A stretch of DNA of 64,000 nt from Marsupella aquatica (GCA_973895155.1 OZ316894.1:12316828-12380827), one strand, 5' to 3'. Shown: positions 1 through 64,000, numbered from the stretch's first letter. The notes: generated by a model not told the origin, from the letters alone. Numbers and translations are program-made.

Positions 1-689
1 TCTGTGTATGACTAGGGATGTGTGTTATATGGACTTGTGTGTCGTCATTACAGCGGAGCACCGTGCTACGCATTGTTAAGGTTCACAAGTTAGCTTAAGA
101 GGAATATACGTGAATATACTTAAAAGTCCATCCGCAAAAACCCTAGGAAACCTTTCACTCGTGATCGCAACTCGCTGACCAGGGTAGCTGAATTTTGGTA
201 GGAATCCCTTTGCATTAAGCTTGTGGGAAATCAACTCTTAAGCGCTTACAGCAGATCAAGTTTTCTTCCAGTGATAGTCATATTTCCTGGCATTCTGTTT
301 GAAGTAGGTGTGCTTTTTTTGTCTTTTCTTCTTTCGAGCACAAAAAGTGAGAATCAGGAGGAAGAAACCTCTTAGGGCATATATTAGTATGTCATCCAGG
401 GTCTGTGTCTCTACTCCCTCATGACCTGTAGTCATGAGCGTCTGGGTAGTGTTCTTTCCCTATTACAATTTCGTATATAACCTGTAAGATGTTGTCGAAG
501 CTGCATTCGTACATGGTGCTCTGGCTGTTTTCATCAAGAAGCTCATCGTACTGTAATCTGAAAGGTCATCTGGATAATGCAAAGACACTGTACGTCATCA
601 CGATCATACTGTATTCAAACTTGCCCTAGATGTATTGAGGTTGTCTCGGTTGGTCATGAGGCAGAGTTGCTGTGGTCTTATTTTGACAG

Positions 690-2688
690 GCCATTCAGAC
701 CCAGAAAAGCTAAAGTCAACTGCGCAGGAAGTGCAGGGGATGACTCCACAACAACTTGAGAAGCGTCAATCAGAATTGAAGGTGATTTGATACTCGAAAG
801 ATTTAACGTTTCGTTTCACCATACAAGTGATGGCGCCCGCTAATTTAAACTGTTTTAGGCATGTAGCGTGACCATATAGGCATTTACGGAGATACTCTGG
901 TTGTTCTAAAGCACTCGTTCTTTGTTGTCACAGGAATTAAGGGAGAAATTGCGCATGAATTCCGACGCAGACTTGATGAAAATCTCTCTTGCTGACCTCC
1001 AGAATGATTCATCGCCTGCTGCTGACCGGCAGCGTGCTTTACAAGAGCTACTGGAGCTTGTGGAACCTATAGATAATGCTCTTGGTAATTTTCCCCAAGC
1101 CCAATGTTAACTGAACTCGGATACTTCCATGGCAGAAGCCTTCGCTATCTTGATGTGTTTGAACTTTTTGAATTGTTGTGGTCCTCTTTCTTCATCTCCA
1201 GTACTGTGCCTAAAATGACCATATGAAGCCATGACAGATTTGGGTAAACTTGGAGGCCTGGTGGTCGTTACTGGTGAGCTTGAGAGAGATGAAGGGGACC
1301 TTCGAACAACTGCTGCATGGGTTCTCGGAAAGGCCAGCCAAAATAACCCTGTGGTTCAGAACCAGGTTGGATTCCTTGTTGTTCCAGGCTACTGCCACTG
1401 TGTGCGAAATATGCAAGAATTTGTGATCATCTTACCTTCGGGTAGTTTGTATAGGGTAGGATGAGTTATCTTGTCTGCTGACCTCGTAATGAAGTGATAT
1501 ATTAGTAGTTTCTTAATAAGGCTAGCAGTCCTTCTTCAACAATCACGGAGAGGTGGAAATGCTCACGGACGGAGGTTTACTAGATAGGATTGAGAAAGTT
1601 GATTTTCCCCATTAAAATGTTTTACAGTTATTGAGACTCGGTGCACTGCCGAAGCTAATGAAGATGGTGGGTTCAAGTGACAATGAAGAGGCTGTGAAAG
1701 CATTGTATGCTGTATCGGCATTAATTCGAAACTTCCCATCTGGACATGAAGCATTCTACGAGGATGGTGGAGCTGTCTTGCTCCAGGTGAGTTGAATTCT
1801 ACTGTAGTTTAAAAGGAAGTGTTATCATCCTCGAGTTTAGCACATAGTTTAGCATATGACAAGTACAACGGTAGTATAATGTTCGGAGCATGCTTCTATC
1901 TTTGTGACCTAGCTCACATCGTGGAGTCGATCATGACAGGTGTTGCTTAGTGGTGACGACGTTGATGCCAGGCTTAAGAAAAAGGCACTGTCCCTTCTGG
2001 CAGAGTTGGCAGAACATCAAACAGAGATGGAGGGACAAATTTCAGATGGGCTGCATGACAAATTACTCATCTCTGTTGTCAAAATAGCCGAAACAGATGA
2101 TTTGGACACTCAAGAAAAGGTGAGTTGTTCTGTTCTAATTGTTCGAGAGTTTCAATAGTTCATTTAACGTCATCCTTCTCGATGGTTAATCACTTATTGA
2201 AGCCTCTTTAAACTAGTGCGACCGTGATGTACCAGCCCTTCTTTGAAGATTGCGATAACAAGCACCGTCTGGTAGAAGTAGTCTTGCATCAATGCTTGCT
2301 ATGATGCTAGGTATTTCTGGTTTCGGTTGGGAGGCATGGATTTGGTTCAAATTTATGCAAAATACTACAGCCTCTAATTTTCGTACTCTGCCCTCTTCAA
2401 CAGTTTTTGAATTCAAAATTCTGGTGTTTTGTGCAGGCATTGCTGGCGCTGCGAAATCTTATAGGTCTGAATAGCAGTGTCTGTGAAAGGCTCCGGAAGG
2501 TGTGTCAGGTAGAGGCTGCACTGGAGAGATTAAGAATGAACTACCAGGTCTTAATACTCGACCCAGAGTTGGCAGACTATATCAGAGATCTAGAGGTCCT
2601 AAGAGATGAGGTTGCTGAGGGCCTAACCCTTTGCACCCAAGGTTCCCATTCATCACAAGATGAAGGTGAACTGTTTGTAGACAGGTAG
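690..2688 (+). CDS. SIL1: SIL1/Fes1/HspBP1-family ARM-repeat Hsp70 nucleotide exchange factor, 5'-partial; exons 690-781, 934-1084, 1238-1365, 1628-1786, 1940-2119, 2437-2688
   Basis: All GT-AG junctions join in frame. The protein reads HSDPEKLK...RQRALQELLELVEPIDNA-DLGKLGGL...AAWVLGKASQNNPVVQNQ-LLRLGALPKLMKMV...EEAVKALYAVSALIRN, as in plant SIL1-like proteins. No start exon was identified in the window. Confidence 0.9.
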
Positions 2689-3148
2689 TCATGGGAAAGC
2701 AGGAACTTGCACATCTAGATAAAAATTATCGAAGTAGAAAATTTTGACCATTCTTTTTTATCATAATCTCTAAAGTTCACCTTAAAATACTTTGCGTGAG
2801 GCAGCTCATGGGGGTGCACTAGCAATCTGGGAAATTTCGAATCCCTCCTGGCCATCTAATTGGACAAGAATGTTTGTCCTCACTCAAATTGAGGGGTGGC
2901 TATGTTCGTACTGACAGTGTCATATGTTATAAAGGAAGTGACAAGTGGTTACTGGTACTTCTGTAAATATATTGTACAAGTAAAAAATTGAGAATGAAGT
3001 TTTCACATCAAACACTATAAGAAGCAATCCCCACAAAAATGAGGAAGGTCTCATACAAAAGCAACAAAGTCTAGAGCAAATCTTAGTTGGTCGCCAAAAA
3101 CTGAAAATTTATTGGTCTGCACCCAAAATGGGGGATGGTGTCTTTACA

Positions 3149-3269
3149 AAAAGTGAAAAGAGCGAAAGCAAACACTAGCCTTCACCGGAAAATGAGTTTC
3201 TCTACACTTAAAAGTGAAAAGAGCGAAAGCAAACACTAGCCTTCACCGGAAAATGAGTTTCTCTACACT
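3149..3269. repeat. Perfect tandem duplication, about 61-bp period x2
   Basis: aaaagtgaaaagagcgaaagcaaacactagccttcaccggaaaatgagtttctctacact occurs twice back-to-back. Confidence 0.9.
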
Positions 3270-4574
3270 GACAGATAGACGCCGACACCCTCTTGTTTCT
3301 ATATTTTTTCATTGTTGGAGATGATTCTTTGGGGCTAGAGTGGTTTTACTTCCCTTGGGTTGTCTCTTCTTTTTAAGGTCCCTCCTAATTTTCTTATCCC
3401 TCCCCTACCAAGCAGTTTATCTTTCCCTGGTTTATTCTAAAAGTTTTCTTTTGCCTCTGCCTTTCCCTTTAAGTTTTGTTTACTTTGCCCTCTTGGGTAA
3501 CTCCTTTTCTTTGTTCCTTTCTAAACCTTTTTCTTCTATTTCTAGCCCTTTCCACCACCCGTAATGTTAGTTTAACTGAGATTTGAGATTCAGCTGTGCT
3601 GCCCAAGAGGTGGTAGCCACTGCTTTGGTGGCCAATTGGAGTATTTAGCTATTTTCAGTATTTGGCTGCAACCCCTGGTAGGTGCAAAGGGGAACTCATC
3701 TAGAAGTTGAGAGAGTTAGAATCCCATAGTGGTAGTGAGCTCATCCAGGATATTGAGGTGGGAAAAGTAGCATTATCTCCCAGGATGGCAGACATTAGAC
3801 GGACAACACAATGTCAGGTTGACTTAAGTTTGCAGTTTGTTCATTTTTAGTCAAAAGATATGGGTTTGGTTTTGTGTTCAGAGCTTTGTGTGGTTTTCCT
3901 TCCTTCTAGTTGACATTTGCAGTTCCATTCCCCTAGTGTGTTTGCATTGCTTTGCAATATGTCAAACAAAGTCCGCTAGCTACTACAGCTTAAGATGGCT
4001 ACATAGTGGGTGGACTCTGTGGATGGGTGGGGAGAGTGGATAGAGTGGTGATAGCTCGAGCAAAGACCAGATGGGCAAAAATGCGTTGTGGGTAAGTCAA
4101 CAATATTTGATAAAAAATATGGGGTGTAGTCAGTAGGACTTTATCAAAATCTACATTTTTAAGAGCCAAAACCAATATCTATTTTTTTGGTGTGAGAAGG
4201 GTCCAAACAGTGTTCATCCCCGTTCCTGTCATAAAATACATATTTCATAGAGAAAAAATAAATTATCATTTGATATGCACTTGACAGATGCACCGTAGGA
4301 TGCTGATGTACCTCACTAGCATAGAAACTAAATTACAAAAGCCCAAAACAAATGACTAACAAGCTTAAAGTTGTGGGAGTCAATCTATGACTACCATAAG
4401 GAAAGCCCATGGGCTCAACACCTAACAGATAACTTTAACAACTTTCCCATAACTTTTAGGGGTGACAAGTGAACAAGAATGAAGGAAAAGGGATATATGG
4501 CATTAGACTGAGGTGAGTCCCTAAGCTCTGCCTTACTATGGGGAGGGTGAATGCAGCCTCCCCCCAATTTTAAA

Positions 4575-5660
4575 ATTTCTTCACAGGTGGGTTTAGTTAT
4601 AGGATGGAACATAAATCCATAAGTAGTTATAATTCTTCACAGGTGGGTCTAATTATAGGACGGAACATAAATCCATAACTAGTTAAAAGGATGGAACATA
4701 AATCCATAACTACTGTCTTCCCCTTAACACAACGCCTGGGCACTGTGTTTGATATGTTTAGGATCCTAAAAGGAAAAAGTTGTTTTTCTTCAAACACAGT
4801 GTCGTAGTAACACAATGCCCAGGCGTTGTGTTCGAAGTTGGCACTGTGTTCGAATAGCTGGCGTTGTGTTTGAAATTGCACCCCGTGTTGGAGAGATCTG
4901 AAGTTGGCGGTGTGTTCAAAATTGCACCCTGTGTTTGAGAGAGATCCTATTTTGTGTTTCCCGCTACATTCGAAGCTGAAGCAAAACTGAAAGAAAAAAG
5001 TTGTCAACAGTTTTTGCAGCATCTGTAGCAATAGTTGCAACAATTTAGGTACCAAAATCTCAAACACACGTACTCGACTGAAAGGGTACTTGGCAACTTT
5101 ATCTCCTTGTGAAACTTCTTACGTGATTGTGCCCATGCACAAAGTTAAAAATCAGATCAATAATGAATCTCTAAACTCCTATTTTGACTTATCTCTTACA
5201 AATAGGTTCATCAAATTTGTGACAGGCTTTCCTTTCGGTAATAGGATAGAGATTCTCTTGGCTCTTTTCCCATGTGTAATTTTAGTGTTTGAATTATCTA
5301 CACATTCCCAAACATTTTCTTTAAGACATCAGTTCTATTTGTGCTTACACCATGAATCAATCTCCTAGCCTTACACACAACGTCTAAACTAAAACACAAT
5401 GTCAAACTCAAACACAACGCCATTTTCGAACACAACATCACAAGTGAAAAAATCCAAAACCTTGTGACAAAATTTGAACACAAGGATGCTATATTCGAAT
5501 ATAGCGCCCCCGGCCCACTATTCAAATATAGCGCCTGGGCATTGTGTTTCGGGGGAAGAGGGTAGTCCACAGCTAGTTATAATTCTTCACAGGGTGGGTC
5601 TAGTTATAGGAGGGAACATAAATCCATAACTAGTTAAAGGATGAAACATCAATCCATACC
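4575..5660. repeat. Degenerate tandem repeat (aattcttcacaggtgggtctagttataggayggaacataaatccataactagtta) split by an inserted TIR element
   Basis: Units occur at 4575-4710 and resume at 5566-5660. Confidence 0.75.
4710..5565. mobile_element. Non-autonomous DNA transposon (MITE-like, about 855 bp) with about 45-bp imperfect TIRs
   Basis: The left end ctactgtcttccccttaacacaacgcctgggc matches the reverse complement of the right end (ctaccctcttcccccgaaacacaatgcccaggc). Many internal cacaacgcc/ggcgttgtg motifs. Degraded TSD tccataac/tccacagc. Confidence 0.65.
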
Positions 5661-7984
5661 TTTAAAGCAATGCCAGCTTATCGTTTAGAGGCCCTACTAT
5701 AGAAAACTTGAGCCGACCTATGTGTCTCCTCTCTCCTCTTCAGCGCCTTTAGTCTTGTCCATCTATCGAGATGGGTTCTGTTCATGGTGTCCAACAACTC
5801 TAGATGGAATAACCCGAGAAAGCACATATCAGGTTCATGTGGAGGGATCCGAGGAAACGCGCATGAAGACATGGGTCTGAGAAGATTGGTGTTGTGGCTC
5901 GATTAGATCTCGAACTATGCCCTCGATTTTGTGTGCTGACAGTTTAGGTTTTGATGTGGCACTTGGAACACAGATAATTATCATAGGAAATTGCTAGCAT
6001 GCCACAATCGAGACGAACAAGATTGGTCTCGAAGAATTGCCTTGATGTTTGTGTTCACACAATTTTCTACGATGGACATCGGAATGCAGATGATTGTCGT
6101 AGGAAATTGTGAGGACAAAAGCATCGAGACGAGCAGGAGAACAGATGATTGGGGGTTTGCGAAGTGGGGACTGTTGAAGAGATCCGGCGTACTGTTTGAC
6201 CGAGGGAAGACCACAGCAGAACGTATCCTATGGTACCCCTGCTGCTGGAGCATTGCTTGAAGGGCTGGTAATGATTCATCTACTTTTTTTTCCTAATTTT
6301 CTGGGCAGCTTTCGTTTTCAACCCGTTGTAATCCTGAGCTGGATCTACAGGACACATGCTGGTCAACTTTGCAAATTCTCTGAAACGACGTGGAAGAGAA
6401 TCCAGATCGACCAACAATGTTCACAAGCTAGTAGACTGATCACGATCTTGCAGGTTGAATTGATATGGATTCACAAGGTAGGTTAAGAAAGAGAACGTTC
6501 ACGAACTTCCGGATTGGATATATATCTTCGTCCAAGGCGGAAACCTCGTTGCTCCATGAACTTGATCGACCAACTCGAAGCCGGCACAAACCCTAAAGGA
6601 TTCGATATAGCCTTAGAGAGTACTGAAGACCAAACGTAGCAAAGACGCCATATAATGACAATGCCGGGAAGATTTTGACACTGGCGGTCCTTCAGCGTCT
6701 GATGACGCTGTTGTGATTTGGTGATCTTCGCTGGGTAAGGTATCCCTCCTGTATGACAGAGTTCCCGTGCTACGTTTCAGCTATACATTGCTCGCCTGAA
6801 GAGATGATGGACTTGCAACTTGACAACATAATTATGGGCTCACAACAAGGCCACTAAGCGTGCCCAGGTCGTACTGGCAATTTTTGAAGTGTGGTGCATG
6901 GTCCTTGTATCTTCCTCACTTCAGTAGTAGATGTGCAAAGGATATCTGGTTTCGTTCTCCTAGCTGTAAGAAACTGCCAGGCTGGAGGATTCCTCAATTT
7001 CAATGGCAACGGTGCCTCCTGAATGGGGGAATTACTTGTTAATGATCGTCGGAGAGGGATCGAAGAGGTGAGAGCAACGGGTATCGTTTGATGTAGGCCC
7101 GATTGCAGATTGTGAATGTCCTACTACGGCTGGTCGAACTTGAATAGGTCCCGTGTCCATTTCTCACAGTATCAAGCCTTTAAGGATGGGGGGTTGTAGA
7201 CCGCGATCATCACAAAGCATGAATAGGTTATCGATATAATTAGAGGCTGGACCAGAAATTCAACGCCATGAATGGACGGCTAGGATAAACACATAAGTTC
7301 CAATTTCGCTGTATTCGTGGATTACACGTTTTTTTCTCCCTGAAACGAAATGAAATTTCAGCAGTGACAAGGTCCACACATGGCCCAACGGGTTGGCTTC
7401 TCAATTTCCTACCATGTACCCGCTACAAGTCCAGGAGGACTACGAAAGACAACGTAGTTTCTAAAGGACTGACGATAATCGGAAATACAGCTTACAGAAA
7501 ATGAAAGGATTTCTGGATTGGAATCTGTCAAAACACTACTCACAAAACAGGTGCCAGTAGCGCAATTGTCGTGTTGAAAATTTATCATCATACAGAACTG
7601 TGGATGCACAAGGCAGAGAACTTCACAACATTCTCCTGAATCTCATCACTCCATTTCACCTCACACTATGACCATTTTAAATCATTCATAATCACACCGA
7701 AAAGGGTATTGAAGGAACGGATTAAGCAAATATCATACACAAACTTTAACTTGTGGAGGAAATGCTCCTAGTCTGAAACAACGGACCCAGACATAAAACA
7801 TCCCAAGGGAAATGGAATTTTGCGACTGAAGGGAGATGTCCATATTTCCACGAACCATGAAAGGGACGATATAATATGCACAATGACGAAAGGAAAATGA
7901 TTCCAAAGCTCAATATCGATACATATATTCCGGAAATTACAAGTACAATGAGAGAATAGTGCCCTACTGTGTGGATAAATAATT

Positions 7985-8713
7985 TCATTTCATCTTGTCA
8001 CTGCCTTGAAACTTGTCCCAAATCAAAGGCCAATTAACCTGCGCCTCCTTCCATCCCAACAATGATCCTTCTCTTGCGGGATCCCAGCTTGTTGACACAA
8101 CTCCATAGGTAATCCCAAAGCCAGCTGTGCCGAAAGTGAACATGGAGACAATAAGAGGCAGCCACTCCGGAACATCCACCTTGCTCACAATTTTGAGATA
8201 ATAGAAGAGGGGAAAGAGGAGCAATCCAAAGCCCAAAGGAACTCCCACCGTAAACGCAATTCTCTGCAACATCCGATTTGTCACAATTTCTGGTACAACA
8301 TCGTCATCATCTACTTCTTCACGCCGATACTGTGGGGACTTCGATGGCACATCCTCTACGGCTGGAGGACTCCCGCGGCTGCTGGTGGCCTCGGAAGACT
8401 CAGAGGGAGTCGTGTCTGTTTTCTTCTCCACCACATTCTTCTTACCAAAGCCCTTGCCACTCGGTGGCTTCAAAGAGGCGACCACCAAAGTCCTCTGCTG
8501 AAGGTGATCATGATGTTGCGAAGCGGACGACAATCCTAAGCCTGAAGAAGAAGATGATGATACGCGAGAGAAGGTGTGACGTGGACTCAGTCCTCTGTCT
8601 CCGGGCTTGAGAAGCTGTTGTTGATGCGATCTCGAAGCAGTGAAGTGGGACGTTGGTGAGAGCGTCCCAGCTCCAGGAGCGGGTCGCTGCGTTTGCGTAC
8701 ACGAGTGAAACAT
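7985..8713 (-). CDS. PAM68: PAM68 (DUF3464) thylakoid PSII assembly factor, single coding exon
   Basis: Ser-rich transit-peptide-like N-terminus and a GKGFG motif, then VPEIVTNRMLQRIAFTVGVP, two TM helices and GVVSTSWDPAREGSLLGWKEAQVNWP. Confidence 0.92.
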   Translation of the reverse strand: MFHSCTQTQRPAPGAGTLSPTSHFTASRSHQQQLLKPGDRGLSPRHTFSRVSSSSSSGLGLSSASQHHDHLQQRTLVVASLKPPSGKGFGKKNVVEKKTDTTPSESSEATSSRGSPPAVEDVPSKSPQYRREEVDDDDVVPEIVTNRMLQRIAFTVGVPLGFGLLLFPLFYYLKIVSKVDVPEWLPLIVSMFTFGTAGFGITYGVVSTSWDPAREGSLLGWKEAQVNWPLIWDKFQGSDKMK

Positions 8714-9046
8714 TGAACCCTAAGCCCAGATCGGGGCAGCGACCACTCGAATTGGCAGCCTCAACACCGAACTGCGAGCTCACCAATTCATTCACAACGG
8801 CATTCGTTGTATTTGGCTGGTCAAGAGAGTGCAGAGTCCGTCTCCGATACTCCACCTATGAGAGATGTGTCACTCTGCTTCAGCTGAGGAGATCCAACAT
8901 GAATTGGGCAGCTGAAAGAGACCGAATCTTGGGCCAGAGCTTGCCCGGTACAGCAATGCGAATGCCACCGCAATCAACAACGGTACACAAATTCGACCCA
9001 CCGAGCAGCCGCAGATTCAGCCGTAAGAGTGACGATTAAAGAGGGC

Positions 9047-9064
9047 CGAGAGAGAGAGAGAGAG
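9047..9064. repeat. (GA)n microsatellite upstream of PAM68
   Basis: Direct reading. Confidence 0.85.
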
Positions 9065-9851
9065 ATTGATGGGCACTCCGAGAGAGGATGTTGGTGCCCT
9101 TGGATGGAGGGCTGACACGGAATTTGATGACGCTTTGCGATGATGAGCGAGGACGGATGCAGCTGTGGATACTGTAGACCCACAAAGGATGAGGCACAAT
9201 GGCGAGTAACGAGTAGGAAGACACTCTTCTTGAACCAGTCTTTTCAGGGTGATGACGCCAAACAGAGCTTGTCTCACCCTCCCCCCCCCCCCCCCCCCTT
9301 CCCAAAAAAAAGAAAAGAAAAAAAAGGGAGGGGCTAGATAGATATGGAATGAGATCACTTTTTTTTTTTTCAGGGAGGGGCTAGATAGATATGGGCTGCG
9401 ATCATTTTTTTCTTTCTTTTTTCTCACTAGCTGAGTGCATGTTATTTGAACGTGACTAGAGACAGGGATAAACAATTGTCAACTCCTAGTCTCTTTACAT
9501 ACTACCCCTACTCCACCTATTCTCTTCACACGTGCATTTTTGCTTTTTGGCAATGTGATATATATTTTGCTTCCGTCTTTATTTGGCATGAAAAATGCTA
9601 AAGTTTGTAAGAGGACTAAGTCAATCATAGGACCAGTAATTTGTAACTATATGAACAACAGGTATAAAGAAACCCATGAGGTTTCCCAGGAAAGAAACCC
9701 ATGGGCTGCCCCATCATTTGATTTTATCTCTAACCTCGAGACATGGTAACGTTCCAAATATCAAAATAAAGTGTCTGGTATAATCTGCGTGTTTATCGTT
9801 AAATGAGGTTTCCAATCAAAGTGCGGATGAGTGGCTAAGCGTGTAGACAGT

Positions 9852-9930
9852 CACCAGATCCTGTTGGCCCAATTAGACATAGATTGCTTTTTTTGAGCTC
9901 CACACCGTTGTCCTCAAACTTGACATTTGC
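9852..9930 (-). pseudogene. clpX: Isolated ClpX exon-like fragment (Walker A region)
   Basis: Translates VKFEDNGVELKKSNLCLIGPTGSG, matching the ClpX motif VELxKSNILLxGPTGSGKT. It ends at a GT donor-like site (TCTG|gtgact). No other ClpX exons were seen nearby. Confidence 0.7.
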
Positions 9931-9934
9931 AGAA

Positions 9935-10320
9935 AACATTACATTGCTTGAAATTTGTTGTTTATACACAAGATGTTGGTGTGTAAACGTTGTCATTTTG
10001 CGCAAGAAATGTTTGCAGAAAAAATGTTCTTTTGCAAAAGATGTTAGTATGTAAAAGTCATTATTTGTGGGAAAGATGATGTGCAAAAGATGTCATTTGC
10101 AGAAAAAGTAATGTTCCGCAAAAGATGGCAGTGCAAAAAAACATCATTATGTGAAAGAAGTTGTTTGTGGGAAAGTTGTTAATGCTTAAGCAATGTTGTT
10201 CGCGGAAAATATGACACTGCACAGAAGATGTCAGAGTGTAAAATATATTTAATTTGTAGAGACGATGTTATTGCACAAATATGATGTTGGGAAGAAGATA
10301 TTATTTACAGAAAAGATTAT
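9935..10320. repeat. Degenerate AAAAGATGT(C/T)RT array, same family as 45770-46340 and 53743-54100
   Basis: Recurrent aaagatgt motifs at roughly 15-30 bp spacing. Confidence 0.65.
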
Positions 10321-10339
10321 CCTCAATACTCACCTTTCC

Positions 10340-10610
10340 TTGTCCCATCCATGCACAAGATTCCTTGTCAACTCTCCTTCAATCTCCCATGAATTTCAAT
10401 TTCAGATTCAATTCGCCATAGCCGTGCAGGATTAATTTTCCATAGCCTCTTGCTCAGTCTCGGAGAGTCGGGTGCTGATAATGTGTTCAATGTAATCTCC
10501 AACTGAAAATGATAACTTCTCCCTCGGGTGGTGTTTATATATAGTGGTAAGGTTACAAGGTGTGTTCCTAACTAGGGTTAGGTTAGTAACTTAACTGTAG
10601 TATCTTAACA
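10340..10610 (-). mobile_element. Bianca-lineage Copia remnant: short LTR (10484-10610), PBS and decayed gag start
   Basis: gtgctgataatgtgtt is the reverse complement of a Bianca-type PBS (AACAcgTTATCAGCAC). It adjoins a 127-bp TG...CA LTR with a TATA box. ATGGCGAAT follows downstream on the - strand. Confidence 0.6.
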
Positions 10611-12015
10611 ATTCTGTCTTTTTTTGCCAATGTTTTCTTCCCAGTATGGTTTTCTTAGCTTTCTACTAGTAATTTAAAATTTATTGTTAGTATTAATCAC
10701 TCTTTTTCTCCAATAAAATAGACTGTGTGGGTACTAGCATTTCCCCTCCTTGATAGGACGGCGAAGGATCCTCCTTGGTCCTTGTGCATGGGTGTTGACC
10801 TCCCCATTTTCCAGTGCCCTGATCCACCAGTCCTCCCTTTTCCAGTTTCTTCTTTGCCTCCTTTTTTGCTTCTCTCTTTCTTTGGCACCCCTTTCCCATT
10901 CTTCGTTGGCTCCCCTTTTGCTTAGTGTTGAGACCATGTCTTCCAGTCCTATTTTCAAATACGTTGCACTTCTCCCTATATTATAGCATGCTCATCCTGG
11001 AACATGCTTTATTTTTTGTCTTGTAGTGATCTGAAAGTAAATAAAATATGAGAGCATAGAAGTGCTGTTATATAAGTAAAGTGTCTGCCAAGAAAAGCAC
11101 AGTGACCAAAAAAGGTACAGTCAAACGATGCTACAATGTGTGCACTTAACTCAGGGTGCCTTATGAATGATACTCCTTTCAATAAAAACCATAAATTTAG
11201 GAAAGAAAAACATGAGGAGAACTTAAGAGGCTATGTATTCATGTTCTTCATCATCATTTCTCTCACTTGTGGTGGTGGAGCCTTTGGTTTCATCTCTAAG
11301 AAAACACATACTGTGAAAGGGGGCTGCCAAAATATGTTCAAAACACTCTAGAATACCTAAAACTAAAGGGGTCTAAAAATTAATTAAAAATGTATAGAAT
11401 ACAAAGGCTGCCCCTTGATAAGGCAGATTGAAATGAAAATACATGACACAAAAATCTGAATAAGACAAAATCTGAAATGTGCATTCACCATATAGCTCCA
11501 CCCCATCCCTCATTCCTTTATTGCCCACTAAGTCCTTTGAACATAAATAAAGACCAATGCAATAAAGAATCTTGCAATACAAATTATTATATATACTATT
11601 TTTGTATCATTTTTGTCCCATCTCTCTTTTATAGTCCACTCTATTTTCTGTTTTGTCCTTATTGGGAGTTACAGTCTAGAGGTTTCACTCTACATAGTAG
11701 CACTCAAAAGTAGCATTGCATTGCGCTTTATTATTAAAACTTCCCCTTTTCTCTTCTCCCTCCCATAACCCCTCCTCTTGCAGCTCTGCCTCAGGCAACT
11801 ATGTCCGCCTCTGCAGGCTTTGAGCGTAGTTCCTTAACAATTGTACATCAGTGGATGCCCAGAGGGTGCCTTTCATATAATGACAATATAATTCAATGGC
11901 TTCTAAGCTAATTTGACCTAGGCAGATCCAACCTGAGCCGACCTCACCTAAGCTGATCTGACCTAAGCCTTTCATTGTGCAAGTGCTTGCGCTCTTGTTT
12001 GTTTGGGTTTGAGTG

Positions 12016-12351
12016 TGTTTAGGTATTAACTCTTACGTCTAGGGTTACGATATATAACCATAGTTAGCCTAACTATGGTTGGAGATGTTGTTAGGTTAAC
12101 TAAATTGCACACTATATATCCTAGCTAGGATAAGTGGAACTAGGGCTTATTGTTACAAAACCACATGAGAGATGAGGAGAGCTTACATTATGGAGACTTG
12201 GTATGGTTGACGGGCTTCGAGTTCAATAAAGTTCTCTTGTGTGTTTTCGTGGACGTAGCCTCAAGGAGATGAACCACGTATCTCTTGTGTTGACTACTTG
12301 TGCGTTGGATGTGTCATGTGCTTACTGTTGCGATTATCGTCTATGCTAAAA
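12016..12351 (+). mobile_element. Solo LTR related to the Tork-like Copia LTRs in this window
   Basis: Shares gtggacgtagcctca...gaaccacgtatctc...cgtctatgct with LTR 36260-36601. TSD gagtg/aagtg. The empty site gtttgagtggtcct is present in the paralogous repeat near 35.67 kb. Confidence 0.8.
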
Positions 12352-12772
12352 AAGTGGTCCTTGCCTTCTTTCTCGCTGTATTCTGAAATGAGAATTCCTG
12401 GGAAATTTTTTTTAAAATGATTCAATTAATCTATGCATCAATGTGGCATAGAAAAACTAGTAAAAAATTAAACCTAATAAATCTTTCCATGATATGTGAA
12501 GGGATGTGAAGTAAAGAATTGTGATTCTTCACTCAACCAATAATACTTTCAAAGTTGTTTTGCATATGGATGAACATCCTTAATGCTAGTTATGTTGAGA
12601 TAAATTGGACAACATGTTGTCATATGGACCTAGAGTACAATATACAATCTATCTTGACATAAGATGTTTGGTTCATCCAGTTTAGGGTGCGCCCATGACC
12701 AAAAGAAAAAATTCACTATTGATGTTCAGCTGAGTATAGTGAAAGTCACAAGCTGTGCTTTCATGACACAAT

Positions 12773-12775
<3 letters not shown>

Positions 12776-12812
<37 letters not shown>
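12776..12812. repeat. (CT)n microsatellite
   Basis: Direct reading. Confidence 0.9.
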
Positions 12813-12817
<5 letters not shown>

Positions 12818-13375
12818 ATTGATCTCTAGTGTGAGCACAATAAAGGGTTCCTCCAAGATATAGGCCCTCTCCACTAGTCTAACCTCAGCAGCACTTAACC
12901 ATGATGAAGTTGTGCTCCAAACAACCTATTTAACCACTTGCTAGAGTGAAGTATTAACAAGTTGTTAACTCTTATTAGTCTCAACAATGTTATAATGAAT
13001 GGAGTACTTGTAAAAGAACATACACCGTAATCCTCCCCCACAGAGTGCACCATAATTTATGGGTATTATGAGCTTTATTGAGAGCAACTTATGAAAATTA
13101 TTTAGTTACAGTAAGTTAACACCTAATTAAGCCTATGATTTCCCTCCAAAACACAGTACAAAGTGCATTAAGATCCATGTGGTTCGTCACAAACTCAATG
13201 GCAATTAAATTTGAGATAAGATTGATGTTCCAAGGTTGGAATTCACACTTAATTTCACACCTGAGCGAGCGTGCATGTTTCAACCTAGGCAATTGCACAG
13301 CGAGCGACTGAGTCCGCTTTGGATTCGGAATGCATGTGCGGTTCAGTGGCCTTATTTGTCATGTTGCCTTTCAGG

Positions 13376-13428
<53 letters not shown>
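13376..13428. repeat. Compound (TA)n(GA)n microsatellite
   Basis: Direct reading. Confidence 0.9.
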
Positions 13429-13430
<2 letters not shown>

Positions 13431-14455
13431 TGGAATGAAATGATAATAGAGACTCAATCTAGCCACATTTCTAGAGAAAATTCTAAACAAATACGGAACA
13501 TTGAGAGGTAACCTATTTCTTCAAACTCCTAAACTTCTATGCTTAACCTGGTGGTAATACTGTATACCCCGAGCTGTGTTAAACTAGTGTCGGTACCAGT
13601 ATACAAGTTGGCAGGGTTAACATAAAGTAAATCTGCTCAGCCTGTTGTGGACGAAATTGTACTTGCACTGATTCGGATAGCTCACTGACATTCTACATAC
13701 TCATCATGAGGGCCTTACCATTTGTACAATCTCGTTGGAGGTAACACATCTACAGCACACGAAAAAGAAATTGTGGAGAATTTCACATCCTAAGATTATA
13801 GATACATTGCTTGAGCCAAAAAATCTCTTAAATCTCATTAGACCAGAAGTCCTTACTATCCACCTTCCATGCCTACTTCTATCAAATTCATTGACATCCT
13901 CACTTTGGAACAAAATGCTCGTCGGAGGAGAATGAGTGAAAAATCTGCAGATGCCCACCGCTGAGGGAATGGGAGACAAGGCAAGACTGCCCCAGAAGAA
14001 GTTCAGAAATTATCTTCTAAATCATTGTTCCTTGTTCCCATACCCGATCTGACTGGCATAACGTCTTGAATATTGAGAAATGACTGCAATCCAACCTGCT
14101 CTTTCGATGCAGGAAATGCCCATAGTGGACACATAGTGAAATTCAGTAACGAAAACGATCAGAGGTACCACCCCAATGTAGCCAAGACCTTCGCAACTTT
14201 GCTCCATAGCTTTGTTGCATTTGATTGAAGCAAAATCTTCTTCTTCGCAATTTAAAACCTGCCCAGGTAAATAACCGATTAGGAACTTCATGGCCAGGGG
14301 CACTGCCCAAACGAATCCTTCAACCCATGAGGCAGATAGAGCATGCACTCTGAGTGCCTTGAGTGTTGCTAAGTTGCCATTAGTCTGGGTAAGGAAATCT
14401 GGGAAAGCAAATGAATGCCTCCACAGATAGGCAATGCTGGTACCGAGTAGGAACT

Positions 14456-15351
14456 TCAATTAGTTCCTTGATAGTACACAGTGCCCACCATCAGTGCAAC
14501 GGTGGCTCCTTGCATCAACACACGAGCACGCATGAGCATCTGACTTCGTTGAGATTTTCCTTGTTTGAATGAATACAGCCCAGCAACCAAAACCCCAGCT
14601 GTTGCGAAGGCACCTGAACAATAGGCAGATAGAGAACCAACTATAAGAAATGTTCTGTTAAATATAAGATTCCATTGCAGTAATTTGCATAGATAGACAC
14701 TAATATCACAGCAAACCACAAGTAGTCAAGCCCCGCACGACTTGAATGCACTACATATCCGTCCGTCTCTAGGGTTAGAAGAATATTGAATAGGTAGCTG
14801 CCGTTTGGCGGAGCATCCACTGACTGAACTCTGCATGCGTTCTCTACCCCATTTGCTTCGGCAAACTGTATTCATAACGGATCAATTTGGGTCCCTATGG
14901 AATTCGATTTTCCGTGAAGACTTATCATCAGCAAAAGCTCTACACAATCCTCGGAATCCAACCTCATAACGAAAGGCCAAAGGCCTAACCAGTAAAATAA
15001 TATTCTCCGGTGACTTGGTGTGATTCTTCTGAATCGCCGCATTCAAGCTAACACAGTGCCACACCCAGCGTACGCTGCCAGACCTAAATAGTATCAGACC
15101 TAAGAAAACACCCTGCTCTTCCTCACTTGCACGATCACCGTAATGTCACGCGCAAGCACAAAGCAAACCTTGGATGGAACCATACGGGCGATTCAGAAAC
15201 ATCTACGCCACACCCCACGCACGAGCAGATTGGAACATACAGTAGACACCGAAAGCACTTTACCTATCGGAACGAGAGGGTTCCGATAATCCCTCTTATT
15301 CTCGAACATATCCTCATTGTCCATGGCCCCAAGCGGTGGAATGCTGCCCAT
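14456..15351 (-). CDS. HIG1 (hypoxia-induced gene) domain protein, HIGD/RCF1-like, about 81 aa; exons 15351-15264 and 14613-14456
   Basis: The spliced product reads RNPLVPIG|AFATAGVLVAGLYSFKQGKSQRSQMLMRARVLMQGATVALMVGTVYY, the HIG_1_N signature, across a canonical GT-AG phase-1 intron. An alternative start lies at 15324. Confidence 0.9.
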
Positions 15352-18300
15352 CGTTTCTGAAGCCTCTCCTTTCTTAGAACTCCCTCCTTCCAGATTCCGC
15401 AATTGGGTAAAACCTCAGCAGAGAATCAATGTGTGTCGATCCCCCCACCATACAGTACACACAGGCCTTCTTCGACGGGGCAGAATCTGTCAAATGGTAA
15501 GGCTTGCAATTAGTTCACGGTGCGTACATCCACAAACCTACCTCCCTGTACAATTTGAAATGAAAGCCCACACTACCAACACAATTCCCACGACGAATGT
15601 CTCGATGTCGAGAAATTGATGATGCGGTTCATTTGTTTGTGTGCAACCACAGTTTGACCACGTCAAGTATCGTCTGTTCAACTACTTTGGACCATTCACA
15701 GACTGCCACGTAAGCCATTTGCTCCCAGAGTATTTCTCATTAAAGTTACAGCGTATCTTCATACGGTGTGGGACCTATGGCGTCCCTACGCGGCCAATTT
15801 GAAATCCTCCTGTACTGGTCTCGATGTCATCGTTCTGTCCGGGGCGGGAGTATTCACAATTAGTTCTTCTCACCAGCGAACAAACAAACACTGACTGTCT
15901 TTCCATCTTTCATATCGAAAGCACTGAAAGAAAAATTGAAGAACTGAGAACTGAAAAGCCGAACGCACAGCACAAAGCGATATCCAAGGTGAGGTTAAAT
16001 GAGAATCCACAGGCAAGAGTTCACATTAAGCACTTGGAAGAATTTAATTAAGCCAGAATTCCCTATCCGATCAGAGCACCAGACGCACGGATAGATTAAT
16101 GACGCCAACTAATTATCAAAGCTAAAATTGCCAGACCGAGCTCCTTTAGGCACGAGAATTGAAAAGCTGGAACTGACCGATAAGCTGGAACTGACCGTTA
16201 ACATCTACTGTAGATATATGTGCGCAAGAAGGTATCCGAGAACTAACGTACAACATCAAGTAATGAGTCAGGCAGTAAACACTCTGTCACAGTTACACAA
16301 TTTTGATAAAGCAGGGACTACGAGCTGACTTCGGCTGGTAGTGTCGTGCCGAATAATAATACAATTTCCCTCGAGCTTGGAAGCATTTTGTGCCATAATG
16401 CAGCGAGCAAGGAGACTTCATGCAGCAATGAGCGACTCCTAAGCATGACTCAACGGGAGAATAGTATCAGATGTATAGTCTGACGCTCAACATGATGCGA
16501 GAAACGCAAATGAACGACGAAATTTCAACTAATGGACAACAAAGAAGCTGTGAACTGGCCTTGCATCCACAACGCACCAACTTGTGAAAACCCCTTGTGC
16601 ATCGAAACTGGCAGATCGTCTGTATAATACGAATTCAAAATCTCTCGACACAAGATCTGGAAAGCGATCTCCACAGCTTCTGTAATATGCCAAGATTTCA
16701 CAGAACTTCGATCACCTTTGCATGACCAGAGAGTGGACGAGTAGATCGAAACCATGTGCACACTCAATTAGTCAACGTAATGACAATCATTCACTTCACC
16801 TCTTCGACGAGACAAGTAAAGGAGACCCTGCTGATACGTAAGTTGGCCCTCAAGATTGACACCAAGTGGACGAGTGACAATATCAAGGCCCAAGAGTACA
16901 ATGTCCAGGACGTCTCGTAACAAATTGCTACTCGCCAGATCTGTAAGCCAGAAAGATTGCAAGCAACTTTACAAAATGGAAAAAGGTGAGTTTCTTGATG
17001 AAAAACATAACAAATTGTACCCAATTGTTCCGTAGCAGATATCTCTTTCTCCCTTTGCGGTTGATCGACTCTGGTTGTTCGACTCTAGTTGTTCGGCAAG
17101 ATGTAGAACGATAGTATGAGCGATCTTGAATCAACGGGACAATGCTGAAATGATGACAGAAGCGATCTTCTCTCTCAAATGAACACAAAATCTTGGACCC
17201 AATGAGCGAGTGAACTCGAAATGTCAATCGAGCGCTCAATTGAGGGCATCAAGGTATGGCGTGAGCGTTACCGAAACACCGATTTCCCAGCATCCATTAT
17301 TATTAATTTGTGCAAGCCGAAGCGAAGTAGAGAAGCACTGAAAATCTGGAACGTGGTGATGCGGAAGCACAACAATGACATCAGTCAGGTACTGAGAACC
17401 TCTTTCTGTACAGTGTAATTATAAGCCATTCCATCAGCCCTCAAAAGGGTCTTGCCCTCAAAAGGGTCTTGCCCTCAAAACTCGCCTGCCATGACCACCC
17501 CACTTTCATGGGCACCCTCATTGGCTTCCCTGTAAATTGGGGTGGAAGGTCCATGACCACCCCCACTTAAATTCTGAATGGTACTAAAGTTACGGGTGTG
17601 TAAGTATTTTTGGAGGCCTCTGCTACATCCATAATGTCATGCTCAAAAAGTCACTTCCACATTATGCCCAAAATGTCATTTCCGGACTGTATTTATGTAC
17701 CCTAAGGATTGCCTGGGCTGGGGTTCTAGACTGAACCCGGTTCTCCAGATTGCTCATAAAGATACCCGATGATAGCTCAGGAAATCTTACCGTCTACCGC
17801 CAACCAGCTTTTCTTCATTTTCTGGTCACATGATTACAGCTAGTAACCCTGTGCCAGAAAGTGCTTATGCCATACTTTCATGGGCACCAGCCATTTTGGG
17901 GCAAAAAGTAGTCAGAAACTTATCTAGAAAAGGGGCTGGCTAATGATACTCGGGCCAAACTCTGTAAAAATGGCAACAGTTTGCCACATTAGGATCAAGG
18001 GTTACATTAGGATCAAGGGCTGGTATCATTTGCCAGCAAGCCCTAGGCAAGAAAATGCCCGTGACCAAAGGGGTTTGGCCACAAAAGCTGAACTACTCTA
18101 CTCTTTATAATTTGTGACTGATTAGTTATTGTCACCAATACATGAATGTTTCATTAGTATAGTGATCACTCTCGTGAGGGGGAGGTCTCAGGTTCAAAAC
18201 TCGGGTCCTGAAATGCTTTGACCCAAATTTGACTCGCAATAGTACAAAAACATGATAAGTTGGGGTTGCATTTAAATTTGAGATAATTCATTATAATATG

Positions 18301-18509
18301 ATACCTCAAAATAATATAAGTTTGAAATAGAATTCATACATGTAATTTTTATTTGATAAGAGAAAAAAATGTATCAAAACCTAAATGTATCTAAAAGACT
18401 AACCTAAATAACCATACCTAAATTGTCCACCACCTAATCTGAAATAAATCATAAAGAATTTAATCTTTTTCTCCTCTCATCGTCAACCTTTTGTTGATGT
18501 ATATACAAA

Positions 18510-18647
18510 CCAGCATATGAAGGATAAATACGCTCGTCGGCAAAATATTTCTCAAGCAACAAGCATTGTATGCATCGACCAGCATCTAAAGAATGAACAC
18601 ACTCGTAGGCAAAATATTTCTCAAGCAACAAGCATTGTATGCATCGA
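18510..18647. repeat. 69-bp tandem duplication
   Basis: ccagcat...ggcaaaatatttctcaagcaacaagcattgtatgcatcga occurs twice. Confidence 0.85.
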
Positions 18648-20325
18648 GAACACTCCATCGATGACAACACAAAGCCAAAGTATATCTCCAACAAAAAAGA
18701 GTTGCATCCAAATGTCCCGGGCCAAATGTACTAGATTAAGTGACTATAGGCAGGTCTGTAGCAAATGACTAGGTCATTGCTACCACCGGCTAGAGCAAAC
18801 TCGCACTAGTCCAAGAGAATACGATAGAAAACTACCTATGAACGACCCTAATGATCGAGCGCATCCCTCCACGACCACCTAGGCAAATGGTAGGTTGCAA
18901 GCAACGCTTATGGCGTCGCTTGCCCCAGAAAATGCCTATGAGGTTGCTTTGGCCCAAAAAAGGCAAAAGAATAAGCAATGAGAGGAGAGGAGAAGAGAAG
19001 AGAATGAGGAGAATGAACTGAGAGACTCTCCCTTTTATGCTAATCATCTCTAAGTTCTTAATTAATGTCATACCTAATTTCATTAGCGACTAATTAATAT
19101 CATACCTAACCTAATTAAAAGCACACCCACCCATTCTTCTAGAACTACTCAAATAAAAATCTATGTTGACAAATGAGTGAGAAGTCCACAAAAGGAATAA
19201 AAACACATTTTTTGTTTTGATGTTGACCCCCGTCTTGCAAGAAAAATGAAAGATTTATAAAACCTGAAATCTCTCCATTCTTTGTCTTTATTGTTCCTCC
19301 CCTTAAAAGACCCTTAAACCATCCATCGCTCCCCACTTCTAAGATAGAATAGGGGTTAGCTTGTTCGATACACTCAACTAGTGTCTGCCCCCTCTAGCAA
19401 GAAAAAAATATAAACAAAGACCAATTTTGAAAATCTCTCCCTTAAATACCCTTAAACCTTTCAGCAATTAAAGAAAAAATTCTTTAAACCCTTATTATTT
19501 CTCCCCTTAAAGTAATCCTCCATCCGGGCCAAAAAATAAAAATGTCTCTTTTTGTCTTTTTGATTTTCCCATTCTTTAAAATACCCTTGATTCTCTATCT
19601 GTTTTAATTCTCAAAGAAAATAAAATAATGAGATCAACCATAGGGCATGCTCCTTACTCATCGTTTTTTCTAAAAAAAAGAAGCCCCTTTAAAAATCTTT
19701 TCGAGGTGACCAATTTCACCAAAAACAAAAAGGAAGCCCCTTTAAGAGTCGTACCTTTTCAAGGTGACTTTGGTCCCAAAGGGAGATATATAAAAGCATT
19801 AAAAAATTCTGATAACTAAAAGACAAAAAATGGTGAGAGAATCAAGTACACACGTACATTGAGGGGGGAGCATTTAATGTACTTTCATTTGTGTTGAATA
19901 TAATATACTCTGTGTACTCCAATTTATCTTGATCTTGAGTACTCCATACAAACTAAAGAGTGTTAGAATGAGTATATTGTGACTAAAGTATATTTGTGTG
20001 CCTCTTTACTTATGTGGAGAAAGCATATCTGGAGAAAACTTATGTGGAGAAAACTTATACGCAGAAAAAACGTTTGGAGCCATTTTGGGCTCCCACCACA
20101 AAGCTGAACTTTAAGTTCAGCCAATAAGGGCTGTTTGCCTACAGCTCGTTACAATGTTTGCCTACAGCTCGTTACAATGCACTGTAGATGGTTGCCAGTC
20201 GTTGACAATGAGCTAGCGGAGGTTTTCCAAGAATGAGTGAGCGGAGCAAGGAATTTTCCCGATAAGTTAATTTCTCAATTTCTATTAAAGAGAGCAGTTG
20301 TTCAAGTTACTATTTGTCACCAGAG

Positions 20326-23300
20326 TGTTGAACTAAGACGTCATTCGCAACGACCATATAACCATGACTCATTCCATGCACACGTAGTCGACACAATCTC
20401 TACGTGGTTCACCTCTTCTCCAGGACTACGTCCACACGAATACTCAAACTTTACTTCAAGAGTGGACGAACACACATGCTCTTCCTCTTCCTCAAGTTGC
20501 TCCGTTACAATGAGTAAGCACAACACACCGGCGGCTTACACTAGCCCTGGTATATACAAGGTCACACACGACTAACCTAACCTCAGTTAAGATCCTAACT
20601 ATGGTTAGCCTAAGTACCGTAACCTATGAGTCACAAGACTAAGAGCAATCCTTAACAAACTCCCCCTTGACTCTAGTCTTGGGGACTGCAATTTCTGCTA
20701 TCCATATGAGATACTCAGCGGGAAATTCTAGACAATCACCTAAAACCATAGGTGTCCCCCTAAAAACCATTTAAGGTTAACTAGAATTAAGCCGTAGCCA
20801 TAACAGGATTGAGTAACCCATATACAAAAATTACATATTGTTAAGTTACTCTCCTAGTGCTGCAAATGTAAAATTTGCAAAGTAGCACGGTGCCTTGAGT
20901 AACTCTCCGAATGAATCACTTTGGTAAAAGCATCAACCGGGTTGAGCTTTCCATCAATCTTGACTAGCTCAAACATTTTATCAGACACTGCTTGCCTAAT
21001 AAAATGGTACCTGATGTCAATGTGCTTCACCCTGCTATCCATCACCTGGTTAATAGCTAGGTGAAGCGCACTCTGGCTGTCACAATGAAGAGTCATTTTT
21101 CCATGCTCCAATCCCATCTCAGTGACCAGCTTATCCAACCAAATTGCTTCCTTTGCTGCTTCTGCTGCTGCAACATATTCTGCTTCTGTAGTAGACTGAG
21201 ATACACACTTCTGCAAGGTAGATCTCCAACTTATGCATCCTCTTCCAAGAGTAAACACATACCCAGTCGTTGACCTCCTTGTTTCCAGACAGCCTCCGTA
21301 GTCAAAATCTACATAGCCAACCAAAGATTTGGCTTTGTTTGATCTACTATCAAACAACAAACCATAGTTTATTGTGCCCTTAAGATACCTGAGAATCCAT
21401 TTCACAGCCTCCCAATGTACCTTCCCTAGATTTGACATGAATCTACTCACTTTGCCCCCGACTTTGCCCATTGCTAGGGCTAGATCAGGCCTGGTATATG
21501 TCATCAAATACATTAGACTACCCATTGTCTTCTCATAAAGGAACCTTAGTCATCAAGCCTCTCTCCACTCGATCCGTGAGGCAGGAAGCCAATGATAACT
21601 TGAAATGTGGAGCCAAACGAATACTTACTGGCTTACAATTTTTCATGTTAAATCTTGCAAGTACCTTTTTAGCATACTTGCCTTGATTCAGCCACAATTG
21701 TCCAGTTTCAAAGTTCCTAGTAATCTCCATACCTAAGATCCTTTTGGCTTTCCCAAGATCCTTCATTCGGAATTCAGAACTCAGTTTTGCTTTGAGTTTG
21801 TCAACCTCAGATTGATCCTTAGCCGCAATCAACATGTCATCCACGTAGAGCACCACAATAAGTAAACCAAACACACTATTCTTGACTGATTTTGTATACA
21901 CACAAGGGTCATATACCATTCTAGTAAATCCTTGTGCAAGCATGAAATCATCAAACCGCTTGTTCCACTGTCGAGGAGCTTACTTCAATCCATATAGGGA
22001 CTTAAGCAACCTGCAAACTAAACTCTCTTGGCCCTTCTTCACAAAGCCCAGTGGTTGCCTCATGAAAATTTATTCCTCCAAGGTGCCATAGAGAAAAGCA
22101 GTAACAACATCCATTTGATCTAACACCAGATCAAAAGACACAACAAGTTGACACAAAATTCGTATCGTGGAATACTTGGCAACTGGAGAGAAGACCTCAT
22201 TGTAATCCACTCCCTTCTCTTGAGTGAATCCCTTGGCAACAAGTCTTGCCTTGTATATCTTGTCTCCTCCATCTGAAGAGTTATCCTTCAGCTTGTAAAT
22301 CCACTTGCTATCCACTACTTGTTGATCACTTGGCAGCTGCACCAGCTCCCATGTTCTGTTGTCACTTAAAGATTGCAACTCCCTCTGCATCGCTGCATTC
22401 CATTTATCTTTCTCGTCTGAAATGCACGCCTCATGATAAGAAGAAGGTTCTCCTTCTTCCAAGATCAGTGCTCTATCATCATCATCATCAGGTGCAATGT
22501 CAACATCATCTAACCTTGATGAATCTGTACATTGTCCATACCTTGTAGGAGCTCGAGTAGTACGTCTCAATTTTCTAGCTGATGATTCTGGTTGATCTTG
22601 TTTTGTTGGTTGAATTTGAGGTATTCCAACAACAGCCTGCTCCTCTTGTTCCATTACCGGAACCAGCTCCATTCTCGGAGCACCTCCTTCATTTATGTCA
22701 TGAAAACTCTCATGACCAATCTCCCCCACAACATGGTCCAAGATAGGAGATTTACCTTTGTCAGTACGGGAAGCCTAAGCATTCTCCCCCTCTTTTGATG
22801 ATCTGGATTCATTAAAGGATACATCTCTACTGACAAGCAACGTACAAGCTTCTGGATCCCATAGCCTATAACCTTTCACACCTGGTTGATAACCAAGAAA
22901 AAGACACTTTTTGGAAGTAGAATCTAGTTTAGATTGATTATGCTTAGATGTGAGAGCATATGCATCACTTCCAAAGACTCTCAAAACTTGATAGTCTGCG
23001 TGCCGTCGATACCTCATTTCAAACGGCGTCTTGAAATTGATTGTACTTGAAGGAGAAAGATTTACCAAATAAGTGGTCGTATTTACAACTTCAGCCCAAA
23101 ATTCATTCGGTAAACCTGATTGGCTCAACATACTCCTCGATCGCTCCAATAGTGTTCGGTTCAGCCACTCACAAACACCATTTTGTTGAGGAGTATAAAC
23201 TGTCGTGAGATGACGAGTAATCTCTTGCTCTGCACAATATAGTTCAAATTCACTTGAACTATACTCCCCGCCGTTATCTGATCGTAGATATTTCACCTTG

Positions 23301-26300
23301 GATCCAATCTGATTCTCAATTTGGGCTTTCCACTTCTTAAAAGTGCCAAAAACTTCAGACTTGGCGTGTAGAAATGTGATCCACACATACCTTGAGTAAT
23401 CATCAATGAACGTGACATAGTACAATTTTCCAAAAAGTGAGGGAGTTGGGGCTGGACCCCACACATCACTATGTACATACTCAAGTATAGTTTTGGTATT
23501 GTGAGTTCCAACACCAAAGGTTCTCCTATGCTGCTTCCCAAGCGCACAGTGTTCACAAAAATCTAGCTTAGTAGATTCCAAATTAGAAAGAAGTCCTTTC
23601 CTGCAAAGTACCGCCAAACCCTTTTTACTCATGTGTCCCAATCTGCAGTGCCACAACTGAGTCATCTCGCATTGAGATCTAGTTACATTGGCTTCTTCAT
23701 AAATCACGTTGCCCTCCAACAAGTATAGATTCCTATGCCGCTTACCCTTCATGACAACCTTGTCTCCGGTTGACACTTGAAGAATACCATCAGTAGAACT
23801 CCACCAACATCCATTTGCTTCCAGCATTCCAAGAGAAATCAAGTTCTTTTTCATGTCAGGTATGTGTCTGACATTACTCACTGTTCGCACAGCTCCATCA
23901 AACATCCAAATTTTCACGGATCCAATTCCAACAATTTGACAAGGATCATCATTCCCCATCAAGACGGAACCGGTTGATACTGAGTAAGAACTAAAAAACT
24001 CTTTCATACAACAAATATGATAGGTACAGGCACAGTCTAAAATCCATTCATCACCGTTGTTACTGGATGAAATGCAAAGGGCAACATCTTGACTTCACAA
24101 GATTTCATCATCAAGCAAGTCAATCATATCAACATCAGTGGTTGCGTTCGCTGATGGTTGATGAGTCTGCTTGACTCGACAGTCTCATTTCATGTGGTCA
24201 GGCTTGTTATATTTCCAGTATATAATTGGTTTCTTTTCTAGAGATTTCTCTCTAGACCTGGATCTAGACTTAGACCGAGCCTTCTCCTTGCCTCTATTCC
24301 GTGAGGGATACATTTGTGAAAAGGACCTGTTTTCGCCAGTCATCCACTGTTGAGTCCTCCCGCGATTCACATTCAATGCATTGCCAGATGAAGATGGTGT
24401 CTGGGTATGACCTAGTTTCTTCTGTGCATCATCTGACAGCAAAGAGCTTACCACCTCATCATATGAAATAGTTTTGAGGTCTCTATACAAGAGAACCTGC
24501 TTCAAACCTTGATACGATGGGGGTAAGGAGCTGAGAACAAGCAATGCCTTATCTTCATCTTCCACTCCCTTGCCAAGATTTGACAAATCTACAACTAGGC
24601 TGTCGAATTCATCCAAGTGATCTCGAAGCTTGCCTCCTTCTTTTAGCCTCAAGCTCATCAAGAAAGACTTCTTGTATAATCGATCTGAGGCATCTTTGCG
24701 GTAGTACTTCTCTCTAAGGGCCTTGAATAAGGATACGCAATCCTCGTAGTCGTCCAGCTTCTTAATGATATGCGGCTTCAGATATAGCATAACCGCATTC
24801 ATAGCGATCACTTGCTCTTACCTCCATTTCCTCAATGGGATCTCCTCCTCACTGCTAGACTCCTCCCGAATCGATAGCAGATGATCTAGGCCCATAGCAC
24901 GAAGAATTCCCTTAACCTGCTTCTCCTATAGCAAATAATCTGTACGCCCATCATATTTTTCCACCTCAAACTTGACACCTCCAAACTTGGATGCCATCGT
25001 TGTCCTCCCAACGTTCTCCACGTATTATTGCTGTGCTACTCCCTATATGCTTTTATCGCTTTTTCCTTCCTTCCTTCTTGTTGACTCAAATCCAAATCAC
25101 GAAAAAATGTCGTTTTTCGCAACTTTCCAAAAAACTTGAAACTTGTCACCACCACTTAGCGCACCAACCTAGCAAGCCAACGCTGAAATCCAAAATTAAA
25201 TCGAGTTCCGACGAAAAACGTTTTCACGTTTCGGTCAGGGTGGGTAAAACTCAAAAATTCTTCCTCGTTTTGACCACCTTGGGGAATAAGAAAAATTCCA
25301 AGTACCACCCGCCGTCGGAAATTCAAATCGAGTGGTGCACCGCGTTGCTAGCTTCAGTGGCTACATTCTCGCCAAAAAAGATCCAAAAAAAGTTACCGTT
25401 TGGACCTTGGAATCTTTGACTAAAGACCAAAAAATAACTCTCTATTTTTTTGGAATATTCCTTGAAATGTGCAACAGGTCTCACAGGGGGCCGTTCCCCC
25501 TGTCCAAGCGGTTAATTTGGTGGGTCACCGGGCCCGGGATGCCGCTTAACCAATGAGGAGCCTGGAAAGGATTAAAAAACCGGGCCTAAGGGGGTTTAAG
25601 CCCCTTAACAAAAAAATACTATCTTGAAATAGGCGCATCCGTGTCGCCTATACGTGTGACGGACCAGGCAGTGCACAGGGAGTAAAAAACCAAAACCGAG
25701 TCGAAATGGACAGGGACGGAGCTACGACGGCCAGGACGTCCGGGACGTCCGCGCCGGCCGGGACGTCCGCGCCGGCCGGGACGGCCGCGATGTCCGAGAG
25801 TATTAGCGAGGAGGAGGAGGGGGTCTCCGACGGGGTAATGACGGGGGTGCAAGGGTCAGGAGGGTGTGTATACACACCACAAAAAAGGCCCTATTCTAAG
25901 GCAAAATGTGCACAAAAAATAAATTTGTTGGGTTATTGACAATGTCGTTATCACTTTACACCAGAAAAAGACTAGTTGTCGATGGGAAATGTTACCGAAT
26001 TGCACCGACACCGTTTGCAACTCTAGCAGAGTAAAAAATTCCTGTCACGACTCCTTCACTCCACGTCAAGTGTCAATCTTGGACTCAAAACGACCACTGC
26101 ACCGCGATCTCTCCGTTGAGCCGTTGCACTTCCCGTTTCTTCCTCCGAGTCGGACGCAACGACAAGAAACCCCGCTTCAGTCAAAAGAAGACTCTATAGC
26201 CAGTCAGAAACTCAGAACGGCTCTTTTGCTTGGTACATCGCACTCACTACACCCTCGATAGCAAACCAGCTACCGAAATGATCAGCTTTGCCCGATCTAC

Positions 26301-26985
26301 GATTTGAGCGAAAGGTTGTGACGCCTCGCGCACCACAAAGCTCACACCGTCGAGAAAACGATCTCAGTTTCCCCCCAAAAGAACCGTCGAAGAAAACCGT
26401 CGAACAAGAATCACAAAAAATCCAGAATGACGGAAACATGAATTCCTCCACACCACGAACTTTGTTCAGAGATTTCTTTGCACCGTCGGAAAGCCCTTGC
26501 CCCGATCTATCCGTTGACCCCAACACCTCCAAGTTCCATGCGACAGAATTTCGTGAAATTCACCGACTCTAACCGCTGGAAAAACCGTCACCAACACATC
26601 ACAAAAATTTTGATCACCTCAACGTCACCTCCCAGGCTTGCTCTGATACCAATTGTTGAACTAAGACGTCATTCGCAACGACCATACAACCATGACTCAT
26701 TCCATGCACACGTAGTCGACACAATCTCTACGTGGTTCACCTCTTCTCCAGGGCTACGTCCACACGAATACTCAAACTTTACTTCAAGAGTGGACGAACA
26801 CACATGCTCTTCCTCTTCCTCAAGTTGCTCCGTTACAATGAGTAAGCACAACACACCAGCGGCTTACACTAGCCCTGGTATATATAAGGTCACACACGAC
26901 TAACCTAACCTCAGTTAAGATCCTAACTATGGTTAGCCTAAATGCCATAACCTATGAGTCACAAGACTAAGAGCAATCCTTAACA
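20326..26985 (-). mobile_element. Full-length Ty1/Copia LTR retrotransposon (Tork/Tnt1-like), decayed
   Basis: 332-bp LTRs at 20326-20657 and 26654-26985 (TG...CA, about 7 mismatches by eye). TSD CAGAG on both sides, tRNA-iMet PBS TGGTATCAGAG and PPT AAGGGGGAGTT. Confidence 0.97.
20854..24997 (-). pseudogene. Copia gag-protease-integrase-RT-RNase H polyprotein broken by stops and frameshifts
   Basis: KFEV..DG gag start, protease WILD, integrase HSDVWGP and LRSDNGGEY, RT YKARLVAKGF and YVDDML, RNase H CDSQSA and KHIDIRYHF. Confidence 0.93.
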
Positions 26986-28865
26986 CAGAGTGCACAACTA
27001 AACTTTGAAATTAGCCAATGAACTTACTCTTCACCAGAGACTATTAGCTAGTTGGTTGCAACCCAAAGCACATGCACTTAGCCAACTTTCCTTACTCCTT
27101 AGGCCAGTAGGGAGCCACTTTGGCTAATTTTGCAAATACAGAAAAAAAAATGGCTGATGGGCACCCTCATTGGCTTCCTTCTGGATTGGGTTGGAAGGCC
27201 TGAGGTTGTAAGAGCATCCACACCAGCACCCCCAGTCAGGCACCCGGCTTCCCGATCAGCCAGAGTTGTTTCCCACCCAGATGACATTTTGTAAATAGAA
27301 GATGGCCCAGCATTAGTGCTCAATGGGGAGTCTTCCCCATTGAGTTGACCTTAGGGAATGATCTTAATGAATTGGGATTCCACAAAGCTGGCTTTAGTGA
27401 ATAGGGGGACAGGTGGACCTCCATTGGTGGCCCTTTTACTCTCTTTCCCTATGATACGGATGCCCTAAGACCATAATTTTCCTTAAGACGTTTATCTTAG
27501 ATACATTGTGACATGCATTTCAAACTTCTCGATTGCAGGTGTATAAATGGATGCATGCACTAGCCCATCAAAATCAGACCAAGGATCTTGCCAAGGGAGA
27601 AAACAAACATTACCTTGACGAAACGTCATCTTTGGATGCTATTGTCAGAAGCAAAGGAACATATAATTGATGGTCTGGCTGAAGACCAGGCTATGGTTGC
27701 TTCCAAAGCCAGACCAGGCACCATTGCCTCCGGCATCAAAGCAAAGAGGTCTACTTTGAGTGTGTTATTGTTTCCGCCTGTGCTTTGCCTGTTGTTTCTA
27801 GTGGAGACATGGAGACAGAAGCATAGAGGGACCATCACATTTGACAAAGAAAATACCATCTCAAGCAAAAGGTGAACCGTTCTCAAAAGTTGCTTTTAGT
27901 TTTAGTTCCCATTTTGGCTGTTAACAGTTGCTTAGCTCATTCACTAGTTGGGCTTCGATCTCGTTTTAATTCTAATCTAATCTAACACAATATAATATAA
28001 AATCTTCTACTCCACGATCAAGGATGCAGCTTTCTACACGTCATCATCCTCACCACGATTTCTTGCTACTGTGATCAATTGCGAATATTACGAGTGTACA
28101 TCCAGATCTGCAGTTTCTACCCCTGGTCACAAAGTCTTAAGTTCTTTTCGTCGAGAACTATGTGTTTCTTGACTTAATCTGACCTGAAAATAACCGAAAG
28201 AGACATTTCGAAGTACTTCATGAAATTTCTGGCGAAGTCAACCGAATAATTAGAGGAGCAAGGCTTTGAATTTGAGCATTTTAAGAACCAACCTGTATGC
28301 ATTACATGAACAGTATAGAGACCGAGTTTGGTGACACAGTTGCATTCAATGACCACTTTGCACTCTTTAAGATAAGTTGTCTACGGCGAACAACTACTTT
28401 ACCTCAGGTTCACTGCCAATGTATAACAAGGTTTGGGGACGCTTGGGTGGTATTTGCAAATGAAATGCGGACTCCTGACTGCAAGGCTCAGACAAAATTT
28501 TGATCATGAATAGTGTTCTCTTTCCCTAGGCCTTTGTCTAAACAGGGCTGGGTGAGAAGAAAAAATGCTTTGTAGGGAGGCATACAATTAGTAGATGATT
28601 AGAAGTCCGTGCCTCTTCAGAATGTGCTCTTTCAATCTGAATCCTCCAATTTTCCACCTCATCTGAGTTTTCCTTCAAGGTGAGATCGAATCTTTGAGAG
28701 GCTATTCCCGATCAGCCAGAGTTGGAGTTGTCCTTCTCGCTCTTCTCGCAGCTGACGTAAAATGCGGATAGATGATTTTAAAATACAGACGATGCAGCTT
28801 GTAATTCCCACTTGTTACAATTATAACCCAAACTGAAGTGTATGCAACTACCATGTACTCAGAAT

Positions 28866-31800
28866 TCACAGAAGGAGACTCCTACAAGCAGTATACTGAC
28901 CAAGAATGGAGTGAGACAAAGGGAAGAAAGACTCACTGATCTCCTTCGGGAAGAGAAATGTTGCTAGTCCTGCTACGATGGGGACAACTGTAAAGAGTCC
29001 AACAGCCAATTTCTGAAACAAAAGTCGAATGCCCCCGTTAAAAATGAATCTGACAAAACTTGACGAAAACTGCGAGCTTACCATCTGACAAATTGACAGC
29101 TTTAATAGTGTTTCTAAGACTTACCCTCTGACAACTTTCAATTAGACCAACCGCAACGAAAGGACAGAGAAAGCCTCCCAGGCGACCGCCAGAGTTTGCT
29201 GCTCCGACACCTGTTGTGCGCACTTTGGTGTAATACAACTCAGGAGCATAGGCCCACAAAATAGAGAACCCGCCCATAATGGAACTCCTCGAGCCGAACA
29301 TTAGCACATTGGTCGCCACCTCACTTAAGGGCGTCATCAGCGGGACAGAAAATAGACCACAAGCAATGAGAAGAACTGAGAGACTGATCTTTCGGCCAAA
29401 CTTTTCAACAATAAGGCAAGCTACGACCAGTCCAGGTAGCTCGGCAATACATGTTATGAGCACTGTCCTGTACTGAGATGTTTCAATGATGGGCCTGCCG
29501 TCAAGTTGGCACTCTGTTCCATCATCAGACCCTAATTTTGATGGATCATTGCAGGCATGCCCCATTGAGCCCTTCACCTGGAGTTCGGTTGTCAGGAGAA
29601 CAAGCCCATAGTATGTGAACGCATTTGCAAAGAACATAAACCACAGTACTAAAGTTGACCTCTTCAGCTCTGGAGAGAAGAGGAGCTTGAATGTATCAAA
29701 GATTCCTGAATGGTTTGAAGACTCAAATAGTTCAACCAAACCTTGCTTGGTACTCTGTCCAATATGAACTGCAGTCTCAGCTTCCTCTGACGGTAACTTT
29801 GATTGATCTGCCAGTGTAATTTTTCAAGAAGATATAGATTAGAAAGGAAAAAGATTAGGTTGACGGGAAAGAGAATTCCAGGACAGACCTTGCCTATGTC
29901 AAACTAGTGAATTCGATATCCACCAACATTGATTCAGCCACAAGGTAGGAGCAGAACTGGTGATTCTCAAAAAACTTTCTCTGCTCAGTCGGCGCAAGGT
30001 TTAATGCCTGTGGCCAAGTAACAATTACATACCATTTTTATTGATAATAGGGACCGAGTCCACAGGACGACAAGTAGTGAGCATCCCAGGAGGCAGAGTT
30101 TTCCCATTGACTTTCGCAATGCGCTTCAAAACCTTTCTTGCACCTTCTTCATCACCTTTAAGCTGTGATTCAAATTTAGCTAAGTGCACTGTCTTTTGAA
30201 AACTATAAGCGACAAGTTATGTACAGAAATTAGCAGCTAGCTCACAACTATATGCACTTGAAACGCACAAAGCTAATTGACAAACAACATGACAGTACCG
30301 TTATCCATAGGCTTAAAAGCAGAAGGTGAAATACCATCAAGTAACTAGGCGATTCGGGTAGCACTGGGTAGAAGACAAGCAAAAGTATAAATGGTAGCGC
30401 AGATACTCCCACCAACCACCTGCCAGTTACAGATAAGGCACATCAGCCAGTAACGTCCAACACGACAGACTTTGGGAGGCACATGTCAAGATCTGATCCC
30501 GTAGTACTTTGCATATTCCATTGGTCCTAAAGCTCGGTGTCTTCGTTTGGTCATCCCTGGTTAGCTATTGCAAATAATTGCAAACATCTCAGCTGCAGCT
30601 CTCCAGGAAACTAAAAATATAGCAAGGGAGATCAGCTAGCCCTTAGATACGTGAGGATACAAGACTCTTAAATGTGCTCATTCATTGGGAACGACAAATA
30701 CTTACTTTATCGCTCAACCAGCAGGCCATCATAATAACGAGTCTATCCAACATATAGTAATCATCTTCAATCAACTTTCGAAAAGCTGTGAAATTTCACT
30801 GAGGTCGGCTCTAAGTGTCTAGGAACAGCTGACATACTGGTCGATTAATAAAATTCAAGTTGCTGGGCCTGTTCTGGAGAGACAAAGTGTGACATACCGC
30901 CAATTGATGTTGGGTATGATGATCCAAGCTAATAATGCCTCTGCAATTGATCCAACCTGTTTTCCAGGCACATCACTATTCAGTTCCTTGAGTAAGCGCT
31001 ACCGCAATATATGGCTGCATCATCCCTCGGCCATTGGACTCATGCACTGCACTTTAAATTCATAATTGTTGAAAAGGTCAATGCTGATTTACATGACTCG
31101 ATCGCTTGAGAAATACATGACTGGTCAAGCGATTTCAAAAATACACTTACAGTCCAGAATACTTCAAGGAAAACAAGCCAGAAGCCTCTGCCCTTTGTTG
31201 GTAAAAACTCCATACAGAGTGAGAAGGCAACCTGAATCATTACAGTTCGCAGGGCAAATGTTGATCAGAACAACCTTAACAGCCGACGATCAAACTGGGA
31301 TACGTTAAACTTTGCAACAAAAATTCCGGAGAGCATACTTAGATGGGTACTCACAGAAGAACCCCCTAGACCGACGCCAACAAATGCTCGTGAAAGCAGA
31401 AGAAAATAAAAGGTTGGAGACCAGGCACTGCAAAGGCAACCATGTCAAATAGGATTTCAGCACGTTAGCTGTCTAAATTGGATGTCGGCAAAAAACCACG
31501 ATACCAGCTTTTCAATTACCCTTAAATACGATATAGCAGAGCACAAAGCAGTGCCTCAACCGTACATTTTACATTAGATGCAGAATAATTGTAACTTGGA
31601 AGGTTAGCTACAGACAATTCCAAGTGATGAACGTGTTCAAACAAAAAGTTTGCTTTTGCATTTGACCGAATCTACATCCCTGTATACAAATTGACGGACG
31701 AATATCACAAACGACACATGTTCACAGTGGCTATTTTAGCGGAAGATGCGAACCTTAGAAGTCCAAACACTGTTGTGAAAAGCGCCGTTGCCAAGAAAGC

Positions 31801-34290
31801 ATATCGGCGGCCCCTGTTGTCAGACAGGATACCCCAGCTGTAGCTACCCCTGCATGAGCAACTCCAAGAAAGGTTGGCTTTGTTCGTGGTAATGTGTAAC
31901 ACAGCAGGACATTATATCAAATAACATAGCTTTCTTGCTTGGCTACTGACAACAAGACAATAGCACGTTCTCAGTGGTACATGAAAAACAAGGACCACTG
32001 TATTCTCTGAGAGAAAATGGCACCAACTAAATGCTCTAATTTTACAGCCCAAAGGTCCCCACTTGAAGCAAGAGATAGGAAGCACATGAGTTCAAAAATT
32101 CCAGAAGCATACATTGAAACACACCAATTATATTGGTGAAAGTAATGCCATCACCACAAAACTTACAACGAGGCCTGTTCAGTACACTAAGACAAACAAG
32201 GTTATTTGCACAACCCAGATATGAAGAGTCACCTACAATAAAATCCCAACAAAGACAGCACTTGATATTGCCGATTCTTGCCCAGGTGACAATTTCCACT
32301 CACACTTTGCCTGCAGTAGGAGACTACTTTGTAAAAAATATTATCATAGAAACTTCCAAAACATTGATTGGACTCATAGAAGGTCATGACCATGTAGAGC
32401 ACAACTTCGGGCAGATTGAAAAACGTCTAAGCACAAGGAATCGAGCAGCTCCAACAAAACCAGAAGTTCTGTTCAAGCATACCGCAGGGCCGACAAACGA
32501 GAGAAGAATCATCTCAGCTGCGTCAGCAAGCCATGTGAGACCTGTATACGTCACCATTCCTAGCTGAAAAGTACCAAATCCTGCAATCTCAACCAGTTTA
32601 ATTTTTTAAGAAATAGTTCTAATTGTCAGCTTAACCAACATTGTTTTGAACTGTCTTTCATCCACCTTTCGTGAAGGAAGCCTAGAGACTCAAGGTAAAA
32701 GAACGGTATCACATATGATAGGCTACTGACCCTCTGAGAGATCCAAGAGACACGATTGAGTGCTTGCTACCTTATTACATAAACGAAAAGTTCCGTAGAA
32801 CACAAGACCAATGGATCCAAGTCCTTACATGCCCAGACTGATGTAGAGTGGTGGTTACATCGAGCCTAGATTGACTTCTGCACACTACTTCATTTTATCA
32901 TGTTTAGCTATGAGATGCGCAAGTCAGAAACAGACAGCTGTAGAACTGCCTAGTACCGAACCAAATGCTTCGTTTTAGAACAAGGATTGGCTGGAGTTGT
33001 CTAGTCTGGAAAAAAAGTCTAAATTCCTTCAGAACAGTCCAAAAGCACAGCTAGAGTGTCTCACTATGAAACTGGCAAGATGAAAGTGGGCACATTGATT
33101 AAAAGACATCCAAGAGAACTACATATTTGTCTTAGGAGGAAGATAGGATTAGTGGACTCGTAACAGCTCTATACATCGCAAAGTGGGAAATCTGAATTTA
33201 CGTTGCGTGAAATTCGATGCCAAATATATGTGTATCTTACTTTCTCCTCTGTAAACACTGTTGCCAAGGTTTACAGCATTTTGTAAGAGTTCGCAGTTAT
33301 CATTAAAACTGAGGTGACGAGCTACAATTGCTTCCTATTGATGAGGGTTCTTGACGATTGCAATTGATAAGTTTAGGCTAGTAAATTAGAATCTCACAGA
33401 TGTCCTTACAATTGCTTTCTGACGGAAGGGCTACAGCTAGGTCTTTAGGCAAGCTTGTTGGTCTGAATTTAGGAAACTGACGAACCTAGATGATCAATAG
33501 CATCCTCCACGGTATAAAAATCTCCAGCTGAACCTGCTGCATGATCTCTTCGATTTCCATTGCTTGACTCCTGCACAACCAATGCAACGTTTCAAGGTCC
33601 GGTGGCCCACATTTCTCTCTGGAAATGCACGCTGTTGTATTCAAGTGTAAGTAGACACTATCAGAGAGGGCGTCAAAGTTGCAAAGTCTCAGTTTTGTCC
33701 CCTTGACTGCGGAAGGAAAATTCCCATTTTGATCCCTTGTATGGCTAAACAATATTTTCTTTGTATTGCAGAGATCAAGCCGCATACGAGCTTGTTTCAC
33801 GAGCTTCTAAAGGTATTTATATCCAACCTGTAATGAGATGACCACAAGAAAAGTCCTTCAGACGCCTCAAATCTCAACTTTGACTTATGTGAAAAATGAG
33901 AGCCCATCATTAGAGGGAAGGGGGGGCGGCGGAGGGTGAGGGTGAGGACAGCATATTGATCGCTTCCATGATAAGTCTATGGATTAGCCTAGCATCGTTG
34001 GATTAAACTGGAGGAGCTCAGCTTCAATATCCTGAACAGCAGGTTCCACTGTCTTGAGACAACCAGAAAAAAGGACCCATCCAGTGTCCTGATCATCCGA
34101 TTGCTCTAACCTACGGTACCTTCCAGAACCAAGTTAGACATATGTTTGCTTTTCCTGAGCTAAACACGAGCCACCTAGATAGTTAGAGCCCGTAATTTAC
34201 CGCACGGATGAGTGGCTCCGTAGCTTCCACTTCCTCGTCTCCTCTGGCAATTGTCTTCCTCTCAGCAGCAGCAGCTCCGGTGCTCTCCAT
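28866..34290 (-). CDS. OCT7: MFS organic cation/carnitine transporter (OCT7/SVOP-like); exons 34290-34201, 33570-33486, 32580-32483, 32310-32237, 31849-31754, 31427-31355, 31231-31151, 30956-30898, 30419-30335, 30162-30033, 29807-29125, 29012-28937; terminal exon uncertain
   Basis: In-frame GT-AG splicing gives YTVEDAIDHLGFGTFQ...ADAAEMILLSFVGPA...WGILSDNRGRR...MEFLPTKGRG...PESP...YYGLVLLTTEL...AELPG...YAPELY...RTTGVG. The start could also be 34464. The 3' end is either read-through to 28866 or a short further exon. Confidence 0.88.
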
Positions 34291-35047
34291 CGTACCCGCT
34301 GGATCCTCCTTTTCTGCTGTCCCTGGTCGCGAGCTCTCCGTCTTGTCTACCACATGCTCACCAGCTGCTGCATCTCCCGTACAACTACCACTCCTTTGGT
34401 GATCGCTCAAATTTTTCTGGTCCCCGCCCAGGACCTCTAATTCAATCCCCAAAAAACGCATCAATGAATGAACGGAAATGGGAGATGGTAAAACGTGAGG
34501 ACTACTGGCAGGTTTCCAACTCCTCTCCCTCAGCCCAGCTGCTGCTTTATTTAAGGAAGGACACTTTCATGACCGATCACCGACTCATGACCCTCCCATT
34601 CTTGAGTACACTCCTCCGCTTCCTTGTGTGGAGGCTTTTATGAACTGTGTGCGTAGAGGTCTTTTGAATACAAATTCCATGTTCGAAGTCCGGTCGAAGC
34701 ATGTACCAAGTCAATGACGACTGTGGGACCAAAATGGCACTTCGTGTCATTCTGGACGGCCCGGATCCCGTTCATCAAAGGCTCGACTGCACTGCTGCTG
34801 TAGGATTTGGTGGGAAGTAAAGTCCTCCCAGTCCCACTACTCGTGTGCAACATAGGTGAACCAGTCTGTGGGTCTACAGTAGTTGGTCTAGTTGGGATTT
34901 GTTACCAACGTTGGAGGTGTAATTTTCCAACCACTTTTCTATCAAATGGACTCTACCAAAAGGCAAAATCTTTGGTGCTAAAAAATTAGGAAAGTTGTTT
35001 GATGCCGTGAGGGGGAGGTGGGGGGCAAGGGAGAATTAGGGTATAGG

Positions 35048-35828
35048 GTTCTTTTACAAGTGCCCCTTCCATTACAACATTGTTGGGAGTAGCAAGGGTT
35101 AACAACTTGTTGATACTTAACTCTAACGAGTGGTTAAATAGGTCAACTGTCTGAGCAAAACTAAACCATGGTTAAGTGCTGTTGAGGTTAGACTAGTGGA
35201 GAGGGCCTATAGCTTGAAGGAACACTTCATTGTGCTCACACTAGATGTCAATGGTCAAGAGTTGGAGAGTGGAGAGAGAACTCAAAGAGTATTGTGTCAT
35301 GGAGCTCAGCTTGTGACTTGCCAAAGCTATGGCCAATGTATGGTGTTAATATATAGTGAGTTTTTTCATTTGGTCATGGACACACTCTAAACTTGGTGAA
35401 CCAAACATCTCTAAGTCAAGACACATTGTATGTTGTAGACTGGTTCCTCAACACATGTATCTCAACACAACTGAAAATAAGGATGTCCATCCATATGCAA
35501 AAAGACATTCACTTCACAATCCCTTCACATATCATGGAAAGAGTTATTAGGTTTATTTTTTTACTAATTCTTCCATGCCACATTGATTCGTAGATTGATT
35601 GAATTGTTCTAAATTTTTCCCAAGAAATCCATTTGTTCAAGAATAAAGGGGGAAAGAGGGTGAGGACCACTCAAACATAAATAGACAAGAGGGCAAGCAC
35701 TCCCATAATGGAAAAAAAATTCTTTAAGTCCTCCTAGGTCAGATCAGCTTGGGTGAGGTTGGCTCAGGTCAGATCCGCCTAGGTCAAATTGGCTTAAGGT
35801 AGGTTTAAGTAAATTGGCTTAGAAGGCA
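35048..35828. repeat. Unclassified dispersed repeat, uninterrupted copy (inverted relative to 11898-13020)
   Basis: Colinear similarity with the 11.9-13.0 kb copy. It contains ggtcagatc/aggtcaaatt short repeats near one end. Confidence 0.8.
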
Positions 35829-36259
35829 TTTATTGTCCCAATATGTGTCTTCTGTGGAAAACTAATCATTGGCTAGCTTTGCATTTGTTTTATTCTCAAC
35901 TCTGGCCTTCATTAGTACTAAGATTTTACCATAATAGACCACCATGTCTATTATGTAAGTGATATACTTGCAGCTATTTGTATCCATTGCAATAGAAACT
36001 AATCTTGAAAGCACAAAATGATCTAACTGATAAAGTTGGCTTAGTCAGTTTCAGTGCACAAGCAAGTTTTGCTTGATTGGTAGGGAATCACACTCTTGCA
36101 GTCCACTTAGAGTACTCATAAGAAAAGTTCTAAAGAGTTGCACACAAGGACATCCAATAAGTTGTTACTTCAAACTCTCTGGCATGTCGGCATCGGGAAT
36201 CTATTAGTTTGTCAACACCCAAAAGTAACCGTACAAATATTCTCAACCTTCTTAATTAT

Positions 36260-39200
36260 TGATAGATATTGCTCTAGTCTTGTGACTCATGAGCTAACCA
36301 CAGTTAGTCTAACTTGGGTTAGGACTTAGCTAATGTTAGCGCTAGTGCTATTGTGCATATAGCTAGGGCTGATGCCAGACCCTGGTGGAACTTAGGCTCA
36401 TTGTTACGGAGCTAGTTGAGAGATAGGGAGAGCTTGTGCTGTGGATGCTTGGTATGGCCGGTCGGCCTAGAGTGCGGTAAAGCTCTTGTGTGTTCCCGTG
36501 GACGTAGCCTCATGTGGAGGTGAACCACGTATCTCTCTATGTCGACTATTGTGCATTATGGTTCATGGGCTTGCTGTTACGAATGTCGTCTATGCTCAAC
36601 AAGTGGTATCAGAGCATGCCTGGGAGGTGACGAGGTTTTTTCGTGACAGGTTTTTTCCAACGTTCATTGTCGGTGGCACATTCGGAGTTTCATCGCATGA
36701 AACTTGAATGTGTGTGGCTAAGCGGATAGGTTAGTGAGAAGGCTTTCTAACGGTGGTTAGAACTCGCTGATGGGTATCCGTGGTGCGGAGGAATTGAAGT
36801 TTGCGTCGTTCAAGGTTTATTCGTGTTCGACGGTATTTCGGGGGAGAGACCAGAGTTTGCGTTTTTCAATGGTGTGAGCTGTGCGGTGCGGGAGGTGTCG
36901 CACATTGTAGCTCAAGTTGAAGATTGGAGCGAGCTGGTCATTTCGGTAATTGGATTGCTGTCGAGTTGTGACCGAGTGCGTCGTGACGAGTGAAGGAGGC
37001 GTTCAGGTTTTTTCACAAGCTATGGAGCTTGTTCACATCTGAACCGGGTTTCTCCTCGTGACGTCCGACTCGGTGGAAGAAACGCAAAGTGCTACGGCTC
37101 AATGGTTTGATCGTGGCAAGGCGGTCATTTTGAGCCCGGGATTGGCACTTGACGCAGAGTGAAGGTGACGGGGCGGAAATTTTTCTATTCTGCTGGAGCT
37201 GCAGACTGTGCCGGTGAAATTTGGCCACATTTACCGTCGGTGACGTTCATTTTTCTTGTTGGAAACGGTGGCGGCAAAGGTGAGTTATTGCCTTTCTTCT
37301 TTGGGGGGTCAATTTTTGCTTTTGGGGGGGTTTAGAGGGTTTTTTCTCGTGAGTATACACACGAGGTGTATACACACCTCGGCCCCACACTCCCTCATAC
37401 GCCATTTTTCCCTCCCCGCGTACCTCTTCGTATCGGGCCCCGCCGGCCGTTCCCCCCCCCCCGCACTCCCGTTAAACGTGGCGCAGCGCCGGTCGGCGCT
37501 TGGTGCGCGCTCGCTCACGCCTTGTGCCTCCCTCGCCCCCTTTAGTCCCCGCCCCTTTGGCTGCCGCCTGCAGCCCGTGGGCTGCAACCCCGGTGCCTCC
37601 CTTCTCACCCCCGTGCCCGGCCAGACGACTCGCCACTCGCCCTCGCCCCTCATCCTCCTGCCGCCTGCTCCTGCCGGCCGCCTGCCCTCGCGCCCTGCAT
37701 TATCACCCCGGCCCGGCCCGGCCATACGGCTTGTAAACGCCCGGCCCAATGCGCGTATTCTCCCTGGCCGCCCTTTGTTTTAACCGCTCCGACAGGGGGA
37801 ACGGCCCCCTGTGAGACCTGTCGGACTGTGTGAGAATATTCCCAAAAAACAGAGAGCTGTTTTTCGGCCGTCCGATAAAGATTTTGTCCGCCGAACGATA
37901 ACTTTTTTGGTTCTTTTTCGGTGAGGACGTTGCCATTGGAGTTAGCAACGCGGCGCACCAATCACATCGCAATTCCGACGACGGGTTGTACTAGGTATTT
38001 TGGTTATTCTCCAAGGTGGTCAAAACGGGGGAGTTTCCCAAGGTTTTACCCACCCTGACCAAAATTTGAATAACTTTTCCGTCAAATTTTGATTTTGATT
38101 TCGGCTTTCAGTATGGGACTCCTAGCTTCGTGGGCTACGCGGTGGTGTTGAGTTTTGAGTTTTATGAGAAGTTTCAAAAAAAGACATTTTTTTGTGATTG
38201 TTTCATATGAGTGACTCGGAGGATACTGGAAGAATTGGCGTCGGTGGAGCTTTAGGATTGCAACGGTCAGACGGTAAGTCTGAGGAGGAGCTGCTACCAT
38301 TTGAGGAAGAACTAGTGATACCGGTACGATCACCGGTGCGGCGTGCAGTGGAAGAAGCTGTACTACTACCAGAGCTATCGGTAGTAGGGAAGAGGAGGGA
38401 GATGGCTAGATTTGGAGGAGTAAAATTTGAGGTGAAGAAGTATGATGGTCGTACTGACTACTTGCTGTGGGAGAAGCAAGTGAAGGGTATCCTTCGGGCC
38501 ATGGGCTTAGCTCATCTACTCTCTTCGCGAGAGCAGTATGATGGAAAGGAGGAATTTCTGTGAGATAGTGGAGACAGGAGCAGGTGATTGCTGTCAATGC
38601 AGTGATGCTATATCTCAAGCCGCACATCATCAAGCAGCTGGATGATTATGTGGATTGCGCGTCACTGTTCAAGGCTCTAAGAGAGAAGTACTATCGGGAA
38701 GATGCATCAGACCGGCTGTACAAGAAGTCACTCTTGATGAGCCTTAGGCTCAAGGAAGGGAGCAAGATGCAGGATCACCTTGATGAGTTTGACAGTCTAG
38801 CGGTGGATCTATCAAACCTGGGAAAAGAAGTTGAAGATGAGGATAAGGCCTTGCTTCTGCTAAGTTCCTTACCGCCGTCATATCAGGGCTTTGAACAGGT
38901 GCTCTTGTACAAAGATTTGAAGTCCATTTCGTATAATGAGGTGGTGAGCTCCTTGCTGTATGATGATGCTCAGAAGAAGTTGGATCAATCACAGACAGCA
39001 TCTTCTTCTGGCACTGCGTTGAACGTGAACCATGGAAGAGCAGCGCAGTGCACGAATGGGCAGAACAGGTTTAGATCTACATCACGGGGGAGATCTAAAT
39101 CCAGAGGGAAATCGCAAGAGAGGAAGCCTCTTGCATGTTGGAATTGTAGAAGCCTGGCCATATGAAAAGGGATTGTCGAGTAAAGGTCCCTACTGCCTCT

Positions 39201-42200
39201 GCTAACGCGACATCGAGCTCGCATGAGGTAGGTTTACTCGATAATGATGACATATTGTGATGTCAAGGTTATGCTCTCAACATAGTGTCAAATCTAGATA
39301 GTGATGACTGGATTCTAGATAGTGCATGTACTTTTCACATTTGCTCTAGGAGAGATTGTTTCAGTTCTTACACAGTTTCCAACGGGTCAGTGTTGATGGG
39401 AAATGGAATCCCATGTCAAGTTGTTGGACTTGGATCTGTAAGATTTCAGATGTTTGATGGTGCTGTGAGAACATTGAGGAATGTAAGACATATTCCCAGC
39501 ATGATGAAAAATCTCATTTCACTTGGAGTTTTAGAAGCAAATGGCCATCAATGGAGTTTTGCTAATGATGTTCTTCAGGTTTCAACTGGTACTAAAGTTG
39601 TATTGAAGAGAAAGAGACATTGCAATCTATACATTTTGGAGGGCAGTGTAGTCTGTGATGAAGCCAATGTAACCTTATCTCATGAGGAGACGGCCTAGCT
39701 GTGGCACTTTTGTTTGGGCCACATGAGTGAAAAAGGTTTGGTTATTCTTCAGAAGAAAGGATTACTTTCTAATTTGCAATCTTGTAAGTTGGAATTTTGT
39801 GAGCACTGTGTGCTAGGGAAGCAGCACAGGAAACCCTTTGGAGTTGGAACTCACACCAGCAAGGAGGTACTTGAGTATGTACATAGTGATGTGTGGGGTC
39901 CAGCCCCTACTCCCTCACATTCTGGACGGTTATACTATGTCACGTTCATTGACGATTACTCAAGGTATGTGTGGATATACTTTCTACACAATAAGTCTGA
40001 TGTTTTTGCCATTTTTAAGGAGTAGAAAGCCCAAGTTGAGAATCAGACTGATAATAAGGTGAGATATCTTCGATCGGATAACGGCGGTGAATACAGTTCC
40101 GGGGAATTTGGAACGTATTGTAAGGAGCAGGGGATTACCCGTCATCTCAGAACAAGTTATACTCCTCAACAGAATGGTGTTTCTGAGAGACTCAACCGAA
40201 CACTATTGGACCGCTCGAGGAGTATGTTGAGTCAGTCATGCTTACCACATGAGTTTTGGGCTGAAGCTGTCAACACTGCAACTTATTTGGTAAAATTTTC
40301 TCCATCCAGTTCTATTGGATTCAAGACGCCATTTGAAATGAGGTACGGGCGTCCAACAGATTACTCACATCTGAGGATTTTTGGATGTGATGCTTATGTG
40401 CTTACACCTTCCCAGCTTCGATCCAAGCTGGAGTCCAAGTCAAAGAAGTGCATTTTCCTTGGCTATCAGAAAGGTGTGAAGGGTTATAGGTTATGGGATC
40501 CAATAACCTGTAAGCTAATTGTCAGTAGAGATGTGTCATTTAATGAATCCAGATCATCAAAGGAGGAGGAGAGTTCTCAGGACTCCCATACTGACAAGGG
40601 GAAATCTCCCATCCCGGACCGGGTTGAGGGAGAGATTAGTCATGATGTTGTTCATGACAGGAGAGATGGAGAAGCTCCGGGCTTGGAGCTAGTTCCTGTG
40701 ATGGAACAAGAGGAGCAAATTGTTGCTGGGGTACCTCAAATTCAACCAGAAGCAGCAGCAGATCAGCCTGAGTCAACTACTAGAAGAACTTTCAGTCGTT
40801 CTACTAGAGCTCCTACTAGGTATGGTCAATGGGCAGACTCATCTAAGCTAGATGATATTGACATTACACCTGATGATGATGACATGGCTTTGATCTTGGA
40901 AGAAGGAGAGTCTTCTTCGTACAGTGAGGCTTGTGCTTCAGAGCAGAAGCATGAGTGGAATGCAGCAATGCAGAGAGAATTGCAATCTTTGAGTGACAAC
41001 AAGACATGGGAGCTGGTGGAGCTTCCAAAAGGTCAACAAGTGGTGGACAGCAAGTGGATTTACAAGTTGAAGGACAGTCCTTCAGAGGGTGGAGATAAGA
41101 TCTACAAGGCAAGGCTTGTTGCCAAGGGGTTCACTCAGGAGAAAGGAGTGTACTACAATGAGGTCTTTTCACCGGTGACTAAGTATTCCACAATTCGGAT
41201 CTTGTGTCAGCTTGTTGTGTTTTTTGGTCTGGTGATGGATTAGATGGATGTTGTTACTGCTTTTCTCTATGGCAACTTGGAAGAGTTGATCTTCATGAGA
41301 CAGCCACTAGGCTTTATGAAGAAGGGCCAAGAGAACTTAGTTTGCAGATTGCTCAAGTCCTTGTATGGATTGAAGCAGTCTCCCAGATAGTGGAACAATC
41401 GGTTTGATGATTTCATGCTTGCTCAAGGTTTTACAATGATGGTGTATGATCCTTGTGTGTATACGAAATCAGTCAAGAATGATGTATTTGGTTTCATCAT
41501 TCTGGTTATTTATGTGGATGACATGCTGATTGTGGCTAAAGATCAATCTGAGGTTGACAGTCTCAAGGCAAAATTGAGTGTTGAATTCAGGATGAAGTAT
41601 CTTGGTAAGGCCAAGAGGATCTTAGGGATGGAGATTTTTAGGAACTCTGAGACTGGACAGTTGTGCTTGAGTCAAGGCCAGTATGCGAGGACAGTACTTG
41701 CACGATTCAACATGGAGAACTATAAGCCAGTGAGTATTTCTTTAGTGAAAGGTACATTGGGAAGCTGTGAAATGGATTCTCAGGTATCTCAAGGGTACAC
41801 AGCACTATGGATTACTATTTGATAACAGATCAGATAGAATGTTAGTTGGCTATGTAGATTCTGACTATGGAGGTTGTCTGGACACAAGGAGGTCTACAAC
41901 TGGGTTAGTATACACTCTTGGAGGAGGATGTATTAGTTGGAAATCTACCTTGCAGAAGTGCATTTCTCAGTCTACTATAGAAGTAGAGTATGTTGCAGCA
42001 GCAAAAGCAGCAAAGGAAGCAATTTGGTTGGATAAGTTAATCGCGGAGATGGGTTTAGAGCATGGCAAAATGACTATAAACTGTGATAGTCAGAGTGCTC
42101 TTCACTTGGCTGCTAACCAGGTGATGGATAGCAGGGTGAAGCACATTGATATCAGGTACCATTTTATCAGGCAAGCAGTGTCTGATAAAACTTTTGAGCT

Positions 42201-42855
42201 AGTCAAGATTGATGGAAAACTCAATCCTGCTGATGCCTTTACCAAAGTGATTCCTTTGGAGAGTTTCTCAAGACACCGTGCTACTTTGCAGGTTTTGCAA
42301 TTGTAGTGCAAGTAGAGTTATTTAGCAATGTGTGACTATTTGTATATGGATTACTCATTCCTGTTAGGCTACGGCTTAGTTCTAGTTAACCCTTAGTTAA
42401 CCCTTGTGGTTTTTAGGGGGAGACCTAGTTTGGTGATTGTCTAGAACTTCCCGCTGAGGATTCCATATGGTAGCATTTAGTCCAGTCCCCAAGACAAGAG
42501 TCAAGGGGGAGTTTGTTAGATATTGCTCTAGTCTTGTGACTCATGAGCTAACCACAGTTAGTCTAACTTGGGTTAGGACCTAGCTAATGTTAGCGCTAGT
42601 GCTATTGTGCATATAGCCAGGGCTGATGCCAGACCCTGGTGGAACTTAAGCTCATTGTTACGGAGCTAGTTGAGAGATAGGGAGAGCTTGTGCTGTGGAT
42701 GCTTGGTATGGCCGGTCGGCCTAGAGTACAGTAAAGCTCTTGTGTGTTCCCGTGGACGTAGCCTCATGTGTAGGTGAACCACGTATCTCTCTGTGTCGAC
42801 TATTGTGCGTTAAGGTTCATGGGCTTGCCGTTACGAATGTCGTCTATGCTCAACA
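36260..42855 (+). mobile_element. Full-length Ty1/Copia LTR retrotransposon (Tork/Tnt1-like), sister family of 20326-26985, decayed
   Basis: 342-bp LTRs at 36260-36601 and 42514-42855 (about 11 mismatches by eye). TSD ATTAT on both sides, PBS TGGTATCAGAGC at 36604 and PPT AAGGGGGAGTT. Confidence 0.97.
38402..42306 (+). pseudogene. Copia gag-pol polyprotein with stops, frameshifts and a deletion in late RT
   Basis: MARFGGVKFEVKKYDG gag, WILDSACTFH protease, CEHC..GKQ and HSDVWGP integrase, YVDDML RT, CDSQSA RNase H. Confidence 0.93.
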
Positions 42856-43502
42856 ATTATTTGAGCAAAGGTTTCCGCGGCTCGAGTCAACTTTAAAAAA
42901 AAAATCATACCCACATGCCTCACCAAGTCTGAGAAGGAGCATGTCCCAAATAGGTAATACAACTACAAATACTCTAGATAAGTCCAACTGGTTTGCAGGT
43001 TCTTGTGTGCCCTTGTTGTGTACCGCATCCTTAGGTAAAGTAGGCTTGAGGGGCACCAAAAGGATATAACTTGATACTATGTCACTTTCTATGTTAAATT
43101 TTGGTTGGGTTGTTGGTGTTGCCAAAATTAATGTTATCATTTTGGTCATTGTTGTTGTTGCCCCGAGGTACTCACTTATTTCTTTCGACCCATAATGAAC
43201 ATAGAAGTATAGGGTTTGTTAATTGGGTTTAGTGAAGAGTTATAAATTATTGTGAAAGAACATTTGGGGTGTTTCAATCAAGTTTCGAAAATGATAAGAA
43301 TTAAATGGTTCTTAAAACCAAATTGGGAACGTTCTAAGAATATTCAAAAAAGTCAGGGTTGAGAAAAACATGAAAATTTTATAAACTTATATTTTAGGGT
43401 GCTATTCCTCCAAACATTTGTACATGATATGAAACCTACCTTGGGATGAGGCCCCAGGTTGTTGTTGTGAAAGTGTTGTTGTTGGGGAGAGCAAAAGTTA
43501 TT

Positions 43503-43574
43503 ACATGGGCACTCGTGATTGGTGTCCAGGCATGGTCTTACATGGGCACTCGTGATTGGTGTCCAGGCATGGTC
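43503..43574. repeat. 37-bp tandem duplication
   Basis: acatgggcactcgtgattggtgtccaggcatggtc occurs twice. Confidence 0.9.
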
Positions 43575-44339
43575 ACACAATATTGGGGAGTGCATTTTAT
43601 TTTATTTTTAAGTTACTCTGAATACATACTTAAATAATAGTCTTTATTCAGACTTTCTCCAAAATTTCCACAATTTTATTTAATATTCATTTTGGGCAGA
43701 TGTGGGCAAGCATTGGACAGACATTTGAGGTGGGAGGAGTGTCTAGGTGGGTCTGATGGTACCAAAAAAAACTGATGAAGGGCTAGGATTGACTCTCAAT
43801 TTTCCTCATTTTGTAGAAGACTGCTTTTTGGGTGGATAGTGTATTATGGTGTTTGATGAGTTGACGTAAAATAGATGAGAGCGTGGAATGGGGGGTAAGA
43901 TAATTGGACATGTACACTCATTCATTTTGTCACTGCACGGAAGAAAAATGAGGGCAAATATACATGCATCTATTCTGGTATGACATGAATGCATGGACAT
44001 TGTCTAATGCAGACTTACACTTCTCATTTTTGTCCCACATGCAGGGGATCTAGGTGCTCCAATTAGAAATAACCAATGGTTGAGAACCAATAGAAATGAA
44101 ACCAAAAACAAATCTTGAAAAATAGAATTCTATGCTAGTTTCCCTACACCATCCCTATTTTTTAAATTTTTTTACCATCCCTATTTTTTGTCCACCATTA
44201 TTTTCAGTTTTGTCCTTATTTAGGGTCACAGTCAGTTTGGTCTTTTTTGAGAGTTAGGTTCTAGAGGCTTCACTCTAGCCCTGGAAAGTAATTTTGCAAT
44301 GCGCATATTATTATGATTAGCAAGGTTTTGTGATTCAGT

Positions 44340-44470
44340 AATTGCACATCAGAATGTGACAATATACAATGTACAATGGATAACACTTGTTGATCAAAAG
44401 AGAATAATTGAGTTTATCATGTATGGAGTGACACCATAGAGTGTATATTGTCACATTTTGATTTGCAGTT
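44340..44470. mobile_element. Small foldback (MITE-like) element, about 130 bp
   Basis: aattgcacatcagaatgtgacaatataca pairs with tgtatattgtcacattttgatttgcagtt. Confidence 0.55.
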
Positions 44471-44479
44471 CCCGGGATG

Positions 44480-45372
44480 CCACCTTCTTATTTATGAATC
44501 TAGGAAGGAGATCAGGTTTTGGGTTGGTTCTTGGGCTAGCCTGTCCATGAGACTGGGTTTCCTTCCTTCAAGAGTGGCTTGGGTGCTTACCACAATTACC
44601 TAGTAAGCAAACAGAAAATGGATCAGTGAGCTACAAATCCCGTCTAGGGTTCATAGGAGATTATTTACTTACAAAATCTGCCCACAGCACCCTCAACATT
44701 ATGGTCATGTGCACTTTGCGCAGGGTTAGTGACTAGGCCGTGGGCACTAGTATGAACAAGGTTGCGGGCTGCTCTTTCTTTAGCAAGCTTGATACTGCAA
44801 TGAGGTCCCAAAAATGCAACCCTGGCTTCTTTTTACTCATTCACACGATGATTTGCAGCATCTAGCTGGAGTGTTGCCAATGCACTTTCTGAGCTAACTC
44901 TGCTCGGTTCCTATTGCATCTCATTCTCATGGTGCTGCAGTAATTGTTCACACTACGCTTAACCATACTAGCAGTGTGTAGAAGGCTCGGCGGTTGAGTC
45001 AAACACTGAGTGACATTACTAACTATGATTGAATGGAAGAGGCGGTGACACTGCTCTCCTATAGTCCCATTTTTGGGGTGTCCAGCTTGCTATTGTTTGT
45101 GGTACATCCAACTCCTCTCTTGGAAGGTGTTTTGTTTCAGGCCTCTTGCCTTTTGTTGGGTGGTTGGCCCTTGTTGTTGCTAGTCATATTGGGGTGTGGG
45201 GTGATTGTGGTTTCCTTTGGGTGGTTTTGCCCCATTTGAATGTGACATTTGTGTGCTTTAGCCCTCTGGGTTTGTTATTCTTTGTGCCCCGCTGGTCTTC
45301 GCCATGACAGTCTTTGGAATAAACGGACACTCTGCCACCTTCTTTAATTTAAAATTTTTATTAAAAGAAAAA
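44480..45372 (+). mobile_element. Possible old 5'-truncated LINE 3' fragment
   Basis: A G/T-rich tract resembles the LINE 3'UTR at 49057-49311 in composition and ends in tttaaaatttttattaaaagaaaaa. No clear protein motif. Confidence 0.3.
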
Positions 45373-45749
45373 CAGTTCCTTCCAATTTTGCGGTGTTCAA
45401 TATTGGTGCACTTAATTCTTTTTCTTTCAAGTTCCCATTACAAGATATTTTCAAATCAAGCCATCCATCATATATAGTTCATCTCAAGGAATGACTTTCT
45501 GTAATCATGAGCAATGTCATTCATTCTATTTTGATCAACTAGCTCTTTCAAGGTGGTCTCAACGCATGCCTTAATTGCAGGCTCACTGAATTTGTTTTAA
45601 GCACTCCACATTGTGAACATTGTGCTCGATGTATTCAGCTGATTCACTATACCTTGAATTCATTTTCCGGTTAGCAATGTGCTTGAAAGGCCTAGTTAAT
45701 TTTATTGCCCACATTCATGGCTCTAGTCTTCTCATGTAGTATGCATTGA

Positions 45750-46345
45750 GTAGCTCAATACCCGTGCGTTGCACAAAAGATGTTGTGATGGCCAAGATGT
45801 CATTGAGAACAAAGAGGTCGTGTCAGCCAAGAGGTTGTTGAGAAGAAAGATGTTGTGTTGGCCAAGAGGTCGTTGAGAAGAAAGATGTCATGTTGCCCAA
45901 GATGTTGTTGAGAACAAAAGATGTCATGTCGGCCAAGATGCCGGTGATAACAAAAGATGTCATGCCGGTCAAGAGGTCATTGAGCAAGAAGATGTCGTGT
46001 CGGGCAAGAGGTCATTGAGAAGGAAGATGTTGTGTCGGCCAAGGTGCCGGTGATAACAAAAGATGTCGTGTCGGCTAAGTCGTTGAGATCAAAAGATGTG
46101 GTGAAGACAATACCCGTGCGTTGCACAAAAGATGTCGTGAAGAAAAAGATGTCGTGTCCCCCAAGATGTTGTTAAGAACAAAAGATGTCATGTCGCCCAA
46201 GATGTTATTAAGAAAAAAGATGTCGTGTCATCTAAGATGTCCTTAAGGAAGATGTTGTGTCACCCAAGATGCAGTTAAGAAAAAAAAGATATGGTGTTGC
46301 CCAAGATGTTCTTAAGAAAAAAACTGTTGCACAAAAAGGGCGCAA
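45750..46345 (-). mobile_element. Helitron-like 3' terminus plus tandem array of about 35-40 bp (aaagatgtcgtgtcggccaagatg...) units
   Basis: On the - strand, tgtgcaacgcacgggtattgagctac resembles the plant Helitron 3' hairpin (GTGCAACGCAC) followed by a CTAG-like end. The motif recurs near 46110 and 53990. Confidence 0.6.
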
Positions 46346-46966
46346 AAAATGAGTACATAATGTCAACAACCACAAACTATCATTAAGAATGATTTTTGTC
46401 TTTGTCTTTGTATTTTTCATTTTGTAATCCCTTGTAAACCTTTTACTACCCCCCCCCCCCCCCCTTTAGGCCTTTTGTACTATTTTTTGGTTTGAATTAA
46501 ACTCCTCGTATGACATAGATTATCATGGGGTACTTGATATGGATGTCTAGGCATGGAGAGTGGAGTACTATTTCTATGCATGTATAGTACTATACCTAGA
46601 TGGTCCATAAATACTTGATTATTGTGCATTGCCATTCTGTGGCATTCCCCTTTATTTCTTGCTTGGAAGACTTGTCACTCCTTACTTCACACTAAATATA
46701 ATTCAATTTTGGTTTATTCTATAATTCCTTCTCTTGGTCATATTTTTTAATTTTTCTGCCATGCAAATTTGAATGACGACCATGTGAGTTAATGTGTATT
46801 ATAGGAGTTAATAGCTCTGAATGACGTGGTGAAATTTGATGTCATGGCGCCAAAGATGTTGTTAAATGAAAGATGTTGTCAAGTAAAAAGATGTTGTAAC
46901 TTACGGAAATCCACTGTGATACCACTAGTAACAACAACGCCATGATGGCTCAGGGATACTGGCTGT

Positions 46967-48574
46967 GTGATCAGTGGTAGGGGGGAACTCCAGAAATACC
47001 TCAGAGCTCCACTAGGGGTAGACCTGAAAATGGAGCAGCTGCACAACTATGTATTGGATAAGATTGGACAAAGGCTTTTATCTTGGGCCAACAAGATGTT
47101 GACATTCACAGGCAGAACTTTGCTTATAAGGCAAATTTTACAGGCAATACCAGTATACCACTCGATGTTCCTAAAGGCTTCTAATGCGCTGGCAAGAAAA
47201 ATGACTGCACTTTGTAGAGGCTTTCTGTGGGGGTATAATAAGGAGGGAGGTAGGCGGGTACCACTGGTCTCCTGGGCTCGCATCTCTCGCCCTAAGATGG
47301 AGGGGGGACTTGGAATCAAGGATTTCAGAAGCCATTCGGATGCATTACTCGCCAAATGGTTTACTGGGGCGCTGGATTCCCCCAGATTGGAATGGGCCTG
47401 CTTGTTTGCTGCGAATTTGAAACTGATTGGATGGGCCAACTATAAGGTAGTAAGGAGAAACAACTACACATTTAGGCACAAGATGCTGCTCTGCTGTCCA
47501 CGAGCACTTCATGGACTGGCATATACAGGTGGGCTTTGGAAGGCATGGGAACAGCTACGGGTGAATTTGATATTCTGCTCCACGGATCGAGTACCAGGAA
47601 GATGGGCAGTAGGGGACACAATCAGGTGCTTGAAAGGCTTCCAAGCATGGAGCAATGAGGACATGGCTGCTGTCACGAGGCTCTGTGGGCGACTGGGCAT
47701 TCGGTGTATACAAGATCTGTGGGCAGAGGAGAGACAGGGATGGAGAATGGTGAATGAGAGACGGGAGAACCTGAGGGGATTTTCACTCGAACACCATAAT
47801 CTGGGAAGGAAATTCATGGATGCACTAGTGAGCATCAAACAGTGTGTTTGGGGCTATGAGCCTGGTCCTCGATGTTGGTGTTGGGCAGACTGTCCGGATC
47901 CACTGAAGAGCTTTGGAATCCAGAATAGGAGAGCTTATAGGATGATCAGGATTGAGTGCAGCGATACCCCCAGTCTGAACAGAACGTGGGGGATATCCAG
48001 GACAGCGGGGGAGTGGAATGTAGAATGGACTGGTATATGGAGATCTGGGTTGACTATGAGGGCTAAGACTTTTCTGTGGAGGATAATTGCATCTGGTCTG
48101 TTTACTGGAGCGAGGGCGATAAAGATAGGTAAAGGAACTGGTGAGTGCAAGCTGTGTCCTGGGATTCTAGAATCCATTCCCCACCTCTTCATTGACTGTG
48201 CACATGCACAGCAATGCTGGGCTTTATGTGCGGGATGTTTTGATGGTGCATTTGCGGATCGCTCTGGAGGCCTGATTGGGATGCTTGACTCTGCTATCGG
48301 AAGGAACCCATGTAAAGTAGTGAAATTGTTTATGCTATACCAGATCCTCTGGACGCTGTGGAATGGCAGGAATGAACACATGTTCAAGACAGAGGGAACC
48401 AGAAAGCTAGACCTGCGCTTTATGCTCTCTGAAGTGGCGGACCATGTCTCTGCGGTGATACTCACCTTACCGGCTTGTAATAGAAGAACAAGGCTACTTA
48501 GGTCCAAGGAGATGGTAAATAGGGAAAGGGTGCTATGGATTAACCGGAGGGATATCTGGATCACTTCAGGTTAG
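46967..48574 (+). CDS. L1 ORF2 C-terminal part (end of RT plus zf-RVT zinc finger), truncated
   Basis: QKYL.APLG, GRTLLI..ILQAIPVY, LVSW.RI..PKMEGGLG, CKLC...LESIPHLFIDC, LWTLWNGRN. Confidence 0.9.
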   Translation: MISGRGELQKYLRAPLGVDLKMEQLHNYVLDKIGQRLLSWANKMLTFTGRTLLIRQILQAIPVYHSMFLKASNALARKMTALCRGFLWGYNKEGGRRVPLVSWARISRPKMEGGLGIKDFRSHSDALLAKWFTGALDSPRLEWACLFAANLKLIGWANYKVVRRNNYTFRHKMLLCCPRALHGLAYTGGLWKAWEQLRVNLIFCSTDRVPGRWAVGDTIRCLKGFQAWSNEDMAAVTRLCGRLGIRCIQDLWAEERQGWRMVNERRENLRGFSLEHHNLGRKFMDALVSIKQCVWGYEPGPRCWCWADCPDPLKSFGIQNRRAYRMIRIECSDTPSLNRTWGISRTAGEWNVEWTGIWRSGLTMRAKTFLWRIIASGLFTGARAIKIGKGTGECKLCPGILESIPHLFIDCAHAQQCWALCAGCFDGAFADRSGGLIGMLDSAIGRNPCKVVKLFMLYQILWTLWNGRNEHMFKTEGTRKLDLRFMLSEVADHVSAVILTLPACNRRTRLLRSKEMVNRERVLWINRRDIWITSG

Positions 48575-49056
48575 AAGTAGAGTTTGTTTGAGGATGATGG
48601 TTTGTAGATGATGAGGGTTCTGTCTATCAAGGGTACTGTGATAGGTTGTTGGGCTGCCTGTTAAACGCCAACTTCGACCTTGCGATTAATGGCCGTTTAA
48701 CTACCTTCTCCTCAGTAATCTCGTTTAAACGATTAACCGACCTTCGAGAGGCGGCACTCCTTCTATCTCGACACAGTCCCCGTAAGTGAATCCGACCAAG
48801 TGCTCTTGAATGTCGAGTTCCGTCTTCCACTTCTTAGGTACTTCAGCCTCGGCCAACACTAACCCCTCTCTATACACAATCTCAATGAACCCACACCACT
48901 CGTGGTAAGTGATCAAGCAAATCGGAATATTCTCGTATAGTGACTGACGGGAAATAAGATGGGTGCCGATAGAACAGATCCACAGTTCCAGTGATCTTAC
49001 TTAAGGTAATCAAGGAGCAAGACTTGTCGTCACTACTGTCTGCGTTCATGGTTTTT

Positions 49057-52000
49057 CCTTGGAATGGTTTTTTTTATAAATTTTAATACCGTGAAAGACC
49101 CCACGGATAGGGGGAACAACAGCCCTTAATACAGGGACAGCAACAGCACACTAGCGAGCCACAAAGAGAGCCCAAAAGCACAAAAGAGAGCATCAAAGCC
49201 CCAGGGAGAGCCCCCCCTCAAAGAAGGGAAATAACACCGATCAAGAGAGCACCCATGCCCTTCCCACAGCAGCCCCCCAAAAAGCAGACCCCTCAATCAG
49301 CAACGCCGCCGCTAGAGGGCACCAAGAGAATCCCTGTCCCCACCCCGTCTCAGCCAGATTTGCCTCGTTCCCCGCAACCATTCCTGAGCCCGGTTCAACC
49401 GAGAGCGACGCCGCCCAAAGCGTAAACCAGCCCCAACCGCATGGATGTGATTGGCAGTCTCAGCAAGCATCAGGCCCAAGTCAAATGAACGTCCCACCTT
49501 GTCAGAGAACATATGTTCATTTCTTCCCAGCCAAATCATCCAGAGAGTCTGATATACACAAAAGATCCTAGCAGTGTGAATAGGCTCCGGTCCTGTCGAT
49601 GCATCAAGAATAGCCAGCAGACCACCTCCAATGGGTAAGCGAAGCTCCGTCAAAATCCTGTCACACATCCTCCAGCAACATGAGGCATGGGAACATTCAA
49701 TGAACAAATGTTGCATCGTCTCCAAGACCCCACAGCAAAGCTTGCAATTCCCAGTACCAGCCTGGATACGGAGGGCCCGTTGACCAGTAAACAATCCACC
49801 AACCAGGATCCGCCAGATAAAGGTTTTTGCCCTGCAGGAGAGGTCAAAAATCCACAGCTTCTTCCATCCAATGCACCATTCAATTTCCGACCGGTGTGAG
49901 GACCAGCACCTATTAAGCAGCACATGAAGGCTCATCTTGGGTCTCAAGAACTGGTAGACCCTGCAGTTGGTGATCTGAAAGTCCTTGAGAGGTTCTGCCC
50001 TGTCAGACCAGCGCCACTGTCTGGCCGGAGGATCCCTGTCCCACCTGCAGGCAGTTGACTCCCAAATTCTCCCTAGGAACGCTCTAGCCAGCCCTCTGTG
50101 CTCCCCCGTGAATCCTCGCAGCACCTGCCCCCTAAGCGGAAGGTCTTTCCAGCCCCCTGTCTCCACCGACCATCCGTCCTGAATTGATCTCATTCCCAAG
50201 CGTCCACAAATAGCAGTGACTCCTACAATGTCCACATTTGGCAATGAATTGAAATCTACCATACATCTAATTGCATCGTTAATGCTCCAGCGTCCAGGGG
50301 CACCATATCTCCCAGGACAAAAAGCCAGATGGGCACGTAGCTCCTCCCAAGCCTTCCATAGACCACTTGTATACCTGAGACCACCGCCTGCCCTAGGAGT
50401 ACAGAGCAGAAGCCTATCCTTGAACGTGTAATTGTTTCTTCTGATCACCTTGTAATTCAACCATCCCATTAAAGATAAGTTGGCTGCCAGCATCTTCGAC
50501 CATTCCCTGTCTGGATACTCTAGGGCCTTAGTGAACCATTGTGATAATAATGCATTGGAGTGGCTTCTGAAGTCCTTGAATCCCAGGCCGCCCTCTATTT
50601 TTGGAAGTGTCATCTTGTCCCATGCCACCAGCGGAATTTTCTTCCCACCTGCAGGATTATATCCCCACAGAAAATCTCTACTGAGGGCAATGAGTTTCTT
50701 GGCCAGACCCGCTGAAGCCTTGAGGTGCATCACATGGTAGATTGGGATGGCCTGGAGCACGTGTTTGACCAATAAGGTTCGACCTGTGAAAGAGAGGAGC
50801 TTATTTGTCCAAGATGACAGTCGTGAGCTGATTTTATCTAGGCAGAATCTGTGCAGTTGCTCAGTCTTCAGCCCGGCCCCCAAGGGAGCGCCCAGATATT
50901 TCTGAACCTCCCCCATTGCACTCACTTGACAGCCAGAGTACAGCAGCCAATCCGGGATGACCTCAATTGCCAAGGGAATCACCACAGATTTTCGTAGGTT
51001 CAGCTTTGCTCCAGAACCCATTTCATAACATGCAAGTGCAGTTTGTGCCTGGGTGAAAGCTTCCTCCGTGGCAGGAATGAACATTCCAACATCATCTGCG
51101 AATAATCTGTAGCATATTGTGAGTGTGTCCGTGATTGACAGTCCACTAAGTCTCCCAGCCTCCATCTCTGCAGCTAAGAAGTCCATCAGCGGTTGTGTCG
51201 AGATGACAAAAAGTAGGGGCGACAAGGGGCAGCCCTGTCTCACCCCCCTCTTAAGCTCAATCATACCCGTCGCAAAACCATTGACCATTGCCTTCGAGAA
51301 AGATCCAGCCAACAGAGCCCGTACCAGTGTGATAAAGTGGCCACTTATTCCCAGTAAGTGCATTGTGTCCCATATGTATTCGTGATTCACCCTGTCAAAG
51401 GCCTTTTCGAAATCCAACTTCAAGAAAAGTGCCTCCATCTTCTTGTGCTGTATCCAGTCACATGCGAGCCAGGCCAGTGAGATGTTTTCCAGAATGTGGC
51501 GCCCCTGTATAAATCCGGTCTGTTGGGGGCTGATTATCTTGTTCATGATTTCTTGTAACCGCAATGCCAGGATCTTAGCAATGACTTTGTACGTTGTGTT
51601 CAACATTGTAAGGGGACGCCAGTCCTTCAGTGATCTCTTATCAGGCTTCTTCGGAATGAGCTTTATTATCCCTTCTTTTAATGCACTATCAATCTCTCCT
51701 GTCATCCAGAATTCTTGTATCATTTCTACCAAGTCCTGTCCCAGAAACTCCCAGCATGCGCGCAGTACTTCTGCCGTTAAGCCGTCTGGGCCAGGCGATT
51801 TGTCTCCTGGTAGCATCCAAAGCACTTCCTTCACCTCTTTAGTTGTCGGGAGAGCTTCCAATTTCATTCTCTCTGCCGCTGTAAGCGCAAATTTTGTGTG
51901 TTGCAGTAGACGTCTCCTCTCTTGCCGTCGTTCTTGTGTCTCCCTTTGTGAGGGTTCCTGCGGTGCATAAAGTGCTTGACACATTTTCTCCACTTCAAGC

Positions 52001-52128
52001 ACAATGCTTGCCGCCTCTGTTATCTCCGTCCCATCCTCTTTGAGAATCAGGTTCATGGTTTCTCGGGCGCGTTTAGCCTTTACTATCGCATAGAAGAACT
52101 TTGTTGATTCGTCTCCTTCTCCCAGCCA
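49057..52128 (-). mobile_element. 5'-truncated L1-clade LINE nested in the 3' region of the + strand LINE
   Basis: Perfect 16-bp TSD tgcgttcatggttttt at 49041-49056 and 52129-52144, with an A-rich tail near 49068-49084. Confidence 0.92.
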
Positions 52129-52137
52129 TGCGTTCAT
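49312..52137 (-). CDS. L1 ORF2 reverse transcriptase plus zf-RVT, 941 aa, lacking the AP endonuclease domain
   Basis: W.GEGD.STKFF, KSPGPDG, WRPLTMLN..YK, KLDFEKAFDRV, GVRQGCPLSPLLF, LFADD, CKLC...ETMQHLFIEC, in one uninterrupted frame. Confidence 0.95.
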   Translation of the reverse strand: MNAWLGEGDESTKFFYAIVKAKRARETMNLILKEDGTEITEAASIVLEVEKMCQALYAPQEPSQRETQERRQERRRLLQHTKFALTAAERMKLEALPTTKEVKEVLWMLPGDKSPGPDGLTAEVLRACWEFLGQDLVEMIQEFWMTGEIDSALKEGIIKLIPKKPDKRSLKDWRPLTMLNTTYKVIAKILALRLQEIMNKIISPQQTGFIQGRHILENISLAWLACDWIQHKKMEALFLKLDFEKAFDRVNHEYIWDTMHLLGISGHFITLVRALLAGSFSKAMVNGFATGMIELKRGVRQGCPLSPLLFVISTQPLMDFLAAEMEAGRLSGLSITDTLTICYRLFADDVGMFIPATEEAFTQAQTALACYEMGSGAKLNLRKSVVIPLAIEVIPDWLLYSGCQVSAMGEVQKYLGAPLGAGLKTEQLHRFCLDKISSRLSSWTNKLLSFTGRTLLVKHVLQAIPIYHVMHLKASAGLAKKLIALSRDFLWGYNPAGGKKIPLVAWDKMTLPKIEGGLGFKDFRSHSNALLSQWFTKALEYPDREWSKMLAANLSLMGWLNYKVIRRNNYTFKDRLLLCTPRAGGGLRYTSGLWKAWEELRAHLAFCPGRYGAPGRWSINDAIRCMVDFNSLPNVDIVGVTAICGRLGMRSIQDGWSVETGGWKDLPLRGQVLRGFTGEHRGLARAFLGRIWESTACRWDRDPPARQWRWSDRAEPLKDFQITNCRVYQFLRPKMSLHVLLNRCWSSHRSEIEWCIGWKKLWIFDLSCRAKTFIWRILVGGLFTGQRALRIQAGTGNCKLCCGVLETMQHLFIECSHASCCWRMCDRILTELRLPIGGGLLAILDASTGPEPIHTARIFCVYQTLWMIWLGRNEHMFSDKVGRSFDLGLMLAETANHIHAVGAGLRFGRRRSRLNRAQEWLRGTRQIWLRRGGDRDSLGAL

Positions 52138-52856
52138 GGTTTTTAGTAGCCGTGACCTGATTAAGTCCGACTGTCCTTTGAATCAGCCTGCCTGGCAATT
52201 GATTTCCGGATTGTGTGGGTGACTATGACAGGGTTTACCCTTGTATGATGGAGGTGTATGACGACCAGTGTATCGCCTTCAAAACACACTATCTCCAACC
52301 AGACACCGCTTCTCACTAGCTGTCTGTTCAACCTATACCTTGAGGTGCTGGCCCGTAAGGTTCTGGTTCGCAATGAGACGATATTCATTCATCGTTGCGA
52401 TTAACGAGTAACGACTTGCTGCATAAGGCAAATTCCTTCTCTCTCTCTCTCTCTCTCTGATTTGACGGTCTCATTCACTGCTCAAGTGCATACTTCACTC
52501 TGTTGCATTCATTCCAAACTCTCTCTTTATACTCAAAGACTACTCAACTGAGTAGGGACACTATTACAAAATTGCTGGCATTCCTAAGGTGAGCGGAGCT
52601 CTACCTTGCCCCAAACTTCTAGCAAAAAGTGACAGAGCGCCTATCGCTCCATAGCCTCTAAATACCTATTCCTCGTGTCCGTCTCTGCCCGAGGCCTCTA
52701 CTACTTCTTGGGGTGCGCTGATTACAGTTGGATGACTCGCGCCTCCTCTTTGATCTCCTTCGCTCGTTCATCAAGAACGCTAACTAATGCCTACCAGAAC
52801 GATGAGTGGAAGCCAAGAACTGCTGATTACTATGTCAAGAAGTTCTGTCTTCCTGG

Positions 52857-53462
52857 TTACTGAACTGTGCAACGGCCTCCTCGATTCCCTTCGGTTGCGC
52901 CTGATCCGGAAGCTTCCGGACTCCCGATTGTTAATCTTGCCATATGTGCCTCGACCTCCTGACTTCTGTCATCTTCCTTGGGGTTGCTCGGTTTGTCGGC
53001 CATGATTACTTGTTCGGCAGTGATTAATCGCCACGTAATCCGCTGATCATGGCTGTTATCCTGTCTTAGCAGCAGATTCCATTTCTTCCGCATGACCTTT
53101 CTACAGAGTTCTTCGATGGCCTCGCCGGTGGTGAATCGTTGGCGGAACTCTTCGCCCTTCATTCCGAACAATTGTTGCCCCGCCGCATCCCACACACGAT
53201 AGCTTCCTTCTTTGATCCGAATAGTGAACATGAACATAGGCACTCCTTCTCCTAGCGACTTACACTCATGAGCTAACCGATTCCTGCTAATGGGGGTTCC
53301 TATATTCGCCCCCCCTTGCCTTCTCTGTCGAGCTCTTGTGCCTAAGGCACATACTCTACCATCTGCTAGTAGGCCATCACAGCCTTCATAGCAGAACTCG
53401 ACTCCTACACGACCGTTAATCGAGATGATCGTCGCCTCCCCTACTTCCAGCCTTTCTGTCAT
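52857..53462 (-). CDS. RPA70 C-terminal (Rep_fac-A_C)-like zinc-finger OB-fold protein, about 201 aa
   Basis: ATIISI...FCYEGCDGLLADGRVC...HEC...PMFMFTIRIKE...VWDAAGQQLFGMKGEEF...ELCRKVMRKKWNLLL parallels the plant RPA70 DBD-C pattern (AT..I..FCY.ACP...C...C..C...Y.L...I.D....AF..AG..I.G....L). Assigned by eye. Confidence 0.65.
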   Translation of the reverse strand: MTERLEVGEATIISINGRVGVEFCYEGCDGLLADGRVCALGTRARQRRQGGANIGTPISRNRLAHECKSLGEGVPMFMFTIRIKEGSYRVWDAAGQQLFGMKGEEFRQRFTTGEAIEELCRKVMRKKWNLLLRQDNSHDQRITWRLITAEQVIMADKPSNPKEDDRSQEVEAHMARLTIGSPEASGSGATEGNRGGRCTVQ

Positions 53463-53742
53463 CTCCACAAAATGAATAACCGCTAGTCCTTGCTTACTAC
53501 TTCCTAAATACTCTTGGTTGACCTCTAGTTGACACTTCTAAACCTAAAGAAAAACTATAATATCGCCGGTGTAATTTTTATCGTTTACACTACCCCTGGA
53601 TCCACTCTGGGACTTGAGACACTTGCACTGTTGGCTGTTTGGAATACTGGTGTCCCCTTTGCTGATGCTTCTAAATTCTGATTGTTCCCCTTGCTGCGGG
53701 GCTTTCGTGGCTCAAATTTATAAAATTAAAATGGATTTAAGG

Positions 53743-54100
53743 AAGTAAAAAGATGTTGTTTTGTCAAAGATGTTGTCATAAAAAGGTGTGATTTATATAA
53801 AAAGATGACATTTTGCAAACAATGTCGATGCGTGAAGGATGACATTCCGCAAAAGATGTTGTGTAAAGGATGTCATTATGTAAACAATATCATAAATTTC
53901 TCATTGCACAAATATAAGATCACTCTTAACAACCTTAGTCTACAAAAATTGCAGAAGCATTCTATTATAGGTTTTGATAGTTCAATATGCGTGCGTTGCA
54001 CAAAAGATATCATTGCGCAAAAAACATTGTTTGCAAATTCAAAAAGTGTTGCGCAAAATATGTGGTTCTATGAAAGATGTCATATGCGGTAAAGATGTTA
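53743..54100. repeat. Continuation of the AAAGATG Helitron-like array, with a third gtgcgttgcac hairpin motif near 53990
   Basis: Same motif family as 45770-46340 and 46850-46897. Confidence 0.65.
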
Positions 54101-54354
54101 TTGTGTAAATAATAAATAAATGAAAAAGAGGTTACAATGTACAAAGTGAAAGAAAACATAGTCAACATTAAAATGTGAATAAATTGCACACTATGAAGCT
54201 TTAGTTATTGCCCTCAATGTGTTGCCATTTCATTCAAAAACATATCCAATGTTTTTTAGTGTCTTTGTTTTCTTGGAGCAAGTACCAAGTGGAGGGGCGA
54301 GTCTAGATTGAGTGAACTCATTGTATGTTCATTGTATGGCACATGCAAATATAG

Positions 54355-54650
54355 TTCACTCTAGATAAGTGACACTCTTACTATCCCATTGCACTAATCT
54401 GTTTTTCCATTCCTTGATAAGTGCACACCTCCTAAAATTTCACTTAGTAATATCTGGCATCTCCACAAGTGAGCAGTCGTGTGACTCATTACACAAACTA
54501 TGAATACTTGCCCTAAATTTGGTGTCCATAAGTCCAAATTTCCTTTATTTAAAAAGGGTGTGCACTTATCTAATGGAGTCTCATTGGATTGTGAGCTTAC
54601 TAATGAGTGTACCATCTTTCTTAGTTTGAGTACAAAATGCACTTATAAAT
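54355..54650. mobile_element. MITE-like remnant with inverted gataagtgcacacc motifs
   Basis: gataagtgcacacc near 54416 pairs with ggtgtgcacttatc near 54557. Weaker copies lie at 54364 and 54640. Confidence 0.4.
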
Positions 54651-54812
54651 TGTTTTGCACTTCTAAAGTTATCATTTAGCTAAATGATTTCATATCTATT
54701 TGGCCTTAGAAAAGGTGAAAAAAATGCAAACTTCTTGTAAAATGAGAAGAAAGAATAGGATGCCTTCTACTAAACCAAATTGGTTCAGAACCAATTGTAC
54801 ATTGGGGCAAGG

Positions 54813-56233
54813 TGTAAGAAACCGTCAGTTCTGGATTAGACAACAATGCGAAAACATGAGAGAGATACTCAATCAGACGCTACACCGACGAGACACCCCA
54901 AGTGAAGAAACTCCTGAAGGCTCCATAGCAAATGAGAGTACATGTGAAGAATGAGGGAGAGAATGCTCTCACTCCAACCTATATCCCCCAAGGGGACTAA
55001 GATGTGTGAGCTTAAACTAAACGGATCTTATTCCAATGTAATCTAGGGTTAACTAACCCTGGTAAGGCCAAACTAACTAAACCGGTAACTCGAGTCAATT
55101 CCTAACAATCTCCACCTTGACTTCAGTGCACACAATGAGTCAGGTGAAACACAATATGTAACTAAGTAACATATCTACATAGTCTCCGGTTTGGCCCTAA
55201 CATTAATAATATCCACACAATGACTAAAGCTATTGGTAGGTAAAACTTTGGTAAACATGTCTGTCACGTTCTCCTCTGAAGCCACCTTCTCCATAAACAT
55301 CTACTTTGTCTCAATCACCACACGGATGAAGTGATAACGAATATCAATTTTCCTTGTCCTGGCATGGAACACAAGGTTCTTAGCCAGATGCAAAGCACTT
55401 TGACTGTCACACAGCAGCACCAGTCTTTCAAGATAAAGACCCAGATCACTCACCAATCTCCATAGCCAGATCAACTCCTTGGTTGCCTCACAGGCATCCA
55501 TGTACTCAGCCTCAGTAGTAGACAACGCAACATAGGATTGATGTGCCGACTTTCTGCTGATACAACCTCCACCCAACAGAAACACATAGCTTGTAGTAGA
55601 CTTCCTTTTATCCAAGTTACTAGCATAACTGAATCTACAAAATCTTCCAACTCTAATGTAGAGTTTGCTTTACCGTCAAATAGAATCCCACAATCTAAGG
55701 TACCTTTGAGATACCGCAAAACAACACAAGTAATCATTGGATTGTCCTCTTAAAAGTACTTCAAAAAACATAGACACATTCGACACTCCAAGATGAAGCT
55801 TCAATTGGGAAACCGTCACCGCTTTCAAACACGAAACCTTCAACGCAAAACAACTAGTGAAACTATCACACAATTGTCGGTGATGATTCAATCTTTCATC
55901 CCAATCCAACACACAAACGCTCTCACCACTGTCCAGGCCACCAAACCTCAAACACGAAGCTCTGATACCACTTGTAAGAAACTGTCAACTTTGGACTAGA
56001 CAGCAATGCGAAAACATGAGAGAGACACTCAATCAGACGCTACACCGACGAGACACCCCGAGTGGAGAAACTCTTGAAGGCTCCATTGCAAATGAGAGTA
56101 CATGTGAAGAATCCTATACCCTCCAAGGGGGACTAAGATGTGTGAGCCTAAACTAAACGGATCTTATCCTAATGTAATCCAGGTGTAAGGCCAAACTAAC
56201 TAAGCTGGGAACTCTTAAAGTCAATTCCTAACA
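54813..56233 (-). mobile_element. Internally deleted (TRIM-like) Copia element, 1.42 kb
   Basis: LTRs at 54813-55107 and 55973-56233, TSD CAAGG on both sides, PBS TGGTATCAGAGC and PPT AAGGTGGAGAT. Only a decayed RNase H region (LRYLKGT...CDSQSA...IDIRYHF) remains. Confidence 0.93.
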
Positions 56234-57199
56234 CAAGGGTAAATATTGTATAGAGAAGGATTCAGAGAGATAAGGATTGTCGTGACACATACATTATGCT
56301 AGGGTATGTACTTGCAAGTACAATGGGAGGATAGAGGGGGGATCCATTGGCGTACTATAGGGAAAGTATAGAGGGAAGAATAGAAAGGATTGTTTGTACT
56401 TGTTTAAAGGGTTACCCTTTTGTAGAGTTTGGTTAATTTGTTTCTTCTATACTAAGTTTATTTAGATTTTTTTGGACACAGAAACTGCAAATTCAAACGA
56501 TGACCACTTTAAAAAAGGGCGCAACTCTTTATTATAGTTCTTGATTGCAACTTGAATAACAATGTTCAAACCATTTTTGAATTCCTCAAGGAATGTAAGC
56601 CAACATCCATTTGCTTGAACTAGCTACATTGAATGGTTGACTATTAGCAGCCATCAGTCACACAAGAAATCCTGCCGAGTGTATTGTCAATACAAGCAGG
56701 TTAGCTACATACATCGTGGAAATTGCTCTGTCTTTCCTCCCACAAAAAGCTATAAAAGTACTTTATTGAAATGCTAGCTAGCTATTGCCAATAACATCCT
56801 GGCTGGAAATGGTTAGATTCTATTGACACTCATATCATAGGATGATACCCAGTGGGCAAGAATTGCTACTGCTAGTGTGAAGGGTTGTCTGGCAAATGAT
56901 GCCAAGGTTTTCACATTCATCTCATACCAAACCTAAAAAATCTGGGTTTCCTACAAAGGGAAAGATCCTTCATAATCAGCATGTCATTTGTGTCTAGTCT
57001 CATAATTTTACCAATGTTGAGGGTATTTTCCTTGGCAGCTATCGTAATCAAAGCGGCTTACCTTCGTTGTGACCTTGTACAGGCAATTGTGACTACCTTT
57101 GTGAGTTGTATCCTAGTTTCACTCCTCTGGGCCTCTTAAGGATAAAGTTGGATTACGTGGGTGCTAGAGGTTGGTGGGCGACCAATTTGCATTTTGTGA

Positions 57200-58650
57200 G
57201 TGGAAGTTGAAGGTGTTTGTCTTACATTTGTGGGCAGGCTTTTTCAAACCAAAGGGTGGTACCCCAAGGAGAGAACAATGGGTCCGACGAGTTTGGAGTT
57301 GGCTTACTCGCTAGGGATGGTGTCCTACTTGGATAAGTGGGATTGGTTGGAATTCCTAGTTGTGGGATGCGCACACCAACCTGGTTCGCATCAGCCTTGT
57401 GAGCGAACCATTTGTTACCTGGCTTACAATATTTTTCAGACCTAAAGTGGTCTAGGCGTGTTGGAACGTTTACTTGGGTCATGACCATTTTTAAGGAGGG
57501 GTGCAAGTCGCCGAACTCGACTACCTTAACACTTAGCTTCGGCATTGCTGACTCCAATACTTAACTCCTCTATGGTCCAAGCCCCAGAACGGCCATCCAG
57601 TGAGGACTAACTATGGGGAGACTAGTGGGAAACAAGGCATTGCACTAGCGAAGGCAAGGTGCTAAGCTGGTGGCGCACATTAAGGACTTGGACTAGCTTG
57701 GGGCTGGTCGGGTCATGGGAAGGGGCCGGGCTTAAGGTGGACCATCCGGACCCCTGGATGGACTTTGAGTTCTGAGGGCTTGAGTGAGAGCTCCTCTTGG
57801 GCCCAAGACTAACAGAGTTTACTTCATGCGCAATGGACGCTTGACAAATGAGTTACGCCATGTTCCAAGTGCGGCTACCTAAGACACCCAAGTGACAATG
57901 GGTTTCTAAGTGCCTAGGCATGAGCATTGGGTCGGCCCAATCACAACGGGCTAAGGCACGCCGCCTATAGCCGCCTAACTAGAAAGTTATGGGCATAGCA
58001 CGTTAGTTGCACGCCCATGTGTGCAGGTTGGGGTCCAGGTAGGAGGCAAAAATTTGGGGACCAAAGTAGGTCCGGGGTGACAGGTCTCCATAAGCATATA
58101 TGAGGGGAGTGGTGTCTCCTTGGGGGCCAAGGGCAAGCCCAAGTCATGAGCTATGGCGGTTGCAACACCAAGTGGAGACGCCAAACAGAAACGATAATAA
58201 TTTCTCAATGGGCAGTCCATTCACTTGGAGTACTTCTTGGGTGCGTTGGAAAGATCTCAAAGAGGAATACATCCTCCTGAGCTCATATGGATCTAGGGGT
58301 GCCATGGATTCTTGGGGTTTACGGGGGCTATCTCGTCCTCTTGCCAAATTCTACCGAAACAACATCCAAGTCGCTTTCAATTTCCCACATGAGCTTGCGT
58401 TGGGGAGGCAAGACCAAGTGGGCATGGAAGTTAAGTTCCAAGTGCATTTGGCTCCTAGGCTATCAGTTGAGGGAGAACTATGAGTTGGTTGCTAGAGTTG
58501 GGGCCATTATGGTCATGACATTTTATGACAAGCTTTGGGACAAGCTACTCTATTTGGGCCATGAGCATGTCCCGAGGGTAGGGCGGTCAGCTAGTGATGG
58601 ATAGGTACGTGGGGGAGCACAAACTGCACCCAAAGAGGCAAACAATGGAT
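57200..58650 (-). pseudogene. Possible highly decayed Ty3/gypsy gag-protease remnant
   Basis: GC-elevated tract. The - strand has a weak LDGRSGA protease-like motif near 57590 and fragmentary gag-like peptides. No LTRs were seen. Confidence 0.3.
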
Positions 58651-59860
58651 TTTGGCTCTGGCTTTGGCTTATGGAAAGGCCACGTAGGCCAGGGAGGACC
58701 TATTCATTGACCTACTTACCAAGTCTGCTAAACTTGAGTTAGGATACTAGTCCTGGAATGTCTAGATCCTTTGGGTTATTTATCAGAGTGCTTGATTGCT
58801 TGTGCAGACAGTGAGGACCATTGAGCGACGGCCGTGTTAGGGAGCAAGTGCAGCATCGTATGGGAGTGATTGCCGGGAGTCCAGGAGGCATCAAGTTGCT
58901 TGCTCAAGGAGTTCTATGGAGGCATTCGGACACCAAAGACACTTAGGCGTGGGTGCTGGGATTGGTGAGGGCGTTGGGTGGCTAGGTGCACCATTGCATG
59001 GTTTTTCCTTGTTGAAATTGATCTCCACCAATCAATCAACCTGCCCAAGCTCCATTTGTTTTAGAGTAGTGTTGCAACAAGTTTTGTCCTTGGATCAGCC
59101 AAACCTACATGGCGCCCTGGTTTGGGTTGTTTTCTGCTGATGCGACACTCTCATCCAAGCGGAAGACTACTGCACCTGTGGAAGTGTGATGATCTTCTAC
59201 TTGGCTTGTCCTCAAGCTTTGTCATAACTTGCCACTGATTTGAGACAAAATTTTACATTTTCTGCAATGTTCTACAAATGTAGGGGCTGGGAGGGAGATC
59301 TCACTCGACTTCAAATTATAAGTTTGAAGAAGCAATGGACTGCCCCCTCCATGTCTATCAATGTTGTCCACGATCTTCATGCAAGGAAGGTTGGTTTCCT
59401 TCCGGTTGGTTTCCTTCCCGTGGTGCTTTTCCATGTGAAGTCAAAAACCCTAAGTAGCTTGTTTTCTTGTGTTGTCATTACATTCTGCTAGCCAGTTAAT
59501 ATATCATTTTCAGTTTGTCGTTCCTTAGAGGATGACAATGTTAAGGGCTACATCTCTACATAAGCGGTTGTTGCAACCACACCTACGCATCTACAAGCCT
59601 TCAAATTTTGAATATCGTTAAACTATTGCACCAAGATTGAAACAAACAAGACACTAAGAATTTTGAAAGTTTATTGTTGTGTGGGATATGGATTTGAAAA
59701 GCATGGAGATGGAGCAATCTCTGCTACAGAAGTCAAGCGATGTTGAGGATCTAAATGCGGAAATGGAATTCAGATCTGCTTTCCTAAAATTTCCCAATCT
59801 TAGCTTATTGAGTCACCGTATCACCAACCATATAGATCAATAGACAAAAACTCTCTAGTT

Positions 59861-62800
59861 TGTCGTGAGGTAATGAGTCTCCAACAGATCTTCTAGTCCG
59901 GGAGGTTTTATATATAGGTGTATGTATCATGTACACCCCTGGTTAGGGTGACTTAACCAGGGTAAACGGTGACTAGACGTGGGGATTATAACACTCCCCC
60001 TTGGCTAAATAGTGGTAGCTATGTAGACAACTAATCCTATGAGTCTAGTCTTTGTTGATTATGTTTATGGAGTGTATATGATAGGTGTACAAGCGAGGAG
60101 GACTGCCTCGTTAAAAAACCTTTATCAACTCTAGCTTAGTAAAAACTCTACCAGTGTAGTAGAGAAAAATGAGTGCTAAAGGAAAAAGAGTGCAGTCTAA
60201 CAATCCTCGTCGTAATAAATATCAATGTTAAGTAAAGTTAGATGCTATAGTAAATCTAGCTTTTAACATTTGTCTCATCAGTAGGTCGTCAGCAGCATAT
60301 CATCAGCATCATGTTGTCAACATCATCAAGTATCATGTGGAGCAGCAGCCTCCACGGTCATCATACGTCGCACGCTCTGTAGTCCAATCGCCTGGCAGTG
60401 TCGGTGATGGACTGATGGTGATAATGATTTGGTGAAGAGATCCGCACAGTTGTCTGCACTTGATATCTGCAAAATGTTGATCTCTTTTCCATGTAACTCG
60501 TGAGTGTAGAAAAATTTCGGAGCTATGTGCTTCACGCGATCGCCTTTGATGAATCCTTTCGTGATCTGCTGTATACATGCTGCGTTATCCTCAAAAATGT
60601 TAGTAGGCTTCGTTAGTGGTGGTAGGTCGCATTTGGTGTTGATGTGGTTTATAAAGGATCGTAACCAAACGGCTTCACGACTAGCCTCATGTAGAGCTAA
60701 GATTTCTGAGTGATTCGATGAGGTTGCTATTAGGGTTTGTTTCACGCTTTTCCAAGAGAAAGCGGTACCCCCTATGGTAAAAACATATCCGGTTTGGGAT
60801 TTTGCGGTATCAATGTCGGAGAGGTATCCGGCATCCGTGTATCCTATTAGCTCGTGGTTTGCACCGAATGAGTAAAATAACCCGGTATCGGTGGTTCCAC
60901 GTAGATATCTAAATATGTGCTTAACTCCATTCCAGTGTCTGGCTGTGGGAGTTGCACTATGTCTGGCTAGTAAGTTAACTGCAAATGCAATGTCTGGTCG
61001 TGTCTGATTTGCTAGATACATTAATGCTCCTATTGCGGAAAGGTATGGTGTTTCTGGTCCTAATAGTGGTTCATGTTCTTCGCGCTTGCGAAAAACATCA
61101 GTATTATTTTCTAATGAACGTACAACCATTGGTGACATCAATGGGTGTGCTAGGTTCATATTGAACTGTTTTAGGATCTTTTCGGTTTGTGTGGTCTAAT
61201 GGAGCATCATGCCAGTGGGTAGGATCTCTAGTTGTAAGCCTAAGCAAAAGTTTGTATGTCCAAGGTCTTTCATCTCAAATGTGGATTTAAGACTGGTAAT
61301 AGTATCTTCTGTAAGTTGGGGTGTCCCAAATATATTTAAGTCATCAACATAAATAGAAACGATGACATATTCATCATCCACATGTTTAATAAATAAACAT
61401 GGTGTAATGGCATCATGGGAAAAACCCATGGCAATCATTTCATCAGTAAATCTTTGATACCATACTCTGCCACTTTGTTTCAGGCCATATAATGCCTTCA
61501 ACACGCGGATATCTAGTCCACGGCGAGTATTCCGTATGGTTGACACAGCGGTGTCATTATTATGAGTTACATGTGTAGATGACACATGAGGTGTAACTTG
61601 AGATAATTGTGTGATAATCTTATGTAAATATAGGATATGTGATTTAGCGCCTTGAGCTAAGGCTCGGCGTCGTTGCTCCAACTCGGGAGGTGATTGCATG
61701 TATAGACAAGTGTCTAAAGTTCCATATAGATATGCGGTTGCAACATCCAGTTGTCGCATTTGTAGTTTATGGAAAATGGCAAATCCGATAAGGTATCGGA
61801 ATGTTGTGCTATCCATAACCGGTGAGTAAGTTTCATCGTAATGAATTCCCGGTTGTTGGGTAAATCCTTTCCCTACCAGACGTGCTTTGTAGCGTATAAC
61901 TTGGCCTTTATCATTTCTTTTGCGGACGAATGTCCACTTGTAGCCAATGAGGTGTACGTCTTGCGGTGTTGGCTCGACTGGGCCAAAAGTGTGTCTGCTT
62001 AGTAGGGAATCTAATTCTCCGTTTATAGCTTTTTGCCATTCAGGCCAATCTGGTCTGTTTTGGCATTCTAAGATGGATATTGGTTCTGGTGTTTCGTCTG
62101 TGATATGTGTTGCCACCATTAATGCAAAAGCATCATCTATTGAAGTAGTATTTCTATCCCACATCGCACCTGTGTCTGCGTAGTGGATAGAGATCTCTTC
62201 ATGGGATGTAGATTCGGTATGATTGACATCAGGTGAAGGTGGTATAGATGAACCACGCCTTCGTGGTTGTTTATCTTTTGATCCCAAGGGTCTACCTCGT
62301 TTTGCACGAGGTTGGGATGTACTTGCTAGCTCACTTGATAATTCGATGCGAGCAGATGCTCTCGCAGCTGGAATATGTGAGCGGGTAATTTGTGATGTGT
62401 CAATGAAAGCGTCAGGAAGTTCTTCCACAATCTTGTGGAGTTGCAGAATTCTTTGAACTTCTTTCTCCCCTTGATTTGTTCTAAGGTCTTGCCAAAATGG
62501 CGAGTGTCTTTCCCACTCCAAAGGTGGTTGTGGGTGTTCGGGGGTTATTAATGATGGGTAAATATGCTCATCAAAATGGCAATCTAGGAATCTGGCTTTA
62601 AAAACATCGCCAGTTGTAGGCTCTATATATCGGATTATGGACGGTGAGTCAAATCTGATGTATATCCCCGACTGTCGTTGGGGTCCCATCTTGGTTCGTT
62701 TGGGTGGAGTAATGGGGACCATTACTTAACATCCAAATGAACGAAGATGTGATAGGTCAGGTTTAATACCATTAGCAATTTGGTATGGGCTATAGGTATT

Positions 62801-64000
62801 AAAGGCCGATGGGCGGTATTGGATTAATGCATTAGCCTGTAATATGGCGTGTCCCCATACTGAGAAAGGGAGTTTCGACTACATTAATAGTGGGCGTGCA
62901 ATTAACTGAAGGCGTTTAATGACCGCTTCAGCTAGTCCGTTCTGAAAATTCACGTGAGGTACAGGATATTGTACGTCAATGCCAAGTGATGTGCAGAAGT
63001 CATCAAATGTTTCAGATGTGAATTCCCCTGCATTGTCCACCCTTAGTGTCTTAATGGGGTGGTCTGGGAATTGTGCTTTCACGCGCAGGATTTGCGCCAA
63101 GATACGAGGCATAACCATGTTCCTCGTTGAAAGCAATGTCACATTTGACCATTTAGTTGATGCGTCGATTAATACCATGAAGTAGCGGAAGGGTCCGCTC
63201 GGTGGGTTGATCGGCCCGCAAACATCGGCGTGGATTATTTCCAAGAATTTGGGTATTTTGGTTGGCAATTTTGATGCCGTGGGCCTTGTTATTAATTTGC
63301 CGCGTGAGCATGCAGTGCATGGGGTGCTAGCTGGAATGTGGCGTGTATTGATTGGAATGCCACTTGAATTCTTAAGTATTTTGCTTAGCATTGATTGGCC
63401 GGGGTGGCCAAGGCGTGCATGCCAAAGCGCGGGCAATTCACTTGTGTTGGCATTGTTATGCAAGCATTCAATATGAGTTACATAAAACCCGTAGGGGTAC
63501 GAGAAAAGGGTTTCTTTAATGATATTCCCCGTAGGGGTATTTTCAACCAAGTGTATCACTTCCTGATCTCTGGTATCGCCCATCTGGACATGTAGTCCGT
63601 TTGCTCGTATATTGCTAAAACTGAGGAGATTACGCGTTGCGTTCGGGGCAAAAATAGTAGATTCTATGTGTATAGCTGTACCCTGCGGGAGTCTAATGGA
63701 AGCTGGGCCAAAGCCCTCTTCTATTTGGCTAGGGCCATTAATAGTAGTTAGGGATCGACGTGAGGGTGTGATCTTGTGAAAAAGGTGTCGATCCCGGAGG
63801 ATAGTGTGCGTGGTTGCACTATCTATAATACATGTGCTGGGGCTATTTAGATCTGGGGTTGTGGAACTACTTGCCACTAAGTGTGCTTCGGGTTGGGCAG
63901 GTAGATCTGAAAAGTCTTGGAATGGGTCGCTGGACCCCATAAACGCCGCGTGGGTTTCACGGGTGGTGCCCTAGAGGTTTGTCCGTCCTTGAGGGATCGT
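59861..64000 (-). mobile_element. Bianca-lineage Ty1/Copia element, 3' LTR about 59861-59993, continuing beyond the window
   Basis: PPT ccaagggggag lies next to TGTTATA on the - strand, at the start of a short TATA-containing LTR whose left boundary is tentative. Bianca-type motifs appear in pol. Confidence 0.88.
60326..63940 (-). pseudogene. Bianca-type protease-integrase-RT-RNase H, interrupted by a few stops
   Basis: IIDSATTHTIL, WHARLGHPG, IHADVCGPINPPSGPFRYFMVLIDAST, RVDNAGEF, YVDDLN, FEDNAAC, GFIKGDRVKHI. Confidence 0.93.

Follow-up and report, generated by a model that had tools for sequence, protein, structure and literature searches.

A gene resembling the C-terminal domain of RPA70 in a likely solo LTR within the 3' UTR of an older LINE

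Introduction

In a 64-kb window of Marsupella aquatica (the whole stretch of DNA that was analyzed), an antisense gene that resembles part of RPA70 lies in the 3' region of an L1-type LINE. Does this gene belong to the LINE, as a preliminary description of the DNA proposed, or to another element that carried it there? In the portions of the literature that were searched, RPA-like cargo is documented for rolling-circle elements and we found none for LINEs or LTR elements. Accessory ORFs are common in plant retrotransposons, and neither where they come from nor what they do is known, according to the available part of PMC7264820. We lean toward the view that this RPA70-C-type gene sits in a likely solo LTR that entered the 3' UTR of a truncated, older LINE and that its product serves the LTR element rather than the LINE.

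Table 1. Features of the locus (positions in the 64-kb window)
Feature	Position	Strand	Remarks
Host LINE TSD, left copy	46881..46897		17 bp
Host LINE ORF2, 5'-truncated	46898..48574	+	Open frame 46946-48574, 542 aa; C-terminal part with zf-RVT, without RT core
Host LINE 3' UTR, first part, G/T-rich	48575..48653	+	From composition and empty-site alignment
Cargo 5-bp duplication, left copy CTGCC	48654..48658		A contig match starts at 48657 (set X5 record 23)
TG...CA cargo element, likely solo LTR	48659..53589	- (putative)	1843 bp without nested LINE
ORF B, possible second small ORF	48725..49049	-	About 106 aa; unconfirmed candidate
Nested LINE TSD, left copy	49041..49056		16 bp; joint 49040>52129, 16 letters fit both sides
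Nested sister LINE, young, 5'-truncated	49057..52128	-	RVT_1 and zf-RVT; 255-bp 3' UTR
Nested LINE TSD, right copy	52129..52144		16 bp
(CT)n/(GA)n microsatellite within cargo element	52436..52458
TATAAA, single in element	52526..52531	-	Candidate LTR promoter box (putative function); in block common to paralogous family
ORF A	52857..53462	-	201 aa; OB fold with C-C-H-C zinc ribbon (residues 1-152) and disordered tail
Class-1a nuclear-export-signal-like motif	52926..52955	-	Residues 170-179, VEAHMARLTI; pattern only
Cargo 5-bp duplication, right copy CTACC	53590..53594		One G>A difference from left copy
Host LINE 3' terminal module, common to sister LINE	53595..53742	+	Ends AAGG without long poly(A)
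Host LINE TSD, right copy	53743..53759		17 bp; inside high-copy AAAGATG-array repeat

Results

The host LINE and its nested sister

The host LINE is flanked by an exact 17-bp repeat (AAGTAAAAAGATGTTGT). Within the 64-kb window, suffixes of this repeat of at least 13 letters occur at these two places only, and the 11-mer AAAGATGTTGT occurs 8 times. On the left, a multi-copy contig (set X3 record 13) extends 5' of 46897 with other letters; on the right, multi-copy contigs of sets X1, X2, and X4 end at 53744. Because the suffixes are unique and public contigs independently support both boundaries, the repeat is a real TSD and not a chance match within the AAAGATG array, which the preliminary description had listed as an alternative.

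The host LINE retains a zf-RVT match (3.9e-12), its RT core having been lost through truncation, and its ORF2 is 51% identical to that of the nested sister LINE, which has an RVT_1 match (1.5e-31) as well as zf-RVT. Relatives of ORF2 were absent from the sequence-collection scans and from the longer proteins, and a profile search gave just 4 proteins. Both LINEs have a long TSD and a truncated 5' end, and both end with a short A-rich stretch, then AAGG, and then a TSD that starts with A. The last ~125 bp of the two elements align with a score of 67, which 0 of 2000 crude shuffles reached, and a family contig matches the host terminus over 53628-53744 with 0 differences, so the shared terminus that had been described holds up. 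The form without the nested LINE is present in public contigs from three of four runs. As a side observation, insertions in this window are as a rule nested; no tRNA gene was found in it.

With the nested LINE removed, the distance from the ORF2 stop to the terminus is 2080 bp in the host, as had been noted, versus 255 bp in the sister. Because ORF A lies upstream of the true LINE terminus, it did not arrive by 3' transduction; as described below, the ORF is conserved and multi-copy.

The cargo has its own ends

The preliminary description had missed that 1843 bp, the greater part of the 2080-bp segment, end as LTRs do and are flanked by a 5-bp duplication of their own. The cargo starts with TG at 48659 and ends with CA at 53589 (TGTTAAACG...CGTTTACA), with a terminal inverted repeat matched at 8 of 9 positions and a flanking duplication matched at 4 of 5. 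No other TG/CA pair from the ORF2 stop region to the end of the LINE has at least 4/5 for the TSD and at least 8/9 for the inverted repeat. These thresholds were set after seeing the sequence; any such pair arose in 57 of 2000 shuffles with a broad search and in 3 of 5000 near the boundaries defined by contigs. According to the available part of PMC6317226, TSDs of 5 bp flank 93.4% of plant LTR elements, and TG...CA ends with short inverted repeats are likewise a criterion. A Copia element in the window has the same end signature, with a CAGAG duplication.

Removing the cargo leaves a UTR of 232 bp, as compared to 255 bp in the sister. The 37-mer across this empty-site junction matches the sister no better than shuffled sequences do (971 of 3000 reach its score), and joining the host UTR raises the score of the sister alignment merely from 67 to 72. 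A direct repeat near the cargo ends (12/13) is at chance level (92/1000).

We infer that the cargo is oriented on the minus strand from its lone minus-strand TATAAA and from a flank of another copy that resembles a polypurine tract, with purine-rich AGGGGATAC before TGT on that strand. The block that holds this TATAAA is shared with a paralogous family, as judged from a contig's loose end before 52550 and from indels at 52573-52610. The label "LTR" is based on the ends, the TSD, and the length, because we saw neither a gag-pol parent nor a PBS nor a second LTR. The cargo is probably an independent nested element, and we consider it somewhat probable that it is specifically a solo LTR.

Could the cargo instead be a non-autonomous DNA element, either a Mothra/HINE-like derivative of a rolling-circle element (with an RPA gene and no RepHel) or an unclassified TG...CA transposon? 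RPA-like genes are known as cargo of plant Helitrons and Helentrons (in the available parts of PMC4683698 and PMC4067079), and the cargo has hairpins at both ends and an internal microsatellite. However, rolling-circle elements integrate at AT or TT and leave no TSD (PMC4344730), whereas the cargo is flanked by a 5-bp duplication and its ends read CC|TG and CA|CT, and the Helentron RPA, as far as it is described in those sources, has DBD-A and DBD-B, whereas ORF A has only a DBD-C-like domain. We found no 13-bp subTIR pair in the cargo, as its best inverted match was reached by 117 of 1000 shuffles. We consider a DNA element an unlikely carrier.

The cargo might include a second gene, ORF B. 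The nested LINE struck its start codon and a 4-nt duplication broke its frame; its length is within chance (the mean longest ATG ORF in shuffles was 83 aa), searches that included Pfam, NCBIfam, and PHROGs found no family or homologue, and reading the frames gave no continuous ORF across 52233.

Other copies of the cargo and of the LINE

Public contigs from other copies break near the ends of the cargo: they have loose ends at 53589 (sets X2 and X3), and a match starts at 48657 (X5). Furthermore, two related LINE-tail contigs (X4 records 22 and 23) begin to match at 53593 and have other letters upstream, so these are tails without cargo. The depth of the contigs, which is not the same as copy number, is 2-5 times higher in the cargo than in the parts of the LINE on either side; in X1, it is 640-730 inside the cargo, 230-330 at the end of ORF2, and 123 for the identical terminus.

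As compared to the contigs of its own family, the host LINE has diverged by 2.6% (18/682), the cargo by 1.2% (16/1374), and the inner LINE by 0.2% (6/2706); the two steps have p = 0.017 and p = 0.0003, with just the longest listed pieces being used and with the window copy's own subfamily perhaps unsampled. This order fits sequential nesting, in which the host LINE would be the oldest insertion, then the cargo, with the inner LINE being the youngest.

These data bear on the proposal that the gene is an integral, stable accessory module of a LINE subfamily, whose protein would guard the cDNA during target-primed reverse transcription and which would be swapped among subfamilies with different tails. 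Consistent with a module, runs that lack the window's own alleles have continuous cover from ORF2 through the cargo to the terminus, the letters past 53589 in other copies start as the window's do (GTATCCCCT vs. CTACCCCT), and the empty-site joint 48658>53595 was absent among the joints listed, 15 of 71. However, the TG...CA ends and the 5-bp duplication coincide with contig breaks, the depth steps on both sides, the sister LINE and related tails lack the cargo, the empty UTR is 232 bp, the cargo is younger than the LINE, and Riccia homologues lie behind another gene. The proposal of a stable module is probably wrong, and we consider this explanation quite unlikely. As to whether other copies of the ORF lie outside of LINEs, the ends, the depth, and the tails without cargo point that way, but 4-5 near-identical LINE tails may carry the cargo.

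Those tails raise another scenario, in which an active LINE master would have received a solo LTR and then been copied a few times as a composite, so that the gene would be a passenger moved by the LINE machinery. In X1, X2, and X4, contigs identical to the terminus are some 4-5 times as deep as what looks like a single copy, and the TSD of the cargo is more decayed (one mismatch, 4/5) than those of the two LINEs, which are perfect (17/17 for the host). Depth arithmetic excludes bridging just for all tails together in X1, so bridging is still allowed for some tails and in X2. On the other hand, divergence from the respective family is smaller for the cargo than for the LINE, no bridging contig was among those listed for either junction, and a nested insertion would be nothing unusual in this window. 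We doubt that the gene is such a passenger. We prefer a nested LTR element, and the order of events would be that the LINE entered the array repeat, an LTR retrotransposon entered the LINE's UTR and collapsed to a solo LTR, and the young sister LINE then entered the LTR.

ORF A belongs to a family of probable liverwort genes

The antisense ORF of 201 aa (53462-52857, from ATG) is longer than expected by chance, as 0 of 1000 dinucleotide shuffles gave an equal length. Sequences of a second family can be aligned to it over 52988-53456 without a gap, at 79 differences, and the homology stops just beyond the start and stop codons. The excess of synonymous changes within the ORF A family was not significant (6/10, P = 0.08).

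Using phmmer with ORF A, we obtained 71 matches, of which 66 are genuine; P0026, P0043, P0051, P0056, and P0069 were dropped as artefacts from repeat proteins. Those homologues that have a name come solely from liverworts (12 of the 30 that we looked up), and our tree of homologues includes 56 of 85 proteins. Calypogeia has dispersed, divergent paralogues of four lineages. Six long gene models, of which 5 are named Riccia sorocarpa, have a conserved coiled-coil/RING gene upstream of the homologue on the same strand; it is absent at this locus. The Calypogeia paralogues and this upstream gene point to mobile elements other than this LINE.

Other searches with ORF A were negative: by itself it had no useful match in Pfam, NCBIfam, or plasmids and its best E value in PHROGs was 0.19; a sequence search of the PDB found nothing useful, and with an alignment found only unrelated matches with E ≥ 0.07; and an Atlas search with the homologue P0005 gave no usable match. 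A word-index search also found nothing useful, which means little because it missed a 50%-identical homologue that phmmer found. Scans of sequence collections found no relative of ORF A, and two loci that came up there were 20-residue chance matches to its tail.

A predicted RPA70-C-type fold

We modeled the structure from 61 homologues (60 of the 71 phmmer matches and P0072, with no RPA sequence included). In this model (pLDDT 84), ORF A is predicted to be a single RPA70-C-type OB/zinc-ribbon domain, and its best matches are to the DBD-C of RPA70 (Z = 12.6-12.9), which is also an OB fold with an inserted zinc ribbon: RPA70 from U. maydis (4gnx_C; Z = 12.6, rmsd 3.3, 130 aligned) and human RPA70 (8rk2_A; Z = 12.9, rmsd 6.8, 137 aligned). 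The OB-C of Teb1 is also similar (Z = 11.5, rmsd 2.8, 121 aligned). (A model from the single sequence had pLDDT 39.6, and its fold matches are meaningless.) The resemblance to RPA70-C that had been noted is thus backed by predicted structure and not by Pfam: ORF A had no match to PF08646 at the cut-off of 28.5 bits, and 2 of the 66 homologues score 13.5-14.9 bits. Among viral structures, nothing in the library matched the model at E ≤ 0.001.

ORF A differs from these relatives in several ways. It is just 10-15% identical to DBD-C and OB-C and adds an Arg-rich insert and the export-signal-like tail. The putative zinc site is C-C-H-C (C28, C38, H65, and C67, conserved at 88, 95, 98, and 88%), whereas human DBD-C has four cysteines (C481, C486, C500, and C503). 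RPA70 has DBD-A and DBD-B upstream of DBD-C, whereas ORF A begins at the domain; no such Pfam domain was found in the 66 homologues, and a core-profile search of the window found no second copy of the domain.

Possible functions of ORF A

The export-signal pattern is found in 16 of 23 homologue tails, which are related to each other, versus 2.6 expected. The pattern, which was chosen after seeing the sequence, is of a class taken from PMC6488578, whose available part cautions that such patterns have many false positives. In the structural model, the motif lies in a low-confidence linker (pLDDT 51-68), and its distance to the domain varies widely. R45, R48, R60, and R62 are conserved at 64-86%, and the insert is 23% Arg+Lys.

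With a predicted OB/zinc-ribbon domain and an export-signal-like tail, the product of ORF A would probably shuttle single-stranded nucleic acid of the element. If the element is as we propose, then a Rev-like mechanism is a tentative possibility. ORF A would lie in U3 in the element's sense and would be expressed from a spliced RNA whose acceptor adjoins the ATG; an AG lies directly 5' of the ATG in this copy and 2 letters 5' of it in the paralogue's loose end. The OB cleft and the Arg-rich insert of the zinc ribbon would hold RNA or single-stranded cDNA of the element while exportin-1 would be recruited by the leucine-rich tail, so that the protein would act as an adaptor for exporting the full-length RNA of the element.

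Given the same element, it is quite possible that the protein is instead a chaperone for cDNA in the cytoplasmic retrotransposon particle or a decoy for the host's RPA, with a tail helix that serves in oligomerisation or in binding RPA32/RPA14 and not in RNA export. The best structural matches bind ssDNA and make up the trimerisation core of RPA, and ORF A has an aromatic residue at position 91, W91, which is probably the equivalent of F532 of RPA70. However, the variable, low-confidence linker that holds the motif is unlike a packed C-terminal helix, and the tail fits the class-1a spacing with a terminal L-x-L/I.

Discussion

As a finding about LINEs, this locus offers less than the preliminary description had hoped, because the cargo is most likely a nested insertion. 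ORF A would instead be an accessory gene of an LTR element, likely in liverworts.

How does it compare to known systems? The retroviral export adaptors Rev, Rem, and Rec are small accessory proteins with basic residues and a leucine-rich export motif, and genes such as the sag of MMTV and the nef of HIV overlap the LTR. ORF A would share with these systems the small size, the basic residues, an export-type motif, a 3' or LTR position, and probably expression by splicing, whereas its fold and its origin differ. The role of Rev is stated in the available part of PMC7264820.

PHRPA/Mothra and the RPA ORFs of Helentrons (PMC4683698, PMC4067079) are also RPA70-like genes on transposable elements with many divergent paralogues, as here. 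In contrast, the carrier here has TG...CA ends and a 5-bp TSD, and ORF A has a single C-type domain; PHRPA is reported, in the available parts of these papers, from monocots and dicots only, whereas the named homologues of ORF A are from liverworts. Gene23 of Grande, TRP28 of Retand, and the eORFs of Ogre and Athila are, like ORF A, conserved accessory ORFs of retroelements whose function is unknown, and Rev- or Tat-like roles have been proposed for the extra ORFs of plant LTR retrotransposons (PMC7264820, PMC11963269, PMC6317226). In the available parts of these papers, those ORFs are placed either after pol and before the 3' LTR or ahead of gag and no OB fold is named, whereas ORF A would lie inside the LTR. 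Finally, L1-type elements have other antisense ORFs (ORF0 of primates and mammalian reverse ORFs over ORF1; PMC5203782). As far as the available part of that survey describes them, these lie at the 5' end or over ORF1 and have no known domain, and none of the mammalian-type reverse ORFs was found in plants; in contrast, ORF A most likely belongs to a nested element.

Because the fold from which ORF A descends is clear, because at least 66 divergent homologues and a conserved export-signal-like tail are known for it, and because the test is simple, the Rev-like proposal for accessory ORFs becomes testable in a liverwort model. Taken as a whole, it is a rather doubtful but specific idea that liverwort LTR retrotransposons made the C-terminal domain of RPA70 into an LTR-encoded, Rev-like export factor, with an OB/zinc ribbon that would grip the element's RNA and an exportin-1 signal that would have been kept from leafy to thalloid liverworts. 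If this is true, then each solo LTR would carry the gene along as a portable copy, and LINEs may give some of these copies a ride.

Two LINEs and their boundaries

The preliminary description had placed an antisense RPA70-like gene (ORF A) in the 3' region of a LINE (the host LINE) that is itself interrupted by a sister LINE, and this framework holds. The host LINE is flanked by an exact 17-bp repeat, whose suffixes of at least 13 letters are unique to the pair in the window, and the nested minus-strand LINE is bounded by a 16-bp repeat. Downstream of its ORF2 stop the host extends for 2080 bp and the sister for 255 bp; the final ~125 bp of the host align with the sister (score 67; 0 of 2000 crude shuffles did as well). 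The host ORF2 remnant (542 amino acids) contains zf-RVT, the nested ORF2 contains RVT_1 and zf-RVT, and the two are 51% identical.

Positions of features in the window
Feature	Position	Remarks
Host LINE	46898-53742	5'-truncated
Nested LINE	49057-52128	minus strand
Cargo	48659-53589	TG...CA element in the host LINE 3' UTR; likely solo LTR
ORF A	53462-52857	antisense
High-copy repeat	45740-46897, 53743-54110	35-36-bp AAAGATG array
Decayed Copia-type element	20326-26985	332-bp LTRs, CAGAG duplication
Decayed Copia-type element	36259-42856	
Decayed Copia-type element	54813-56233	short internal-deletion form
Decayed Copia-type element	60326-63970	
Host genes	7985-8719, 29038-29823	PAM68-like (PF11947, 9.4e-42), MFS transporter exon

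We sampled other copies via Logan contigs from five public runs (X1 to X5) of three studies. Because the window's own alleles, such as a 4-nt duplication at 48996, are missing or scarce in these runs, the cover of the region stems from other copies. The contigs confirm both ends of the host LINE: a deep contig extends 5' of 46897 with different letters, and contigs of three runs terminate at 53744. The high-copy repeat on the two sides is linked variously by contigs.

Both LINEs end in AAGG followed by an A-initial duplication, with only a short A-rich stretch upstream (53736-53745 and 49052-49064), and family contigs retain this type of end to 53744. A defined terminus without poly(A) may be a trait of this LINE family. 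Within the nested LINE, depth steps about 2-fold at 49780-49900 (282 to 550 in X1, 196 to 345 in X2), as would be expected if its 3' end had given rise to a short derivative.

The carrier of ORF A

The most likely carrier of ORF A is an LTR element that inserted into a LINE now dead. If 5' truncation shaped the copies, depth should peak at the LINE 3' end, but it does not: in X1, where (as in every run) depth was compared only internally and does not equal copy number, it is 230-330 at the ORF2 end, rises to 640-730 within the cargo, and comes to 123 for the identical terminus, a drop also seen in X2 and X4. The joint 49040>52129 was found in 3 of 4 runs, so many cargo copies exist without the nested LINE. 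Contigs also break at fixed places: a match begins at 48657 (X5), loose ends start from 53589 (X2, X3), and in X4 two related LINE tails match from 53593 on with differing upstream letters.

In the window the borders read CTGCC|TGTTAAACG ... CGTTTACA|CTACC. Within the ranges searched, no other TG/CA pair combines a duplication of at least 4/5 with an inverted repeat of at least 8/9; shuffles yielded such a pair in 57 of 2000 cases over broad ranges and in 3 of 5000 when confined to the surroundings of the contig breaks. A 5-bp duplication around TG...CA ends is described as the LTR signature (PMC6317226), and a Copia element in the window displays it. The cargo unit is 1843 bp, and without it the host LINE UTR is 232 bp, G/T-rich, and resembles the sister's 255 bp. 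Differences from family contigs (listed pieces only) number 18/682 in the host LINE, 16/1374 in the cargo, and 6/2706 in the nested LINE, the order that insertion one after another would produce. Both cargo ends (48659-48732, 53569-53590) hold hairpins and a palindrome (CGTTTAAACG).

The preliminary description is confirmed in what it observed and supported in part in its interpretation: the gene stands as real and RPA70-C-like, whereas its assignment to the LINE is probably wrong, as the cargo bears LTR-type ends and a 5-bp duplication. That the cargo is an integral LINE module is unlikely, although the empty-site junction matches the sister LINE at chance level and no empty-site joint occurs among the 15 of 71 joints listed. 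It is also unlikely that a few LINE-plus-LTR copies were amplified together, although depth arithmetic contradicts bridging in X1 only if every tail is supposed to bridge, and is compatible with bridging by a part of the tails there and with bridging in X2. Against the LTR reading, neither the window nor the contigs examined revealed a gag-pol parent, a PBS, or a second LTR for the cargo, and its 5-bp duplication has one mismatch, in contrast to the two perfect LINE duplications. Nor is a DNA element probable. RPA-like genes are reported as cargo of plant Helitrons and of Helentrons (PMC4683698, PMC4067079, PMC6431247), but rolling-circle elements fit poorly, since they insert at AT or TT and leave the target unduplicated (PMC4344730, PMC4067079).

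The ORF A family also occurs in another setting, because in six long gene models (P0027, P0028, P0038, P0048, P0053, and P0054; five named Riccia sorocarpa) its homologue follows a conserved coiled-coil/RING sequence that is absent from the window. These models fuse the OB domain to one upstream sequence family, which probably represents an adjacent gene on the same strand in the parent element.

ORF A is a family-wide RPA70-C-like gene

ORF A encodes 201 amino acids from its ATG, and 0 of 1000 shuffles gave an ORF as long. A paralogous second family aligns at 52988-53456 with 79 differences and zero gaps, has an ATG at the same position (in a loose end past 53456), and stops matching at 52854, directly beyond the ORF A stop. 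Over ORF A this family (window 52520-53456) is ~83% identical. Its depth about equals that of the main family in X1 and X4 and is only 1/4 to 1/3 of it in X2, which suggests recent, uneven spread. Of the 10 differences listed within the main family, 6 are synonymous (not significant, P 0.08).

A phmmer search of 1.84 billion representatives gave 71 matches (best 4.5e-32), of which 5 were dropped as repeat-protein artefacts. Names were found for 12 of 30 representatives checked (5 Calypogeia fissa, 7 Riccia sorocarpa), all from liverworts, which makes a liverwort the likely source of the window. In Calypogeia the paralogues are spread over different scaffolds and fall into four tree lineages, a pattern that a mobile gene should show. 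Conserved residues include Y25-E-G-C28, L32-x-D-G, C38-x-L-G, R45, R60, R62, and H65-x-C67, and further on V90-W91, G95, L98, G100, G103, F106, and W128; W91 likely corresponds to F532 of RPA70.

ORF A has no Pfam match, and among 66 homologues 2 match PF08646 with scores under its cut-off. AlphaFold2, given a 62-sequence alignment that included no RPA protein, predicts order in residues 1-152 and a disordered tail (pLDDT 84.1, pTM 0.70). The proposed resemblance to the RPA70 C-terminal Zn/OB fold was borne out with this model: Foldseek gave six matches at E<=0.001, namely five RPA-containing chains and one Tetrahymena telomerase chain. In a wide VIA search the top match was RPA70 DBD-C (Z 12.9, rmsd 6.8, 137 aligned), with a further DBD-C match (Z 12.6, rmsd 3.3, 130 aligned), followed by Teb1 OB-C (11.5), Cdc13, CTC1, and POT1 (8-9), and SSBs (~7). 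As modelled, the domain works structurally like DBD-C. However, ORF A is not an RPA70, because its conserved zinc ligands are C-C-H-C, in contrast to four cysteines in human RPA70 (bioRxiv 2020.09.04.283879), and it lacks DBD-A/B. We conclude that ORF A is a genuine accessory gene, RPA70-C-like throughout its family.

Our literature search, mostly of listings, brought up no report of an RPA-like gene carried by a LINE or an LTR element. The text examined in PMC3627910 and PMC6338049 adds nothing on RPA, and the 17,418 characters searched of the PMC6317226 supplements, whose domain list could bear on novelty, gave no match. An L1 survey across eukaryotes reports antisense ORFs over ORF1 in mammals only (PMC5203782). 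Extra ORFs are described as frequent in plant LTR elements, with origin and function unknown and Rev- or Tat-like roles proposed (PMC7264820, PMC11963269).

A possible role in RNA export

We infer that the cargo is oriented on the minus strand, because TATAAA occurs just once, on that strand (52531, in a block common to the second family), and the flank of another copy is purine-rich ahead of TG. This orientation would make ORF A a sense gene in U3. The viral genes sag and nef likewise overlap an LTR. ORF A starts 127 nt from the end of the putative LTR, AG lies at or adjoining the ATG in both families, and there is a pyrimidine-rich acceptor-like site at ~53545.

A class-1a export-signal pattern occurs in 16 of 23 tails versus 2.6 expected, at variable spacing from the domain; the pattern was spotted before testing and the 23 tails are related. 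Such patterns are reported to give many false positives (PMC6488578). A role as a cDNA chaperone or an RPA decoy, the two taken jointly, is about as likely as one in export. Given the element, we tentatively propose that the ORF A product is a Rev-like export adaptor made from spliced RNA; its fold is predicted, and we infer the binding, splicing, and export. Spliced RNA of the element would yield the protein, its OB cleft and basic insert would bind the element's single-stranded RNA, and its tail would recruit exportin-1.
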